This document shows positions 1 to 64,000 of a stretch of DNA of 64,000 bases, one piece after another (the first letter of the stretch is position 1; the number at the start of each line of letters is the position of its first letter). Origin of the DNA: Candidatus Uhrbacteria bacterium (GTDB lineage Bacteria; Patescibacteriota; Patescibacteriia; 2-12-FULL-60-25); NCBI GenBank assembly GCA_903829075.1, contig CAIKOH010000064.1, forward strand, positions 10,852-74,851, in the 5' to 3' direction. Both the position numbers and the translations under genes were made by a program. The notes beneath the pieces were generated by a model, which did no database searches, was not told the DNA's origin, and worked only from the letters and a program-made list of their open reading frames with translations.

Positions 1-1277
1 TACACATCGTATTTATGCATGGTGAGCTGCGATTCGATCTGTTTGACCGATTCAATCACCACTGACACGACGATCAGCAAAGAGGTTCCACCAAGCGCCA
101 GGGCTTTAGTCTGCGTCACCCCTTGAAACGCGATCGGCATGACCGCGATAATCCCAAGAAACAATGCTCCACCCAAGGTGATTCGCTGAATCACGCGCTC
201 CAAGTACTCTGACGTTGGCTTGCCTGGACGAATTCCTGGAATAAACCCTCCTTGCTTCTGTAAATTTTCCGCGATCGTATCTGGATGAAAGATGACCGCC
301 GTGTAGAAGTAGGTGAAGCTCACCACCAACAAGAAATACAAGGCTCCGTAGATGGTTTGGTTCTGTAATGTTGCAACGACCCACTGCGCCGCCGAAGCGA
401 CCCAGGCGCTCTTCGCATTGATCAAAAACTGTGCGATGAAGGTTGGGAAAAGCAATAAAGAGATGGCAAAAATGATTGGGATCACGCCCACCATGTTCAC
501 ACGCAACGGCAAGGAAGAATTCACTCCGGATGCAAGAGAACTCGCACCACCTCTCACCTGACGCGCATACTGCACAGGGATGTTGCGCTGGCCTTCCGTG
601 ACAAACACCACGCCCACAACCGTTGCCAAAGCCACTGCAGCGAGCACCAAGATCGAAATCCATGACAAGCTGTCAGCGGTGGATGCGAACTGAGAAGCGG
701 AGCTTGGCAGGTTTGCTACAATACCCGCGAAAATGATCAATGAAACGCCATTTCCGACGTTCTTTTCCGACATGAGTTCTCCCAACCACATCAGGAACAT
801 GGTTCCGGCGGTGACAATACACACGATCGTAACCAAATGAAATACACCGGCCTGCTTCAAAATCGGAACCTGTGATTGACGTAACAATGCCATCAAACCA
901 AAGGATTGAATGATCGCGAGAGGAACCGTCAGCAAACGCGTCCACTGGTTAATTTTTCGTTGACCTGCCTCCCCTTCTTTTTGAATCTCCTCAATACGCG
1001 GGACGATCATGCCCAACAACTGAAAGATAATGGAAGCCGTGATGTACGGCCCCACACCTAACGCGACGATACTAAAACTGCGGATCGTTCCTCCAGAAAA
1101 TAAGTTCAACAACCCAAGAACGCGGTTCGCAGCAAAGAAATTCTCTAAAGCTACGAGATCAACTCCAGGCAGAGGGATGTTCGCCGCAATGCGGAAGATC
1201 ACCATCATCAACAGCACGAAGACGAGTCCATTGCGGACCTCACGGACTTTCCACGCTTGAAGGAGTTTTTCCCACAT
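1..1277 (-). CDS. secY: preprotein translocase subunit SecY (C-terminal end runs off the window)
   Basis: Manual reverse translation from the ATG at 1277 gives MWEKLLQAWKVREVRNGLVFVLLMMVIFRIAANIPLPGVD...GVGPYITASIIFQLLGMIVP...FAGIVANLP. The frame stays open to position 1. It lies directly downstream of rplO, as in spc operons. It is absent from the ORF track because it has no stop inside the window. Confidence 0.9.
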   Translation of the reverse strand, partial: MWEKLLQAWKVREVRNGLVFVLLMMVIFRIAANIPLPGVDLVALENFFAANRVLGLLNLFSGGTIRSFSIVALGVGPYITASIIFQLLGMIVPRIEEIQKEGEAGQRKINQWTRLLTVPLAIIQSFGLMALLRQSQVPILKQAGVFHLVTIVCIVTAGTMFLMWLGELMSEKNVGNGVSLIIFAGIVANLPSSASQFASTADSLSWISILVLAAVALATVVGVVFVTEGQRNIPVQYARQVRGGASSLASGVNSSLPLRVNMVGVIPIIFAISLLLFPTFIAQFLINAKSAWVASAAQWVVATLQNQTIYGALYFLLVVSFTYFYTAVIFHPDTIAENLQKQGGFIPGIRPGKPTSEYLERVIQRITLGGALFLGIIAVMPIAFQGVTQTKALALGGTSLLIVVSVVIESVKQIESQLTMHKYDV

Positions 1278-1293
1278 AGGAAGTAAAATTAAC

Positions 1294-1770
1294 CTATTTC
1301 TTATCGTGCTTCACCGGCTTATGTTTCGCCTCCTTATATTTAATTGAACCACCCGCCTTCTCCACAGCTTCACGCGCTCCAACGCTCAACAACATACCTG
1401 ACACATGGAGACGCTTGGTGAGCAGACCACTGGCAACGATCTTTGCGGTCTGTCCACGACGAACCAGTTCATGTTCAAGAAGGCTCTCGATTGTCACCTG
1501 AGCGTCATCCGGAAAGATATTCAACTGCGTAAGCGTCACCGTGTGTGGCTTATTTGCCAAACTGGTAAAGCCACGTTGCTTTGGAAAGCTTAGCAACATC
1601 TGCTTCATGCCCTTCAAACCCAAGCGCTTGCGTCCACCTGTACGCGAACGCTGCCCCTTGGTTCCACGACCAGAGGTCTTTCCGCGACCAGAACCCAACC
1701 CACGACCAATACGGAAGGTCTTGGTACGAGAGCCTGGATTTGACGCCAAGGTGTGCATCGAGAGTGACAT
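1294..1770 (-). CDS. rplO: 50S ribosomal protein L15
   Basis: 158 aa. Carries the GRGLGSGRGKTSGRGTKGQRSR motif typical of L15. Sits between rpsE and secY. Uses a TAG stop. Confidence 0.92.
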   Translation of the reverse strand: MSLSMHTLASNPGSRTKTFRIGRGLGSGRGKTSGRGTKGQRSRTGGRKRLGLKGMKQMLLSFPKQRGFTSLANKPHTVTLTQLNIFPDDAQVTIESLLEHELVRRGQTAKIVASGLLTKRLHVSGMLLSVGAREAVEKAGGSIKYKEAKHKPVKHDKK

Positions 1771-1788
1771 ACAGGTAAAAATAAAAGA

Positions 1789-2499
1789 TTACGCTTGTGG
1801 AGAATCAGGGGTCGTTGCCGTAGGCTTCTGCTTCACGCGCAACTGTTTCAAAGCGGCAAACGTCGCCTTGACATTATTAATTTTATTGGATGAACCGAGA
1901 ATTTTGGAAACAACATTCGGTACGCCTGCCAACTCAAGCACGGCGCGCACCGCTCCACCAGCTTTGATTCCCGTTCCTTTCGGAGCTGGTTTCAAGAGCA
2001 CGTGTGCGGCAGCAAATTTGGCTTCCACGGCATGCGGGATGGTTTCGTTGACCAATGGAACCGTCAACAGAGCTTTGCGAGCTTGTGTCGTCGCCTTGTT
2101 CGTTGAAGCTGCAACATCAATGCCCTTCGCTAATCCAAAACCGACGCGTCCTTTATGGTTACCGATCACGCACAATGCTCGAAAACGCATGCGCTTGCCT
2201 CCCTTGGTCACACGCGTAACACGAGCGATTTCGATCTTCTTTTCATCGTAATCTGCCTCTGGAGAACCATCGCCGCCTGGACGACGTCCATCGCGACGCT
2301 GACCGCCACCACCTGGACGGCGCTGACCGCCTCCTCCGCCACGAGAATTTCCACCACGGCCGCCCATCGCTCCAGCAGGTGAACGCTGTTTTCCGCGTCC
2401 GTTGATGTGCACGATTGGCGTAGCCGAAGCTGGCACTGGTGCAGCGGCTGGTTGTTGAGCTTCCGAAGAAGCTGGGATTTGTGTGTCATCAAGTATCAT
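1789..2499 (-). CDS. rpsE: 30S ribosomal protein S5 with an N-terminal Arg/Gly-rich extension of about 80 aa
   Basis: 236 aa. The core reads KKIEIARVTRVTKGGKRMRFRALCVIGNHKGRVGFGLAKG. It is preceded by GGRGGNSRGGGGGQRRPGGGGQRRDGRRPGG. Lies between rplR and rplO. Confidence 0.92.
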   Translation of the reverse strand: MILDDTQIPASSEAQQPAAAPVPASATPIVHINGRGKQRSPAGAMGGRGGNSRGGGGGQRRPGGGGQRRDGRRPGGDGSPEADYDEKKIEIARVTRVTKGGKRMRFRALCVIGNHKGRVGFGLAKGIDVAASTNKATTQARKALLTVPLVNETIPHAVEAKFAAAHVLLKPAPKGTGIKAGGAVRAVLELAGVPNVVSKILGSSNKINNVKATFAALKQLRVKQKPTATTPDSPQA

Positions 2500-2502
2500 A
2501 GA

Positions 2503-2877
2503 TCAAAAGGAAAGTCCGGCCGCACGTGCACCGTCTGCTACGGCACGCACACGTCCATGATATTTTTTATCGCGTCGATCAAACACGACCTGTTTTACCC
2601 CTTTTTCCAAGGCGCGCGCACCAAGCATGCGACCAACCAGATCAGCCAACTCCGCCTTCTTTTTTCCTTTGCGTTCCGCCTCCGTGATCTCGCGATCATG
2701 GACAGCGGCAAGCGTACGACCAACCGTGTCGTCGATAATCTGCGCTTCCACGTGGCGCAGGGTGCGTTTCACGCTTAAGCGAGGGCGCTCTGGGGTGCCC
2801 GTAACGGTGGCGCGAACTCGACGTAAACGGCGAGCACGGCGTTCTTCATTGCGTAATCGTTGGCTCATAGTGATCAA
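2503..2877 (-). CDS. rplR: 50S ribosomal protein L18
   Basis: 124 aa. Contains [19 protein letters not shown] and [20 protein letters not shown]. Position fits the spc operon order. Confidence 0.92.
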
Positions 2878-2878
2878 A

Positions 2879-3433
2879 TTAAGCGCCTGTCTTGGCTGCT
2901 TTACCAGCCTTACGACGGATGACTTCGTCGGTGTATTTTATCCCTTTCCCCTTATATGGTTCAGGTGGTTTGACGCGACGAATCTGTGCCGCGATCTCTC
3001 CCACTAACTGACGGTCCACGCCGCGCAGGGTCACGATCTGTTTTTCTACCGTTACGGAAATACCTTCTGGGACAGAGAAGCGCACCTTATGCGAAAAACC
3101 GACATCCATCACGAGCGTGTCTTTTCCTTCCAAAGCGACTTTGAAACCGACACCAACAAATTCCAAGGCTTTTGAAAACGGTGTTTGCACGCCTGTGACG
3201 GCATTGTTCAGCAGTTGACGGGTCAAACCCCACAATGCGGACTGCTTCACGTGCGTCGCATCATCAACACTCACCTCGAGTTGTCGTGGTTCTTTTGTTT
3301 CAGACACGTGGGCATGTTCGGCAAGCGGAACCGTCACCTGTCCGTGCGGACCCGTGACAATGATGCGCGTCGCCTCCATGTTGACGTTGACGCCGGCTGG
3401 GAGTGGGATGAATTTTTTTCCGATACGAGACAT
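2879..3433 (-). CDS. rplF: 50S ribosomal protein L6
   Basis: 184 aa. N-terminus [17 protein letters not shown]; C-terminal region [11 protein letters not shown]. Operon position fits. Confidence 0.92.
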
Positions 3434-3451
3434 ACGTAGGGTGGACGGTGA

Positions 3452-3844
3452 TTAGAAAATCTCACACACGACCTCACCTCCAAGGTGACGTCGGCGAGCT
3501 TCACGGTTCGTCATCATGCCGGCAGAGGTCGAGATGATGGCCGTACCTTGGTCAGACAATACGCGAGGCAGTTCATGCGCCTGGCGATACACGCGACGTC
3601 CTGGGGTTGACACGCGCTTGATCGAGCGGATCAACGGAAGTTTTTCAACGTACTTCAGGGTGAGTGCGATAAGTCGGCGCGCACCATCAGCACGCTCCTC
3701 GACGGACATGATGTAGCCCTCGCGTTCCAAAATCTTGGCCACAGCCATTTTTGATTTCGAAAACGGCACGGTCATGAGTTCATGGCCTGCAAGCTGCGCG
3801 TTGCGAATGCGCGTAAGAAAGTCGCTCATTGGATCAGTGGACAT
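3452..3844 (-). CDS. rpsH: 30S ribosomal protein S8
   Basis: 130 aa. N-terminus DPMSDFLTRIRNA; C-terminus GGEVVCEIF. Confidence 0.92.
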   Translation of the reverse strand: MSTDPMSDFLTRIRNAQLAGHELMTVPFSKSKMAVAKILEREGYIMSVEERADGARRLIALTLKYVEKLPLIRSIKRVSTPGRRVYRQAHELPRVLSDQGTAIISTSAGMMTNREARRRHLGGEVVCEIF

Positions 3845-3856
3845 ACAGGGGTGGGT

Positions 3857-4042
3857 TTACCAACTCGATTTGGTTACGCCAGGCAATTCTCCGCGATTCG
3901 CGAGTTCCCGGAAACAGATGCGGCAGAGGTTGAAGTCTCGCATGAATCCGCGTTTTCGTCCACAGCGCCAACAGCGGCGTACGATACGCGTGGAAAACTT
4001 GGGTGTCCGCAGTGATTTGGCGATTTGTGCTTCAGTAGCCAT
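3857..4042 (-). CDS. rpsN: 30S ribosomal protein S14, short zinc-binding (type Z) form
   Basis: 61 aa. CWRCGR...CRICFRE gives the paired CxxC motifs. Lies between rplE and rpsH. Confidence 0.9.
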
Positions 4043-4069
4043 AGTGAGAGTTAATGGAGGGAGAGGTCC

Positions 4070-4609
4070 TTAGGCGGTTTGCCAAGGGAAGCCGAGGGCT
4101 TTTAACAGTTTGAATCCACGTTCACGGGTTCCAGCAGTGGTCGTGATCGTGACCTGGAGACCATGAATTTTTTCGACCTCATCTGAACGGATTTCAGGGA
4201 AGGCAAGGTGTTCGCGGAATCCGATCGTCACATTCCCCTGCGCGTCCACCAACTTTGGGGACAGGCCGCGGAAGTCGCGGATACGAGGGAAGGTCACGTT
4301 GATCAAGCGACCGAGAAAGTCCCACATACGAGGACCGCGCAGAGTCACCATGACCCCGACGACCATACCTTCACGGATTTTAAAGTTGGCGATGGATTTT
4401 TTGGCTTTGGTGCGCACCGGCTTTTGTCCGGTGATGCGTTCCAGATTCTGCTCAACCGTTTCCAGAATTTTTGAATCTTTTTGTGACACTGGAATGCCAA
4501 CGGAAAGCACAATCTTGCGGATGCAAGGCACGGAATGAGAGTTGGTCAACTCCAATTCTTTTTTCAGTTGTGGCACGATGTCTTTCGTGAAGTGTTCTTG
4601 AAGTGTCAT
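4070..4609 (-). CDS. rplE: 50S ribosomal protein L5
   Basis: 179 aa. Contains ITGQKPVRTKAKKSIANFKIREGMVVGVMVTLRG. Confidence 0.92.
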   Translation of the reverse strand: MTLQEHFTKDIVPQLKKELELTNSHSVPCIRKIVLSVGIPVSQKDSKILETVEQNLERITGQKPVRTKAKKSIANFKIREGMVVGVMVTLRGPRMWDFLGRLINVTFPRIRDFRGLSPKLVDAQGNVTIGFREHLAFPEIRSDEVEKIHGLQVTITTTAGTRERGFKLLKALGFPWQTA

Positions 4610-4878
4610 ACGGCGGGTGAAGATGAACGACGACGAGTCGGTTTGCCATCGGCAGCAATGTGCTGCACGTTGGAAATGTGAATCGGCATGGACATCTCAA
4701 TGATACGGCCCTTGGCATCTTTCGAGCGCGGTTTCAGATGGCGCTTGGTCAAGCGAACACCTTCCACGACGACGCGTTGCAATTGTGGAAACACCTGCAG
4801 CACTTTGCCGCGTTTCCCACGATCTGATCCGGCAATGACGATGACTTCGTCACCAGTTTTTACATGAGGAGATGACAT
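4606..4878 (-). CDS. rplX: 50S ribosomal protein L24
   Basis: 90 aa. Contains the KOW motif VKTGDEVIVIAGSDRGKRGKV. Overlaps rplE by 4 nt. Confidence 0.9.
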   Translation of the reverse strand: MSSPHVKTGDEVIVIAGSDRGKRGKVLQVFPQLQRVVVEGVRLTKRHLKPRSKDAKGRIIEMSMPIHISNVQHIAADGKPTRRRSSSPAV

Positions 4879-4883
4879 AGGGG

Positions 4884-5255
4884 TTACAAAACTTCTGGCG
4901 CCAAGGAAATGATCTTATGATAGCCCTTCAAGCGCAGTTCACGCGCGATCGGACCAAAGATACGTGTGCCCTTTGGATCTTTCGTTTTTGGATCGATGAT
5001 CACGCCAGCGTTATCATCAAAACGGATGTAAGTGCCATCAGGACGGCGTGATTCTTTGTGGGTACGCACAATCACGACATGCACGATGTCAGATTTCTTG
5101 ACCACGCCGCGAGGGCTCGCCTGCTTGACGACGCAGGTGACCACGTCGCCGATGCGACCATAGTGCTTGCGATAGCCTCCATTGACGTGGATACACTGTA
5201 AAATTTTAGCTCCCGTGTTGTCAGCAACGGCGAGCATGGTTCGATGTTGAATCAT
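4884..5255 (-). CDS. rplN: 50S ribosomal protein L14
   Basis: The ORF-track entry runs to 5327. The canonical N-terminus [17 protein letters not shown] starts at the ATG at 5255 (123 aa). This start forms an ATGA overlap with the rpsQ stop. Confidence 0.9.
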
Positions 5256-5554
5256 ACGTTGGTTGGGGTCGCAGAAGACACGTGCGAAACATAACGCCAG
5301 CGCTTCAAACGGCTCATGGGGCGGCACGCTTCAAACACGATCACGTCGCCAAGTTTAACGATGCGCTTCGCATCATGCACATGGTAGCGCTTCGACATCG
5401 TGTAGATCTTCCCATATTTTGGATGGGTGATGCGTCGATCAACGCGCACGATGGCCGTGAAAGGCGTAGACGCAGAAACCACCACGCCCTGGAGTTGGCG
5501 CTGGTGTACGGCTGACGTGGCGGACGCCACTGTTGAAGATGAAGGGGATGACAT
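5252..5554 (-). CDS. rpsQ: 30S ribosomal protein S17
   Basis: [33 protein letters not shown] matches the S17 core. The ATG at 5554 is chosen. The track start at 5602 is a GTG lying inside rplP. Confidence 0.85.
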
Positions 5555-5577
5555 ACGTTGTCTGGAGATCAATGAAA

Positions 5578-5991
5578 TTACCTGGCCTGAACGAACTTGC
5601 ACACCGAGGACATCTTGTACGCGGCATCTTCGAGCGCTTTCTTTGCGACATCGGCTGGCACACCGTCCATCTCAAACATGATGGTTCCGGCACGCACGAC
5701 CGCGACATAGTGGTCGACCCCTCCTTTACCGGCACCCATCGGAACTTCGTTTCCTTTCTTGGTGATCGGTTTGTCAGGGAAGACGCGAATCCAGATCTTG
5801 CCACCCTTTTTGATCGAGCGTGACAGAACGCGACGCGCGGCTTCAATCTGTTGACTGGAAACCCAGGCCGGGGTCAGCGCTTTCAACCCATACGCGCCAA
5901 AGGCCAATTCCAATTTCGTCGTGGCCACGCGAATGTTGCGGCCACGGCCTTTGTGCCATTTACGATGTTTGACTTTTTTAGGGATGAGCAT
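5578..5991 (-). CDS. rplP: 50S ribosomal protein L16
   Basis: 137 aa. N-terminus [16 protein letters not shown]; also contains [16 protein letters not shown]. Confidence 0.92.
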
Positions 5992-6006
5992 ACAAGAAAG
6001 CGAGCG

Positions 6007-6825
6007 TTAAACGGCTGCGACCGGTGCTGCAGCGTCCGGCGAGTGCGCGGGCGCGACCGAGGTAGCTGTCGATGAAGTCGTTGTTCGAGCACCAGAGAAC
6101 CCTCGATCGTTGCGGCGGTCCGTTGGACGCGCGCCACGATTTTGGACGGTGGTTGGTTGGTATTTGGTCAAACGATCCTGCTCAAACACATCGCCGCGAT
6201 AGATCCAGACCTTGACACCAATGGATCCAGCGATCGTTTGCGCAAAGCGCTGACAATAATCAATGTCGGCACGCAGATTCGTGAGTGGAAGCTTGCCCCA
6301 GCTCAAGGATTCGCGACGCGCGATTTCCGCACCATTCAAACGTCCTGAGACAGCAATCTTTACTCCAAGAGCGCCTCCTTTTTTCACACGTTCGATGGAT
6401 GTTTTGAGCACACGGCGAAATGCCATGCGGCGTTCAAGATCCGCAATGACCCCCTGACAGACCAAGTTCGCTTCCAAAGATGGCTTGGAAACTTCCTGGA
6501 TGGAAATATGCAATTGAACCGCCTTTGAACGACCTGGGAAAAATTTCTTCAGGATTTTTTTCTTCAATTCTTCGGCTCCGCTTCCAGAACGGCCAATCAC
6601 CCAACCAGGTTTCGCGGTGTGAATGACGATCGACAACGCTCCACGTGAGCGTTCGATCTCGATGCGGTTGACCGCGGCTTCCTTCAAATCATTCGCAAGA
6701 AACGTGCGCAAACCAATGTCCTGCTTCAGCTGCGCACGATATTGATCGTCACGGGCAAACCAACGAGACGGCCATTCGGTGGTCGTACCAAGACGGAAAA
6801 CAATGGGATGAACTTTGTGACCCAT
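6007..6825 (-). CDS. rpsC: 30S ribosomal protein S3 with a C-terminal low-complexity tail
   Basis: 272 aa. N-terminus MGHKVHPIVFRLG. Contains a KH-domain GRSGSG segment. The tail is rich in T, S, A and P. Confidence 0.92.
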   Translation of the reverse strand: MGHKVHPIVFRLGTTTEWPSRWFARDDQYRAQLKQDIGLRTFLANDLKEAAVNRIEIERSRGALSIVIHTAKPGWVIGRSGSGAEELKKKILKKFFPGRSKAVQLHISIQEVSKPSLEANLVCQGVIADLERRMAFRRVLKTSIERVKKGGALGVKIAVSGRLNGAEIARRESLSWGKLPLTNLRADIDYCQRFAQTIAGSIGVKVWIYRGDVFEQDRLTKYQPTTVQNRGARPTDRRNDRGFSGARTTTSSTATSVAPAHSPDAAAPVAAV

Positions 6826-6831
6826 AGGAAG

Positions 6832-7197
6832 TTAGGCGCTCTTGCGAGCGGAAGAAGCGGCCAATTCTGGCACCGCCAAGACAAGATGAATATGCGTGCT
6901 GCGCTTACGGATAGGCGCGGAGCGTCCCATGGCTCGTGGACGAGAGCGTTTCGTCGTTGGTCCACCATCAGCCGTAATCGTTTTGATCACCAGCGTTTCC
7001 GCGTGCAACTGAAAATTATGCTCGGCATTCGCCATCGCAGAACGCAACAACTTAAGAACCGGTCGAGCTGCACCTTTTTGCATGAACTGAAGCCGAGTGT
7101 CGGCCTCAACCGCAGGCAAACCGCGCACAGCATTAATCACCAGACGCACTTTGCGTGGTGACATACGAAGAAAACGAAGTGATGCGTGGACGTCCAT
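6832..7197 (-). CDS. rplV: 50S ribosomal protein L22
   Basis: 121 aa. Contains LRFLRMSPRKVRLVINAVRG. Confidence 0.9.
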   Translation of the reverse strand: MDVHASLRFLRMSPRKVRLVINAVRGLPAVEADTRLQFMQKGAARPVLKLLRSAMANAEHNFQLHAETLVIKTITADGGPTTKRSRPRAMGRSAPIRKRSTHIHLVLAVPELAASSARKSA

Positions 7198-7202
7198 AGG
7201 TT

Positions 7203-7526
7203 TTATTTCTTTTTAGCCGCTGGCGCTGGAGCGGCGGCGGGAGCTGCACCCGCTTCTTTACTCGACACAACTTTTCCTCCATGACGCACAAATTTGCGCG
7301 TGGCAGAAAATTCTCCGAGCTTGTGACCCACCATGTTCTCAACGACGGACACAGGGATATGCACCCGACCATTATGAACACCGATGATTTTTCCAACCAT
7401 CTCTGGGGTGATCGTCGAGGTGCGCGACCATGTTTTGATAATGGTCTTGTCGCCCGACTTCAAAGCCGCGACTTTTTTCGCGAGCTTCGGATCAGTAAAT
7501 TGTCCTTTGCGTGAACTGCGGGACAT
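7203..7526 (-). CDS. rpsS: 30S ribosomal protein S19 with an Ala/Pro/Lys tail
   Basis: 107 aa. Contains [15 protein letters not shown] and [11 protein letters not shown]. The C-terminus is [14 protein letters not shown]. Confidence 0.9.
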
Positions 7527-7529
7527 ACG

Positions 7530-8375
7530 TTAGACGTTTTGGATGCGGCCCTTGCGGCGGAATAAGATCATGTTGTCTGAAGCCACGTTCTTGTGGCGCG
7601 TCTTGACTCCCATGGCATGTTTGCCCCACTTGGTTTTGGCGTACTTCATACCGATCGGATGCTTACCTTCACCTCCACCGTGTGGATGGTCAACTGGGTT
7701 CATCACTTTTCCACGGACGGTTGGACGAATACCTCGATGACGCATGCGTCCGGCTTTTCCCCAGCGCACCAAGTGCCAATCTGGATTCGACACGCTTCCG
7801 ACGGTGGCTAAACAATGTTTTGAGACACGGCGTACTTCGCCTGATGGCAGTTTAAGCGTAGCGTATTCTCCTTCAAGCGCCATGAATTCGATCACGGTTC
7901 CTGCAGCTCGACCGATAACCGCACCTTTTCCTGCAAGCATTTCCACGGCGTGGACCGGGGTTCCGATCGGAATACGTTCGAGCGGAAGACGATTTCCTGC
8001 GGAAATTTCCGCTTCTTTCTTGGATGAAATGACCATGTCACCTACCTTGACCCCCTGTGGACACAGGATATAGCTCTTGACCCCGTCCTTGTAGACCACT
8101 AAAGCGAGACGTGCTCCGCGATTTGGATCGTATTCAATCGCGGCGATACGCGCTGGAATATCAAAACGCACGCGTTGAAAATCAATGTCGCGGATGCGAC
8201 GCTTGTGACCACTTCCCTGATGGCGCACCGTAATTTTTCCACCAGAACGGCCAGCCTGCTGCTTACTTGAGATGACCAATGATTTTTCAGAACGTCGCGC
8301 GGTGACATCAGAAAAATCCTGCACCGATGAGTGGCGGCGGCCTTTGGTTACTGGGCGGTAGACGTGAATAGGCAT
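7530..8375 (-). CDS. rplB: 50S ribosomal protein L2
   Basis: Contains GGGEGKHPIG and SGHKRRIR motifs. The ATG at 8375 (MPIHVYRP) is preferred. The track start at 8390 is a TTG. Confidence 0.9.
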   Translation of the reverse strand: MPIHVYRPVTKGRRHSSVQDFSDVTARRSEKSLVISSKQQAGRSGGKITVRHQGSGHKRRIRDIDFQRVRFDIPARIAAIEYDPNRGARLALVVYKDGVKSYILCPQGVKVGDMVISSKKEAEISAGNRLPLERIPIGTPVHAVEMLAGKGAVIGRAAGTVIEFMALEGEYATLKLPSGEVRRVSKHCLATVGSVSNPDWHLVRWGKAGRMRHRGIRPTVRGKVMNPVDHPHGGGEGKHPIGMKYAKTKWGKHAMGVKTRHKNVASDNMILFRRKGRIQNV

Positions 8376-8386
8376 AACTTGAGAGA

Positions 8387-8800
8387 TCAAACACCGGCAT
8401 GAAGATCAATCTTTTGACCTTCTGCGAGCGTCACGAGGGCTTTTTTTGAATCGCTGCGATGACCGCGGACGCGTCCACGTTGGGTCGCCTTTCCACTCAT
8501 GCGAAGCGTTCGAACACGTTCAACCTTTACCTTGTAGGTCTGCTCGATAATATGCTTGATGTTTTGCTTTTCTGCACCGAGCGCGACGTCAAACACATAG
8601 GTACGCAGGTCGGAGTTCAAACGGGCGGCCTTTTCCGTGGCGCGTGGACGATACACGACGCTGTGCGTCTGAGTCGGCATAGCGTTCGCTTCGACTCCGG
8701 CCTTCAAGACCGGTTCTGCCTCGACCACAGTTTTCGTTGAAGCTGCTGCATCAGATGATGCGGCGATTTTCTTTTTGCGGATTTGATCAAGAATTGCCAT
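8387..8800 (-). CDS. rplW: 50S ribosomal protein L23 with an N-terminal extension of about 40 aa
   Basis: The core reads YRPRATEKAARLNSDLRTYVFDVALGAEKQNIKHIIEQTYKVKV. An alternative start at 8680 would remove the extension but would open a 125-nt gap in the operon. Confidence 0.85.
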   Translation of the reverse strand: MAILDQIRKKKIAASSDAAASTKTVVEAEPVLKAGVEANAMPTQTHSVVYRPRATEKAARLNSDLRTYVFDVALGAEKQNIKHIIEQTYKVKVERVRTLRMSGKATQRGRVRGHRSDSKKALVTLAEGQKIDLHAGV

Positions 8801-8805
8801 AAAGG

Positions 8806-9432
8806 TTAGACGTAAATCTTTTCAAATGCCTGCAATCCATCTTGCAAGAAGACCAAGGTTCGGTAGGTTAACACATCTTGCAGATTTACGCTTTCCGCGC
8901 TGACAAGTTTTGCCTGTTGCAAATTCTTCATCATACGCATAAGCAGTGGCTGCGAACCCGCGGCAATAAACAGCGTTGTTTTGTCGAGCGGAAGATTCTT
9001 CCAAAGCTGTGCCGCCACCTTGGTTTTTGGCGAGTCGGTTGAAATCTTGTCCACAACCAAAATCTTTTTCTGCTCAAGCTTATCACTTAAAGCCATGAAC
9101 AAAGCCTTGCGTTTGGTTTTTTTGTTGACCTTCTGTGACCAATTGCGTTCGCTGGATGGACCAAAGGTAATTCCACCACCAATCCATTGAGGAGAACGCG
9201 TGGATCCTTGGCGTGCCCGGCCCGTACCCTTTTGTTTCCAGGGTTTTTTTCCACCACCACGAACTTCACCTTTGGTCAAGGTTGAAGCAATGGAGCGGCG
9301 AGCGTTGGCGCGCTGAGCAACCAACACCTCGTGCACCAAGGCTGTATCTGGGTTGACATGAAAAATCCCATCAGCAAGTTCAACCTCGCCGACGACCTTT
9401 CCCATTTGATTGTAGACAGAAACTTTCGACAT
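8806..9432 (-). CDS. rplD: 50S ribosomal protein L4
   Basis: 208 aa. Contains GGGKKPWKQKGTGRARQGSTRSPQW. Confidence 0.9.
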   Translation of the reverse strand: MSKVSVYNQMGKVVGEVELADGIFHVNPDTALVHEVLVAQRANARRSIASTLTKGEVRGGGKKPWKQKGTGRARQGSTRSPQWIGGGITFGPSSERNWSQKVNKKTKRKALFMALSDKLEQKKILVVDKISTDSPKTKVAAQLWKNLPLDKTTLFIAAGSQPLLMRMMKNLQQAKLVSAESVNLQDVLTYRTLVFLQDGLQAFEKIYV

Positions 9433-9437
9433 AGGGG

Positions 9438-10040
9438 TTAGTTGGTGACGATCTCAAGTAAACCACGGCGCGCACCTGGAACCGCCCCTTTCAACACGAG
9501 AATTCCTCCGTCGCGGACCTCAATGACGCGCAATTTTTGAACCGTCACGCGCTCGTTCCCCATACGGCCAGCCATACGGCGACCTTTTAACACGTGCTGC
9601 ACACCACCGGCACCGATCGAACCAGGCATACGCTCTTGGTCTTTGTGACCGTGAGACGTTGGATGTCCATGAAAATGATGACGCTTGACCACGCCTTGAA
9701 ACCCTTTGCCCTTTGAGGTTCCGATCACATTGACGAGGTCGCCTGCCTGAAACACGCTGGCCTCGATCATGTCGCCACGCTTCATGGTTGGGGCTTCCTT
9801 CATGCGGAATTCCGCCAAATGACGCGAGGACGGAAGATCCTTGCAATGGCCGGCCTGAGCCTTGTTCAGACGGCGCTTCGTTTCAAACCCAATCTGTACA
9901 GCTTGATAGCCATCGGCGTCCTGGGTTTTCACCTGGGTGACCACACACGGACCAGCCTGAACCAACGTAACTGGAACGATCGTTCCGTCCGCCTGATACA
10001 CCTGACTCATGTCCATTTTTTTTGCGAGGATGAATTTCAT
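9438..10040 (-). CDS. rplC: 50S ribosomal protein L3
   Basis: The canonical N-terminus MKFILAKKMDMSQVYQADGTIVPVTLVQAGP starts at the ATG at 10040. The track ORF extends upstream into non-coding sequence. Confidence 0.9.
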   Translation of the reverse strand: MKFILAKKMDMSQVYQADGTIVPVTLVQAGPCVVTQVKTQDADGYQAVQIGFETKRRLNKAQAGHCKDLPSSRHLAEFRMKEAPTMKRGDMIEASVFQAGDLVNVIGTSKGKGFQGVVKRHHFHGHPTSHGHKDQERMPGSIGAGGVQHVLKGRRMAGRMGNERVTVQKLRVIEVRDGGILVLKGAVPGARRGLLEIVTN

Positions 10041-10299
10041 AACCAAAAAACCAGAAAGCTGCAGACGACGCGTCGTTCGCAACTCTCTGGTTTGGATAAA
10101 CAAGAAAAGCTGAATCGATCGCGACTCCTCGACCCACAGAAGGGCGAGTCCTCGGTTCAACGAAGATCTGCAAGGAGATTATCCCCTGCATGCAGGGGAA
10201 CTTGCTCCTTGGGAATCGTTTTAGGACGTTCTCACTCGTCGGTCCAGGAAAATCCTGAATGGACAGGTGAGAACGTCCTATGAATTTGACAGAACTGTA
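10041..10299 (-). promoter_or_regulatory. structured 259-nt rpsJ-rplC spacer ending in a terminator-like hairpin
   Basis: Perfect 13-bp stem: 10223-10235 pairs with 10267-10279. A 16-nt palindrome CCCCTGCATGCAGGGG lies at 10183-10198. A 7-bp stem (10049-10055 with 10086-10092) encloses the palindrome ACGACGCGTCGT. On the minus-strand RNA a U-run follows this stem, immediately before the rplC ATG. Confidence 0.4.
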
Positions 10300-10644
10300 C
10301 TACATCTTGATCGACACGTCAACCCCGGCTGGAATGTTCAAAGATGTCAATGAATCGATGGTTTTTGGATTTGGATCCAGGATGTCCACCAGGCGCTTAT
10401 GAATACGGGTTTCGTATTGTTCACGCGCATTTTTGTGAACAAACGTTGAACGATTTACTGTCCATTTTTGCTTTTCCGTTGGCAACGGGATTGGACCCAC
10501 CACCTGGGCTCCGCTGCGTTCAGCCGTTTCAATGATCATGCGCGTGGCCTGATCAATGATTTTATGGTCGTACGCAAAGATTTTGATGCGCATGCGGCGC
10601 GTCGCGTCTTTGACCGGTGCTGATTTAACCTTTGTATCTGACAT
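10300..10644 (-). CDS. rpsJ: 30S ribosomal protein S10
   Basis: 114 aa. Contains RMRIKIFAYDHKIIDQ and HKRLVDILDP. Uses a TAG stop. Confidence 0.92.
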   Translation of the reverse strand: MSDTKVKSAPVKDATRRMRIKIFAYDHKIIDQATRMIIETAERSGAQVVGPIPLPTEKQKWTVNRSTFVHKNAREQYETRIHKRLVDILDPNPKTIDSLTSLNIPAGVDVSIKM

Positions 10645-10671
10645 GTGGGTTGAAGAGGAAGGATGAATGAC

Positions 10672-11862
<1,191 letters not shown>

Positions 11863-11980
11863 AGTGCAAGAAGAAAAGAGAAGCGACGACGCGAAGGACG
11901 TCAATTCAGATTAAAGATAAGTGTAAGATAAACTCACGTGCACACGATAGTATCAGAAGCGAAAAAAAAGCGCAAGAGGC

Positions 11981-12391
11981 TCATACTCCGTCCTCTGCCG
12001 GCTCCAGGTAGAACCGTTCTTCGAGCCGTAATTCCGAATCAATCTCCTCCTGTACGCGCTCTTTTTTCTCTGCTGGGAGCGCGACCATTTCCACAACCTC
12101 GATCACCACTTCTTTCGAATTTTTCACCGGCTCGAACGAGGACTCTTCTGCCACAGACTCCTTTGCCAACGTCTCCAATCCCACGGCCACCCGCTCTTCT
12201 GCGAGCCGCGCCTGCTCCGGCGTTTTTGCGGGGGATGGGGCGCTCTGCGAGAGAACAGCTTGATCCCCTTCAATCAACCGTTCATACGCTTCTAGACTCA
12301 GAACCACGTACGGCTCGCGGCCAGCGACATCACTGACAATGACGGGCATGCGACTGCGTTGCGCAAGATTTAATACACGTTGCCAAGACAT
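11981..12391 (-). CDS. hypothetical acidic protein; N-terminal segment resembles Phd/YefM antitoxins
   Basis: 136 aa. MPVIVSDVAGREPYVVLSLEAYERLIEG resembles the Phd/YefM N-terminal fold. The rest is an E-rich tail. No toxin partner is adjacent. Confidence 0.55.
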   Translation of the reverse strand: MSWQRVLNLAQRSRMPVIVSDVAGREPYVVLSLEAYERLIEGDQAVLSQSAPSPAKTPEQARLAEERVAVGLETLAKESVAEESSFEPVKNSKEVVIEVVEMVALPAEKKERVQEEIDSELRLEERFYLEPAEDGV

Positions 12392-12480
12392 AGTGGAACC
12401 ATCTCAGCACACGATCGAACCTGCGACAAGATCAAAAAAGGATCACCCCTACCAACTATTCTTTCAAAAGACCCCCCCCC

Positions 12481-12519
12481 CTCAACAAAAAACTACCCGT
12501 TATCACACGGATAGTTTTT
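12481..12519 (-). terminator. probable intrinsic terminator after the 455-aa ORF
   Basis: A/T-flanked imperfect hairpin, AAAAAACTACCCG...CGGATAGTTTTT. On the minus strand it is followed by a run of 6 U. Confidence 0.4.
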
Positions 12520-12537
12520 CACCACCTTCATCATTAC

Positions 12538-13905
12538 CTAGAATCCTCCGCCAGAGGCTGATCCTCCTCCTGTGGACGACGTGAATCCATCCATCGAAGG
12601 TGGAGCAAACATAGATGAGGCGTTCGCATCAACCGGAGCGACTGGAGACTGGATCAGACCTGAAGGAATCGCTCCGCTTCCACCCATGGATTGACTCAGG
12701 GCCTGACTCAAGATCGCCAGGTCTTCGACGTCACCCATAAACGCATCGCTATTCGCCTCCAACGTCTTTACCTGCGTATACGCATCCTGCGTACGCGATA
12801 AAATATCCTCCAATTCACTCGTGTCTTTACCCGCCTTCTGCTGCTGCGCGACAAACAGTTGCGCGGCATGAATCTGATGAGCTACTTGCGTAAGAAAGCG
12901 GTTAGCGTCTCGGGCTGCCTGAATTTCCTGCATATCCGTCTGCAACAATTGCAACTGCGTCACAACAGAATCTTGAAGCGTGGACTGAATATCCTCAGGG
13001 CTGGTTCCATTCTGCATATCCTGCGTGATCTGCGCCCGCGCATCGTTCAGGGTCTGAAGAGCGCTGTCGCCTTCGGTTACGGCACTGGATGCGGAACTTG
13101 GTGCCGTCAACTTTGCTTTCGCCCAGCGCGTTTCTGTACGTTTTATCTGCGCATCCACTTTCTTGAGGATGCGCGGCAATTGCGAGAGCTGTTGTAATGC
13201 TTGATGACAGTCTTGCAACTGTTGGAATAAATCCGGCAGACCGTCTGCACCCGCATTCTGGACATCATCCATGGTTTGCGCGGCCTGTACTGCGTCCACA
13301 ATTGTCTGTGCTTGCCCAAGAGCATCCGCGCAATCCGATGAGATGGTAAGGCCGGCCTTTCTATATCCATCAAAACTGGTAGAGATGCGTTTCAACTGCT
13401 TTGCGGCTTGCGCAAACGATTTTTGCATACGAGCAAGCTGGTCCTTTTGCATCTGCTGCTGTTGCACATCCATCTGTTGTTGATCTGCCGAGGGACCATT
13501 CGCCGTGTCTGCGGTCGGAGGTTGTTCCTGATTCTGGTCCATCATCTTCCCAGGATCAGATGGCGCGGATGAGCTGCTGGAACTGGATCCGTCTGATGGA
13601 GCAATAAAATTCGAAGGCAACGGGACACCCGGAGGAACGGTTCCATTCCATGACGACGATGAAGAGCCTTGACTATCTGGTGATACTCCTTGATTCATCT
13701 GCCCTGAATCCGGAGGGACAAAATTAGACGGAACTTCCGGCGGCTTTGGTTCCTGTACCGCATCAGACGCAGCTAACCACATCTGAGTGCGCTCCATCTG
13801 CGGATGGAGGGTCGCCAATGACACGCCCGTTGTACCGATCATAAGCCCGATCAAACTCGAAGTTAAAGGACGGGCTTTTATATGTGCACTGAGAGCGCGT
13901 AGCAT
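12538..13905 (-). CDS. hypothetical membrane-anchored, Gln-rich coiled-coil protein
   Basis: Start moved to the ATG at 13905 (MLRALSAHIKARPLTSSLIGLMIGTTGVSLATL, a signal or anchor segment). The track start at 14109 would overlap rplK. Contains PSNF(V/I)xPxDG repeats, Ser runs, Q-rich helices and a Gly-rich C-terminus. Confidence 0.65.
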   Translation of the reverse strand: MLRALSAHIKARPLTSSLIGLMIGTTGVSLATLHPQMERTQMWLAASDAVQEPKPPEVPSNFVPPDSGQMNQGVSPDSQGSSSSSWNGTVPPGVPLPSNFIAPSDGSSSSSSSAPSDPGKMMDQNQEQPPTADTANGPSADQQQMDVQQQQMQKDQLARMQKSFAQAAKQLKRISTSFDGYRKAGLTISSDCADALGQAQTIVDAVQAAQTMDDVQNAGADGLPDLFQQLQDCHQALQQLSQLPRILKKVDAQIKRTETRWAKAKLTAPSSASSAVTEGDSALQTLNDARAQITQDMQNGTSPEDIQSTLQDSVVTQLQLLQTDMQEIQAARDANRFLTQVAHQIHAAQLFVAQQQKAGKDTSELEDILSRTQDAYTQVKTLEANSDAFMGDVEDLAILSQALSQSMGGSGAIPSGLIQSPVAPVDANASSMFAPPSMDGFTSSTGGGSASGGGF

Positions 13906-13998
13906 AGAATAGAAGAAATGAACGAAAAGAAGCTGCTGACAGTATACCAGTTTTTCCCCAAGAACTGGCCCCAGCTCCCAACAAACATGTGGATAACT

Positions 13999-14032
13999 AA
14001 AACGATCATGAATTCTCATGATCGTTTTTTTT
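13999..14032 (-). terminator. palindromic terminator after rplK
   Basis: 13-bp stem, AAAACGATCATGA-attc-TCATGATCGTTTT, 13 nt downstream of the rplK stop. Confidence 0.5.
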
Positions 14033-14044
14033 GATAGTTGATGG

Positions 14045-14470
14045 TTAGCCTTCAACTGTGAGACCCATATTGCGCGCGGTTCCTTCCACCTGACGCATCG
14101 CGGACTCAATGGTGTAGCCGTTTAGATCCCCCATTTTCTTTTCGGCGATGGCGCGCACGTGAGCGCGCGTCACTTTGCCGACTTTTTCGGTGGATGGCTT
14201 GGCCGAACCTTTGGTGATGTTCGCAGCCTTTTTCAACAGATCGGCGACCGGGGCGGTCTTCAGCTCAAAATCGTAGGTACGGTCCTCGTACAAACGAATG
14301 ATCGCTGGCACAACTTCGCCCAAACGATCTTGCGTCGCCGCATTGATACGTTGGCAAAATTCGGCAATGTTCATGCCGTGCTGACCGAGTGCCGGACCGA
14401 GTGGCGGGGCTGGAGTCGCCTTGCCTCCCATGACCTGCACCTTGATAATTGTTTTCAGTTTCTTTGCCAT
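14045..14470 (-). CDS. rplK: 50S ribosomal protein L11
   Basis: 141 aa. Contains KVQVMGGKATPAPPLGPALGQHGMNI. Confidence 0.92.
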   Translation of the reverse strand: MAKKLKTIIKVQVMGGKATPAPPLGPALGQHGMNIAEFCQRINAATQDRLGEVVPAIIRLYEDRTYDFELKTAPVADLLKKAANITKGSAKPSTEKVGKVTRAHVRAIAEKKMGDLNGYTIESAMRQVEGTARNMGLTVEG

Positions 14471-14482
14471 ATAAATAGGGTC

Positions 14483-15031
14483 TTATATCTTCTTTACTTG
14501 AGAAAAATCCAGCTCCAGCGGGGTTTCGCGACCAAACATGCTGACCAGCACCTTGACCTTCCCGCGTGAACCATCCACCTCCAGGACCTTGCCTTCGAAC
14601 CCTTTAAACGGCCCTTCGCCGATGTTTACGGCCATACCCGTTTGCAGATCAATCATGACCTCAGGTTCCTCGGTGGTCCCAACGCGATGAAGGATATCGC
14701 TAACTTCCTTTTCTGACAAGGGGCTAGGGGTGGTACCGGTTCCAATGAAGCCGGTCACGTTCGGGGTGTTGCGCACCACATACCAAGAAGCATCGTCGAC
14801 CAACATGTCGACCAGCACGTACCCCGGATAGATCTTTTCCTCTGATACGCGGCGTTTTCCGTTACGCATTTTGATCTTTTTCTCCTTTGGAACAAGGACT
14901 TGAAAGATTTTATCCTGCATCCCGAGCGTTGCGATACGGTGACGCAAATTTCCGGCGACATTTTCTTCGTACCCAGAGTAGGTATGGATGGCGAACCAAC
15001 GCCGTCCATAATCCGAGGTTTGCTTAGGCAT
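14483..15031 (-). CDS. nusG: transcription termination/antitermination factor NusG
   Basis: 182 aa. N-terminal region WFAIHTYSGYEENV. C-terminal KOW segment GEGPFKGFEGKVLEVD. Lies in secE-nusG-rplK order. Confidence 0.9.
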   Translation of the reverse strand: MPKQTSDYGRRWFAIHTYSGYEENVAGNLRHRIATLGMQDKIFQVLVPKEKKIKMRNGKRRVSEEKIYPGYVLVDMLVDDASWYVVRNTPNVTGFIGTGTTPSPLSEKEVSDILHRVGTTEEPEVMIDLQTGMAVNIGEGPFKGFEGKVLEVDGSRGKVKVLVSMFGRETPLELDFSQVKKI

Positions 15032-15036
15032 ACACG

Positions 15037-15441
15037 TTAAGGCTTGACAGGTGCGAGTGGTTTAGAGGGCGAAGGAACAGGAACTGCGTTGATCTGAACA
15101 TTGCCGCTTCCCGGCGTGGTTTGAACGGTTGGCGTGAGCTGAATATTATTTCCCTGAGCGGACGTCGCCGGAGTCACCTGGATCGAAGAGTCTGTGGATG
15201 AACTCGTGACCGTTGGCGTTGGCTGTGCGGCGCTATTCGCACCGATCTTTTGAGCGAGAATCGCTTGCACCCCATGGCTCAAGCCAAAATCCAACGTCGC
15301 AAAAAATGCCGCGATCACGACGGAAATCCCAATCACGAGCGCACTATAGCGGATCGTATCCTGACGCGTTGGCCAGTGGACCTTGGAAAATTCTTCACGT
15401 GAACTACGCAGATATTCTACCAAATTTTGTACAAAGCTCAT
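15037..15441 (-). CDS. secE: preprotein translocase subunit SecE with a C-terminal Thr/Ser/Pro-rich extension of about 70 aa
   Basis: EEFSKVHWPTRQDTIRYSALVIGISVVIAAFFATLDFG is the SecE core with its TM helix. Lies upstream of nusG. Confidence 0.8.
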   Translation of the reverse strand: MSFVQNLVEYLRSSREEFSKVHWPTRQDTIRYSALVIGISVVIAAFFATLDFGLSHGVQAILAQKIGANSAAQPTPTVTSSSTDSSIQVTPATSAQGNNIQLTPTVQTTPGSGNVQINAVPVPSPSKPLAPVKP

Positions 15442-15580
15442 ATTTTATCTTTTAAAAAAGACCCGCCTGGGTACTTATACAGAGAAAGATACAGGGTTTT
15501 CAGAGAAAGGTCAAGGGCGACGGATTTTTTCCAATCCCTTGCGATTCAGCTGTTCGTCTCGTATCCTACTTCTTGTTTCT

Positions 15581-17155
15581 ATGCCTCGCATTCAACCCGT
15601 TGTTCTTGCCATCATTGATGGGTTTGGCGTAGCGCCGGACTCTGAAGGAAATGCCATCACGCGGGCACGCATGCCGAACTATCGACATCTGGTGGAAACC
15701 TATCCGGCGATGACGGTGCAGGCTTCAGGTGCGGCGGTTGGATTAAGTTGGGGCGAGATGGGAAACTCCGAAGTGGGCCACATCACGATCGGTGCGGGAC
15801 GTATTTTTTATCAAAGCTTGCCGCGTATTAATATCTCGATCGCTGATGGCAATTTTTTTAAGAATCAGGCCTTCACGCAGGCCGTTCAACATGCGCGTGC
15901 GGCAAACGGGGCCGTGCATCTGATGGGTCTGGCTGGCGTCGGTGGCGTGCATGCATCACAAGAGCATCTATTCGCGTTACTTGAACTCTGTAAACGCGAA
16001 AAAATCTCTTCTGTTTTTGTGCACGCGTTTCTCGACGGACGCGATACGCAGTTTAATTCTGGATTGTCATTTATCCAAGACATCGAAACAAAAATGAAAG
16101 AATTGGGCGTAGGGCAGATCGCCACGCTTTCCGGTCGCCAATTTGCCATGGACCGCGATAATCACTGGGAGCGCGTCCAAAAAACGTATGACGCGATCGC
16201 GCTCGGTCAAGGGGAAACCGCAGCATCGGCAAGCGAAGCGATTCAAGCTTCTTACGACAAAAAAATCTTTGATGAGGAGTTTGTGCCGACCATCATCACG
16301 AAAAACGGTCAGCCGGTACGCATCGTTCAAGCCGGCGACAGCGTGATCTTTTTTAACTTTCGCCCTGATCGTGCACGCGAATTAACCAAGGCGTTTGTTC
16401 TTCCGACGTTTGAAAAATTTCCACGTACGTATCTTCAACATCTTTTTTTTGCAACGTTCACTGAATATGAAAAAGATCTCCCGGTCGAGGTCGCGTATCC
16501 GCCGCAAATCGTCGAGACCTGTCTCGCGCGCGTTGTTTCAGACGCTGGACTCAAACAATTGCATATCGCTGAAACGGAGAAGTATGCGCATGTCACATTT
16601 TTCTTGAATGGCATGCGTGAAGCCGCGTTTCCCGGGGAAGATCGCGTCATCATCCCCTCACCGCGCGTCTCCAGTTATGATCAGCAGCCACACATGTCCG
16701 CACTTGAAATCGCGAACCGCGTGGTGAAGGAGGTCGCGAGTGGAACATACGCATTCATCGTATTAAATTTTGCGAACCCAGACATGGTTGGCCACACCGG
16801 AAACCTCGAAGCAACGATCAGCGCCTGCGAAACCATCGACACAGCACTCGGACAGATCGTTGATGCCGTCCTCGCCACCGGCGGCGCACTTGTCATCACC
16901 GCAGATCACGGTAACGCTGAAGAGGTAAAAAACCTGGTCACTGGAGGCATGGACAAGGAACACTCAACCAATCCCGTGCCGCTCGTTGTGGTTACAAAAT
17001 CTTTGGAGGGTGTGCGCGCACCTGGTGGCGATATCATTGGTGGCGATTTGTCGATGGTAACACCGACAGGAATGTTGGCAGATGTAGCACCAACCGTCTG
17101 CAAACTTCTTGATATACAGCCAGCCGCGGATATGACGGGACAGGCACTGATTTAA
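15581..17155 (+). CDS. gpmI: 2,3-bisphosphoglycerate-independent phosphoglycerate mutase
   Basis: The ATG at 15581 gives MPRIQPVVLAIIDGFGVAPD. MGNSEVGHITIGAGR and ADHGNAE motifs are present. The upstream part of the track ORF overlaps the divergent secE gene. Confidence 0.92.
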   Translation: MPRIQPVVLAIIDGFGVAPDSEGNAITRARMPNYRHLVETYPAMTVQASGAAVGLSWGEMGNSEVGHITIGAGRIFYQSLPRINISIADGNFFKNQAFTQAVQHARAANGAVHLMGLAGVGGVHASQEHLFALLELCKREKISSVFVHAFLDGRDTQFNSGLSFIQDIETKMKELGVGQIATLSGRQFAMDRDNHWERVQKTYDAIALGQGETAASASEAIQASYDKKIFDEEFVPTIITKNGQPVRIVQAGDSVIFFNFRPDRARELTKAFVLPTFEKFPRTYLQHLFFATFTEYEKDLPVEVAYPPQIVETCLARVVSDAGLKQLHIAETEKYAHVTFFLNGMREAAFPGEDRVIIPSPRVSSYDQQPHMSALEIANRVVKEVASGTYAFIVLNFANPDMVGHTGNLEATISACETIDTALGQIVDAVLATGGALVITADHGNAEEVKNLVTGGMDKEHSTNPVPLVVVTKSLEGVRAPGGDIIGGDLSMVTPTGMLADVAPTVCKLLDIQPAADMTGQALI

Positions 17156-18153
17156 GAAAAAATACTCCGCTTATACGCTTCCAAATTTTCTAACGCAATC
17201 CCCGTCCCCTTCGCAACACACAGCTGCGGATTTTCTGCGACCACAGCCGGAACCCCTGTCGCTTCAGCGAACAAACGATCTAAGTTTCGCAACTGTGAAG
17301 AACCACCAGAGAGTACCATCCCCTTTTGCATGACGTCGGCAGACAATTCCGGAGGCGTTCCACGCAACACCTCCTTGATCGCTTCAACGATCCCCTGAAG
17401 TTCAAGCTGGATCGCATCCGTCACATCGTCGCTGGTGACCGTAATGACACGTGGTAACCCTGTGATCATGTCACGGCCTTTGATCTCCATGTCGAGCTTC
17501 TGTTCAAGATAGAGGGCGGAGCCAATACGAATTTTCATTTCTTCGGCGGTGCGTTCTCCAATCGCAAGGCCATATTTGCGACGTACATGCTCCTGCAACG
17601 CGCTGTCGAATTTATTGCCACCGATGCGCACAGATGCGGAAGACACGATGCCACCAAGTGAAATCACAGCGATCTCTGAGGTGCCTCCACCAATATCGAT
17701 AATCATGTGACCCGAAGCTGAACCGATCGGAATATCTGCGCCAATCGCGGCGACCACCGGTTCTTTGATGATGTAGGCAGCCTTAGCACCGGCAGACAAC
17801 GTCGCATCAATCACGGCGCGTCGTTCCGTGGAGGTGATGCCCCCAGGAACTGCGACCATGACCTCCGGACGAAAAAAATGGACACCACCAAGCGCCTTGT
17901 TGATGAAATATCGCAACATCGCCTCCGTCGTCTGATAATCCGCGATAACGCCGTCCTTCAACGGACGTCGGGCGACGATACTGTCCGGAGTTCGACCGAT
18001 CATCTCCTTCGCCTCTTTCCCTACGGTCAACACTTTTTTATCAATCAAAGATACCGCCACAACGGATGGTTCATGGATAATAATGCCTTTTTTGGGAACG
18101 TAGACCAGAACGGTCGTGGTTCCAAGATCAATCCCAATTTTTTTTCCAAACAT
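17152..18153 (-). CDS. mreB: rod shape-determining protein MreB
   Basis: The ATG at 18153 gives MFGKKIGIDLGTTTVLVYV. The actin-fold motif DIGGGTSEIAV is present. Its stop interlocks with the gpmI stop (TTAA, 4-nt convergent overlap). Confidence 0.9.
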   Translation of the reverse strand: MFGKKIGIDLGTTTVLVYVPKKGIIIHEPSVVAVSLIDKKVLTVGKEAKEMIGRTPDSIVARRPLKDGVIADYQTTEAMLRYFINKALGGVHFFRPEVMVAVPGGITSTERRAVIDATLSAGAKAAYIIKEPVVAAIGADIPIGSASGHMIIDIGGGTSEIAVISLGGIVSSASVRIGGNKFDSALQEHVRRKYGLAIGERTAEEMKIRIGSALYLEQKLDMEIKGRDMITGLPRVITVTSDDVTDAIQLELQGIVEAIKEVLRGTPPELSADVMQKGMVLSGGSSQLRNLDRLFAEATGVPAVVAENPQLCVAKGTGIALENLEAYKRSIFS

Positions 18154-18208
18154 AGAAAGAATGCTCGCCTGGTAAGACACGAGACGGTTTTGCCATGAAC
18201 AGCTTCGC

Positions 18209-18307
18209 GATTCATCCGTCATTGCAAGAGAGCGGACGACAAACCGATCTGTTCGACAGTGCATCGATCGAACAGATGATCCTGCTCCTTGCAATCACGA
18301 ATGAATC
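18209..18307. repeat. nested inverted repeat (~100-nt compound hairpin) in the DUF4012-mreB spacer
   Basis: Outer arms 18209-18228 and 18288-18307 match at 18 of 20 positions. Inner arms 18247-18256 and 18268-18277 form a perfect 10-bp stem. Confidence 0.55.
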
Positions 18308-18348
18308 GCCAAACACCCTTCAGGTCAAACCCGGTATTTCAAAGAACG

Positions 18349-20358
18349 TTACGGAGCGATCTCCATGGTAAATGGTTTGTCCGTCGAGACATCGGTCGAG
18401 GTACGATAGAAGCGATCCCCCCACTCACTCGGCATTTCCGACGGGAGAGCGGATACAATCTTTGTAGCGAATGAGATGTCAAGCGTCAAACGCATACGCG
18501 AACCTGGTTGTTTTTGCACCATCAACTGATACGGCGTACGTGATCCCTGTTGCAACTGCACCACAGGACTCAGCACCCAGGGTAATCGATACGTGAACAC
18601 AAGGTCGCGAGACTGACCCGGCTCAATCTTCCAAAAGGTACCGAACACCGTTTTTCCCAGATCGTGTCCAACATCAATCGTGGGCGATGTCGGTGTTGGA
18701 TGCTCACGATCGGAAATCATCGCTCCCTGCACAGACACGAGCTGACTTCCCTCCGGCACAAACACCCGTACATAATCACGGTAGGTGGTGTAACGCCAAT
18801 CAGCTGTTTGCTGCGTGTTCTGATAATGCAGACGCAGCGTGGCAAGCGGATGGTTCGGGTCGCTCGCATCAAGCTGATAGATCATCTGTTTATTCATCAC
18901 CCCATCGGTTTTATACGCATCCACGTTTGTATCTACTACCCATAGGTAATCTTGTGCCGGGTTTGCAATGCGATCCGTCCAGGCCTTCGCATCGAGCGCC
19001 GCAAGCAGTTGCGGATCGCGATCGTACAGCAACACATCCTTGTGATCCAACGCCTGCGTACACATCGCGAGCATATCCGTCCATCGTCCAAACGGCATCT
19101 CCATCAACCGCTGCAACAACACCTGCCCCACATCGCGAACGATGTCTTTACGCGCAGCCATGGACTGTCCTTGTGCACGAAACTTCACCTCAACATCGTA
19201 CTGCAATTGACTAAAAAACGTATTCGCAGAAAATGTTTCTCCATCAACCGTTAACGGTCCGGTTAAACTCAACAGTTGCTGAAACAATCCTGGTTCCAAG
19301 GCAATCACCCCATCAATCGGCTGCACGGGCTGATGTGCAGCCACGCGTTCACGTTGATAGATATCAAGCAGTCGCTCCGCGGTCTGCGGAAAATCCGGGG
19401 ACCAGTTGCTATCGCGTAAAAACCAGGTTTGAAGCTGCAGCTCACGCTGCAATGGAACCGGCGGCAGATCATGGATCGATCCTTTTGCCGCTTCGTCGAG
19501 CGAGTACACGTCCTGAAACTGCCAGGACACCAAACGTCCCGCGTCCAAACCAACAAGTCCGACCATACCGATAAATCCCCCGGTGGGACGAAGCTCGTCG
19601 CTATTTTGCAGCACCACAAGATACGTTTTTGGATGTGGATATCCGGCCATCGGGACAAATGTTTGCAATAACGGAATCGCTTGATGCAGTACCCGCTCCG
19701 CATCTTGCAGGCGCATCATCCACGGCTGAATCGTGGCCGCGAACGCAGGATCCCGTGGACCTTGTTGCCAGGTGTTCACCGCTTGCTGCAACAAAAGCTC
19801 CGCTTGTTGCATAGCCGGAAGCGCATCTGACAACCGTTGCAAAAACACCCGACGCTCATCTGAAGACAGTTGTTGCAACGAGCCGTTGGCCGGAACCTGA
19901 ACGGAGCCGATCAACCCCTGACCCTGATTCAATAACTGGGCCGCTTGGCTCAATTCATTCACGACCTGCAACATGGTGTAGCCTGCGTTCACCGCCAATG
20001 ATCCGGTCTGTTCTACGGTGCGCAGCGCATCAAGCCTTGGCCCCACCCACCACACATATCGCCACGGACGAATCGCATTCCACGCCTGATCCATGTGCTG
20101 AAAATCCTTCTGCGCAAGCGCAAGATGCTGTTCAGCCTGTGCAAAATCTTTTTGAATAAACGCTCGTTGAACCGAAGAAATTTGCTGACGAGCGTCCCGC
20201 GCAGACCACGCAAAAAAAACACAAGCGAGCACGCTCCACACAAACCACAGTGCGCACACAACGATACACAAAACACTTACACGAACCAACCACGTCGTCC
20301 TCTGCTTCGGACGATTTTTAACGGCGTGATGATGAGAATTTGAAGAAAGGGCTGACAT
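18349..20358 (-). CDS. DUF4012-like membrane-anchored envelope protein
   Basis: 669 aa. N-terminal TM segment WLVRVSVLCIVVCALWFVWSVLACVFFAW. The motif VLQNSDELRPTGGFIGMVG is what I recall for DUF4012. Confidence 0.7.
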   Translation of the reverse strand: MSALSSNSHHHAVKNRPKQRTTWLVRVSVLCIVVCALWFVWSVLACVFFAWSARDARQQISSVQRAFIQKDFAQAEQHLALAQKDFQHMDQAWNAIRPWRYVWWVGPRLDALRTVEQTGSLAVNAGYTMLQVVNELSQAAQLLNQGQGLIGSVQVPANGSLQQLSSDERRVFLQRLSDALPAMQQAELLLQQAVNTWQQGPRDPAFAATIQPWMMRLQDAERVLHQAIPLLQTFVPMAGYPHPKTYLVVLQNSDELRPTGGFIGMVGLVGLDAGRLVSWQFQDVYSLDEAAKGSIHDLPPVPLQRELQLQTWFLRDSNWSPDFPQTAERLLDIYQRERVAAHQPVQPIDGVIALEPGLFQQLLSLTGPLTVDGETFSANTFFSQLQYDVEVKFRAQGQSMAARKDIVRDVGQVLLQRLMEMPFGRWTDMLAMCTQALDHKDVLLYDRDPQLLAALDAKAWTDRIANPAQDYLWVVDTNVDAYKTDGVMNKQMIYQLDASDPNHPLATLRLHYQNTQQTADWRYTTYRDYVRVFVPEGSQLVSVQGAMISDREHPTPTSPTIDVGHDLGKTVFGTFWKIEPGQSRDLVFTYRLPWVLSPVVQLQQGSRTPYQLMVQKQPGSRMRLTLDISFATKIVSALPSEMPSEWGDRFYRTSTDVSTDKPFTMEIAP

Positions 20359-20371
20359 GAAAAAAAGAGAC

Positions 20372-21199
20372 TTACGAACTCACCAGACGCGCAGAAGGAC
20401 GCTGTCGATATTTCCAAAAGTATTGTACCCCACTTTTGATATGCATGCGCGTTTTACGATTGGTCAAAACCTCCCACAGATGACTCACCTGACTTTCACG
20501 CTGGTAGAAATGCACAAAAAAGGCAACGGGCGTGTACGTCACCCGCGAACCCGCTTCCCAAATCCGACGACACAAATCCTCGTCCTCAAAATATAAAAAA
20601 AATCGCTCGTCAAAATGACCAATTTTTTCTGACACCTCGCGACGCATCAAAAGCGCGGCTCCAAGTAACCAATCAACATCTTGTTCCTGTTCACGATCCG
20701 AGTCTTGAGAAAAATAGCGCTCGAGCGCCCGCTTTCCCCAAGGTGTTTTCCCTAAAATCGTTCGTCGATACACAGGGGTTAACTCGGTATGATAACGACA
20801 AAATGATCCTTGAAGCGAACGATCTGGATTCTATAATTTCGGCCCAGAAATACCCACATCAGGATGCTGCTCCATCCAGGCAATCCATTTTTCCATCTCG
20901 CCTGGAAACACAATCAAATCCGGATTCAGACAGGCGAGATACTTGCCACGCGCTTGACGCAACGCACGATTATTCGCCGGTCCAAACCCCAGGTTTTTTC
21001 CATTTTCAATAATTTTTACCCAAGGAAATCGTTCTCGAATAAGTGGTACCGATTCATCGTTGGAACCATTATCGACAACAAAGTATTCAAACGGAAAAGA
21101 AAATTTCGCCTCTTCAACCGCAGTCAGCAAATGCCGCATGAAATGCGGGGTACGCGTATTCACGGTCACAAAAGAGACTAACGGAATAACATCATCCAT
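20372..21199 (-). pseudogene. family-2 glycosyltransferase interrupted by one in-frame TAG
   Basis: ORFs 20831-21199 and 20372-20773 are in the same frame (offset 459 nt). Reading through gives ...GISGPKL*NPDRSLQGSF...YRRTILG.... The stop is at 20831-20833, at the position of the conserved hydrophobic residue in the GT2 KLxNPDGS motif. Confidence 0.75.
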
Positions 21200-21205
21200 A
21201 GGGGT

Positions 21206-22255
21206 TTATCTGAACCAGACGGCCATGTCTTTGGTGGAAATTCGAGAGAATGTTTGACGTGACACGCGATGGTTGAACAACCGTACCCAAGCAGAGACCG
21301 AGATGTCAAGCTTCGGCCACATCAACGGATCAACCAACAAGAGGCCGTAACGACGCACGCAGCCCCACACAATCCATGGGGCATGACGAAGACGCAACAA
21401 CGGGGAGTCCTCTTTCAGACGCACACGTCCAATATAGACCTGATCCGCACGCTGTTCACGTGCCGCCGCAGAATACCAGGCACGCCAACGTCTCCATCCT
21501 TGTACCTGTAGCTCATTCGAGGCGACTCGCCACACCTGCACCGCTGGCAATAATGCAATTTTTAATCCAGCCCAGCGCGCGCGCCACATGACATCCAACA
21601 CAGCCTGAAAGGGCGACAGATCCTGATCAAAAAACAGGGAGCGCTCCTCTTTTCCCAAGGCTTGCCAGACAGAAGCGCGGACCGCAACGCAAGCTCCACT
21701 CGCCGCAAAAACCTCACGTGGCTCAAGTGACTCCTCCGTATTGATTCCTCCAGCTTCGGGGAACATCACTCGACGCGAACGCGTCAGGCGCATCTCTCCT
21801 TCTTCGATCCGTGGGGTACGATCAAGACTTACGGCTTCGTCTTCCGCTACATGTATCGCTGCATGCAAGGTTCGTGGCACGGCAAACATGAGGGCAGAAT
21901 CACGCTCAAACGCTTCCACGATCTGCGCGAGCGCCGTAGGTGCGAGCACCGCATTTGGTGCCATGAACACCAAAAAATGCGAGGACCATTCGCTCTCTGG
22001 CCAACGAGCAAGATTAAACGCCAAGCCCTGATTCTGCCCGCGCGACCATCCAAAAGCGCGCGCGTTGCGCAACGTCACTGCTTCAGGTCGATGCTCCGCA
22101 AGCCATGCCAGTGATCCGTCCTGCGACGCCGTATCCACCATAGTCACCTGAAAGGCACGCGAGGTCTGCGCATCCAACGACGAAAAAAAATGCGGCAAAA
22201 ATGCCACATGGTTATGCGTCACGCACTGGATGAGAACTTGAGGCGCTGGTTCCAT
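21206..22255 (-). CDS. glycosyltransferase family 2-like protein
   Basis: VLIQCVTHNHVAFLPHFFSSLDAQT...VTMVDTASQDGSLAWL...GWSRGQNQG follows the GT-A N-terminal pattern. The ATG at 22255 is preferred over the GTG at 22279. Confidence 0.7.
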   Translation of the reverse strand: MEPAPQVLIQCVTHNHVAFLPHFFSSLDAQTSRAFQVTMVDTASQDGSLAWLAEHRPEAVTLRNARAFGWSRGQNQGLAFNLARWPESEWSSHFLVFMAPNAVLAPTALAQIVEAFERDSALMFAVPRTLHAAIHVAEDEAVSLDRTPRIEEGEMRLTRSRRVMFPEAGGINTEESLEPREVFAASGACVAVRASVWQALGKEERSLFFDQDLSPFQAVLDVMWRARWAGLKIALLPAVQVWRVASNELQVQGWRRWRAWYSAAAREQRADQVYIGRVRLKEDSPLLRLRHAPWIVWGCVRRYGLLLVDPLMWPKLDISVSAWVRLFNHRVSRQTFSRISTKDMAVWFR

Positions 22256-22369
22256 AGTAAAAAAATGCTCTTCAAGCACAACAAAACAACACGTCGCGCA
22301 GATCTTATCAGACTAACCTATTCCATCAGAGAAAGACAAGTGGATATCTCAAGCTTCACGCAAAAAACA

Positions 22370-23848
22370 TCAGGACCGCTCCATACGTTTCGGGGAAACG
22401 TAAAATCCCAAGCGCTTTCCCAACATCAGGCGCGTCTGCGCATCAAGCGCGGGAAGTGCTCCGAACAGGATAAAGGTCACCGGCAACAACAACCACTGAA
22501 ACGCCATGATCGTATACGCATGCCAACGAGAAATCTTTGCTGGTCGTGGCGGCAGCAATGTGAGCGCCAGAATACCGGATACCAACACACCGATCATGGC
22601 AAAACGCATCAACCATTCAAGGGTAAACGGCGTATTCGCCACAAACGCCTGCCGATGCAATTCATGCGGCGCAACCCAAAAAGGTAGATACCCAAGAATA
22701 AAAATCAGGAATGGCGCCGTTGCCCAGGTATAACTTCCTTCCAACTGTTTGAAGGTCCATTTCATTTTCGTGATGAGCGGCATCTGCTTATCTGCCCAAA
22801 ACATCTCCATCATGTAGGGAAAATTCTCCACGCCCCAGGCCCAGCGACGCAACTGCTTATACAACGCTTTCAGCGCGGGAAAATACCGATCTGTCATCAC
22901 CGTATCCATGGACACCGGCAAATGAATGGGCGTGACGCGATAGCGACCATGATAGTGCACTAATCCCTGCAAAAAAATCCGTGAATCCTCGGACACGATA
23001 TCTGCCTGCCAATATCCCACATCCATCAGCATGCGCAAACTCATGGAATGGGAGGAGAATGTCATCATGCCCTCAGGACGAGCGAGCTCTGTCATCAACC
23101 AGAACGTTGTTCCAAACATGGCCACACGCACCGGCGCTGGCGATTCCCACAGATTATTATTGTACAAGGCCACCGGCTGATACGAACTATGCGTGGGTTC
23201 ATCGACCGTCAGATACACATAGGTGATGCAGGACAGATATTCACGATGCACCAACGTGTCCACGTCAAACGCGGACACGATCACCCGTTCCGGAGAGATC
23301 CCTTCCTGAACGATTTGCGGCACAACCTGCTCGGCAGCCCAGTGCAGATTCGACCCTTTCCCGATCACCTCGCCCACGATATCCGCAGGATGCACGGTCA
23401 CAGAAAATCGAAAAAACGTCGCTTGAAAATCCTGACGCAGCCGTTCTGCGAGGGGGCAAAATGTCGCTGCTGCGCGCGCCTCTCCTGCCAATACAATCCA
23501 GATACGCGAACTCGGAAAGGTCGATTCACTCACTACACGCAACGTTTCGCGCACCACCGACTCTGATTCATTCACCATCGGCAAAAAAATAAGCTGGTAC
23601 GTCTGATCAAACCCTTCGAGCTGGGCGGCTTCTACACCCCAATTTCGTTTCAGCGCCTGTCGATAGCGCCACCAAGAAACCAGCAGGAACGGAATGAAAT
23701 ACACGATCCGTAGCAACCAATACAGATCAAACAATAGAATAAAATAGATCATCCACAGCGGCTCCACAAACGAAAGTACCACGCTTGTAATCAGCGTGAA
23801 CCACACGAGCGCTCCGGGAAGAATGCTGTAAAAACGATGACGGGTCAT
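22370..23848 (-). CDS. membrane-embedded processive-type family-2 glycosyltransferase (polysaccharide synthase-like)
   Basis: 492 aa with TM helices at both ends. Carries DVD, SEDSR (TED-like) and QLRRWAWG (QxxRW) motifs. Confidence 0.72.
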   Translation of the reverse strand: MTRHRFYSILPGALVWFTLITSVVLSFVEPLWMIYFILLFDLYWLLRIVYFIPFLLVSWWRYRQALKRNWGVEAAQLEGFDQTYQLIFLPMVNESESVVRETLRVVSESTFPSSRIWIVLAGEARAAATFCPLAERLRQDFQATFFRFSVTVHPADIVGEVIGKGSNLHWAAEQVVPQIVQEGISPERVIVSAFDVDTLVHREYLSCITYVYLTVDEPTHSSYQPVALYNNNLWESPAPVRVAMFGTTFWLMTELARPEGMMTFSSHSMSLRMLMDVGYWQADIVSEDSRIFLQGLVHYHGRYRVTPIHLPVSMDTVMTDRYFPALKALYKQLRRWAWGVENFPYMMEMFWADKQMPLITKMKWTFKQLEGSYTWATAPFLIFILGYLPFWVAPHELHRQAFVANTPFTLEWLMRFAMIGVLVSGILALTLLPPRPAKISRWHAYTIMAFQWLLLPVTFILFGALPALDAQTRLMLGKRLGFYVSPKRMERS

Positions 23849-24258
23849 ACGGAATGCTTGATCTGCGACTCCTTGTTCTTCGGGAGCGTGATATTAGGTT
23901 CGGCGTCGTACAGAGGGATAGCTACGCGCGTCGTTGAAAACGCGGCGATCTCACGTGCTACGTGCGGCAGATCAGCCGCCTGATCGACAATGATTTCAAC
24001 CAAAGGCACATGCCACAATCGCGCGAGCAGATTCGCGTACACTACCCCCACGCGCACCGCACTGAACGAACCCGGACCTGAGACGACACACACGCCCTCA
24101 AGATGTTTTTTACGAAGACGCGCCTCACGCACCAAACCTGTCAACAAAAATGGGGCACGCTCCTCGTAGGTACGCACCTTGACTCGTCCATGCTCAAACC
24201 ATCCGTAGGTAGAGGTACGGGGCGCGTGCGTATCAAGATACAGCCATGACATAAGCAT
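23845..24258 (-). CDS. TsaB/YeaZ-like N-terminal domain protein (short form)
   Basis: 137 aa. The SGPGSFSAVRVGVVYANLLA motif resembles TsaB GPGSFTGLRIG. Only about half the usual length. Confidence 0.5.
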   Translation of the reverse strand: MLMSWLYLDTHAPRTSTYGWFEHGRVKVRTYEERAPFLLTGLVREARLRKKHLEGVCVVSGPGSFSAVRVGVVYANLLARLWHVPLVEIIVDQAADLPHVAREIAAFSTTRVAIPLYDAEPNITLPKNKESQIKHSV

Positions 24259-24863
24259 TATCCTCTCTCCCCTAATCGATCCAACACCACATTTTTCGGC
24301 GATTCAAGAATCGAAAACAAAAAGCGGTCCGTCATCTCTTTGCGATAACGATACTCATCTGGGGACATGATAGAAAAATTAATCGTGCACCCCAGATCAC
24401 GTTCGGTTTCGTTCACGATGCGTTTCATCTCTTGCTGATTGACCTGACCGACCACAAAGATATCCACGGGCGCACCTTGCGTATGCAAAAACAGTCCCAA
24501 GAACGCAAGATAACGCACATCACCAAGGGCCAAAATTTCTTGATCAAGCCGACGCTCGAGCATTAATTTTGACTTAAACATCAAAGCTCGGATTTCTGGC
24601 AGCAACGGACACTGCGCGTTTAATTGATAGTACTTTCGTTTCACACCCGCGGGGGTCGCTGGTTCCTCAGGTGAAGGCAGGACGTCGGTGCGTTCAATGA
24701 TCAATCCAAGCAACAATAAATTCGCCAATTCACGGCGAATCGCATTGATCTGTACATCCAAACGCCGGGTAATTTCACGCACGAAGATGGGTTCATCTGG
24801 CGTACGCAAAAACAGATTCAGAAGTTTGACTCGGGTTTTTGAACCAAAGAGGTGTTCAAGCAT
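24258..24863 (-). CDS. winged helix-turn-helix transcriptional regulator
   Basis: 201 aa. N-terminal region LFGSKTRVKLLNLFLRTPDEPIFVREITRRLDVQINAIRRELANL. Confidence 0.6.
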   Translation of the reverse strand: MLEHLFGSKTRVKLLNLFLRTPDEPIFVREITRRLDVQINAIRRELANLLLLGLIIERTDVLPSPEEPATPAGVKRKYYQLNAQCPLLPEIRALMFKSKLMLERRLDQEILALGDVRYLAFLGLFLHTQGAPVDIFVVGQVNQQEMKRIVNETERDLGCTINFSIMSPDEYRYRKEMTDRFLFSILESPKNVVLDRLGERG

Positions 24864-24950
24864 ACCTTGCTCCCCGTATCGTGCTTGATCGAACGACGCT
24901 TGACAAGCCCATCCCCCTTAAACGGCATTTCGATTATCCTATTCGCAGTC

Positions 24951-27038
24951 ATGTCGGAACTCGATCGTCATTATCGCCTAGCCGAGATTGAAGTCACCGC
25001 TTCGGGACGCCTCGAGCGTATCGTGGGTGTTTTTCGATACGAATCCGACGTACGTCGAGCACATACGCCAATTGTGCTGCTGCTGGTGGATATCGCTTCC
25101 ACACTCTACGTCTACGAACAGTTGCTCGATGCGCTGAACGTTGCCGCAGAACAGGCACGCCATCAACTTGCAGGCGTGGAAAGCGACCCCATGGCGCGAT
25201 TTGAAAAGCTCGTTCAGCGTTTAAACGAGGCCGTTGCTCGCTTTCTTGAACACGAGCCCACAGCCATCACTTGGAACCGCGTAAATTTATATGCGGTTGA
25301 ACTCTCCGAGAGCCACATCTGCCTGACCGGCATCGGACACCTGTGCAGTCTATTTCTCCAAAAACAACCGGATCAACACTATCGTGCGTTTGATTTATTT
25401 GGTTCACTTGAACAACCAGAAACCATCGATCCCAACAAACCCTTCACCTCGCTCATCTGCGGCGATCTACACCCCGGTGACATTCTGTTTGCCGGAACAC
25501 GTAACTTTGAAAGCATCCGCGAAGAGTTGCGTTTAGTTGAACGCCTCAAAACACTTCCCGCCGTGAGCGCCGCTCTCGAAATCCAACAAGACCTCGAACA
25601 TGGCGATGTGCGCGACGATTTTTCTGGTCTTATTATTGCTCAAGTTGAATTGCCTGCACGATCAGAGGCTTCAACCGAACCCGTGACCGAACCACTCAAA
25701 GAAAGCAGCACAGAATCTGTCAAAAAAATGGAACGCTCAGTACGCGCCACAGAAGCTGCGCTGGCACCGGCACTCACCCCACTACCCCACACAACCGAGC
25801 AAACCTGGAAAGAACGGTTTCAAAACATCTTTGACGAAGGGGCTCGACGCGTTCACGCAGTACTGAAACGCCGCCATGACCATGATCTGTTATCGCTCAA
25901 CAATTTGCGCGGCATGAACGCTGGCTACCAATCAAAAATCACGCGCCAACATACCATAAAGATCGCTCTTGGCATCGCGGGCATTCTCATGATCGTTGGT
26001 GGCATCTTCTGGTATCAAGCAATGCGTCGCAATGCCGCTGAACAGGCGCTCTGGAACGCCTCCTATGATCAGATCCTTGACCGCGAACATCGCGCCGAGG
26101 CAGATCTCGTCTATCAAAATGAAGCCGATGCCCGCAGTTTAGTTCAAGAAGGCGAACACATGCTCGCCTCGCTTGATGGAACTTCTGCCACGCGTCAAGC
26201 CGCAAAAGCAAAACTCGCCGATCTCTTCAACGCGGTGGAACAACATCTACGCCACATCAACGCGGTGGATAATCCGGTCAGCTTCACCGTCAGCACAACC
26301 TCTGACGACACCATCGATGCGCTTACCGTTTCTCATCAGCACATCTACGCCGGAACCGCTCAAGGACATCTCTTTGATGTTGATGTCAGTGCAAATTCCA
26401 TTGCCCCACTCCCAGCTACCTCAGCCAACGGTTCGATCCAAGCCATCACGGGTGACGCTACACGCGTACTCATTCTACAAAACAACCATCTCTTTGCATT
26501 GACACCAGCCGGCGCGGCGCTGAGTGAAGTCGCGTTCGTTCCCTCGAGTCGCGTTTCCAGCACAACCGCCCTTCAACTCTATACGGGAAAACTCTACCTT
26601 CTTGATGCAATCTCTGGCATGATCTGGAAATTCCCGGCGCACGGCACAGGCTTTGGAAAAGAACAGGCCTATCTCAAACAGCCTATGGCAGAGCTTCAGC
26701 AGGCCGCGGATCTAGCGATTGATTCCAATGTATACGTCGCGTTGAATCAAGGAAGTCTCTTACGTTTTCTTTCTGGAAACCCGCAGACCTGGAAACTCCA
26801 GTCCATTGATCCACCGCTCACCTCCATCGCTCATCTCTGGACAGATCTGAACAGCACGCGAATCGTTGTCACGGATCCGGCCAACAGACGCGTCCTCGTG
26901 TTCAACAAAGATGGTTCACTCAACGAACAGATCACCTCAAACAACCTTCAACATCCCAACAACGTAACCGTCGACCCTACCGCAAAAAAAATCTACGTGT
27001 CTGACACAAATCACATTCTCGTCTTCGATCTACCGTAA
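24951..27038 (+). CDS. hypothetical single-pass membrane protein with a C-terminal NHL/beta-propeller-like region
   Basis: ATG at 24951 (MSELDRHY). Mid-protein TM segment IALGIAGILMIVGGIFWY. The C-terminus contains NRRVLVFNKDGSL...PNNVTVDPTAKKIYVSDTNHILVFDL. The N-terminal segment GDLHPGDILFAGTRNF weakly resembles PP2C/SpoIIE. Confidence 0.6.
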   Translation: MSELDRHYRLAEIEVTASGRLERIVGVFRYESDVRRAHTPIVLLLVDIASTLYVYEQLLDALNVAAEQARHQLAGVESDPMARFEKLVQRLNEAVARFLEHEPTAITWNRVNLYAVELSESHICLTGIGHLCSLFLQKQPDQHYRAFDLFGSLEQPETIDPNKPFTSLICGDLHPGDILFAGTRNFESIREELRLVERLKTLPAVSAALEIQQDLEHGDVRDDFSGLIIAQVELPARSEASTEPVTEPLKESSTESVKKMERSVRATEAALAPALTPLPHTTEQTWKERFQNIFDEGARRVHAVLKRRHDHDLLSLNNLRGMNAGYQSKITRQHTIKIALGIAGILMIVGGIFWYQAMRRNAAEQALWNASYDQILDREHRAEADLVYQNEADARSLVQEGEHMLASLDGTSATRQAAKAKLADLFNAVEQHLRHINAVDNPVSFTVSTTSDDTIDALTVSHQHIYAGTAQGHLFDVDVSANSIAPLPATSANGSIQAITGDATRVLILQNNHLFALTPAGAALSEVAFVPSSRVSSTTALQLYTGKLYLLDAISGMIWKFPAHGTGFGKEQAYLKQPMAELQQAADLAIDSNVYVALNQGSLLRFLSGNPQTWKLQSIDPPLTSIAHLWTDLNSTRIVVTDPANRRVLVFNKDGSLNEQITSNNLQHPNNVTVDPTAKKIYVSDTNHILVFDLP

Positions 27039-27040
27039 AT

Positions 27041-27070
27041 AAAAAACTCGCTCTCCTGGCGAGTTTTTTA
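27041..27070 (+). terminator. intrinsic terminator
   Basis: AACTCGC-tctcctg-GCGAGTT followed by TTTT, 3 nt after the stop. Confidence 0.6.
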
Positions 27071-27132
27071 TTCTGATTCCTGATATTCCCCCTCTGGTAG
27101 CCTCATCTTTGTCCATGTGATACGCTCGCGCC

Positions 27133-28254
27133 ATGTTGATCGGCATCGAAGCTTCGCGCGCCAATCGCGTCCACAAAACCGGCGTTGAATGGTACGCGTG
27201 GCAACTCATTCAAGCTCTCAAACATCTTCCTGAAGCACAGGAACATGCCTGGCTTCTCTACACAAATACCTCACTCGCCGAACCCCTCCGCACCGGACCT
27301 GCAAACTGGCACGAAGCACAACTTTCCTGGCCAGTCCCCTACCTGTGGACTCAAGCGCGTCTCAGTTATGAGATGCGCGTTCGTCCACCAACACGCCTCT
27401 TTGTTCCCGCGCACGTCCTGCCCTTGGTCACCCCTAAAAAAAGCTTTGTTACCATTCATGATGTTGGCTTTCATCGTTTTCCAAAACTCTACAAACCCGT
27501 TCAACGCGCCTATCACGAATGGAGCACCCGCGACATTATTCGACGCGCCGCTCGCATCATCACCGTGTCAGAATTTTCCAAACAAGAACTGATTGAACTC
27601 TACCGCGCCTCTCCCGATCAGGTCGTCGTCATCCCCCTAGGCATCGACCAAACGTCAAAGCCGCCCATCCCCTCTGAACGACAGCAAGCCATTCTCAAAA
27701 CCCATCATCTCACCCACCCTTTTTTTCTATTCATCGGACGCTTGGAACGCAAGAAAAATGTCACCCTCCTTGTCGAGGCGTTTACTCGTTTTACACAGAC
27801 GCGGGACAAAAATGACCTCACGGAACTCGTATTCGTGGGTCCTCCAGGTGAAGGCTACACCGAATTTCAACGTCTTCGAAATGCCTCGCCTGCACGAGAC
27901 GCCATTCGTGTCCTTGGCTATCTCAACGAAGAAGAGAAAACCGTTCTCCTGCAATCTGCAACCGCGCTTGTGCACGCAACATGGTATGAAGGGTTCGGCC
28001 TCACCCCGCTTGAAGCCATGGCTCAGGGGACACCCGCGATCTGTTCGCGCGTCGCATCACTCCCGGAGGTCGTGGGAGAAAAAAATGCCCTGTGGTTTGA
28101 TCCGAGTAACATCAACAGCCTCGTGAACGCCCTGCACGCCATCTCAGACGACAAACAGCTGCGTGCGCACCTGAGCGAACTTGGTCAGCAATGGGTCAAA
28201 AAATACACCTGGCAAGAAACCGCGCACCAGACCTTGCGGGTGCTGACGGACTAA
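27133..28254 (+). CDS. glycosyltransferase family 4
   Basis: 373 aa. FIGRLERKKN and EGFGLTPLEAMAQGTPAI are GT-B/GT4 motifs. Confidence 0.85.
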   Translation: MLIGIEASRANRVHKTGVEWYAWQLIQALKHLPEAQEHAWLLYTNTSLAEPLRTGPANWHEAQLSWPVPYLWTQARLSYEMRVRPPTRLFVPAHVLPLVTPKKSFVTIHDVGFHRFPKLYKPVQRAYHEWSTRDIIRRAARIITVSEFSKQELIELYRASPDQVVVIPLGIDQTSKPPIPSERQQAILKTHHLTHPFFLFIGRLERKKNVTLLVEAFTRFTQTRDKNDLTELVFVGPPGEGYTEFQRLRNASPARDAIRVLGYLNEEEKTVLLQSATALVHATWYEGFGLTPLEAMAQGTPAICSRVASLPEVVGEKNALWFDPSNINSLVNALHAISDDKQLRAHLSELGQQWVKKYTWQETAHQTLRVLTD

Positions 28255-28296
28255 TTTCATCCGTATGCTCGATGAGCTGAAAAAAGTTTATTTGAA

Positions 28297-29064
28297 ATGC
28301 AGTTTTCGCCAAAGGAGGCCGACGTGTATCTCGCCTTACTGCAACTTGGCCAAGCCAGCGCACAGGACATCGCCGATAAAGCCAACATCAATCGAACCAC
28401 CTCATACCCGGTCATTGAATCCTTGCGTGAACGCGGATTAATCAACAGCGTCACCCAGGAAAAAAAGGTTCAGTACATCCCAGAAAGTCCGGAGCGCTTG
28501 ATCTTTTTGATGGATCGCGATGTAACTGCAGCGCGCGAACGTTTGGCTCGCGTGCAAGAAAATATTCCGCGCATGCTCGCCCTGTTCCGCGGCGCAGATG
28601 AAAAACCGGCCGTGCGCTACTTCGAAGGCGCCAAAGCTCTCATCCAACTCAGACGTGAGATGCTCGAAGAACAGCAGACCATTGATCAGATTGACGAGAT
28701 GTTTTGTGTCGACGAGGTTTTGCAGGAACTGGTCAAAATTCAACCCGAGCAACGTTTTGCCGTGACACGGCAGGTCACACGCGTGCGTGTACTCATGGCG
28801 ATCAAGCCCGGATTTCTCCCACCCTTTTTTGATCGACGCAAAATCGAAGCGCGCGAAATGGATTACGCACAAGCGCCCTTCAGTGGAGAGGTCGCTCTGC
28901 TCCGCGATCGCGTCTACGTCTTCGCAGGACAGGCGAAAGGTCTCGGCATCGTGATTGAAAGCACCCAGATTTCAACGCTCATTCGTGCGATATTTGAAGC
29001 AGCTTGGCACCATGCAAAGATCTGGGAACCGCCAGAAGAATGGGGAACAATATTACCAACCTAA
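28297..29064 (+). CDS. TrmB-family transcriptional regulator
   Basis: SPKEADVYLALLQLGQASAQDIADKANINRTTSYPVIESLRERGLI matches the TrmB HTH region. Confidence 0.75.
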   Translation: MQFSPKEADVYLALLQLGQASAQDIADKANINRTTSYPVIESLRERGLINSVTQEKKVQYIPESPERLIFLMDRDVTAARERLARVQENIPRMLALFRGADEKPAVRYFEGAKALIQLRREMLEEQQTIDQIDEMFCVDEVLQELVKIQPEQRFAVTRQVTRVRVLMAIKPGFLPPFFDRRKIEAREMDYAQAPFSGEVALLRDRVYVFAGQAKGLGIVIESTQISTLIRAIFEAAWHHAKIWEPPEEWGTILPT

Positions 29065-29073
29065 ATAAAAACT

Positions 29074-29631
29074 ATGCCCTCCACCTCCTCGCAACCGTCT
29101 TCCTGGATATCTCTTGTTACGCGTGATCTCTGCAGCGATGATGCGGCCTGGCAACGTTTTCAAACGCGCATCGAACAAGGTGGGGTTTCGCGGGAAGAAA
29201 ACCCCTTGTCTCATTTTGGTGTCCAGTTCGTTCCTCTGAATCAAAAAACCCGTGAAGTCTTTCTCGTGCATCACAAAAAAGCCAATCAATGGATCGCGGC
29301 GGGCGGACATGTTGATCTACACGAAACACCAGAACAGACCTTGCTGCGAGAATACTTCGAAGAGCTCGGTGAACAACTTGACCCTAAGACGGTGCCATCG
29401 CCTATCTTTTTTTCCATTCTCGATATCGATCTCACACGTCCAACCTGTCAGACGCATCATGATCTATGGTACGCTATTCCTTCAGACGGTTCGCATTTTC
29501 AGGTTGATCCAACGGAATTTTATGAGACGCGCTGGATGTCCTTTGATGAAGCGCGGGCCCTTGTGACGGATCAGAACAATCTGCTCGCATTGGAACGAAT
29601 TTTTCTTCCTGCTTCTCGTACGGTACACTGA
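29074..29631 (+). CDS. NUDIX hydrolase
   Basis: Nudix box GGHVDLHETPEQTLLREYFEELG. Confidence 0.85.
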   Translation: MPSTSSQPSSWISLVTRDLCSDDAAWQRFQTRIEQGGVSREENPLSHFGVQFVPLNQKTREVFLVHHKKANQWIAAGGHVDLHETPEQTLLREYFEELGEQLDPKTVPSPIFFSILDIDLTRPTCQTHHDLWYAIPSDGSHFQVDPTEFYETRWMSFDEARALVTDQNNLLALERIFLPASRTVH

Positions 29632-29635
29632 TGCC

Positions 29636-31078
29636 ATGTCGTCGGCTCTTTCAAGCGCCTCTGAACGCATCGCACTTCCTTCGTGGGAGGTGTTCGCGAT
29701 TTTTCTGTACGTAATCGGTGCTTGTATTGGCTTAGGAGTTGGCGTACCGCTCCTGATCGCTCTGCTGTTCGCCTGCGCGGGACTGTTCGTGTGGCGTTTT
29801 CCGTATGCGACGTTTTATGCAATGCTGGCCGCTTCTCCCTGCCTTGGCTGGATCATGAGCGTTCCCCTTTTATTTTGGACAAACGCGCCATCCGTGATTC
29901 AAATCAGCATCGGTGATGCACTCGTTTTATTGCTTGCAATCGTCTGGCTTGCTCGCGCACTGACCACTCGCTTCCTGCACGGAAGGCACGAACACTGGTC
30001 TGCACCGCTCATCGGCGCCTATGGCATTCTTGTACTCGGGCAGTTCCTCTCGATTTTTTCCAGCGCCTCACCAAACCCCTCCTCCATTGTAAAATTCGTG
30101 CTGCATCCCGTCGCCTTTGTCTACCTTGGATCAATTTTTCTCCCGGTCACCTTTATTCGTACCCGCCGCGATCTCACGCACGCGCTCGCCGTTCTCACCA
30201 GCGTCGGCGTGGCGTTCGCATTAGATGGATTTCGCTCGCTCTTCATTTTTGGCGTGATGGAAGCAGGGTTCCATCGCGCGCGACCACTTGGCTTGTTTGG
30301 GATCAATTTTTTAGGCGGCAACCACAATGCGCTTGGCGAAGCCCTGATCTTCATCGTGCCTCTGGCGATTGTTCTTGGGTTACTCGCTGACACGGCTCAA
30401 GCTCGACGAACCGCCTGGTCCGCAGCCCTGTTCATGACCCTGATTGCCCTGTTAACGTTTGCACGCTCTGCCTGGCTTGCACTTGGGGTTGAAGCAATCT
30501 TTCTTGGATGCACGGTCTGGCGCGGCTGGGTCAAGGAACAGGCACAAACGCTCATTCGTCTTGCTCTCGCCTGCACGCCACTTGCCGCAATCATGACCTG
30601 GTTTTCTCTTGGACCAGCGGTTCAAAGCTCAACGGATGCGCGCTTGACGCTGGCAGATATTGCATGGAATTTCTTTCGCGGAAACATCTGGCTCGGTGTT
30701 GGCAGCGGGACATTTACCGAACGTCTAGGGAACGTTTGGCTGTACGCTGTAGACTACGGAGATCCGATCGATGCGCACGGCCTGATACAAAAAATCGGCG
30801 CGGAAAGTGGTCTGGCTGGTCTAAGCACGTGTACATTTTTTGGATGGCGCCTCATTCGTCATCTGCATATCAGCTGGCACAAACTCACTCGTTCACCGCA
30901 AGCATTAAATATGTATGCCCTCCTGTGTGCCGCAGCTCTTGGCGCATTCACCTATCAACTCTTCAGCACCAGCATCTGGACCGCGCGCCTATGGCTGCCG
31001 ATTGGTCTCGCGCTCGCCGGAGGCCGCGTACTGCTTGGGAAACAGGCGGAAGCGGATCCCAAATTTTTTCCTTCATGA
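29636..31078 (+). CDS. O-antigen ligase/polymerase-like (Wzy_C type) polytopic membrane protein
   Basis: 480 aa with 10 or more hydrophobic helices. Contains LLTFARSAWLALG. Set among glycosyltransferase genes. Confidence 0.65.
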   Translation: MSSALSSASERIALPSWEVFAIFLYVIGACIGLGVGVPLLIALLFACAGLFVWRFPYATFYAMLAASPCLGWIMSVPLLFWTNAPSVIQISIGDALVLLLAIVWLARALTTRFLHGRHEHWSAPLIGAYGILVLGQFLSIFSSASPNPSSIVKFVLHPVAFVYLGSIFLPVTFIRTRRDLTHALAVLTSVGVAFALDGFRSLFIFGVMEAGFHRARPLGLFGINFLGGNHNALGEALIFIVPLAIVLGLLADTAQARRTAWSAALFMTLIALLTFARSAWLALGVEAIFLGCTVWRGWVKEQAQTLIRLALACTPLAAIMTWFSLGPAVQSSTDARLTLADIAWNFFRGNIWLGVGSGTFTERLGNVWLYAVDYGDPIDAHGLIQKIGAESGLAGLSTCTFFGWRLIRHLHISWHKLTRSPQALNMYALLCAAALGAFTYQLFSTSIWTARLWLPIGLALAGGRVLLGKQAEADPKFFPS

Positions 31079-32178
31079 CCACCATGCAAAAACCTGAAAT
31101 CATCCAGATTCTCTGGGGGCTTGATCGCGGTGGCGCAGAACGCATGGCCTTTCAACTTGCGTGTGGTTTACGCGAGCGAAATTGGCGCGTGCGCATGATC
31201 GCAGCCGGTGGTGGTGGCGACCTGCAGGAAGAAATCGAGCGCACCGGAATCCCTCTACACATCGGACCGGACACGCGCAATCGTTTCGCGACATTGAATT
31301 TTTTGCGACGCGAATTACCTCGCCGATCTTCCGCCATCTACCACACACATCTCGGTGCCGACATCTGGGCAGGTCTGATCGCGCGTACGCGTGGCATCCC
31401 CTGGGTCGCAACAGCGCATAGCCAAGAGGAACATCAACCACGACTCCGTACCTGGATGCATGAACGAATGCTACGCCAAGCAACTCACGTCGCCTGCGTC
31501 TCAAAAGAAGTACAAAACAGGATCTGGACACAAGCCCATGTCCCAATAAAACGCACCTCAGTCATCCCTTGTGGTATTGATGTCCAACTTTTTTCTACAC
31601 GCGCGCACATCCGCCATCTACACGACATTCCACGCTTCATCAGTGTCGGACGCCTTGTCTCAGGGAAACGTCATGCATTATTACTCGAAGCACTGGCAGC
31701 CATCCGCCGTCCATGGCAGCTCGAACTCGTTGGCGATGGCCCGGAACGATCCTCGCTCACTCGACTCGCTCAACGCCTCGGCATTCTTCCACGCATAAAA
31801 TTCACCGGCAGCGTTGAACCAAAACGCGTCGCACAACTTCTTCAAGAATCAGATGTATTCTGCTTTCCCTCTGAACAAGAGGGCCAAGGACTGTCCGTCC
31901 TCGAAGCTGCCACATCTGGCCTGCCGCTTATTCTGTCCAACCTCCCCGTATATCGCGAATGGTTTCAACCAAATGACGTCACCTTTGTCCACGAGACAAC
32001 TCCGCACGCCTGGACGTCTGCTCTCGAACAAATCTGGACAGCACCACCGACCTTCTTCGCACGCGCAGAACCGATCGCGCAACGCGTGCGCGATCAGGCC
32101 TCACTTGATACCATGGTGATGAACTACGAAGCGATCTACTCTCAACTCACGCCCCATGCGCATCCTTCACGTCAATAA
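31075..32178 (+). CDS. glycosyltransferase family 4
   Basis: The ATG at 31075 (ATGA overlap with the upstream stop) gives MTTMQKPEIIQILWGLDRGGAERM. Contains FPSEQEGQGLSVLEA. The upstream part of the track ORF is a shadow of the previous gene. Confidence 0.85.
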   Translation: MTTMQKPEIIQILWGLDRGGAERMAFQLACGLRERNWRVRMIAAGGGGDLQEEIERTGIPLHIGPDTRNRFATLNFLRRELPRRSSAIYHTHLGADIWAGLIARTRGIPWVATAHSQEEHQPRLRTWMHERMLRQATHVACVSKEVQNRIWTQAHVPIKRTSVIPCGIDVQLFSTRAHIRHLHDIPRFISVGRLVSGKRHALLLEALAAIRRPWQLELVGDGPERSSLTRLAQRLGILPRIKFTGSVEPKRVAQLLQESDVFCFPSEQEGQGLSVLEAATSGLPLILSNLPVYREWFQPNDVTFVHETTPHAWTSALEQIWTAPPTFFARAEPIAQRVRDQASLDTMVMNYEAIYSQLTPHAHPSRQ

Positions 32179-33370
32179 ATTTTTTGATCTTCATGGCGGT
32201 GCCGAGATCTACATGCACCGCTTGATGGAAATGCAGGCAGCGGCAGGACATGAGGTTCACGCATTTTCGACGCGCAGCGAAAAAAATCTTCCGTCACCAG
32301 ATCGTGATTTTTTTGTGACGCGCTACGATCTGGATAAACGTGAAGGAGCAAAAATCGATGCGCAAAAAGCTCTCAATTACGCATGGAATTACGCCGCAGA
32401 ACGCTCCATGCAGGACATGCTTCAGACGCATCGACCAGACGTAGTGCATCTTCATAACCTCTATCATCATCTCTCAACCTCTGTCCTCGTGCCCATTCGA
32501 CGCGCCAGAATCCCCTGCGTGCAAACTCTGCACGATTATAAACTCGCCTGCCCAAGCTATAAAATGTTCACACAAGGAAGCGTCTGTGAACGTTGCAAAG
32601 GCGGAAAATATTGGAACGCTGTACGCTTTTCTTGTCTCTCGAGTGGATTTGTTCCCAACGTTCTCGCAGCCCTTGAAATGGGCTTAACAAAAGCGAATCA
32701 ATCGTACGAAAAAACCGTGCGCACCTTTTTATGCCCCTCACGCTTCTTGATGGAAAAAATGCAGGACTGGGGTGAACCATCCGGCAAGTTGCGATTCATG
32801 CCAAATCCAACCGACCTGTCCGACCAACCAGCTCCCCGCGGCGGTGGATATCTCGTCTATGCAGGACGCTTGTCCGCAGAAAAAGGTCTCATGAGTTTTA
32901 TCACGGCTGCTGCCAGTATGCCGGATGTTCCGGTCAAGATTCTTGGCCGTGGACCCGAGGAGGAACGCCTGCGTTCTGCTGCGCGTGATGCCGGAGCTAC
33001 GCACATTGAATTTCTTGGATTTCAGGCGCCGGCCGAAGTCACACGCATCCGTTCACGCGCCGAAGCTGTGGTACTTCCCTCGATCTGGTACGAAAATGCC
33101 TCGCTCGCTCTTTTAGAAGCGATGGGCCAAGGCCTCCCCTGTCTCGCCACCCGCATTGGGGGAAATCCTGAACTCGTGGACGATGAAAAAACCGGCTTCC
33201 TCGTCAAACCAAATGACGTGCAGGACTGGCAGCGCATCATTCGACGCTTTCAAGCGCTAACAATCGATCAGCGTACAAAGATGGGAGAAGGCGCGAGAGA
33301 AAAAGTGAGGAAGACACACCTATGGTCAACCCATCTTGAACAGGTAATGCAGTGCTATCAAAACCTATGA
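32156..33370 (+). CDS. glycosyltransferase family 4
   Basis: 404 aa. Contains MRILHVNKFFDLHGGAE, GRLSAEKG and PSIWYENASLALLEAM. Confidence 0.85.
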   Translation: MRILHVNKFFDLHGGAEIYMHRLMEMQAAAGHEVHAFSTRSEKNLPSPDRDFFVTRYDLDKREGAKIDAQKALNYAWNYAAERSMQDMLQTHRPDVVHLHNLYHHLSTSVLVPIRRARIPCVQTLHDYKLACPSYKMFTQGSVCERCKGGKYWNAVRFSCLSSGFVPNVLAALEMGLTKANQSYEKTVRTFLCPSRFLMEKMQDWGEPSGKLRFMPNPTDLSDQPAPRGGGYLVYAGRLSAEKGLMSFITAAASMPDVPVKILGRGPEEERLRSAARDAGATHIEFLGFQAPAEVTRIRSRAEAVVLPSIWYENASLALLEAMGQGLPCLATRIGGNPELVDDEKTGFLVKPNDVQDWQRIIRRFQALTIDQRTKMGEGAREKVRKTHLWSTHLEQVMQCYQNL

Positions 33371-34041
33371 ACCTCTGGACCTGGCCAGACGGACTCGTTT
33401 GGCGCGCGACCCGCACCATCACCGAACGCTCTCGACATCAACGGTTCGATATTTTCATGCAACTGGCCAAACCAAATCCGTCTGACCGCGTACTTGATGT
33501 CGGCGTTGGTGCGGGTGAAAGTCGCGCGCTCAATTTTTTTGAGGAATGGTATCCCTGGCGTGCGCACATCACCGCTCTCGCAACAGAGGATTTACCAACA
33601 TTCCGCAAACAATATCCGGAAATTCAACTCGTTATTGGCGATGGACGCACACTCCCCTTCGCAGACCACTCGTTTGACCTCGTGGTTTCAAACGCGGTGC
33701 TCGAACACGTAGGAACAAAAAATGACCAGCGGCGCTTTATCGCCGAAGCGTGCCGCGTGGGCAAACGCGTAGTTCTTTCTACCCCAAACCGCTGGTTTCC
33801 GGTGGATGCACACACCATGATCCCGTTCGCGCACTGGCTCCCGCTCGGGATGCGCAACGCGATCTATCGCAAACTCGCTCGCGACTATTACGCCAGCGAA
33901 GAACGTTTGCGTTTGCTCGGATTACGCGAGCTCGTTCAGCTTCTCCCTAAAAACACGACCTATAAAATTCATCGCCAGCGACTCCTGGGATGGACAGCCA
34001 ATATCAACATATTGATTGAAAGAAGAAAAAAGTACATTTGA
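33367..34041 (+). CDS. class I SAM-dependent methyltransferase
   Basis: Contains VLDVGVGAGES and DLVVSNAVLEHV. The ATG at 33367 forms an ATGA overlap with the upstream stop. Confidence 0.8.
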   Translation: MNLWTWPDGLVWRATRTITERSRHQRFDIFMQLAKPNPSDRVLDVGVGAGESRALNFFEEWYPWRAHITALATEDLPTFRKQYPEIQLVIGDGRTLPFADHSFDLVVSNAVLEHVGTKNDQRRFIAEACRVGKRVVLSTPNRWFPVDAHTMIPFAHWLPLGMRNAIYRKLARDYYASEERLRLLGLRELVQLLPKNTTYKIHRQRLLGWTANINILIERRKKYI

Positions 34042-34105
34042 GAAGGTATACTCTAAAGGATCTTGCTCTTACGCAGTATCCTCTCAGGTGGTTCAATAGT
34101 GTCAT

Positions 34106-35386
34106 ATGTCTCTCACCTACGATCCTTCCGGCATGTACCTGCCGCATGGCGAATTATCCCCGACCCTTCTTTCACAACGCGCAGCACATCTCGAAGATGC
34201 TCGCCGCACCATCTTGCAATCAAAAAATACGCGACCTCTTGGTTGGCTGGATTTACCATCCGATCGTGTCATGCGTACGCGCATTAAACAGGTCGTAGCG
34301 GCAACAAAAAAATTCGATACGCTGCTCGTTCTTGGTATCGGCGGTTCAGATCTTGGCGCACGGGCGATTCTGCAAGCGCTTCCAAGCAAGCAGCGTGTGT
34401 TGTTTGCTGGTGACACGACCGACCCCGATGCGCTCGCGTCCATCCTATCGCAACTCAATTTGAAAAAGATCGTCGTCAACATTATTTCAAAATCCGGTGA
34501 CACGTTAGAGCCCATGAGTACGTTTTTTATTCTTCGTGATTTACTCAAAAAACAGGTTGGCAAAAATTTCATCCAACAGATCGTCGCAACCACAGACGCG
34601 AATCAGGGCACACTCCATGATCTCGCTCACACCGAGGGCTATCACACCCTAATCGTTCCAGATGATGTTGGCGGACGGTTCTCGGTGCTCTCAGACGTCG
34701 GATTATTTCCCGCAGCGTGGGCCGGCGTTCACACCGAACAACTCCTTGCGGGAGCAGCGGCCCAAGTCGAACTATTCCGCGCACAACCCGTTGAACAACA
34801 GGCTACGGCCACGTACGCACTCCTCCATGCAGAATCCTATCAACGCTATGGTCGTCACTTATTCGTATTCATGCCCTATGCGGCACGTCTGACAGAATGT
34901 GCACGCTGGTATCGTCAACTCATCGCCGAGAGTTTAGGTAAGACGACAGAAAAACATGCTATTGGTCCAACGCCCATCGCCGCGCTGGGGCCAACCGATC
35001 AACATTCACAACTCCAACTCTACATGGACGGTCCTTCAGACAAAATCATCACCTTCCTTGAGATCGGATCGTTCACTTCAAAGCTCCGTGTTCCCAAAAC
35101 ACTTCCTGAGGCAGGACGTCTTTCAAACATGAAAGACGTGCTCTTCGAAGACCTGATTCACGCCGAACGTCGCGCCACCGCCGATGCCTTGTCTCACGCG
35201 CATCGACCAAACGGCACGATCACCTTGCCAAAACTCGATACGTTTCATCTGGGCGAGCTGTTTCAATTTTTCATGTTGAGCACAGCGTATCTGGGTGAAT
35301 TGCTGCACGTAAATGCCTACGATCAACCCGGCGTCGAGGATAGCAAGCGCCGTTTTCGCGAATGGCTTGACACGCGCTCGTCCTAA
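34106..35386 (+). CDS. pgi: glucose-6-phosphate isomerase
   Basis: 426 aa. Contains the GIGGSDLGARA and DDVGGRFSVLSDVG signatures. Confidence 0.88.
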   Translation: MSLTYDPSGMYLPHGELSPTLLSQRAAHLEDARRTILQSKNTRPLGWLDLPSDRVMRTRIKQVVAATKKFDTLLVLGIGGSDLGARAILQALPSKQRVLFAGDTTDPDALASILSQLNLKKIVVNIISKSGDTLEPMSTFFILRDLLKKQVGKNFIQQIVATTDANQGTLHDLAHTEGYHTLIVPDDVGGRFSVLSDVGLFPAAWAGVHTEQLLAGAAAQVELFRAQPVEQQATATYALLHAESYQRYGRHLFVFMPYAARLTECARWYRQLIAESLGKTTEKHAIGPTPIAALGPTDQHSQLQLYMDGPSDKIITFLEIGSFTSKLRVPKTLPEAGRLSNMKDVLFEDLIHAERRATADALSHAHRPNGTITLPKLDTFHLGELFQFFMLSTAYLGELLHVNAYDQPGVEDSKRRFREWLDTRSS

Positions 35387-35436
35387 CTCTTGACACGCTC
35401 TATCAACCCTTCATGACTCTGCTATCATAAAGGCAT

Positions 35437-35784
35437 ATGAACAAAAAATCAGGTCATCTCGCCTCAGGTCTCGCCATTGGTACGATTCTTGGGATTGCCG
35501 CTGGATTCTTCATTCAATCAAAGGAAGGGAAAAAACTGAGCAAGGATGCACAGAAAAAAGCCTTGCGCTTACAAAAGGATGTCATGAAAAAACTGGAAGA
35601 CACGGGTGATTTAACCAAAGAGACGTATGCTGAGCTCGTCGACAAAATCCTCGCTTCATACGTCAAAGGCAAAGACATTGCCCAAAAAGAAATTCCAGAA
35701 GTACGCAAATTTCTCTTGAGCCGCTGGAAACAGGTCGAGGAACAATTGACGAACCTGACCCGAGAAGAGGATGACGAAGCGTAA
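35437..35784 (+). CDS. YtxH-like small membrane-anchored protein
   Basis: 115 aa. N-terminal anchor GLAIGTILGIAAGFF followed by a Lys/Glu-rich helix. Confidence 0.6.
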   Translation: MNKKSGHLASGLAIGTILGIAAGFFIQSKEGKKLSKDAQKKALRLQKDVMKKLEDTGDLTKETYAELVDKILASYVKGKDIAQKEIPEVRKFLLSRWKQVEEQLTNLTREEDDEA

Positions 35785-35800
35785 AAACTAGCAGCAACGA

Positions 35801-35829
35801 ACACTCGCGATTAGTTCGCGGGTGTTTTG
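35801..35829 (+). terminator. intrinsic terminator of the YtxH-like gene
   Basis: ACACTCGCGA-ttagt-TCGCGGGTGT followed by TTTT. Confidence 0.5.
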
Positions 35830-35842
35830 AAATAAAAGAATC

Positions 35843-35884
35843 TGAAAAACAAACCGACCCGCGTGCAGGAGTGCACACGGGTCG
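35843..35884 (-). terminator. GC-rich terminator of the high-GC island gene
   Basis: 13-bp stem with one mismatch (35855-35867 pairs with 35872-35884). On the minus strand it is followed by GTTTGTTTTTC. Confidence 0.5.
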
Positions 35885-38060
35885 TAAGAAGAAAGAAGTT
35901 TCTTGGATCAGGACGGGCGGCCAGACGCTGACTGCGAATGCCCATCCAGCGCGCTGCCGCTACCCAACCGCTGGAGCTCATCGAGGGCCGCCTGGGATTC
36001 GGGATCCGACACGACCGATGGACGCCTGTCGAAGGCGCGGCAACCGAGACGGATCAGGTCGGCCTGGCTCGTCAGCTCGAACTTGTAGGCCAGGTTCTGG
36101 CGCGGATCGACCAGGTAGGAAGGCCACTTCGCCCGCTCACCAGTCACCCTGAACATCCAGTCGTCGATCTCGTTCATCTCGCGCGCGAGGGGGACCATCT
36201 CGTTCCAGAAGATCTCGCTCCGCTGGGCGACGACTCGATCGGCGTTCATCGGGTTCTCGACGAACAGGTGATGCGAACGGTTGTCGGTATCGTCGATCAG
36301 TTGCGCCAGCGTCTGACGCAGCCCGATGAACCTCGCGCTTCGGCGCTCGATCTCGTCGAGCTCGGGCTGGGGGTTCTTCCAGCCACGCTCCGTCAACAGA
36401 GCCTCGGTAAGCTCGAACTTGATGGCCGCCGGACCGATCGGCTGAGGACCATTCTCGTCCGTCATCCAGCTCGGAACTTCGATCCCCTGCTGGATCAGAC
36501 GGCGCGTTGCGTTCGCCACCCCATTGATGGTCGGCGCAACCGTTTTCATCCAGCGGTCGGTGATCGTCTTCGAAATGACGCGGAACGAGTAGTGGTACTT
36601 CTCGTCCGGCGTGAGCGCGCGCGCCTGCTCGGTGATGAACGCCTGCAGATTGCGCCAGGCGTCGGTGTACGCTTCGCAGAAGTCGCCGTAGCGGTAGAGC
36701 TCGTCCTTCACGGACTGATCGTACCCCAACCTGGCGTGCTTCACGTATCCCATCTTGAGCAGAGCTTCCTTCGCCTTGTCGTTGTCGGCCGCGGCCTGCG
36801 CCGGAAGGTAGAAGTACCGCCCGCCCTCCTCGCTGCTCGTGATCTTGATGATGATGGCCATGAGGCCGATCACCATCATGACCAGGAAGCAGGCCTCCCT
36901 GATCTGCTGGACCTGCAGGTCGCCCGCGCTCATGCTCAAGAGCGTTCGCAGGAAGCTCAGGAAGCCGCGCGGCTCGCGCCACGTCCCGCCGTACTGGGTC
37001 GCCAGCTCGTCGCCGTCCATGCCGCTGATGCGGTCGATCATTGCCTGGCGTGCACTCTCGTTCGAGGCCTGTGCCGCGATCCGCTGACCGCGCATGGCAT
37101 CGACGTGGGTGTCCGTCGCGCGATCGAAGTTCTGGAGGTCGGTTGCGACCTGCGCGTTGTAGTCGCTCAAGGCACGCTGGGCATCCGCCGTCATCTGCCG
37201 CTCGCCGCCGAAAGCAGACGACGCGCCGACGCGTCCGGAGGATCCGAGTCCTGCGGCCTCGTTCGAAGCTCGTTGCGCACGACGTGCGACCTCTGCCGCG
37301 AGACTCGCTCGATGCGTCTCCTGAGACTGCATGAGCAGCTCGCGCGCAGTCTGTCGCTCACCGATGTATGTGGCGATGTCTCCCTGCGTTGCCATGGTGG
37401 CCGTGACTCCACGATCGTCGACGTGTGACAGCTCCAGAGTGCGCGCCCGCGAACGGATCGCGTCGAGCGACGCCGTCTCACGCTCGTGGATCTTCTGCTC
37501 GATCTCCGGACGGAACACGCGCAGCTCGACGGGAACCGCGTTGATGCCAGCCGTCAACACGAGCAGCGCCACGCGCAAACTGTAGTTGAAGACCCACGAA
37601 CCGATGTTGATGCGAAACGCCGTCTTCTTGAAACGGAATCCCGCGTCCGGCCGGATCGGACCCGTGTAGGACACGATGACCGCGCGATCGACCAACACGG
37701 TGATCGACGCGAACACGAGGCTCAGCATCACCGACTGCCAGCAGAGGCGGCCGAAGATGAGCTCCCAGGTCGATCCCCAGGCCCACAACTCGATCCCGAA
37801 GATGCAGGTCAGCAGCGCGGCATACGCACGCAGCTCCGCCTCCACCCGCGGGGACATGAGCGTGTTCCCGTAGACCTTGAGCATATAGACCTTCTCGACC
37901 AAGAAGTCGAGGATCCCCGCAAACCACGTACCAATCCTTCCCATGGTTCCACTCCTCGAGCGCGTATCGCGCTCTCGATTCCATTGCAGCCAGTTTTCAA
38001 GCCCGCGCCTATCGCAGAGCCTGAACGCCGTAGTGAACCATAAAAATGAAGTTTTGTCAA
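35855..38060. other. compositionally foreign high-GC island (about 65% versus 50% GC), single gene
   Basis: Hand count: 40 of 60 G+C at 36001-36060 versus 30 of 60 at 35461-35520. Long ORFs pile up on both strands only here. The island carries its own SD, palindrome and terminator. Confidence 0.7.
35908..37944 (-). CDS. 678-aa multi-TM / coiled-coil / TM protein with an unassigned ~290-aa C-terminal domain (DUF4407-like layout)
   Basis: GAGGAG SD lies 7 nt upstream of the ATG. TM segments: AALLTCIFGIELWAW, VMLSLVFASITVLV, VALLVLTAGINAV and ACFLVMMVIGLMAIIIKI. VPVELRVFRPEIEQKI is followed by Q/A/R-rich helices. Confidence 0.8.
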   Translation of the reverse strand: MGRIGTWFAGILDFLVEKVYMLKVYGNTLMSPRVEAELRAYAALLTCIFGIELWAWGSTWELIFGRLCWQSVMLSLVFASITVLVDRAVIVSYTGPIRPDAGFRFKKTAFRINIGSWVFNYSLRVALLVLTAGINAVPVELRVFRPEIEQKIHERETASLDAIRSRARTLELSHVDDRGVTATMATQGDIATYIGERQTARELLMQSQETHRASLAAEVARRAQRASNEAAGLGSSGRVGASSAFGGERQMTADAQRALSDYNAQVATDLQNFDRATDTHVDAMRGQRIAAQASNESARQAMIDRISGMDGDELATQYGGTWREPRGFLSFLRTLLSMSAGDLQVQQIREACFLVMMVIGLMAIIIKITSSEEGGRYFYLPAQAAADNDKAKEALLKMGYVKHARLGYDQSVKDELYRYGDFCEAYTDAWRNLQAFITEQARALTPDEKYHYSFRVISKTITDRWMKTVAPTINGVANATRRLIQQGIEVPSWMTDENGPQPIGPAAIKFELTEALLTERGWKNPQPELDEIERRSARFIGLRQTLAQLIDDTDNRSHHLFVENPMNADRVVAQRSEIFWNEMVPLAREMNEIDDWMFRVTGERAKWPSYLVDPRQNLAYKFELTSQADLIRLGCRAFDRRPSVVSDPESQAALDELQRLGSGSALDGHSQSASGRPS

Positions 38061-38158
38061 GAGCTTATGAACAACATTACAACATTCCTCAAGGACACTC
38101 ATGATCTCGATGCTTCCCCTGCACCCGCCCTGCATGCGCTTTCCATCCTTTCCAAAAA

Positions 38159-38187
38159 ATTGACACTCCCTACAAAACATGGTATTC
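38159..38187 (+). promoter_or_regulatory. sigma70-type promoter for rnj
   Basis: TTGACA (38159-38164), 17-nt spacer, extended -10 TGgTATTCT (-10 hexamer at 38182-38187). An A-tract lies upstream. Confidence 0.5.
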
Positions 38188-38403
38188 TGTTCCTTGTAAC
38201 GCTTTTCGCTCGCTGCCGATCTTGATCGACATCCTCGAAAGTCGTGACATTGCCTTAGGTTCCTCTCCTAGGCTGCAGAAAACGTCTGCTGTTCCTCGCA
38301 CCATTCCACCTACGCGTAGAAGTTCGTCACTTCTTTCAATTTTCGTTGATTTATTTTTATTTTCTCGGCGTCTCAATCTCTATTGAGCGCCACATTCTCT
38401 GTT

Positions 38404-40449
38404 ATGGATTCTCCAAACAAACCAGCAACTCCGCGACCAACCGGTCCCAAAAGTTCCTTTCCTCCTCGCCGTGGACGCTTTAACTCGTCGCGCGGACGCG
38501 GTGGATATCAAGGACAAAAAAATACCGCCAACATGCACACCCCCTCAGCTTCGAAGACGGGGTATATTTCGCATGCGCCTGCCGGCACTACGTCCGGTGC
38601 GCCTACACAAAGCTTGAAACAGGGCTTTGCAAAAGAAGAGCGCGGCACCAGCGGCCGTCAAGAAATTCAACGACGCAAACGTCCGATGGGCGGAGCCTTT
38701 GAAGCTGCGCCACGCATGCACACCTTTAAAAACAAACCATTCCACAAAACCGGAACCGACGTTGACGTGCTCACCCCAGGTGACACGCGCTTGCACGTCA
38801 CGGTACTCGGTGGCAACGAAGAAATTGGTCGTAACATGACCATGCTTGAATTCGGCAACGACATTTTGCTGATCGACATGGGTCTGCAGTTTCCTGACGA
38901 AGACATGCCGGGCGTCGACTACATCATCCCGAACGTGTCCTGCTTGAAGGGAAAAGAAAAAAACATTCGCGGCGTCATCATCACCCACGCGCACTACGAT
39001 CACATCGGCGGTATCCCGCATTTGATGCCCGTGCTCGGCAATCCACCGATCTTCACGACGGATTTAACCTGCGCCATCATCAAAAAGCGCCAGGAAGATC
39101 ATCGTGATAAACCTGCGCTGAATATTTTTTCGGTCACCACGAACGATGTGTTACAACTTGGAAAATTCAAAGTCGAATTTTTCGGTGTTGCACATTCCGT
39201 GCCAACTTCGATGGGTGTTATTGTGACGACCCCGGCCGGCATCATCGTCCACACCGGCGATTTCAAGCTCGATGCTTCAACGGGCGCACAGTCGCTTCAA
39301 GAAACCGACAAGATCAAAGCGCTCGGCGATCGCAATGTGCTCGCGCTCATGATTGACTCGACCAACGCAACTAAATCAGGTCGCCAGCTCGCTGAAGGTG
39401 AAATTCAGCACAACATCGATGAGATCATCAAAAATGCCAAGGGCAAAATTATCATCGGTACGTTCGCGTCCATGATCTCACGTATTCAGCAGATCATTCA
39501 TGCCTGTGAACGCATGGGCCGCAAAGTTGCGATCGAAGGGTTCTCGATGCGCTCGAACGTCATGATCGCGCAGGAACTTGGGTACATGAACATCAGCAAA
39601 GGCACGCTGATCGATACGAAAGACATCCATAAATATCCCAGCGAAAAAGTCGCGATCGTCTGTACCGGTGCACAAGGCGAACAACGCGCTGTGTTGATGC
39701 GCATCGCCAACCGCGAACATCCGATCGTCACGATTGATCCAGGAGACACCGTCGTATTTTCCTCGTCTGTCATTCCTGGCAACGAACGTTCCGTACAGCG
39801 GGTCAAAGATACACTGTATCGCGAAGGTGCCAACGTCATCCATTACCAAATGATGGATGTTCACGCCGGTGGACACGCGCAACAGGAAGATTTGGTCGAG
39901 ATGCATCAGATGGTCAAACCAAAATACCTGATTCCGATCGAAGGTCACTACTCCTTCTTGTGTGAACACGCCAAGGCCGCGATTCGTGCCGGCTTCAATC
40001 CACAAAACATCCTGATCGCCGACAATGGACAGATCATGGAATTTGATCAACAAGGCAACGGCATGTTGACCAACAAAAAAGTGGTCACTGACTTCGTCTT
40101 CGTCGACGGTCTCGGCGTTGGTAACACCAACCAGGTCGTGCTTCGCGATCGTCAGCAACTCTCTAGCGACGGCGTCCTAATCGTGGTCGCTGTCATCGAT
40201 GGACAGACCGGCGAACTGCAAGCAACACCAGACCTGATCTCGCGCGGCTTCATCTACATGAAGGAACACCAAGATCTGATCCAGCAAACACGTCAAAAAG
40301 CCGCCAGCGTCTTCAAGGAACATTCACAGCCGACGATTCCACCAAATGCAACGTATCTAAAAGACAAATTACGCGATGAACTAGGAGAGTTTCTCTTCGT
40401 GAAGACGGAGCAGCGACCGATGATTATTCCAGTGATTATCGAGGTGTAA
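38404..40449 (+). CDS. rnj: ribonuclease J with an N-terminal Arg/Gly/Pro-rich extension of about 130 aa
   Basis: Metallo-beta-lactamase motif VIITHAHYDHIGG. The length matches RNase J with its beta-CASP region (inferred from overall resemblance, no motif checked). ATG at 38404; an alternative TTG lies at 38383. Confidence 0.9.
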   Translation: MDSPNKPATPRPTGPKSSFPPRRGRFNSSRGRGGYQGQKNTANMHTPSASKTGYISHAPAGTTSGAPTQSLKQGFAKEERGTSGRQEIQRRKRPMGGAFEAAPRMHTFKNKPFHKTGTDVDVLTPGDTRLHVTVLGGNEEIGRNMTMLEFGNDILLIDMGLQFPDEDMPGVDYIIPNVSCLKGKEKNIRGVIITHAHYDHIGGIPHLMPVLGNPPIFTTDLTCAIIKKRQEDHRDKPALNIFSVTTNDVLQLGKFKVEFFGVAHSVPTSMGVIVTTPAGIIVHTGDFKLDASTGAQSLQETDKIKALGDRNVLALMIDSTNATKSGRQLAEGEIQHNIDEIIKNAKGKIIIGTFASMISRIQQIIHACERMGRKVAIEGFSMRSNVMIAQELGYMNISKGTLIDTKDIHKYPSEKVAIVCTGAQGEQRAVLMRIANREHPIVTIDPGDTVVFSSSVIPGNERSVQRVKDTLYREGANVIHYQMMDVHAGGHAQQEDLVEMHQMVKPKYLIPIEGHYSFLCEHAKAAIRAGFNPQNILIADNGQIMEFDQQGNGMLTNKKVVTDFVFVDGLGVGNTNQVVLRDRQQLSSDGVLIVVAVIDGQTGELQATPDLISRGFIYMKEHQDLIQQTRQKAASVFKEHSQPTIPPNATYLKDKLRDELGEFLFVKTEQRPMIIPVIIEV

Positions 40450-40454
40450 AAACA

Positions 40455-40492
40455 AAACAGGCCATGACATTGTCACGGTCTGTTTTTTTGTT
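40455..40492 (+). terminator. intrinsic terminator after rnj
   Basis: AAACAGGCC...GGTCTGTTT stem followed by a T-run. Confidence 0.55.
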
Positions 40493-40592
40493 CGAGGGAT
40501 TGACGTACACGATGGACGAAGCATGTCGTAAAAAATAGGAACTGGATAGCAAGTCGACATCTTTTTCCGCATCCGTTATCGTGAGGTCATCT

Positions 40593-41588
40593 ATGCAAGA
40601 TCTCGTCCTCTCCGGCGTCAAACCGACCAGTATTCCGCACCTTGGAAATTACATCGGTGCATTGAAATATTGGGTCGAACTTCAACATACGTACCGCTGT
40701 GCCTTCATGATCGCGGATCTGCATGCCATTACGGTTCCGCAAAATCCGGCAGAGCTGCGCGCGCGCACGATCGACACAGCTGCGATGTATTTTGCGGTTG
40801 GTATTCTTCCAGAACGTTGTTTCGTGTTCGTGCAAAGCGAGGTTCCGCAGCACGCCGAGCTTGGATGGATCCTCGGCACGATCGCAAAAATGGGCGAGAT
40901 GGAACGCATGACGCAGTTCAAAGACAAGTCCGCGAAGGAGGGTCGCGAACGATCCGGCATCGGCCTCTTCACCTATCCAGCGCTCATGGCCGCGGATATT
41001 TTGATGTACGACACGACCGCCGTTCCTGTCGGCGAAGATCAGCTGCAACACCTCGAACTCACACGCACGCTCGCGCAGCGTTTCAACACCCATTTTGGAC
41101 CGACGTTTAACGTTCCAGAAGCTCTCATTCAAAAACATGGCGCGCGCATCATGAGCCTGGCGCACCCAGATCGAAAAATGAGCAAAAGTGATGTCGCAAA
41201 AAATGGCACGATCTTTCTGGACGATGATACCGACACGATTCGTCACAAAATCAGCCGTGCCGTCACCGACTCCGGTTCAACTATCACCTTCGACCCCATC
41301 GAGCGACCCGCGCTCGCGAACTTGATGACCATCTACCATCACATGACAGGCAAAACCATGCCAGAAATCGAACAGCTTTTCGCTGGAAAAGGGTTTGGCG
41401 ACTTTAAAAAAGAACTTGCCGAAGTCACCATCAACCACCTTGGCCCGATTCGTCATCGCTTACTTGAATTTCGTAAAGATCCCTCTGAACTCATGACCCT
41501 TCTGAATAAGGGTCGCGATCAAGCACAAAAACTCGCGGAACAAAAAATGACCTTGGTAAGAGATCGTGTGGGATTAGGAAGAGCATAG
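40593..41588 (+). CDS. trpS: tryptophan--tRNA ligase
   Basis: HLGNYIG (HIGH-type) and KMSKS motifs. The ATG at 40593 has a GAGG 7 nt upstream. The track start at 40581 is a GTG. Confidence 0.92.
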   Translation: MQDLVLSGVKPTSIPHLGNYIGALKYWVELQHTYRCAFMIADLHAITVPQNPAELRARTIDTAAMYFAVGILPERCFVFVQSEVPQHAELGWILGTIAKMGEMERMTQFKDKSAKEGRERSGIGLFTYPALMAADILMYDTTAVPVGEDQLQHLELTRTLAQRFNTHFGPTFNVPEALIQKHGARIMSLAHPDRKMSKSDVAKNGTIFLDDDTDTIRHKISRAVTDSGSTITFDPIERPALANLMTIYHHMTGKTMPEIEQLFAGKGFGDFKKELAEVTINHLGPIRHRLLEFRKDPSELMTLLNKGRDQAQKLAEQKMTLVRDRVGLGRA

Positions 41589-41589
41589 G

Positions 41590-41961
41590 ATGAACACACA
41601 CGCCCTCACTAATCGATCGGCCAGCCGTTCAGATTGCTTCGTCGAACTCGCAATGACGGTCGGCTCCGACACAATCCCCTCAAACTCCCGCGCGACTATC
41701 GAGCACCGCAGGATGGCCTGTGAGATAGCGATGAACGCAAGCGCGATGCTTGAGCCACGTCTTCATCTAAAAGATCTGATCGGGTGTGACGTGGCGAGTT
41801 GCGCTTGCCCGCGTATCGAGACAGAGCCATCCGAGGAGCGGAGATGCTCGCGCAACAGTTTTTCTTCGTCTATTCTTTTTGACGCAACAAAAAGAATAGA
41901 CCGGAGTGCAGAGGCAGAGCCCCGCTCCGATGGAACGACCTATTCCTCTTCAAAAACTTGA
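41590..41961 (+). CDS. doubtful 123-aa ORF in the trpS-infC spacer
   Basis: Codon third positions are G/C-biased in the first two thirds. However, the product is S/R/C-rich and unrecognisable, and its 3' third is occupied by long hairpins. Confidence 0.25.
   Translation: MNTHALTNRSASRSDCFVELAMTVGSDTIPSNSRATIEHRRMACEIAMNASAMLEPRLHLKDLIGCDVASCACPRIETEPSEERRCSRNSFSSSILFDATKRIDRSAEAEPRSDGTTYSSSKT
41827..41933 (+). other. 107-nt compound hairpin upstream of the infC promoter
   Basis: Outer 12-bp stem with a 3-nt bulge (41827-41841 pairs with 41922-41933). Inner perfect 13-bp stem GTCTATTCTTTTT/AAAAAGAATAGAC (41868-41880 pairs with 41889-41901). Confidence 0.45.
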
Positions 41962-41986
41962 CAAATATCCTAGCTTTACGTATCAT
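41958..41986 (+). promoter_or_regulatory. sigma70-type promoter for infC-rpmI-rplT
   Basis: TTGACA (41958-41963), 17-nt spacer, TATCAT (41981-41986). An A-tract lies upstream. Confidence 0.5.
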
Positions 41987-42034
41987 CACGCACGAAGCTG
42001 ACATGTCTTTCGACGTTCTGTTTCTCCATAAAAA

Positions 42035-42595
42035 ATGCGTATTCACCATCGCCGCCGAGGCGGCTACCAAAAAAAAGAACTGATGCCGCTGTATCGCGCC
42101 AATGAGTCGATCCTGTCTCCGGAAGTCCGGGTGATCGATGAAGAGGGCAAGCCACTTGGGGTCTTAGCCACCAAAGAGGCCATCGCCATCGCGCGCGAAC
42201 GCAGCTACGATCTGGTGGAAGTCTCGCCCAAGGCGGTTCCTCCGGTCTGCAAGCTGATCGACTTCGGACAGTTCAAATATCAAAAGGAAAAAGAACTACG
42301 CATTCAGAAAGCGCGCGCCAAAAAAGTTGAGGTCAAGGGCATACGCTTGTCGATCCGCATGGGAGAACACGACACCGAAATTCGTCGCAGTCAAGCCGTG
42401 GAATTCTTGAACGATGGACACAAGCTCAAACTCGAGATCATCCTCCGCGGACGTGAGAAGGAGCACGGTGATCTGGCCAACGAACGCATCAATTCATTTA
42501 TCAAACTGTTAGAAGCGAACCACGCCTTACAGCTTGAACAACCCATCAGCCGCAACCGTGGAAACGTCTCGGCGATCGTGGGAAGAAAATCCTAA
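42035..42595 (+). CDS. infC: translation initiation factor IF-3
   Basis: Contains ANESILSPEVRVIDEEGKPLGV and KKVEVKGIRLSIRMGEHD. The start is uncertain: ATG at 42035 or 42083. Confidence 0.88.
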   Translation: MRIHHRRRGGYQKKELMPLYRANESILSPEVRVIDEEGKPLGVLATKEAIAIARERSYDLVEVSPKAVPPVCKLIDFGQFKYQKEKELRIQKARAKKVEVKGIRLSIRMGEHDTEIRRSQAVEFLNDGHKLKLEIILRGREKEHGDLANERINSFIKLLEANHALQLEQPISRNRGNVSAIVGRKS

Positions 42596-42599
42596 CCCT

Positions 42600-42785
42600 A
42601 TGAAACTCAAGACACACAAGACGGTTGCCAAACGCATCCGCATCACCAAAACAGGCAAGGTTATCAAGCGCGCAGCTGGTCAGGATCATTTCAATGGTCG
42701 TGATAGCGGTAAGGTCACACGCAACAAGCGCCGCGATCGACAGGTCTCCAACGTCTACACCAAAACCATCAAGCAATTAATCTAA
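42600..42785 (+). CDS. rpmI: 50S ribosomal protein L35
   Basis: The ATG at 42600 gives MKLKTHKTVAKRIRITKTGKVIKRAAG (61 aa). Confidence 0.9.
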   Translation: MKLKTHKTVAKRIRITKTGKVIKRAAGQDHFNGRDSGKVTRNKRRDRQVSNVYTKTIKQLI

Positions 42786-42790
42786 CCCCT

Positions 42791-43129
42791 ATGCCAAGAG
42801 TCAAACGCGGCACCCACCGCATCAAACGCCGCAAGAATATATTGGCCCGAACCAAGGGCATGATGTGGGGTCGCAAGAACCGCATCACTCTCGCCAAGGT
42901 TGCCGCCACCAAATCCGGTGCCAACTCGTACCGCGATCGTCGCCTCAAGAAGCGTGACGCACGTGCATTGCAACAGATGCGCATCAACGCCGCCGCTCGT
43001 TTGCTTGAAACGACCTACTCGAAGTTCATCCACAGTCTCAAGCAACGCAACATCGAGCTTGATCGCAAAGTTCTCGCGCAGATCGCCATGAATCATCCAA
43101 ACGTCTTCGCGCAGATCGCCAAAGTGTAA
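42791..43129 (+). CDS. rplT: 50S ribosomal protein L20
   Basis: 112 aa. Contains MPRVKRGTHRIKRRKNIL and YRDRRLKKRDAR. Confidence 0.92.
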   Translation: MPRVKRGTHRIKRRKNILARTKGMMWGRKNRITLAKVAATKSGANSYRDRRLKKRDARALQQMRINAAARLLETTYSKFIHSLKQRNIELDRKVLAQIAMNHPNVFAQIAKV

Positions 43130-43153
43130 CCATCACTTGATCGATACACGCAT

Positions 43154-43204
43154 CTGTGGATAAAAAATCACCTCTCCTTCTGAGAGGTGATTTTTTATCC
43201 ACAG
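43154..43204. terminator. perfect 23-bp palindromic (bidirectional) terminator
   Basis: CTGTGGATAAAAAATCACCTCTC-cttct-GAGAGGTGATTTTTTATCCACAG. Confidence 0.7.
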
Positions 43205-43280
43205 CGTAAGCTACAATAGACATAGAAAAAACTGTACACGGCATGTATACTAGGTACATCATTTTAATTTGCACATTCCT

Positions 43281-45560
43281 ATGCCAAAAGAAGCCGCCGC
43301 AAAAAGAGAAGCTCCTCTCAAAGGAGGCGAAGCCTCTCCTCGAGTTCTACCGCGAATCGCCGTTGATAATAGACCCCTAAAAACCAAGCTGGATGCACGT
43401 CCAGATGCTCGGGAAGCCATTGCTATAACGGAATATGTGAGCGACGTACGCTACGCCGTAAATGGGGCTGACGATCTCGTCGTAACCGTCGAAAACGCAC
43501 TTTCCGCGATGCAGGGAACCCATAACGAAAGAATGCTCAATCAGCTTAAAACAAGCATCGGTGTTTTGAACGCAAAATTAAAACAGCTGACGGCAACGGT
43601 GCCAAAAGGCATGAAGCAAGAGCAGCTTCAAAAAATACATGCCGAGATTAAAATAGCCGAAGCCGATCTATACGATGCGCAGAGCCTCATTGATGATTAC
43701 GAAGAAGAAAGAAGCGAACATTCACGTGAGGTTGCCGCCGATTTTGCAAACTTTGCAAAACTTCCACCAACACCATCTTCCAAAAAACCAGAACCCGAGT
43801 TTGATGAGCTGTACGATCCGAAGGGACGCGTTGATCTTTTCCGAAAATCAGACGGCAACGAGATAGCTCGCTGGCACAACCCACTTGGGAACGTCCCAAA
43901 ATTTAAGGAAGAACCAACCGAACTCCCTTCCGACCTCCTTCTTGAAGACGATGGACCAGAAACTCCGAGCTCAAGCCCAAGAACCTTTGCCCACAATCCA
44001 AGTGTTCGCCAACCCCGTCCTGAACCCATGGCGAACGCGTTTAGTCCAGAATCCGCTGTTCAACGAAGAGGTCACAACCCATTATTTCGTCAACCAGGCT
44101 TAGACACAACTTCGCAAAAAAATATTGAAGACGTGAATCAAGGACTTCGCTACAGACTACACAGACTACAGAATCAAGCAGGCACCCTCATTGATCAGGC
44201 CGAGAGACACACGTTGGACTATAAAACACTGAACGCCAGACGAGACGCATTACATCAAAGCTTTGAAAATGAAGATGCTCTCATAGCCAATCTTCCAGAG
44301 TTCGAGGATTTACGCCAAGAAACAGTCGACGTAATCAAAGAACTTGATTCCGCTTTGGAACGCGCATTCCCTCCAACTCCACTCCAGAACTACAACTCTT
44401 ACGTTCGTCAATCGCGTTCTGAAGCCATGGTGAACCCATTCAATCCAGAGTCCGCCGTTCAACGAAGCGGCTACAACCAACTATTCCATCAACCAGGTTT
44501 AGACACAGCTTCACAAAGAGATCTCGAACGAATAAATGATACGTATCGACAAGGACTTTACAGGATACAGGGGGAATCAGGAAAATTGATGGATCTTATC
44601 GAGCAAGGCAACACGAGCTACAAAACGCTCGAAGCTGAGCGCGAGAAATTGCGTCAAAATCTCGAAAACAACGAGGAACTGGTACAAGGTATCCCCGAAC
44701 TCGCGCGAGAATACAGCGAGACCGTCAAAGCCATGCAAAGACTTGGCTTTGCCATGGAGGAAGCCTACAGCAAAGAACTCGCCCGAGATGCAAAAGAAAC
44801 ACGAGATTCTATTCAGCAAATCGAAGGACTTGCTAAACATGACCTTGTTTCCGCCATTGAACGTGCCAGCGGAGGAAAAACCCAAATTACAAGCGAAGAT
44901 GACTTAAAAAATTGGCTCAAGTTCCATTCGAGCCCTGCAAGAAAAGCTGCAAATAAACTAACAGGTCTTGTGCGCGATGTGTTTCTCACGCCGAAAAAAA
45001 TCACTCATCATATAGAAAAGGGTCGGCTCCCTCCGCCAACCCCACAAGAAGAACTTGCGCAAGCACGTCAGGTCTATCTCGGCGTGCAGGAGCGATACCA
45101 TCTCGATGAAAAACGCGCGCATCTCGCTCAGGTCGAAGCGCTCCTTCAAGAACGAATGCCGCGTGAAAAATATTCGCTTACTCAAGAAGCAACCCCTGCA
45201 GCAAACCGTTCAAAGGAACATCAAAAAACCGAAGATCTTGAAGACGGTTGGTTTAAACACACCATCGAAAGCACCAGAGCGGAAATTCAGGAAGCGCTAC
45301 TCTATTCGGTCGGTGAACTCAAATTCACAGATCGTATCAAGCTCGCCGATCTTCTTGGTGCAGACGTTGACCGTTCCGTCACCCCGGAGATTTTGACCGC
45401 AGCCGTGCTGAGAAAGCTCAACTCCAACACAGCGACCGAATGGGTAAATACCCATCTCGACGAACTTCTCGCAGATCTGCACAGAGAAACGGATATCGAT
45501 ACGACCGATGAACTTGAAAGACTCATCTTCCGCTACCTTGATCTTCGCAACAACGACTAA
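43281..45560 (+). CDS. hypothetical 759-aa helical protein with an internal ~133-aa tandem duplication
   Basis: ATG at 43281. No signal peptide or TM segment. Charged and helical throughout. No family recognised. Confidence 0.7.
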   Translation: MPKEAAAKREAPLKGGEASPRVLPRIAVDNRPLKTKLDARPDAREAIAITEYVSDVRYAVNGADDLVVTVENALSAMQGTHNERMLNQLKTSIGVLNAKLKQLTATVPKGMKQEQLQKIHAEIKIAEADLYDAQSLIDDYEEERSEHSREVAADFANFAKLPPTPSSKKPEPEFDELYDPKGRVDLFRKSDGNEIARWHNPLGNVPKFKEEPTELPSDLLLEDDGPETPSSSPRTFAHNPSVRQPRPEPMANAFSPESAVQRRGHNPLFRQPGLDTTSQKNIEDVNQGLRYRLHRLQNQAGTLIDQAERHTLDYKTLNARRDALHQSFENEDALIANLPEFEDLRQETVDVIKELDSALERAFPPTPLQNYNSYVRQSRSEAMVNPFNPESAVQRSGYNQLFHQPGLDTASQRDLERINDTYRQGLYRIQGESGKLMDLIEQGNTSYKTLEAEREKLRQNLENNEELVQGIPELAREYSETVKAMQRLGFAMEEAYSKELARDAKETRDSIQQIEGLAKHDLVSAIERASGGKTQITSEDDLKNWLKFHSSPARKAANKLTGLVRDVFLTPKKITHHIEKGRLPPPTPQEELAQARQVYLGVQERYHLDEKRAHLAQVEALLQERMPREKYSLTQEATPAANRSKEHQKTEDLEDGWFKHTIESTRAEIQEALLYSVGELKFTDRIKLADLLGADVDRSVTPEILTAAVLRKLNSNTATEWVNTHLDELLADLHRETDIDTTDELERLIFRYLDLRNND
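43997..44790 (+). repeat. two diverged tandem copies (~399-nt period) inside the 759-aa ORF
   Basis: VRQPRPEPMANAFSPESAVQRRGHNPLFRQPGLDTTSQ aligns with VRQSRSEAMVNPFNPESAVQRSGYNQLFHQPGLDTASQ. The units continue to align at about 40% identity. Confidence 0.6.
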
Positions 45561-45582
45561 AAAAGCGTAAAGCGTTGTACAT

Positions 45583-45612
45583 AAAAACACCGACCTTATG
45601 GCCGGTGTTTTT
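45583..45612. terminator. bidirectional terminator between convergent genes
   Basis: AAAAACACCGACC-ttat-GGCCGGTGTTTTT. Confidence 0.5.
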
Positions 45613-45622
45613 ATGTATGTCC

Positions 45623-47410
45623 TTATCTCTTTTCTTTCACCTCTTCCAATGTCTGCCGCAAAAAATCCTCTTTTGTCATTGTTCGCTGGTCCTTCTCGCC
45701 GTAGATGCGGACAGTCAGCGCTTCCCCACTCGCCTCTTTGTCCCCTACGACCAACATGCGTGGATACTTCATTTTTTCTGCTTCACGAATTTTCTTGCCC
45801 ACAGATTCCGCCGCTTCATCCACGATCACGCGCAGATTCTGTGAACGAAGTTCCGCGGCCAAAGTGCGCGCGAATTCGATATGGCGATCCGCAACCGGCA
45901 AAACGCTGATCTGCGTTGGCGCGAGCCACAGAGGGAATGCACCCGCGTAATGCTCAATCAAAACCGCAAGGAACCGTTCAATCGATCCCATAATCGCGCA
46001 GTGGATCATGACGATACGTTCCTTTTCGCCCTGCTCATTCACACAATCAAGATCAAACCCTTCTGGCATGTTAAAGTCGAGCTGAATCGTGGCGACCTGA
46101 TGCTTGCGACCAATGCTGTCCACACCCATGAAATCAATCTTCGGACCGTACATTGCGGCTTCACCAATCCCTTCAACATACTCTTTTCCACGCTTCACGA
46201 TCACTGATCGAAGTTGATCCTCAGCCTTCTTCCAGATCTCAGGCGTTCCGAGATATTTTTCAAACTTATCTGGATCATGGAGAGAAAGCCTGACCTTTAA
46301 GTCGAAGCCGAATGTCGAATAGAACCGGTCAATAATGTCCCAAACAGCAAACACCTCCTGTTCGATCTGAGTTTTTCGACAAAAGACGTGCGCATCATCC
46401 TGCGTGATCGCTCGAACGCGTGTGAGCCCTGCCAGCTCTCCTGACTGCTCGTCACGATAGACCATGGTCGTTTCCGCGAAGCGCTGTGGCATGTCACGGT
46501 AACTACGCGGCTCAGAGGCAAAGATTTGCGTATGGTGCGGGCAATTCATCGGCTTCATGGCAAACTCATGCCCTTCGCGCGTCGTAATTTTAAACAGCTC
46601 TTCCGAAAACTTCGCCCAGTGGCCGCTTTTCACATACAAATCTTTTTTTGTGATGTGTGGAATCGTCACGCGCTCATACCCTTTTTCTTTACGCAAGCTC
46701 CACACAAATTCGTCGAGCAGCACGCGCAGCATGGTTCCACGAGGCGTCCACAGAGGCAAACCAGAACCAACGAGATCCGAAAACACGAATAGTCCAAGTT
46801 CTTTGCCAAGTTTCTTGTGATCACGCTTCTCCGCTTCCACCAACATCGCCTCATGCGCAGCAAGATCTTCTTTTGTGGCAAAGCACAGGCCGTAGATGCG
46901 CTGCATCTGCGGATTCGCTTCTTTCCCACGCCAATAGACGCCGGCGGTTCTGGTTAACTTATAGGCGCCGATATCTTTCGCTTCTGCAACATGCGGTCCG
47001 CGACACAGATCAACAAAGTCGCCCGTTTTATACAGGGACACATGCGACACATCTGCCACGTCCACATCGTGCGCGACTTCGGCGCTGACTTTTGTGGTGC
47101 CGCGCATCTTCAAATCATTCAACAGCTCTACCTTGTACGGCTGATGCAAGGAGGTGAAGCGCGTGATTGCCTCATCGATAGAGAGTTCTTCACGTTCAAA
47201 AGACGGATTTTCTGCCACAAGTTTTTTCATCTCGTGGGCGATCGTTTTTAGATCTTCTGGCGTCACGGAACGACCAAGATCCACGTCATAATAAAATCCA
47301 TGCTCAATGACCGGGCCAACACCAAATTTGGCATCAGGAAACAAACGCTTGATGGCCGCGGCCATGACATGCGCTGCGCTGTGACGACGAGTTTCGAGAG
47401 GATAATCCAT
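45623..47410 (-). CDS. thrS: threonine--tRNA ligase (no N-terminal TGS domain)
   Basis: 595 aa. It starts at the editing-domain segment RRHSAAHVMAAAIKRLFPDAKFGVGPVIEHGFYYDVDL. The remaining length fits a class II catalytic core plus anticodon-binding domain; this is inferred from the overall ThrRS resemblance, and no class II motif was located by eye. Confidence 0.93.
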   Translation of the reverse strand: MDYPLETRRHSAAHVMAAAIKRLFPDAKFGVGPVIEHGFYYDVDLGRSVTPEDLKTIAHEMKKLVAENPSFEREELSIDEAITRFTSLHQPYKVELLNDLKMRGTTKVSAEVAHDVDVADVSHVSLYKTGDFVDLCRGPHVAEAKDIGAYKLTRTAGVYWRGKEANPQMQRIYGLCFATKEDLAAHEAMLVEAEKRDHKKLGKELGLFVFSDLVGSGLPLWTPRGTMLRVLLDEFVWSLRKEKGYERVTIPHITKKDLYVKSGHWAKFSEELFKITTREGHEFAMKPMNCPHHTQIFASEPRSYRDMPQRFAETTMVYRDEQSGELAGLTRVRAITQDDAHVFCRKTQIEQEVFAVWDIIDRFYSTFGFDLKVRLSLHDPDKFEKYLGTPEIWKKAEDQLRSVIVKRGKEYVEGIGEAAMYGPKIDFMGVDSIGRKHQVATIQLDFNMPEGFDLDCVNEQGEKERIVMIHCAIMGSIERFLAVLIEHYAGAFPLWLAPTQISVLPVADRHIEFARTLAAELRSQNLRVIVDEAAESVGKKIREAEKMKYPRMLVVGDKEASGEALTVRIYGEKDQRTMTKEDFLRQTLEEVKEKR

Positions 47411-47620
47411 ACAAATAATGATGGGAGAATAAAAAAACGAAACAGAAAATACTCGGTTTCGTCGGGACCCCCGTTCCTTCGAACGAGGGCGGTTCCACCC
47501 GGATTGCTATGCCGATGCAACATCAGCGCATAACCACTTTATTTCACTCTACTTTTCCACGCCGGTTGGTGAAGCCGGAGGCTAAAACTATAATGACAAA
47601 AGAACCAAGGGTGGTCAACT
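47411..47620 (-). promoter_or_regulatory. T-box-like leader of thrS with intrinsic terminator
   Basis: The minus-strand RNA contains AAUCCGGGUGGAACCGCC (plus-strand 47488-47505), matching the consensus AAnnnGGGUGGnACCGCG. A terminator (ACGAAAC...GUUUCGU plus U7) lies at 47431-47462. A candidate ACC-A specifier lies at 47567-47570. Confidence 0.65.
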
Positions 47621-47625
47621 GCAAC

Positions 47626-48984
47626 CTACTGAACCTGGATGTCAATATGATCGGTAACTGTTGGAATCTTCCCAATCCAGCCCGGGGAAAGATGAATCTG
47701 CACATCTTCAACGCCAGGGACAGAACGCAGGATATTCAAGGCCTGATCAACGGTCTTACCCTCAACTAATGACTTATCAAGCGAGGGGCTACTCGTCGCG
47801 AGCTGATAGGTCCCTTGCGCAACCACATGGATCGTTGCTGTTTCTGCATGAGGATCTGCGGCTTCAAGATTTTCTTTCACATCTTGCGCGCGTAGCGGCA
47901 AAAATTCACGCCCGTCAGGGATTTTATTCTTCAACTGATCGCGAACCAAGGAAAGCATGTCCTGCTCCGGATAGAATACGGCGGTCACGCTGAGCTTGAT
48001 GGTGATCCGAATATGATCCGTGACCTCACCAGGCTGAGCGCTTGAACGTGGTGGATCAACCGGCTGTGCAAACACCACCACATGGTCCAACTTCGGATCA
48101 TTGACCTCTGAGGCGAGCACGCTGCGCGCCTGATCAATCACCTGTTGCGTAAGCGTTTGCTCATCCTGATTCACAATCGCCTGCGTCACTACAGGAACAC
48201 CCATCAGATGCGTTGTCGGTACAACCAAAGGCAGGGTCGTGGTTGGAGCAGCCGCGAGCGGAGGGGTTGCCGTTCCATCTCGAAACGCTCCCGAAGGGGC
48301 CGTCGCCGTAAACGCGACATCTGAAACTGCGTAAATATATTTTTGTAAATCAATAAATAATCCAGGAATGGTGAAGCGGGACGGACCGATCGCGTACACC
48401 TGTCCGGCTTTGTCAGCATGCACCTCAACGCTCACCTCTTGTCCAGGCAGAATGTGCACCTGACGATCAATACGATACAGTTTTTGATCCGCCGTCAGCA
48501 AACGCGTAGTTTTCACCAAGGTTTGCGCGTGCGCTGAATTATTGACGATGCGCACTGTTCCGCGGGCAATCACCGTATCTGAAAGCAGCGGCGCATTCGT
48601 ATCACTTGAAGAAGGTGTGGGCACCGCAACAGGAGCAGCTGCCGGCGACGAGGTGACCTGCGTATCTGTTGTCGAGGTGCTTATTGGAATGGAAAAATCT
48701 TGGGTTTGGGTGAACACGCTTTGCATGACACGCCCTCCGATCTTACCAGACTGTGGTTGACGTGCAATTTCAACAGCTCCATCTAAATTCACCGCTTCTT
48801 GTTTCACGTGCACGGCAACCGTGGCATGCACAGACGATAGCCACAAAACAGAAATCACCACCAACACGGTTAAGCCCAAAAATGTGTAGGCGATGTTGCG
48901 ATATAAATTTGAACGGGGCATGGTAGGAAAAGAAGGAGCTGAAATAGGAACGACACGTGGCCGTCGGCCACCACGAATGGTCAT
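47626..48984 (-). CDS. hypothetical membrane-anchored extracytoplasmic protein
   Basis: 452 aa. N-terminal anchor IAYTFLGLTVLVVISVLWLSSV. The rest is beta-rich with T/S/P linkers. Confidence 0.65.
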   Translation of the reverse strand: MTIRGGRRPRVVPISAPSFPTMPRSNLYRNIAYTFLGLTVLVVISVLWLSSVHATVAVHVKQEAVNLDGAVEIARQPQSGKIGGRVMQSVFTQTQDFSIPISTSTTDTQVTSSPAAAPVAVPTPSSSDTNAPLLSDTVIARGTVRIVNNSAHAQTLVKTTRLLTADQKLYRIDRQVHILPGQEVSVEVHADKAGQVYAIGPSRFTIPGLFIDLQKYIYAVSDVAFTATAPSGAFRDGTATPPLAAAPTTTLPLVVPTTHLMGVPVVTQAIVNQDEQTLTQQVIDQARSVLASEVNDPKLDHVVVFAQPVDPPRSSAQPGEVTDHIRITIKLSVTAVFYPEQDMLSLVRDQLKNKIPDGREFLPLRAQDVKENLEAADPHAETATIHVVAQGTYQLATSSPSLDKSLVEGKTVDQALNILRSVPGVEDVQIHLSPGWIGKIPTVTDHIDIQVQ

Positions 48985-49047
48985 AGACGTTTGTATGATA
49001 GCACTTTTTCACGCAAGACCCAACACGCGCGCACTGTGGATAAACAC

Positions 49048-50946
49048 TTATCGCACCAGTCCCTCGCCAAGAGCAAAATCATCTGTGGTGAGATCTGTGT
49101 TCAATGCGTCTGCGCTTGCGGAAAATTGTTCACTCGTCGATCCATCCGTGACCCCTCCATGTGTCTCCTGCAAAAGTTGCGCAAACCGACCGCGATCCAT
49201 TGTTTGCGGGGTTACGGTAAGCAAGAAACTTGCTTGTACATCCTGCGTGCCAGAAGGAAGATTCGGAATCGTCCATCGAATAAGGCGCGTCAGCGGATCA
49301 TAGACCACATTCCCCTGTTCAACCTGAACCCCGTTCGCCCACGCCACGTTTAATGGAAGCGTTGCTTGTAAAAAACCGTCCTGTAATTCATGCAACGTTT
49401 TATGCGCGTGCCAAAAAATGCGATAAGTGGTAGACGTTCCCGCTTGCGGTGGCAAAGGTCCGGTTCCTACGGGAACTCCCTCAGATGAAAAATACCGCGC
49501 CTCTGCCGTGAGCTCAAACTGACTCGCGTACGAAAGCAGAATCGGCTGAGCATGAACGATTCGACGCACATCATGACCTCCAACTCGCAAAATCCCTCCC
49601 TGCAACGTAAGACGAATAGCTGCATCATGAGTACCTGTGGGTGCAGGTAGCATCGGTAACGCAAGATCGATCACCCCTCCGGCATGAGACGCGAGCTGTT
49701 GAAAATCTGGATTTCCAGTTTCGTCATAACGAAACGTCACCAACCCTCCTTGTTGCGAAAACATAGGGACGGGGCTGAGTCCGCGTATATGCGACGTATC
49801 CACAAGCGAGGTACTCGTGGATTGACCGTCTAGCAACGTCTCCAATCCCAATAGCAACGAGATATGATCCATGTCCTGCGCGCCTGCATTTTGATATCGC
49901 AGCGCAAGATGCAAAGTATCGCCTGATTTGATCGTCGTTGACTGGGATGAGCCATGTACGATCGGCTGCAACGTCAGATCATCGTTCACCACAGACAACG
50001 AACCACTCGTACGGCTCGCAATCGCCAAGTTCCCCTGCTGCATCAACCCTACATCCGCCTTAAAGGTGCGCTCGCCCGTGCTATCAGCAGAAAACATTCC
50101 GGTAAAACTCTGCGTAGAACTCGCCTGTGGAGCAAGCGTTGGGAACGTGACATCCTGTTGACCTGTGGCCAAGGCCGTCCCATTTGATGAAAGCACCTCA
50201 AAATCCTTCGGCCACTGCACGTGCGCATGCACACCCGAGAGCGTTGTCGCAGAACGATTCATTATCGTATATTGGAATGAAACGAGTTGGCCCGCCGTTA
50301 CCACCTGCGGAAATGTCCACGTCGCATCGAGATTCGTGTGCGCTTGCACCACCTGTAATGAAGCCAATGACAGACGTTCTGTCTGACCACCCGAGGCCGG
50401 GATACGCGCCGTCATCTGCATCACGTCGCTCGTTCCAAGGGCGCCCTGAAACCATCCACGCCAACGCACACTCCCAAACGCATGCGGCGGAATCTCAGCG
50501 ATGTGCCAGGTTCCCCCTGCCTGCTCAGGTGTCGGAGGATCCGTAGACAGTAAAATAAAATCCGATGGCAAACTAATGCCCAAATCTACGTCATGCAGAG
50601 TTGTTTGGGTTTGATTTTTCCAGGTGGCCTCATATTCCTCTACCTGCCCCATCGTCACCTGGCGCGAACCATGCATCTCAAGAGAAATGCTCACCCCCTT
50701 TTGCGAAAGACGCGTATTCCACCACGACCATCCCATCCATCCTCCCAGACTCACGCCAACCACAAAACAACCGATCAATAACGCATATTTCCAAGACGAA
50801 ATGTTCACCGGACGTTCCAAGTGCGAAAAATTCATGCGCTGACCATCCGTGTGCTGATACACTGCCTGCAAACACGCATCAATCTTCCGCTCGTCCTCAA
50901 CTGAACGCGGGATCTCAGGCGGTTCAAAGGGGTTCTCTGAGAGCAT
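49048..50946 (-). CDS. hypothetical membrane-anchored protein with repeated beta-sandwich-like segments
   Basis: 632 aa. Anchor WKYALLIGCFVVGVSLGGWMGW. The rest is long, T/S/Q-rich and beta-type. Confidence 0.65.
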   Translation of the reverse strand: MLSENPFEPPEIPRSVEDERKIDACLQAVYQHTDGQRMNFSHLERPVNISSWKYALLIGCFVVGVSLGGWMGWSWWNTRLSQKGVSISLEMHGSRQVTMGQVEEYEATWKNQTQTTLHDVDLGISLPSDFILLSTDPPTPEQAGGTWHIAEIPPHAFGSVRWRGWFQGALGTSDVMQMTARIPASGGQTERLSLASLQVVQAHTNLDATWTFPQVVTAGQLVSFQYTIMNRSATTLSGVHAHVQWPKDFEVLSSNGTALATGQQDVTFPTLAPQASSTQSFTGMFSADSTGERTFKADVGLMQQGNLAIASRTSGSLSVVNDDLTLQPIVHGSSQSTTIKSGDTLHLALRYQNAGAQDMDHISLLLGLETLLDGQSTSTSLVDTSHIRGLSPVPMFSQQGGLVTFRYDETGNPDFQQLASHAGGVIDLALPMLPAPTGTHDAAIRLTLQGGILRVGGHDVRRIVHAQPILLSYASQFELTAEARYFSSEGVPVGTGPLPPQAGTSTTYRIFWHAHKTLHELQDGFLQATLPLNVAWANGVQVEQGNVVYDPLTRLIRWTIPNLPSGTQDVQASFLLTVTPQTMDRGRFAQLLQETHGGVTDGSTSEQFSASADALNTDLTTDDFALGEGLVR

Positions 50947-50964
50947 ATACTCACGTACAAAAAA

Positions 50965-53853
50965 CTATTCACGTTGAAACAACTCTGACACCACACAGTC
51001 ACTCTTCCAAGCACCATCGCAGAGCGTCGATGCTGTAGAGGTCGACGACGCGTCAGCGGCTTCGTTGGTCCACAGGGTTTGCCACTGCGGTGGAACCGTG
51101 AGACTGGTGGTGAGCGTACGATCTGATTTTCCTGACTGGCTGGTCGCAAGCAGCGTATAGGCGGCTAACGATATGGTTGATGTGGCGTCTGTTGCCGTTG
51201 AACGCTCACGCGCTAAATCAAACACCGTAAACGGAAGCCGATAGGTAAATGTCGTGGTGCTCGAAGCGCCAGGCTTCAGCTGCAACCACCCACCAAACGC
51301 CGTCCGACCAAACTCATCCGTAATCGTGACACCATCCACCCCCTGCCGTTCATTCTGTACCAACCGAGTGATGTCCGCATCCTCTGGCTCAGGAAGTTTT
51401 GACACATGAAACAAGGTGGAAGAAGGCGCATCAAATCCATCAGCAGCCAGCAACGTCGAACCCTGCGGCACGTACACTCGGAGCCATGACACGTTATTCA
51501 CACCGTTAAACAACGTTCCTTTGACCCCATGATGCGTACGCGTCAAGGTCACATGATCGATAATCGAACCATCTGCCTGAACATCCGCTTTATGCGTCAC
51601 ATGTTCTTCAATGACACCATCGGTTTTTTGCCCTCCCAAGTTCGCCTCATTCACAGCGAGTTCATCACCTGTAAACGGCTGCAGACGACCATTTGCTCCC
51701 CACGTTTCCAGAAACGCCTCCTCCTCCGGTCTCGCCATCCACATCTGGATATCTTTATTTGCAAGGGATGCCACCATCAAACGAGCGAGTGCGAGCTGTT
51801 GTGTCTGTGAAAATGAATTACTGCGTTTCAACAAAGCCTGCAACAGCGCACCCACCACTTTTTTAGGCTGGTTTTGCGTCTTGTCGTAGTTTAATTCTAC
51901 GTCACGTTGAAGCACCGCGAGCACATCATCGGCGGTAAACGTTGTGCCATCAGGCAAGGTCACCGGACCGACCGTCTGCATAACACCTCGCAACACATTT
52001 GAATTGATGGCGATCACCCCGTCGATCGTTGGCTGCTGAGCTTCGTTCCAAAACCACTGAATTTTTTGTGCGGCAGAAGGAAAATCTGGAAACCAGTTTG
52101 CGTCCTGAAATTCCCAACGTGCACCCAACAAACGCATCGGCGTAGGCGGCAACACACGCACCAACAGCTGGCTGCGCAAATCATACGGCCCACCACCAGG
52201 AAATTTCACATTCGTAATCTTACCTTGATTCACGGTCACATCCGCGATCGATCCCATGAATCCTCCGGTTGGTCGAAGTTCGTCTGAATTTTGAAACACG
52301 AATAAATAATGGCGATCATGGTCATGCCCAAGCATCGGCAATACAGCTGCTGCAACGGAACGTAAGGTGCGCACCGAAGCCTGTGCGCTCGCCACACTCG
52401 CTGGAATGCTCGACCATCCATCACGAAGACTTGCCGGCAACACCGACGGATCAATCTGCGCCACATCAGCAGACACCTGAGTTAAAACAGTTCCAGCAAG
52501 ATCAAGCTGCTGCTGCAAAATAATCAAACGCTGATCCGGATGGTCGACATTCGCATGCAGCGCCATATCCAGACCCTGCGATAATAAACTCGCCGCTTGC
52601 GTGGTCTCATCACCAATATGCAAGGCAGCCTGAGCGCTCTGATACAACGTACGCGTTTGCGGCAACGCCTGCGCAAGCGCCACGGCAAGTGCGTTCACAT
52701 GAGCGACATCCGATTCTGCAGATGCAAAACGCGCTGCCGCTGTCTGCAAATCCTCTGCTCGCACCTGACCGCTTCCCTGCATCGCCAACCGCACATCTTG
52801 AATCGCTAACTGAGTTTGTTGCTGCACATGCGATGCGGATTGGTGCATGTGGTACGCGAACATGGCCACCCCTGCTGGCAAACACGCGAGCGCACACAAC
52901 CCTACAAACAGGGCCATCGCCTTACGAATCTGAGGCCGTGCATTCGACTCCGGTTCTTCTGCAGAGGCTTGCGAATCGTCAGGGATCCCATCATACGGAG
53001 GACCCTGATCATTCCCTGCTACCGGTTCAGATCGATCCACCGCAGCAAACACATCTTCAACCCCGGGGACACTCTGTTGATCATTACTTGGTCGATCAAC
53101 CATGGATTCAATAGCTCGCTCAACGACGCTCTGCTCTGATTGCGACTCATCACCCTCCACAGAAGGTTCAGTTGATGGAGGTACAACCATCTCAATCTGA
53201 GGCTCTGCGGAGGAAAAAATTCCAAACGTTTGTTTAGGAAATTGTTCTTGCGGCTGAACTTTCGTCGACTGACGCGCGGGACGAACAAGGGTTTGCCACG
53301 AAACAAGAAACGATTGTCGCACGCGCTCCACAAAAATAGCCGTGATCGTCTCGCTTCTCTGAAAGAGCGCGGAACCAGTGGTTATCTGTTCCTCAAAGAC
53401 GCGCGGATCAATATGCTCAATCGAAAGATCATTTGCCGTAGCAACCAAGGTCTCATAGGAAACCTGCTCATAACACGGAGCACTCCACGCATTCACATCA
53501 GCTGATAATCGCTCGCGCGTCTGCGTTGCAAACTTCCGCACCATGTCAGGCGTTTCAATCACGTGTACACTTTCTTCCCCTTGACCAAAATGAACGGGAA
53601 CATCAACCGTTTCTTCCTCTGTTGTCGGGGAAGAGGTGTTGACCGTAGACACTGCATTTCTGCGTATCTTGGCGTGCAGCGTCACGGAGGCAATAACCGC
53701 GTCTGGACGCTCGATCACCTTCCACAGTTGCAATAAAAATTGGTCCGAAGACTCTGGCATCGGTTCTGGAGATCCAAAAGATGCCATCTGGCCAAACGGT
53801 TCACCAGATGGACGATCAGCCGCGGTGCGGCGACGACGTCGAGGACGAGACAT
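50965..53853 (-). CDS. DUF4012-like envelope protein with a long acidic N-terminal region (paralogue of 18349-20358)
   Basis: FVFQNSDELRPTGGFMGSIADV motif. TM segment AMALFVGLCALACLPAGVAMFAY. The ATG at 53853 is chosen (alternative at 53790). The track start at 53946 is a TTG lying deep inside the GT4 gene. Confidence 0.7.
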   Translation of the reverse strand: MSRPRRRRRTAADRPSGEPFGQMASFGSPEPMPESSDQFLLQLWKVIERPDAVIASVTLHAKIRRNAVSTVNTSSPTTEEETVDVPVHFGQGEESVHVIETPDMVRKFATQTRERLSADVNAWSAPCYEQVSYETLVATANDLSIEHIDPRVFEEQITTGSALFQRSETITAIFVERVRQSFLVSWQTLVRPARQSTKVQPQEQFPKQTFGIFSSAEPQIEMVVPPSTEPSVEGDESQSEQSVVERAIESMVDRPSNDQQSVPGVEDVFAAVDRSEPVAGNDQGPPYDGIPDDSQASAEEPESNARPQIRKAMALFVGLCALACLPAGVAMFAYHMHQSASHVQQQTQLAIQDVRLAMQGSGQVRAEDLQTAAARFASAESDVAHVNALAVALAQALPQTRTLYQSAQAALHIGDETTQAASLLSQGLDMALHANVDHPDQRLIILQQQLDLAGTVLTQVSADVAQIDPSVLPASLRDGWSSIPASVASAQASVRTLRSVAAAVLPMLGHDHDRHYLFVFQNSDELRPTGGFMGSIADVTVNQGKITNVKFPGGGPYDLRSQLLVRVLPPTPMRLLGARWEFQDANWFPDFPSAAQKIQWFWNEAQQPTIDGVIAINSNVLRGVMQTVGPVTLPDGTTFTADDVLAVLQRDVELNYDKTQNQPKKVVGALLQALLKRSNSFSQTQQLALARLMVASLANKDIQMWMARPEEEAFLETWGANGRLQPFTGDELAVNEANLGGQKTDGVIEEHVTHKADVQADGSIIDHVTLTRTHHGVKGTLFNGVNNVSWLRVYVPQGSTLLAADGFDAPSSTLFHVSKLPEPEDADITRLVQNERQGVDGVTITDEFGRTAFGGWLQLKPGASSTTTFTYRLPFTVFDLARERSTATDATSTISLAAYTLLATSQSGKSDRTLTTSLTVPPQWQTLWTNEAADASSTSTASTLCDGAWKSDCVVSELFQRE

Positions 53854-54967
53854 GCGAATCAAAAGCGCGCTGATACCCTTCAACTGTGCGTTTGGCGACT
53901 TGCCGCCAAACAAATCGTTCGAATATATTCTCAGATACGTCTTCAAGTTGGCGACGGAGTTCAGTCGTGCGTGGCAAGAGATCTTCTATGACTCGCAGCA
54001 TAGCATCTCGGTTCCCGCTCTGGAAGAAAGTCGCAGACGTATCACGCAACACCTCCGGCAATGACATCGCATCACTCGAAACCAGCGGGCATCCACGCGA
54101 CAATGCCTCAAGCGGCGGCAATCCAAACCCCTCGTGAGAAGATGGGAAGATGAATAGCTGCGCCGCATCATAGAGCGCCGCGAGCTCTGCATCTGAAACA
54201 CGCCCAAGAAAATGCACGCGTGGCAATCGCCGTTTTTCTACCTCAGCCCTATATTCACACATGAAGACATCGAGCTCTCCTGCGATCACCAGCTCCAATT
54301 CTGGATACCTTCTCTGGAGATCACTCCACACATCGATCAACAGATCAAGTCGCTTATGCGGATACGCGCTGCCCACGTATAAAAGGAATGGTTTGGTCGG
54401 AACCCGTCGTGTATCTGGTGTTGGGAGATGCGTCAGCCCTTCACCTGTCACGATCGTTTTGTTTTCCACCCCTGAGTACAAACGGTGTACATCCTGTGCA
54501 ACGAATTGCGTTGGCACAAAAATTGTACGTGAACGGTAAATCGCCTGATGCAACGCATATCGATATCCCAATCGTTTCATCATAGCGACCGGTTGCGCAC
54601 GTCGCGAGGCTTTCGCGCTATTCGCTTGATGCCGAAGCAGCAAATCATGAATAGTCACGCACAACGGTCCACGATACAGCACCGGCACATTCCAATGCGG
54701 TACATGCACCAAATCAGCTTTTGCCTGCGCAAACACCCTGGGCATCACCACCTGTTCCTTAAAAGAATACCATCCCGCATCAGCTTGAAGATGGGTTACC
54801 CCCGAATAACCAAGAAATGGCGATTGATCGGGCTCACGTTCGATCAACGTCAGCTCGCATCCAAGCTCCGGCGACAACGCGATCGCCTGCACCAATTCAA
54901 AAATATAGCGCCCGATTCCTCGTGCATGTTCGGCTCCCATCATTCTCGCATCAATCGCAACCCGCAT
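53816..54967 (-). CDS. glycosyltransferase family 4
   Basis: 383 aa. Contains MRVAIDARM, VGSAYPHKR and PSSHEGFGLPPLEAL. Confidence 0.85.
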   Translation of the reverse strand: MRVAIDARMMGAEHARGIGRYIFELVQAIALSPELGCELTLIEREPDQSPFLGYSGVTHLQADAGWYSFKEQVVMPRVFAQAKADLVHVPHWNVPVLYRGPLCVTIHDLLLRHQANSAKASRRAQPVAMMKRLGYRYALHQAIYRSRTIFVPTQFVAQDVHRLYSGVENKTIVTGEGLTHLPTPDTRRVPTKPFLLYVGSAYPHKRLDLLIDVWSDLQRRYPELELVIAGELDVFMCEYRAEVEKRRLPRVHFLGRVSDAELAALYDAAQLFIFPSSHEGFGLPPLEALSRGCPLVSSDAMSLPEVLRDTSATFFQSGNRDAMLRVIEDLLPRTTELRRQLEDVSENIFERFVWRQVAKRTVEGYQRAFDSHVSSSTSSPHRG

Positions 54968-55072
54968 ACGACCATGCTACGTCGTGCGAGAAAAAAAACC
55001 AACTTGACAGCTCTTCATATCTCCTGCAAACTTATTCTATGCTTCAATTCGTGTTCTCATCACGTCGTACAT

Positions 55073-55152
55073 CCCCTTCTCGGTGAGAACGGGTTGATTT
55101 GAATGCGGGAGCTCATTCAGCAAAACCCCTTCTCACATCGAGAAGGGGTTTT
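55073..55152 (+). promoter_or_regulatory. attenuator-like leader: duplicated CCCCTTCTC segment plus terminator hairpin
   Basis: Terminator-like stem AAAACCCCTTCTC-acatc-GAGAAGGGGTTTT at 55122-55152. An identical CCCCTTCTC copy at 55073-81 could pair with GAGAAGGGG at 55140-48 instead. No gene ends here. Confidence 0.4.
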
Positions 55153-55181
55153 CGTATACCAGAAATACGCCTAGAGATCCC

Positions 55182-56072
55182 ATGAACATCATCGAAATCA
55201 TCGACAGCGTCTGGAGAATTTCGAGCAACGCCAAAGGACCGACCGTCGCCATCGTCGGTGGAACACATGGGAATGAACGAACAGGCATCGAGCTGGTCAA
55301 GCGCCTGCTCGCGGACTGCCTATCTGGCCGATTCATTCTCACCCGCGGAGAACTTCTCCTTGCACTCGGCAATCCACGTGCCATCGAAAAACATCAACGT
55401 GGATCTGAAGCGGGCGCAGATCTGAATCGCTGCTTCACGGCCAACAGCCTGGGATCAAAGGGAGCACGCTACGAGGAACAACGCGCACGGGAACTCGCAG
55501 AGATTTTTGCGAGAGTACACCTGGGAATCGATATCCACGCAACCAACACCCCGTCTGAACCGTTCCTGGTGAGTCAACGCTTTCCTGATTCTCAGATCGA
55601 GCAACTGTGCCGATGCTTCAAAGCTGGAATCGTGCTAACAGATCCTGATTGGGTTTTCGCTGGCGAACCCACCACCCTCGATGAGCTGTTCGCGAAGCAA
55701 GGCGGAGTCGGTCTTTGCTACGAAACAGGACACGCGTCCGATACGTCACGAATCGATGAGGTTGAGCAGGAAATCCGTCAGATGCTGGTCATGGCGGGCT
55801 TGCTGAAAAACGAGGCGCAGATACATGTGGCCCAAACCCGCCAGAGCATCTATCAACTGTCACAAGCGATCACTCTGACAGGTGATGGATTCATCTACGC
55901 GGAAGGTGTAGGCGCTCGGAACTTCCAAGTCGTGAAATCCGGCGAGCTGATTGGTCACCATGGAACGCGCGCCCTCGTCGCCCAACACGCTGGATTCATC
56001 GTTTTTCCGAAGCTGCCTTCACTCTGGCAAACAGGCAAGCCCGTGGGCTACCTCGCTCGACGCATCTCGTAG
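55182..56072 (+). CDS. succinylglutamate desuccinylase/aspartoacylase (AstE/AspA, M14-like) family protein
   Basis: Contains the VAIVGGTHGNERTGIE and ADLNRCF motifs. Confidence 0.75.
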   Translation: MNIIEIIDSVWRISSNAKGPTVAIVGGTHGNERTGIELVKRLLADCLSGRFILTRGELLLALGNPRAIEKHQRGSEAGADLNRCFTANSLGSKGARYEEQRARELAEIFARVHLGIDIHATNTPSEPFLVSQRFPDSQIEQLCRCFKAGIVLTDPDWVFAGEPTTLDELFAKQGGVGLCYETGHASDTSRIDEVEQEIRQMLVMAGLLKNEAQIHVAQTRQSIYQLSQAITLTGDGFIYAEGVGARNFQVVKSGELIGHHGTRALVAQHAGFIVFPKLPSLWQTGKPVGYLARRIS

Positions 56073-56090
56073 AAATACCGCGTAATTCTT

Positions 56091-56129
56091 CAACACGAAG
56101 CGGAACTCCCTTCGTGTTGCTTTATTTTT
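56091..56129 (+). terminator. intrinsic terminator
   Basis: CAACACGAAG-cggaactccc-TTCGTGTTG followed by CTTTATTTTT. Confidence 0.55.
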
Positions 56130-56163
56130 GAGTCTCGGGTAGGATGCCAACGGTAGATTCATT

Positions 56164-56240
56164 CGGGGCGTAGCTCAGTTGGCTAGAGCGCCTGCTTTGG
56201 GAGCAGGAGGCCGCAGGTTCAAGTCCTGTCACCCCGACCA
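56164..56240 (+). tRNA. tRNA-Pro (anticodon UGG), CCA encoded
   Basis: Cloverleaf folded by hand. Acceptor CGGGGCG pairs with CACCCCG with one mismatch. Anticodon arm CCTGC-TTTGGGA-GCAGG. T arm GCAGG-TTCAAGT-CCTGT. Confidence 0.9.
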
Positions 56241-56243
56241 CGC

Positions 56244-56268
56244 AAAAACACCGCACAACGGTGTTTTT
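56244..56268 (+). terminator. terminator after tRNA-Pro
   Basis: AAAAACACCG-cacaa-CGGTGTTTTT. Confidence 0.55.
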
Positions 56269-56562
56269 GCTTTGTAAAATAAGGAGTTGTTCGCCATACC
56301 ACCCTACCCATACACAACAAACACCCCGACCGGAGAGTCGCGTTGCTAACCATGACTAGCACAACACTCCGCGGCCGCACCCGGTACGATCACCCAACTG
56401 ACGACGACACAGCACCTTCACCGCGCGCCTCGCCAACGTCGGCACTCGACGTAGGCAGGGATGCGGTTTTTTCATTTTTTAGTACACGTATTTCAAACAT
56501 ATCACTCCGACCTCCCCTCGTTGGAGTCACGGTCAAAAAGTTGATAAAGCTCCTCACCTCAT

Positions 56563-56997
56563 TTAAAAATTCTTGCCAATTTCAATGAGTAGATCGGAGA
56601 ATTCTTTTAATTTTGTTGTTTGATTTTTTGGAATAGCACCATCGCAAAAATCTTCCATGTACTCAAGCCCTTCTGTTAGTTTGTTTTTTCCTCCTGACGC
56701 AAGGACAACATAGCTGACGCGGGCATCATGCTCGTTTGATTCTTTTTTTATCAATCCTATTTTTTCCATTGGAAGAAGCAGGCGCGTGACCCCGGAAGCA
56801 GTTAAACCCACTTTTCCTGCTAAATCTATACGACGCATCTTCTGATCGTCCGCTTGGCTAAGATGGTAAAGAATAATAAATTCAGTAAATCCAATGCCGT
56901 TTAAGTGCGCATCTAAATGACGGCTTAACTCGGTTTGAAGCTTCGCAATATCTATACAGAATCTGATAGACTGATTCAAATCTTTCATAGTAGGCAT
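56563..56997 (-). CDS. MarR-family transcriptional regulator (low-GC gene)
   Basis: 144 aa. Winged-HTH segment MRRIDLAGKVGLTASGVTRLLLPMEKIGLIKKESNEHDARVSYVVLASGG. 18 of 60 G+C at 56581-56640. Confidence 0.8.
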   Translation of the reverse strand: MPTMKDLNQSIRFCIDIAKLQTELSRHLDAHLNGIGFTEFIILYHLSQADDQKMRRIDLAGKVGLTASGVTRLLLPMEKIGLIKKESNEHDARVSYVVLASGGKNKLTEGLEYMEDFCDGAIPKNQTTKLKEFSDLLIEIGKNF

Positions 56998-57120
56998 TTT
57001 TATTTGATTAATAGTTGATTACTCAAGTATATATTAAGTAAATACTGGAGTCAAGTATCGATTTATACATAAACTGGTGTGCATGTCACTTTTTTCTGTA
57101 GATCCGGTATGATGTACCCG

Positions 57121-57141
57121 TTGAGTGACCTAAGCACTCAA
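57121..57141. promoter_or_regulatory. candidate operator (7-bp inverted repeat) downstream of a TATGAT -10
   Basis: TTGAGTG-acctaag-CACTCAA. The -10-like TATGAT is at 57108-57113. It lies between the divergent MarR gene and the peptide gene. Confidence 0.35.
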
Positions 57142-57159
57142 AATATTTTTTATTTTTGT

Positions 57160-57423
57160 ATGAAGAAACTTGTCACCGTTCTCACCACTGCCGCATTCGT
57201 CGTATCTCTGGCCGCTCCGATGGCCACCTTTGCTCAAATGGCCCCAACCGCAACAACTACCCCTGCTGCCGGAACCATGATGGTCAAGAAACATGTCATG
57301 AAGAAGCACGTTATGATGAAACGTGTAGTGATGAAAAAGAAGGTTGTTGTAAAAAAGCATGTCATGAAGAAGCACGTTATGAAAAAAGCCATGAGCCAGG
57401 CCGCTCCAACCTCAACCAATTAA
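57160..57423 (+). CDS. small secreted Lys/His/Met/Val-repeat peptide
   Basis: The ATG at 57160 gives the Sec-type signal MKKLVTVLTTAAFVVSLAAPMATFA-Q. The mature part contains KKHVMKKHVMMKRVVMKKKVVVKKHVMKKHVMKK. Confidence 0.6.
   Translation: MKKLVTVLTTAAFVVSLAAPMATFAQMAPTATTTPAAGTMMVKKHVMKKHVMMKRVVMKKKVVVKKHVMKKHVMKKAMSQAAPTSTN
57291..57382 (+). repeat. 25-nt perfect direct repeat, two copies, inside the peptide gene
   Basis: CATGTCATGAAGAAGCACGTTATGA occurs at 57291-57315 and again at 57358-57382. Confidence 0.8.
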
Positions 57424-57465
57424 GAATAAAAAATCCTCCGAGAACATCGGAGGATTTTTTATTCT
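57424..57465. terminator. perfect 17-bp A/T-flanked palindromic terminator
   Basis: GAATAAAAAATCCTCCG-agaacat-CGGAGGATTTTTTATTC. Confidence 0.7.
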
Positions 57466-57629
57466 CTGGTAGAGCGGTTTTCTGAAATACATTCTCACAT
57501 CATTCAACTCTTGCCCGTCATCCAAAAACGGCATGGATGGGTCTCCGTTTGTTATTTTCACCCTCTCATAGATTGACGCCCGACCGATATTCCAGTTAGT
57601 TTAAGATTGGTTATTTTTTTTGATTTTCT

Positions 57630-58925
57630 CTATTTCGGCGTTCGATGAATCTTTGGCACGGACGTCACTTCGCTTGGCGTGTGTACAGCATCTCCATGGT
57701 CATGCGCGTGGTGATGCGTGTCCATCGGCAACGCATTCAACACATCCGTACGCGTGCGCGCGATCACCCAGGCAGATAACAGCGCGGTGATAGGAACCGT
57801 GAAGATCAGACCGATCGTGCCGGACAAGGAACGAATGATTTCGTCGACCACGATGTCAAAATTGATAAATTTAAACCACGAGGCTCCGAACTGTTTATAC
57901 AGTAAGAGCGTCGACAATGAACCACCGACATAGGCGTACACCAAGGTATTTGCCAGCGCAGCCATGTGGTCCTTGCCAACCACCATGCCGGACGCGAATA
58001 ATTCACGCGTCGTCGCCCGCGGATTAGCACGCTTCACTTCAGACACGCCTGACGCAATCGACACGGCCACATCTTCCACTACACCAAGCGAGGCGATAAT
58101 AATCCCCGCGAACAATAATCCGCGTGGATTCAAATTTTGATTGTTGCTAAAAAATAGACGATCCTCGTCCGAAGACAATCCATCCAAATGCGACCAGGTC
58201 GAAAACCAATCAGAGATCATATACGCGACCAGGATGCCGCCCATGGTTCCAATAGCCGTCACCAATGATTTACGGTTCCAGCCAGTTGAAAGTCCAGCGG
58301 ACAAGAGGGCTAACACGCCACTAATCGCGATCGCGACCGGCACCGGATTCACGCCGCTCAAAAACGCCGGAATCAACACCCAGCCGATCAACACCAGCGA
58401 AATAAGGATCGAAAATGCGACTTTGATCCCCTGCCATCCAGCGAGCAGTACCAATGTCAACACGAACAAGATCGCGAGCCATAGCATGGCCGTGTGACGA
58501 TCGTAACTTTCAATATAAAAATTTGAACCGCCTGATCCATCTGGCTGAATAAATATCACCAACGAATCCCCCACGACCGGCTGGATCCCATACGGATCAG
58601 ATCCAACTTCGTTACTGATCGTTTTCGTCTGTCCATTCCACGGCCCAGATAAAAAACGCACTGTGTACACATCGACTTGCTGGCCGCCACCAGGAACCTG
58701 CTCACTCGTCTGTTCAACCTTCTCAACACTGGCGCGTTCATAGGTCCCCTGCACATCGCTTTGTGGAGCCTGAGCTGTAGTAGAGGAAACGTTTGTACTC
58801 GAGGTTGTCGCCGAATGCGTCGGCAACGGCGCCGCCTGCGCGAACGTCAACCATACACACCCAAAACAACCACTCAACAGGAGCGTGGCTAAACCACGAA
58901 GAGAATAGTTCATGCGTTTTGACAT
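57630..58925 (-). CDS. YibE/F-like polytopic membrane protein with a His-rich C-terminal tail
   Basis: ATG at 58925. Signal or anchor segment, then an extracytoplasmic domain of about 110 aa, then about 7 TM helices. The tail is MDTHHHAHDHGDAVH. The family call is from memory of YibE/F topology. Confidence 0.55.
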   Translation of the reverse strand: MSKRMNYSLRGLATLLLSGCFGCVWLTFAQAAPLPTHSATTSSTNVSSTTAQAPQSDVQGTYERASVEKVEQTSEQVPGGGQQVDVYTVRFLSGPWNGQTKTISNEVGSDPYGIQPVVGDSLVIFIQPDGSGGSNFYIESYDRHTAMLWLAILFVLTLVLLAGWQGIKVAFSILISLVLIGWVLIPAFLSGVNPVPVAIAISGVLALLSAGLSTGWNRKSLVTAIGTMGGILVAYMISDWFSTWSHLDGLSSDEDRLFFSNNQNLNPRGLLFAGIIIASLGVVEDVAVSIASGVSEVKRANPRATTRELFASGMVVGKDHMAALANTLVYAYVGGSLSTLLLYKQFGASWFKFINFDIVVDEIIRSLSGTIGLIFTVPITALLSAWVIARTRTDVLNALPMDTHHHAHDHGDAVHTPSEVTSVPKIHRTPK

Positions 58926-58996
58926 ACGAAAATGGATCGGTCTTGGTGACCCATCCATATCATACAGGTTGTTTCTTTAGATGAACACGGGCTGGA

Positions 58997-59419
58997 TCAA
59001 TCGTTCAACGCTTCAATAATGGCATCCAATTTTGCGTTGATCGCTTTAAGCTGTTCCTGCACATGAGATCCTTCTGACCGTTCTGGGGATCCAAAGGAAC
59101 GTTTTCCTTCAAACGAAGGCTTGTCAAAACGAGGTTTTCCGCCGTAATTACGTGGCTCTGCTGGACCATTCATCTGAAAACATGCTCGACAATAGACGGG
59201 TTTGCTGCCGCTTGGTCGAAATGGAACCGTGCAAGATTTGCCACAGGATCCACACACCGCATCATAGGAAGTCGCACGCTCAGAACCAGATCCGAAGGAT
59301 TTTTGTTTCCAAGGCTCTGGACGCTCTGAACGATTCGAACGACCGGAAAAACGAGACGGCTTTCCGCTTCTGCTCGCATGTCGTTCGGCTGATGCGTTCC
59401 CACGGTGTGCTTTGCTCAT
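58997..59419 (-). CDS. CxxC-x17-CxxC zinc-ribbon protein with Arg/Ser-rich flanks
   Basis: CGSC-(17 aa)-CRAC, counted exactly. The flanks are basic and low in complexity. Confidence 0.7.
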   Translation of the reverse strand: MSKAHRGNASAERHASRSGKPSRFSGRSNRSERPEPWKQKSFGSGSERATSYDAVCGSCGKSCTVPFRPSGSKPVYCRACFQMNGPAEPRNYGGKPRFDKPSFEGKRSFGSPERSEGSHVQEQLKAINAKLDAIIEALND

Positions 59420-59493
59420 AAGGTCAATTCGCAGACGTTACTTTATTCAAGAGGATCTGTCAAGTTTCCCACCCCGAAAGATCGTTTACAACA

Positions 59494-59530
59494 GAAAACA
59501 ACGACTCTGTATCTCGAGATCGTTGTTTTC
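59494..59530 (-). terminator. terminator after rpmG
   Basis: 11-bp stem GAAAACAACGA pairs with TCGTTGTTTTC. A U-rich tract follows on the minus strand. Confidence 0.5.
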
Positions 59531-59548
59531 ATTGAACAAGTTGGCAAT

Positions 59549-59704
59549 TTATTTCGTCTCCTTGTGCGCGACGGACTGCTTGCAAAACTTACAAAATTTC
59601 TTCAATTCCAAACGTCCTTTGATGATTTTCTTGTTTTTCTTGGTCTGGTAATTACGGCGTTTGCAAACCGTACATTCCATGTTGATGAGTGTGTCTTGTG
59701 ACAT
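59549..59704 (-). CDS. rpmG: 50S ribosomal protein L33 (zinc-ribbon form)
   Basis: Manual translation gives [51 protein letters not shown] (51 aa). This is below the ORF-track length cutoff. Confidence 0.88.
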
Positions 59705-59768
59705 AGGCGGGGGAATAGTTCGAAAAAAGAGGCGCTCAAGCCGATGAAAGAAAATAACGCGGAAATCG

Positions 59769-59843
59769 TGGAGCCGGAGAGAGGAATCGAACCTCCAACC
59801 GCCGGTTTACAAAACCGGTGCTCTGCCGTTGAGCTACTCCGGC
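59769..59843 (-). tRNA. tRNA-Thr (anticodon UGU), CCA encoded
   Basis: Hand-folded. Acceptor GCCGGAG pairs with CTCCGGC. Anticodon arm CCGGT-TTTGTAA-ACCGG. T arm GGAGG-TTCGATT-CCTCT. Confidence 0.9.
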
Positions 59844-59864
59844 GTATTTTCAACTAACCCCAAC

Positions 59865-59893
59865 AGAGTACCGCACCTCACCAAAACCGTCAA
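59865..59893 (-). promoter_or_regulatory. possible promoter for tRNA-Thr/rpmG
   Basis: On the minus strand: TTGACG, 17-nt spacer, TACTCT. It sits about 20 nt upstream of the tRNA 5' end. Confidence 0.35.
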
Positions 59894-59902
59894 CTGCCTA
59901 GC

Positions 59903-59931
59903 TTGACCTCAAGATTAGCGTCTATTAGGAT
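59903..59931 (+). promoter_or_regulatory. possible promoter for the high-GC 165-aa ORF
   Basis: TTGACC (59903-59908), 17-nt spacer, TAGGAT (59926-59931). Confidence 0.45.
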
Positions 59932-59949
59932 GCCTGGCGGAGGTGATCT

Positions 59950-60447
59950 GTGCCCAATCAAGAACCGTACCGTTCGTCAGAAGAGGCTGGGAAGGCTCAG
60001 CTCGAGGAGCGTCGTCGGGAGACACTGGGGTTCGTCGCCCCCAAGTTCCGTCAGATGTCCACCCTGCTATGGATCCTCTCTGTAGCTGTCTCCATACTCG
60101 GGGTAGCGCAGATCTCGCCGCTGCTGAACCGCTGGATGGGCTACGACAGCCCCGTCCAGTCGCGAGACTCCGCGCTCGAACCGCCTGCCGTGGCCATCGT
60201 GATCCACGAGAGCTGCACCGTCGTCATCCAGCAGCCCGAGACCATGTGCACGGACAACTACGTCCTACGCCAGCCCCTCCTCGATCTCTGGAGTCCGATC
60301 GTGGATTGGAATCTCGCCACCCCCTTCAACCTGGACGCGTTCCCACACCTTCTCAGCTACGGCCTTCTGTGCACGCGCGAGGAGATCCTCATCGAACAGA
60401 TCTCGCTCTCGTACGCACCACCGGCGCTGACAGACGCGTCCCCCTAG
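59950..60447 (+). CDS. hypothetical 165-aa single-TM protein (high-GC gene)
   Basis: GTG start with a GGAGG 7 nt upstream. TM segment MSTLLWILSVAVSILGVAQI. 40 of 60 G+C at 60121-60180. Has its own terminator. Confidence 0.65.
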   Translation: MPNQEPYRSSEEAGKAQLEERRRETLGFVAPKFRQMSTLLWILSVAVSILGVAQISPLLNRWMGYDSPVQSRDSALEPPAVAIVIHESCTVVIQQPETMCTDNYVLRQPLLDLWSPIVDWNLATPFNLDAFPHLLSYGLLCTREEILIEQISLSYAPPALTDASP

Positions 60448-60488
60448 CGCACTCGTGCGCTCGCTCATTCGCCAACATCCTGCCTCGA

Positions 60489-60520
60489 CTCGCGTGTTCT
60501 CACCACGCGAGTTTTGTTTT
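60489..60520 (+). terminator. intrinsic terminator of the high-GC ORF
   Basis: ACTCGCGTG-ttctcac-CACGCGAGT followed by TTTTGTTTT. Confidence 0.6.
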
Positions 60521-60537
60521 ATAAAAATATCTTGTAA

Positions 60538-60570
60538 TAAAAAACGCGCGCTTTTTAGCGCGCGTTTTTA
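60538..60570. terminator. bidirectional palindromic terminator
   Basis: AAAAACGCGCGC-ttttta-GCGCGCGTTTTT. Confidence 0.65.
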
Positions 60571-60574
60571 GACG

Positions 60575-61027
60575 TTACTGTCCGTTTGGCGTTGATGAAG
60601 CATTTCCCCCGACCCCAAATCCTCCAACGGGACGCATCTGAATACTCTGTGCGGTCACGCTTCCGTCGCTATTCGTTGCTCCCAAAACTGTCACCGTTCC
60701 TCCTACTAATACGTCGTTGATAGACCCGTCAACCATCTTACGCATCGTAGTTGAAGTTGAATAGAACACAATATGCGAACTTCCATCGCGGGACTGAACA
60801 GTCAGGCTCTGCGCATCTTTCGCGATCACATTACCAGAAACACCACCGCCTTGTCCGCCCGCTCCACCACGACCACCGCGACCACCAAAACCTCCTTGAG
60901 CGCCTGGCGTACCACTACCGGCCGTCACAGCCGGGACCGTAGAAATTCCATAACGCATCCCTCCATAGAACGCTCCTCCTCCAACCACGATCGCGACAAC
61001 AATGACGATTAACCAAGAGTTCTTCAT
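60575..61027 (-). CDS. hypothetical membrane-anchored Gly-rich protein, last gene of the ABC operon
   Basis: 150 aa. Anchor WLIVIVVAIVVGGGAFYGG, then GGFGGRGGRGGAGGQGGG, then a beta-rich domain. Confidence 0.6.
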   Translation of the reverse strand: MKNSWLIVIVVAIVVGGGAFYGGMRYGISTVPAVTAGSGTPGAQGGFGGRGGRGGAGGQGGGVSGNVIAKDAQSLTVQSRDGSSHIVFYSTSTTMRKMVDGSINDVLVGGTVTVLGATNSDGSVTAQSIQMRPVGGFGVGGNASSTPNGQ

Positions 61028-61045
61028 ACAAAAAAGATAAAAGAA

Positions 61046-62269
61046 TTATTCGTAACGTAAGGCCTCAATCGGATTCAATCCAGACGCTCGCCGCGCCGGA
61101 TAATATCCAAACACGACACCGATCGCTGCCGACACACCAAACGCCATCAACACAGATGAAAGCGTAATCTGACTGTGTATGGAGGCGAACTTTTCCACCA
61201 ATAGCGTCACAATCCATCCCAATATTATCCCCAAAATTCCGCCAGAAAAAGTTAGAGCCACCGCTTCCATCAAAAACTGATTACTGATATCGTTGCGCTC
61301 TGCACCAATCGCTTTTCTTAAACCGATCTCGCGCGTGCGCTCTGTCACGGTGGTCAACATCATATTCATAATTCCAATTCCACCCACCACCAAAGAGATC
61401 GCCGCGACAGATGCGAGTAACGCCGTAAACGTACCTGTCACGCTCGATGCGGTAGACACGATATCATTTTGATTCAAAATGCTAAAGTCCGCACTTTGCG
61501 GATTACTGATATTATGACGCTGCAATAGCAAGGTTGTGATCGCTTGTTGAACCGTGGACATCGATTGCTGATCAACCGCAGATACACTGATGGTAGACAC
61601 GTAGGTGACACCCGCAAGAAAATGCTGCGCAGTCGTCAAAGGAACATACACCGCATCATCAGGATTCGCAAAACCCGTTCCTCCTTTTGACTGCGTGATC
61701 CCTATCACCAAAAAAGAGATGTTATTGATGCGCAGAGTTTTTCCGATCGCATCTGATCCCTGTCCAAACAGATCATCACGCGCGGTCGGTCCGATCACCA
61801 CAACTTTTGCCATACTTGTGACATCCTGATCTGTAAAAAAGCTCCCCTGGTCAACCGCAATATTACGCACATTCAAATAAGCTGGCGTCGTGCCTATCAC
61901 CTGCGTATTCGTATTCGTTCCTGGCGCCGTGACCTGGTATCGTTTGGTCAAATCAGGTGCGACCGCACTCACCGAACTCACCTGAGCCTGAATCGCGCTC
62001 GCATCAGCCGCGGTAAGCGTCTGTGACGATCCACGACCCGCGCTCACCTGCTGACCAACTCCGCGTTGGGCGCCTGGCGTGATCGCAATCAGATTTGATC
62101 CAATCGACTGAATGCTGGCCTGAATGCTGGCCTGAGACCCCTGACCGATGGCAACCATCGCAATCACCGAAGCAATTCCAATCACAATTCCAAGCACCGT
62201 TAGCGATGATCGGACTTTATTTCCAACAAGCGCTAAATAAGTTTCCTCAAGAAGATCACTGAGTTGCAT
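61046..62269 (-). CDS. MacB/FtsX-type ABC transporter permease
   Basis: The ATG at 62269 gives [36 protein letters not shown] large extracytoplasmic loop is followed by three C-terminal TM helices, then PARRASGLNPIEALRYE. Confidence 0.85.
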   Translation of the reverse strand: MQLSDLLEETYLALVGNKVRSSLTVLGIVIGIASVIAMVAIGQGSQASIQASIQSIGSNLIAITPGAQRGVGQQVSAGRGSSQTLTAADASAIQAQVSSVSAVAPDLTKRYQVTAPGTNTNTQVIGTTPAYLNVRNIAVDQGSFFTDQDVTSMAKVVVIGPTARDDLFGQGSDAIGKTLRINNISFLVIGITQSKGGTGFANPDDAVYVPLTTAQHFLAGVTYVSTISVSAVDQQSMSTVQQAITTLLLQRHNISNPQSADFSILNQNDIVSTASSVTGTFTALLASVAAISLVVGGIGIMNMMLTTVTERTREIGLRKAIGAERNDISNQFLMEAVALTFSGGILGIILGWIVTLLVEKFASIHSQITLSSVLMAFGVSAAIGVVFGYYPARRASGLNPIEALRYE

Positions 62270-62978
62270 AAAGGTCTGGATGGATATGACGTTTGTGATC
62301 ACGCTCTTCTTTGACGATCTGCCCATCTCGAACATGAATGATGCGTTCCGCGTATTCAGCAACCTCGCGCTCATGAGTAATCAACACGATCGTGCGCCCT
62401 TCACTGTGCAGACGTTGAAAGGTCGCCATGACCACCTCTCCCGTTTTAGAATCAAGGTTTCCCGTTGGTTCGTCTGCCAAAATCAACGCTGGATCATTGA
62501 TTAACGCACGGGCGATCGCTACGCGTTGCATCTGCCCACCCGAGAGCTGATTCGACATGTGCGTAAACAATTTTTCGTCCATACTCACCGCCCGCAACGC
62601 TTCCCTTGCGCGACGTTCGCGTTCTTCTTTTTTCACCCCCTCATACACCAAAGGCAACATGACGTTACGCAACACCGTTGAACGCGAGAGCAAATTAAAT
62701 GACTGAAATACATATCCAATGCGTTCGCGCCGAATCACGGCAAGCTCATGTTCATCCATCTTGGAAACATCCTTTCCATCCAACAAGTACGTTCCACTTG
62801 TTGGCGTATCAAGACCGCCAAGCGTATACATCAGCGTGGATTTTCCAGAACCGGATGGCCCCATGATGGCCAAAAACTCTCCTTTTTCCACATCAAACGA
62901 AACATCTTTGAGCGCAAGAAATTCAACGCCCCCGCTTTTATACAATTTCGTGATGTGTTTTAACTCCAGTGTTTTCAT
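62256..62978 (-). CDS. ABC transporter ATP-binding protein (MacB/LolD class)
   Basis: Walker [10 protein letters not shown], signature LSGGQMQR, Walker [12 protein letters not shown]. Confidence 0.92.
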
Positions 62979-62984
62979 AGGAAA

Positions 62985-64000
62985 TTAGCCACCTCCGCCT
63001 CGACCGCCCCCACCGCCTCCGCCTCCAAGTCCCGGAATACGCACCCCTCCTCCGCCCAAGAGACTCGCCGCAGAACCCGTTGTCGGCGCAGCTGCCGTCT
63101 TCGTTGTTGCGGTGATTGTCTGCGTCACAACCATATCCCCTTCTTGCAAACCACTCGTTATTTCTGTCAGTTTTCCATCGCTAATTCCAACCTGAACCAC
63201 GCGTGCCGTAGGAGGCGTCGGAAGTGAAACCGATACTCCCTGCGATGTCTGAGTCGTCGTTGCACTCATCTGAGCAACCTGCACCACTGCCTGACCACCA
63301 ATGGTTTTAACCGCTGAATTCGGAACCGCTAACACATCTTGATCAACTTGCTTAATGATAGAAACATTTACACTCATTCCAGGCTTTACTCGAGGATCTT
63401 GCGTACCAAAACTGATAAACAAGGTGTAATTCACCACGCCTTGCGACACGACACCGAGAGGATCAATCTCCTGCACAGTGCCGACCAGGGAAAGTCCCGG
63501 CAACGCATCAAATGTTCCCGTAACTTTTTGACCAACTTTTATACTCGATGCATCAATTTCATTTAATGGAATATTTGCAAGGTCCTGAGTTGTGACCAAC
63601 GTTCCGATTGAGGTAGATGGACCGATGTTATCCCCAACATTAACGCTCATGTGCGCCAATACACCATCAAACGGAGCACGAATTTGATAGTTGGAAAGGG
63701 TATTTTCCGCTTGCCCAAGAGCAACCTGCGCGTTATGCACTGCTGCTGCGCGCTGGTCCACAGTATTTTGAGCAATTGCAACATCGATCGGCAGCGCGCC
63801 CGCTTGCAGCGTCTGCAGAGAAACCTGAGCCTCACTCACTTTTTCCTGTGCAGTGGCCACCGAACGAGGATCAGGGGGATTTTGTAAATTTTGCAACGTC
63901 AATTGCGATTTTTTATACGCATTCAAGCTTGTAACAGAGCTGTTTTTTGCCGCCTGCAAACCCTGTTGCAGATTTACAATGACCGTGATTTTTCCCGCAA
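62985..64000 (-). CDS. HlyD/MacA-type periplasmic adaptor (N-terminus beyond the window), Gly-rich C-terminal tail
   Basis: Contains YQIRAPFDGVLAHMSVNVGD and VKPGMSVNVSI. The frame stays open upstream of the track TTG at 63959 through to 64000. Confidence 0.8.
   Translation of the reverse strand, partial: AGKITVIVNLQQGLQAAKNSSVTSLNAYKKSQLTLQNLQNPPDPRSVATAQEKVSEAQVSLQTLQAGALPIDVAIAQNTVDQRAAAVHNAQVALGQAENTLSNYQIRAPFDGVLAHMSVNVGDNIGPSTSIGTLVTTQDLANIPLNEIDASSIKVGQKVTGTFDALPGLSLVGTVQEIDPLGVVSQGVVNYTLFISFGTQDPRVKPGMSVNVSIIKQVDQDVLAVPNSAVKTIGGQAVVQVAQMSATTTQTSQGVSVSLPTPPTARVVQVGISDGKLTEITSGLQEGDMVVTQTITATTKTAAAPTTGSAASLLGGGGVRIPGLGGGGGGGGRGGGG

What the first reader, a model, noticed from the sequence alone, without database searches (positions are those of the whole stretch)
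35855..38060. 2.1-kb high-GC single-gene island encoding a 678-aa TM/coiled-coil/TM protein of unknown function
Seen in the sequence:
- Composition jumps from about 50% to about 65% GC. I counted 40 of 60 G+C at 36001-36060, against 30 of 60 at 35461-35520.
- This is why the ORF track shows long overlapping ORFs on both strands here and almost nowhere else.
- Only the minus-strand frame 35908-37944 looks like a protein.

That frame is a complete expression unit:
- GAGGAG SD at 37952-37957.
- A 7-bp palindrome, GAGCGCG-tat-CGCGCTC, abutting the SD (37958-37974).
- A possible TTGACA -35 at 38055-38060.
- Its own GC-rich terminator at 35855-35884.

Protein layout:
- Three N-terminal TM helices.
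- VPVELRVFRPEIEQKI, followed by about 230 aa of Q/A/R-rich coiled coil.
- A fourth TM helix, ACFLVMMVIGLMAIIIKI.
- A soluble C-terminal domain of about 290 aa that I cannot assign.

Inference:
- This is a horizontally acquired cassette dropped between housekeeping genes (ytxH-like and rnj).
- The TM/coiled-coil/TM layout is what I remember for Pfam DUF4407, which has no known function.
- Stand-alone membrane proteins in foreign islands are plausible phage-exclusion, abortive-infection or mobile-element functions.
- I saw no integrase and no flanking direct repeats.
Basis: partly seen in the sequence, partly recalled or inferred. Interest (0 to 1): 0.75.

Follow-up and report, generated by a model that had tools for sequence, protein, structure and literature searches.

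The report
GC-rich lone membrane-protein gene, Uhrbacteria
A real 2.2-kb GC-rich single-gene unit in a Candidatus Uhrbacteria (CPR) genome encodes a four-pass membrane protein with a long coiled-coil stalk, belonging to an uncharacterised, fast-evolving DUF4407 subfamily whose genes are richer in G+C than their host genome wherever I could look, so it is probably an imported accessory gene, though a gene-specific GC drive is not excluded; its function is unknown.

Summary
Window 35850-38045 is 62-67% GC against 46-57% elsewhere. The excess lies in third codon positions (GC3 0.84 vs 0.535±0.063; z 4.9). The 678-aa ORF (35908-37944, minus) passes Pfam DUF4407 (56 bits, cut-off 31). It has a promoter, Shine-Dalgarno site, hairpin and terminator. 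An independent assembly spans both junctions.

New findings:
- About 85-100 distant homologues share a C-terminal ~115-aa helical repeat (1-3 copies) with no Pfam, PDB or viral-fold match.
- Located members sit alone among housekeeping genes; three loci or locus groups are shown to be Patescibacteria.
- They diverge far faster than their neighbours (40-59% vs 87-96% identity).
- All 12 loci with usable neighbours show higher GC3 than their neighbours.
- The window copy's codon usage resembles that of a GC-rich Uhrbacterium (r 0.86), not its host (0.40).

Verdict: an accessory, fast-evolving envelope protein, most likely acquired from a GC-richer relative. A gene-specific GC drive is not excluded. 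The defence idea is untested: no PADLOC hit, no defence island, no phage or plasmid copy. Its only support is one remote DUF4407 relative in a CHAT-SAVED operon. Function remains unknown.

The parts
38032..38060 (-). Promoter: -35 TTGACA (38060-38055), 17-nt spacer AAACTTCATTTTTATGG, extended -10 TGG-TTCACT (-10 at 38037-38032). It lies in the AT-rich DNA (GC 0.40) just outside the GC-rich tract.
   Evidence: Sequence. The same TTGACAAAA-N5-(A/T)TTT...-10 layout lies upstream of the homologues in L083, L090, L092, L093, L094 and L095. It is also a general promoter pattern in 1.26 Mb of the fetched loci, most of them Patescibacteria: 71 of 516 TTGACA are TTGACAAAA. The simple scan missed it because the -10 matches only 3 of 6 positions.
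37945..38025 (-). Inferred 5' untranslated leader of about 80 nt (GC 0.59). It contains the palindrome GAGCGCG-TAT-CGCGCTC (37958-37974) abutting the Shine-Dalgarno GAGGAG (37952-37957).
   Evidence: Read. The fold gives two hairpins, -32.8 kcal/mol, z -1.8, which is marginal. The transcription start is inferred from the promoter, not measured.
35908..37944 (-). Coding sequence of the 678-aa DUF4407-family membrane protein (GC 0.64, GC3 0.84).
   Evidence: An identical protein is on record as P0001 (NCBI, ENA, Logan).
37516..37851 (-). Residues 32-143: three N-terminal membrane helices, with conserved D86 (TM2), R124 and P138/E140 (TM3), and the TAVPVEL motif.
   Evidence: Family-mean hydropathy peaks at 38-56, 67-85 and 126-144. 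Helices in the model. Invariant residues.
37015..37515 (-). Residues 144-310: antiparallel coiled-coil hairpin (helices 145-230 and 243-308). The first helix would be about 13 nm long by standard helix rise (my arithmetic). The Gly-rich tip loop (residues 229-243, window 37216-37260) carries invariant E229, G232 and G240, with G242 in at least 90% of sequences.
   Evidence: AlphaFold2 model, pLDDT 85-93 in this stretch. Invariant and nearly invariant columns.
36841..37014 (-). Residues 311-368: conserved neck (YGG.W...RGFL) and the fourth membrane helix (348-366).
   Evidence: This is the best-conserved region among orthologues.
36370..36732 (-). Residues about 405-525: C-terminal repeat 1, a helical hairpin plus a W/P-rich loop (PxW...W...GW.NP).
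   Evidence: hhalign of repeat 1 against repeat 2: probability 99.2%, E 5e-20. Model of the domain: pLDDT 88.9, pTM 0.73.
36025..36369 (-). Residues 526-640: C-terminal repeat 2 (helical hairpin plus KWP..DPR loop). Residues 641-678 (35911-36024) form a disordered Ser/Ala/Gly-rich tail.
   Evidence: A DNA-level echo of the duplication is direct repeat D3, 36071-36091 and 36407-36427, spaced 336 nt, i.e. 112 codons.
35845..35884 (-). Intrinsic terminator of the gene: 13-bp stem, 4-nt loop, GTTTGTTTTT tail.
   Evidence: Fold of -29.3 kcal/mol over the downstream 80 nt.
35806..35830 (+). Separate short hairpin followed by a T-run, downstream of the ytxH-like gene. It marks the end of the host-composition DNA on the left side.
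   Evidence: Read. A terminator-like site at 35806-35820 was reported on the minus strand. The 35785-35854 spacer has GC 0.39.

Best explanation
What it is (shown). An intact, self-contained transcription unit: a promoter of the type common in Patescibacteria, a leader of about 80 nt, a strong ribosome-binding site, the ORF and an intrinsic terminator. It encodes a 678-aa membrane protein that passes Pfam DUF4407. The protein belongs to a previously undescribed subfamily that adds one to three copies of a ~115-aa helical-hairpin repeat after the fourth membrane helix. The located members are in Candidatus Uhrbacteria or Patescibacteria, or in similar housekeeping contexts.

Architecture. Three membrane helices lead into a roughly 13-nm antiparallel coiled-coil hairpin with an invariant glycine-rich tip. 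The chain returns to a fourth membrane helix, and then come two repeats. The charge distribution suggests the N-terminus and the repeats are cytoplasmic and the stalk is outside the cell. This topology is inferred with low confidence.

What kind of gene it is (shown). An accessory, sparsely sampled, stand-alone gene (small clusters of one to seven sequences) that diverges several times faster than its neighbours.

Origin (inferred, about 0.6). This copy was acquired laterally from a GC-richer Uhrbacterium and sits in the variable zone upstream of rnj. That accounts for its donor-like codon usage and its Patescibacteria-type promoter. A family-wide tendency to stay GC3-rich adds to the signal.

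Function (inferred, about 0.3). An envelope-spanning sensor or effector in cell-surface interaction or biological conflict. The conserved stalk tip would contact a constant partner, and the fast-evolving repeats a changing one. It is not a housekeeping protein.
For: Identity.
- Pfam hit above the curated cut-off.
- An exhaustive HMMER search of 1.84 billion representatives found 122 hits, of which about 50 match over residues ~10-630 at 23-33% identity.
- Invariant residues are retained in the window protein.
- The C-terminal repeat is supported by hhalign at 99.2%, and copy number varies from 1 to 3 across the family.
- The structure models are confident: pLDDT 83.5 and 88.9.

Host and context.
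- RNase J relatives are Uhrbacteria or Patescibacteria MAGs.
- Homologue P0005 lies on the same Patescibacteria contig as the rnj relative L027.
- Syntenic set A is GC-rich Uhrbacteria: its EF-G is 91% identical to that of RIFOXYB12_FULL_58_10.
- Homologues stand alone among murA/rpsL/fusA, pyk/ftsZ, dnaA/dnaN, the atp operon and ftsH.

Fast evolution. Neighbours are 87-96% identical while the protein is 40-59% identical.

Foreign signature here.
- GC3 z = 4.9.
- The excess is not explained by amino-acid content: expected 0.51, observed 0.84.
- It is not explained by the host's expression-linked bias: highly expressed host genes use GAA at 0.81, this gene uses GAG at 0.90.
- RSCU correlates 0.86 with ordinary genes of a GC-rich Uhrbacterium and 0.40 with its own host.
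- No family member lies near rnj in 80 related species, and the stretch upstream of rnj varies between relatives.

Real junctions. An independent Logan contig spans both.
Against: - No close relative or donor has been sampled. The best homologues are only about 31-33% identical, and the window protein is equidistant from all lineages.
- No empty-site genome was found, so the insertion is inferred and not seen.
- In all 12 loci with usable neighbours the homologue is GC3-richer than its neighbours. This includes two lineages where the gene tree follows synteny, i.e. vertical inheritance. High GC therefore need not mean recent arrival.
- No integrase, repeats or tRNA are present.
- The functional part rests on architecture and evolutionary rate only. 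There is no operon partner, no match in PADLOC, PHROGs, NCBIfam, the PDB or BFVD and no literature on function.
- The topology is ambiguous. TM1 is weakly hydrophobic in this protein, and the charges around TM4 do not discriminate.
Confidence: 0.55

Rival explanations
1. A long-resident gene whose GC excess is maintained in place. Genes of this family are kept GC3-rich by a process specific to the locus, for example GC-biased gene conversion at a recombination hot spot under diversifying selection, recurrent replacement of alleles, or selection on the mRNA. On this view the 'island' does not mark a recent transfer.
For: - The homologue has higher GC3 than its neighbours in all 12 loci with usable neighbours, representing 8 independent lineages. 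The mean excess is +0.16 (Wilcoxon p 0.0005), and the homologue's GC3 tracks host GC3 with r 0.68.
- The excess persists in set A (+0.03 to +0.16) and set B (+0.19 and +0.23), where the gene keeps its position and its tree follows synteny despite only 38-59% protein identity. Synonymous sites there must be saturated.
- The excess survives correction for amino-acid content in all 8 loci tested.
- The GC-rich tract coincides with the transcribed unit, and the promoter is AT-rich and of the type common in Patescibacteria.
Against: - The excess here (+0.33) is larger than in the clearly vertical cases.
- Codon usage matches ordinary genes of a GC-rich Uhrbacterium (r 0.86), which a simple import explains.
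- The gene is absent from the rnj region of 80 relatives, and the related genome that has a copy keeps it at another locus.
- One short contig, L095, shows no excess: 0.79 against neighbours at 0.94 and 0.66.
- No population or recombination data are available, and the sample is small.
Confidence: 0.3
2. One reading: a stand-alone phage-exclusion or abortive-infection membrane effector, which when triggered damages the membrane. This concerns function and does not exclude the explanations of origin.
For: - Fast evolution, sparse sampling in small clusters and atypical composition are typical of conflict genes.
- A remote classic DUF4407 (P0123, 496 aa) is translationally coupled within an operon holding TPR-CHAT, CHAT-SAVED, CHAT, a 391-aa protein with a weak GTPase match and a 1443-aa protein. 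The SAVED and CHAT parts match PADLOC effector models.
Against: - No PADLOC match for this protein or for P0123, and none in PHROGs.
- Every located member of the subfamily lies singly among housekeeping genes. None sits next to a known defence gene, sensor or protease.
- No copy in phage, plasmid or IMG/VR collections.
- The CHAT-SAVED example is one locus seen in two samples, and its protein shares only the N-terminal module.
Confidence: 0.2
3. An ordinary structural or housekeeping envelope or division protein of Uhrbacteria that merely looks odd in composition.
For: The neighbours are always core genes: ftsZ/ftsA, murA, dnaA, the atp operon and rnj. The position is stable within lineages. 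The gene has a strong promoter, ribosome-binding site and terminator.
Against: - The exhaustive search found only 122 clusters, each with one to seven members, among 1.84 billion representatives.
- The gene is absent from the 80 rnj loci.
- It evolves several times faster than its neighbours.
- It has no NCBIfam family.
- Its codon usage runs opposite to that of the host's highly expressed genes.
Confidence: 0.1
4. An artefact: a chimeric assembly or a contaminating high-GC fragment stitched between ytxH and rnj.
For: The compositional boundaries are sharp, the segment holds a single gene, and the source is a metagenome-assembled genome.
Against: - An independent assembler (Logan, run ERR4197940) gives the same 3.7 kb across both junctions.
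- The junctions fall in intergenic DNA, with a promoter of the Patescibacteria type on one side and separate terminators on the other.
- Homologues lie in similar contexts in other Patescibacteria.
Confidence: 0.03

Closest known systems
Pfam DUF4407 (PF14362), an uncharacterised bacterial membrane/coiled-coil family
   Same: Residues 42-372 match profile positions 18-286 of 297 at 56.1 bits, against a cut-off of 31.3. The layout is the same: membrane helices, a long helical hairpin, then another membrane helix.
   Different: Classic members are about 490 aa and lack the C-terminal repeats. This subfamily adds 1-3 copies of a ~115-aa unit that has no Pfam model. No function is known for any DUF4407 protein. 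The three papers that mention the family only list it in tables.
Membrane effectors of CHAT/SAVED-type conflict operons (CBASS or type III CRISPR-like signalling)
   Same: A remote DUF4407 protein (P0123) is embedded in such an operon. The family shows the fast evolution and sparse sampling expected of conflict genes.
   Different: The window gene and all located subfamily members stand alone, with no sensor, protease or cyclase partner. There is no PADLOC match. Only the N-terminal module is shared with P0123.
Classical genomic island or laterally transferred cassette
   Same: Sharp GC and tetranucleotide discontinuity, foreign codon usage, own promoter and terminator, and a location in a zone that varies between relatives.
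   Different: A single gene with no integrase, flanking repeats or tRNA. The same compositional offset recurs in homologues that are inherited vertically.
Membrane proteins with long coiled-coil stalks: ZorA/MotA/ExbB-type stators, EsaA/YueB/PIP-type stalk proteins, and the signalling hairpin of chemoreceptors. These are analogies from my own knowledge.
   Same: A membrane-helix bundle with conserved charged and proline residues. A long antiparallel helical hairpin with an invariant tip. In the EsaA/YueB type the stalk is anchored in the membrane on both sides.
   Different: No sequence or fold match was found. Foldseek against the PDB gave a best E of 0.7 with TM-score at most 0.18 for the full model, and E 1.2 for the C-terminal domain. 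The profile search of PDB sequences returned only coiled-coil noise. No partner genes such as ZorB or type VII secretion genes are present.

Membership tests
Pfam DUF4407 (PF14362) | Whole-protein score above the curated gathering threshold of the family profile | tested here: met
   56.1 bits against 31.3, E 4.8e-15, profile positions 18-286 of 297. The record also carries PF14362 as a precomputed annotation.
Pfam DUF4407 (PF14362) | Layout of membrane helices, long helical hairpin and a further membrane helix | tested here: met
   Four family-wide hydropathy peaks. Helices 145-230 and 243-308 in the model.
DUF4407 subfamily with C-terminal repeats (defined here) | One or more copies of the ~115-aa helical hairpin plus PxWP...DPR...GW.DP unit after the fourth membrane helix | tested here: met
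   Two copies in the window protein: hhalign probability 99.2%, E 5e-20.
Known anti-phage defence systems (PADLOC-DB v2) | Match to a model of a known or candidate defence protein | tested here: not met
   No family at E up to 1. The remote relative P0123 also has none.
Known anti-phage defence systems | Location in a defence island or next to defence genes | tested here: not met
   Window neighbours are Wzy_C, GT4 x2, a methyltransferase, PGI, a YtxH-like protein, RNase J, TrpRS, IF3 and L20. All located subfamily members (about a dozen distinct loci) lie in housekeeping contexts.
Phage or plasmid gene | Homologues in phage, plasmid or viral-contig collections | tested here: not met
   tblastn found no match in 50,697 phage records or 72,556 plasmids. 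The IMG/VR pattern scan found no relative. PHROGs best E was 0.2. BFVD fold search gave only generic coiled coils, E at least 0.02.
Classical genomic island | Atypical composition and codon usage | tested here: met
   GC3 z 4.9 and tetranucleotide z 11. RSCU correlates 0.40 with the host and 0.86 with a GC-rich Uhrbacterium.
Classical genomic island | Integrase or transposase, flanking direct repeats, adjacency to a tRNA | tested here: not met
   No such Pfam domains in the flanking ORFs. There are only chance-level repeats. The nearest tRNAs lie at 56.2 and 59.8 kb.
Classical genomic island | Empty site in a close relative | tested here: inconclusive
   None of the 80 related species carries the gene near rnj, but none has ytxH or pgi next to rnj either. 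The closest RNase J is only 78% identical.
Known RNA families in the leader (Rfam 15) | Match to a riboswitch or leader model | tested here: not met
   Only chance-level hits, E at least 0.44, all below gathering scores.

The most novel reading that the evidence does not exclude
The gene family marks a hypervariable determinant, so far located only in Patescibacteria or similar housekeeping contexts. It would be an envelope-spanning stalk protein with a constant tip and fast-changing repeats, used in the interaction with host cells or phages. Its locus would be kept GC-rich in every genome by a gene-specific process, such as GC-biased gene conversion from constant recombination or serial replacement of alleles. 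It would then be a natural, recognisable recombination hot spot in CPR genomes, and a case where a 'foreign-looking' island is a standing feature and not an import.
Probability: 0.2. Interest if true: 0.7.

Novelty: new variant of a known kind. Interest (0 to 1): 0.45.

Why it matters
- DUF4407 has no known function. This work defines a subfamily with a new repeat domain and gives confident models, invariant residues (R124, E140, the E229/G232/G240 tip, W522/P525) and a testable topology.
- For genome interpretation, it is a caution. Composition-based island calling would label every located member of this family as foreign, yet in at least two lineages the gene is inherited vertically and still stays GC3-rich.
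- If that offset proves general, it offers a handle on recombination or biased gene conversion in uncultured CPR bacteria, where such processes are almost unstudied.
- If the protein proves to be a surface or conflict factor, it would be a candidate for the poorly understood host-contact or phage-contact machinery of these episymbionts.

Tried and rejected
**Searches that returned nothing useful**
- The word-indexed protein search found only the query itself. With the family alignment it found only one extra protein. The exhaustive HMMER search was needed.
A 9-sequence alignment worked.
- Classic DUF4407 P0113 against plasmids and phages: no match.
- Literature: three papers only list DUF4407 in tables.

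**Structure and sequence comparisons**
- Foldseek of the full model and of the C-terminal domain against the PDB, and of the full model against BFVD, gave nothing below E 0.02 and TM-scores of at most 0.25.
- The profile against PDB sequences gave only coiled-coil noise: MakE and NheL1 at E 0.017, CnrR at 0.025. I rejected these as homology.

**Explanations tested and rejected**
- The antisense 496-aa ORF as a real gene: it is expected by chance (P 0.19).
- The depletion of stop codons in the sense +2 frame as a sign of dual coding. Here there are 5 stops against 14.9±3.3 expected. The same bias occurs in ordinary genes of these genomes.
- High expression as the cause of the GC excess. Host genes expected to be highly expressed (the EF-Tu-like ORF, L20, IF3) reach only GC3 0.61-0.70 and prefer GAA, CCA and GGT. 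This gene uses GAG and CCG.
- Amino-acid content as the cause.

**Features looked for and not found**
- A conserved leader RNA or a cassette-specific flank. Only the generic promoter is shared, and Rfam found nothing.
- Flanking repeats.
- Paralogues in the window.
- An empty site in relatives. Gene order upstream of rnj is not conserved.


Full report

Yes. GC in 300-bp windows rises from 0.43-0.54 to 0.61-0.67 between about 35850 and 37950, then falls back to 0.47-0.54. At 1-kb resolution the two kilobases 36001-38000 are 0.63. No other kilobase of the 64-kb window exceeds 0.575. Strand-symmetric tetranucleotide distance singles out the same 2 kb (robust z 11).

The excess is almost wholly synonymous. 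GC1/GC2/GC3 of ORF 35908-37944 (minus strand) are 0.61/0.46/0.84. The 59 other ORFs of at least 100 aa have GC3 0.535±0.063 with a maximum of 0.70, which puts this gene at z = 4.9.

The long ORFs on other frames are a by-product of this codon usage. A 498-codon open antisense stretch is within expectation for shuffled codons (P = 0.19).

- Shine-Dalgarno GAGGAG at 37952-37957 and palindrome GAGCGCG-TAT-CGCGCTC at 37958-37974.
- A strong intrinsic terminator at 35884-35855, with a 13-bp stem and a T-rich tail.
- TTGACA at 38060-38055.

A 3702-bp contig assembled independently by the Logan project from run ERR4197940 is identical to window 35279-38980. It therefore spans both junctions. This argues against a chimeric join.

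**2. The transcription unit**

The simple promoter scan did not report a minus-strand promoter. Comparison across loci does. TTGACA at 38060-38055 is followed by a 17-nt spacer (AAACTTCATTTTTATGG) and TGG-TTCACT.

The same layout, TTGACAAAA-N5-(A/T)TTT...-10, lies 87-199 nt upstream of the homologous genes in six other loci. It is also a general promoter form in the 1.26 Mb of loci fetched, most of them Patescibacteria. There, 71 of 516 TTGACA are TTGACAAAA, and many are followed by TGnTATAAT-like boxes.

So the gene is driven by a promoter of the type common in Patescibacteria. That promoter sits in AT-rich DNA (GC 0.40) just outside the GC-rich tract. The tract corresponds to the transcribed part: leader 0.59, ORF 0.64, terminator segment 0.55, against 0.39-0.45 for the adjacent spacers.

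The leader folds into two hairpins, but not much better than shuffled sequence (z -1.8). It matches no Rfam family.

**3. The protein**

Pfam assigns residues 42-372 to DUF4407 (PF14362) at 56.1 bits against a cut-off of 31.3. PADLOC, PHROGs and NCBIfam give nothing.

An AlphaFold2 model built on 25 family sequences is confident (mean pLDDT 83.5) and entirely helical. Family-averaged hydropathy shows four membrane helices, at residues 38-56, 67-85, 126-144 and 348-366. In the window protein alone the first is only weakly hydrophobic.

The third helix runs straight into an 86-residue helix (145-230). This turns at a glycine-rich loop (residues 231-242) and returns as a 66-residue helix (243-308). 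The result is an antiparallel hairpin roughly 13 nm long.

Conserved positions:
- Invariant across 25 sequences: R124, I148, E229, G232, G240, W522 and P525.
- Also invariant in a closer set of nine: D86, P138, E140 and F144.

The membrane part therefore carries conserved charged and proline residues, and the tip of the stalk is the most constant soluble element.

The loop between the first two membrane helices is nearly free of Lys and Arg. The N-terminal stretch and the loop between the second and third helices are basic. This suggests the N-terminus is inside, the stalk outside and the C-terminal domain inside. The charges around the fourth helix do not discriminate, so I treat this topology as tentative.

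**4. The unassigned C-terminal 290 aa**

This region is a tandem duplication. Residues about 405-525 and 526-640 align profile-to-profile with probability 99.2% (E 5e-20). Each unit is a helical hairpin followed by a loop rich in Trp, Pro and Gly, with family consensus PxWP..L..G.DPR....PW.....L....GW.DP.

A separate model of the domain is confident (pLDDT 88.9, pTM 0.73). Neither this model nor the full model has a meaningful match in the PDB or among viral protein models. The best E-values are 1.2, 0.7 and 0.02, with TM-scores of at most 0.25. Profile searches of PDB sequences give only coiled-coil noise.

Across the family the unit occurs once, twice or three times, and classic DUF4407 proteins of about 490 aa lack it. 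Residues 641-678 are disordered.

**5. Relatives and where they live**

The word-indexed search found only the protein itself. An exhaustive HMMER scan of 1.84 billion cluster representatives found 122 hits (75 below 1e-10). About 50 align over nearly the full length at 23-33% identity. The twenty clusters I looked up are small: one to three sequences in all but one, which has seven.

The host of the window is a Candidatus Uhrbacteria-like member of the Patescibacteria. Its RNase J finds Uhrbacteria and Patescibacteria MAGs at 53-78% identity, with rnj-trpS synteny kept.

Family members could be placed in about a dozen distinct loci, plus duplicate contigs of the same loci:
- Homologue P0005 lies on contig JALHOH010000001.1 of a Patescibacteria MAG. 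That MAG's RNase J is 75% identical to the window's, but the copy is about 70-80 kb from rnj, between ftsH/S1 and glycosyltransferases.
- Four loci (L084, L085, L086, L091; set A) share the order murA-X-M50 peptidase-rpsL-rpsG-fusA. The EF-G of L091 is 91% identical to that of Candidatus Uhrbacteria RIFOXYB12_FULL_58_10, so these are GC-rich Uhrbacteria.
- Two loci (L092, L093; set B) share X-pyk-htrA-nrdR-ftsZ-ftsA.
- Others lie beside dnaA-dnaN (L083), after the ATP synthase operon (L100), or next to giant ORFs of more than 2200 aa (L089, L094).

None lies in a defence island, prophage or plasmid-like context. There is no hit in 50,697 phage records, 72,556 plasmids or IMG/VR.

No family member lies within 6 kb of rnj in 80 related species, tested with the family profile. 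In those relatives the stretch between a conserved solute-binding-protein gene and rnj holds varying unannotated ORFs. The window gene therefore sits in a zone that is variable in this clade. PGI and ytxH are not next to rnj in any relative. No empty site was available for comparison.

**6. Two unexpected properties of the family**

First, it evolves very fast. In set A the neighbours MurA, EF-G, S12 and S7 are 87-96% identical between genomes, while the protein is 40-59% identical. In set B the neighbours are 54-68% identical and the protein 38%. The gene similarity matrix follows these synteny groups, so the gene is inherited vertically there. The helical hairpins of the C-terminal repeats change fastest. 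The neck with the fourth membrane helix changes slowest, and the stalk tip is also well conserved in most comparisons.

Second, the gene is GC3-richer than its neighbours in all 12 loci with usable neighbours:

| Locus | GC3 of the gene | GC3 of neighbours |
|---|---|---|
| window | 0.84 | 0.535 |
| L094 | 0.72 | 0.32 |
| L093 | 0.68 | 0.45 |
| L092 | 0.60 | 0.41 |
| L091 | 0.93 | 0.77 |
| L090 | 0.78 | 0.65 |
| L089 | 0.51 | 0.38 |
| L083 | 0.60 | 0.51 |
| L084 | 0.76 | 0.67 |
| L085 | 0.76 | 0.69 |
| L100 | 0.60 | 0.52 |
| L086 | 0.73 | 0.70 |

The mean excess is +0.16 (Wilcoxon p 0.0005), and the gene's GC3 tracks host GC3 with r 0.68. These loci represent about eight independent lineages.

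One short contig (L095) shows no excess: 0.79 against neighbours at 0.94 and 0.66.

The excess is not caused by amino-acid content. For the window, 0.51 is expected from host usage per amino acid and 0.84 is observed; all eight loci tested show an excess.

It is not the host's expression-linked bias either. The EF-Tu-like ORF, L20 and IF3 reach GC3 of only 0.61-0.70 and prefer GAA (0.81), CCA and GGT. This gene uses GAG (0.90) and CCG (0.60).

**7. Origin of the window copy**

Its relative synonymous codon usage correlates 0.86 with ordinary genes of the GC-rich Uhrbacterium L091, 0.74-0.83 with most of the other family genes (0.46-0.67 for three), and only 0.40 with its own host.

Several facts favour lateral acquisition from a GC-richer Uhrbacterium:
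- the size of the offset;
- the location in a variable zone;
- the absence of the gene at this site in relatives;
- the different location of the copy in the related genome.

A donor within the same group would also explain the Patescibacteria-type promoter.

Against a simple 'recent import' stands the persistent excess in the vertically inherited copies of sets A and B. Their synonymous sites must have turned over many times. Some gene-specific force appears to keep these genes GC-rich. Candidates are biased gene conversion linked to frequent recombination, serial replacement of alleles, or selection on the transcript.

I estimate about 0.6 for import of this copy and about 0.3 for a standing, locally maintained excess. 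I cannot separate the two without closer genomes or population data.

**8. Function**

Nothing is known for DUF4407. The three papers that mention it only list it in tables.

The subfamily has no conserved partner gene. The evidence does not fit a housekeeping role: the clusters are few and small, the protein diverges fast, and its codon usage runs opposite to that of the host's highly expressed genes.

The one functional hint comes from a remote, classic DUF4407 (P0123). It is translationally coupled inside an operon with TPR-CHAT, CHAT-SAVED, a second CHAT protease, a protein with a weak GTPase match and a 1443-aa protein. The SAVED and CHAT parts match PADLOC effector models. This shows that the N-terminal module can serve in a conflict system. 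It is one locus and a distant relative.

My working model has low confidence. The four-helix membrane base, with its conserved Arg, Asp, Glu and Pro, and the rigid stalk with its invariant tip form a constant core. The core spans the envelope and contacts a constant partner. The rapidly changing repeats engage a variable partner. The protein would then act as a sensor or effector in surface interaction or conflict.

Resemblances to stalked membrane proteins are analogies from my own knowledge and were not confirmed by any search. These include ZorA/MotA-type stators, EsaA/YueB-type stalks and the chemoreceptor hairpin.

**9. Verdict**

- The DUF4407 assignment is confirmed.
- The 'foreign cassette' reading is likely but needs the qualifications above.
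- The defence reading is unsupported by direct tests.
- The thing is a new architectural variant of a known but uncharacterised family.
- It has an unexplained and potentially informative compositional behaviour.
- Interest is moderate.

Noticed in passing
window 38032-38060 (minus), 41958-41990 (plus), 38160-38188 (plus); many sites in L002-L100: The fetched loci, most of them Patescibacteria, share a recognisable strong promoter form: TTGACAAAA, about 5 nt, an A/T run, then TGnTAnAAT. In 1.26 Mb, 71 of 516 TTGACA are followed by AAA, far above chance. This could be used to annotate transcription starts in these genomes.
   Followed up: partly
window 35908-37944 (sense +2 frame); also control genes in the window, L090 and L091: The +2 reading frame holds far fewer stop codons than codon shuffling predicts: 5 against 14.9±3.3, with a 406-codon open stretch. 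Several ordinary genes show the same depletion (ftsH z -2.7, a T2SSE ATPase z -3.3, murA z -2.1). It is therefore a general codon-pair bias (avoidance of NNT before RAN codons), not dual coding.
   Followed up: yes
L097 1-17491 and L098 (Logan runs SRR12687290 and SRR12687294): An operon of TPR-CHAT, a 124-aa ORF, CHAT-SAVED, CHAT, a 391-aa protein with a weak Double-GTPase match, a classic DUF4407 (its start overlaps the preceding stop), a 1443-aa protein without domains, and two more ORFs. Alba-like and faint Csx3-like genes lie nearby. It looks like an undescribed multi-gene conflict system with a DUF4407 membrane component.
   Followed up: partly
L002-L027, locus coordinates about 1500-6000 (upstream of rnj): In relatives, the stretch between a conserved SBP_bac_5 solute-binding-protein gene and rnj holds different small ORFs without Pfam domains in each genome. 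One example is a 586-aa minus-strand ORF in L027. This looks like a variable zone of the clade.
   Followed up: partly
L089 2550-9512 and L094 3192-9947: Giant ORFs of 2320 and 2251 aa lie next to the family gene in two unrelated loci. The L094 ORF has no Pfam domain on record; the L089 ORF was not scanned. In L094 the giant gene has GC3 0.32 against 0.72 for the family gene, the largest contrast seen.
   Followed up: no
window 56001-58500: An AT-richer stretch (GC 0.45-0.47, tetranucleotide z 3-4) lies just after tRNA-Pro (56164-56240). It encodes a 144-aa ORF that looks like a MarR-type regulator by eye (56563-56997, not scanned). It also encodes a small predicted secreted peptide with a striking KKHVMKK repeat (57079-57423) and a 442-aa multi-pass membrane protein (57630-58958). 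This may be a second, AT-rich island.
   Followed up: no
window 42791-43129 (L20), 42035-42595 (IF3), 10672-11904 (EF-Tu-like): After the DUF4407 gene, the highest GC3 values in the window include genes expected to be highly expressed (0.70, 0.63, 0.61). These genes prefer NNC, GAA, CCA and GGT. The host therefore has a mild expression-linked codon bias, distinct from the codon usage of the island.
   Followed up: yes
window 35437-35784: The 'ytxH-like' neighbour scores 32.8 bits against a Pfam cut-off of 37.5 for YtxH. It falls below the curated threshold, although a precomputed annotation lists the family. The name should be treated as tentative.
   Followed up: partly
window 29636-31078 and 30508-32178: Two long same-strand ORFs overlap by about 570 nt: a Wzy_C-like O-antigen ligase and a GT4 glycosyltransferase. 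The glycosyltransferase domains begin at residue 208 of the second ORF, so its true start is probably much further downstream than the mechanical ORF call.
   Followed up: no
codons 181-240 of the family gene in the window, L090, L092, L093 and L094: GC3 dips at the same place in several homologues, the first arm of the coiled coil approaching the tip (for example 0.65 in the window against 0.82-0.97 elsewhere). This points to a position-specific codon pattern that is conserved across hosts.
   Followed up: no
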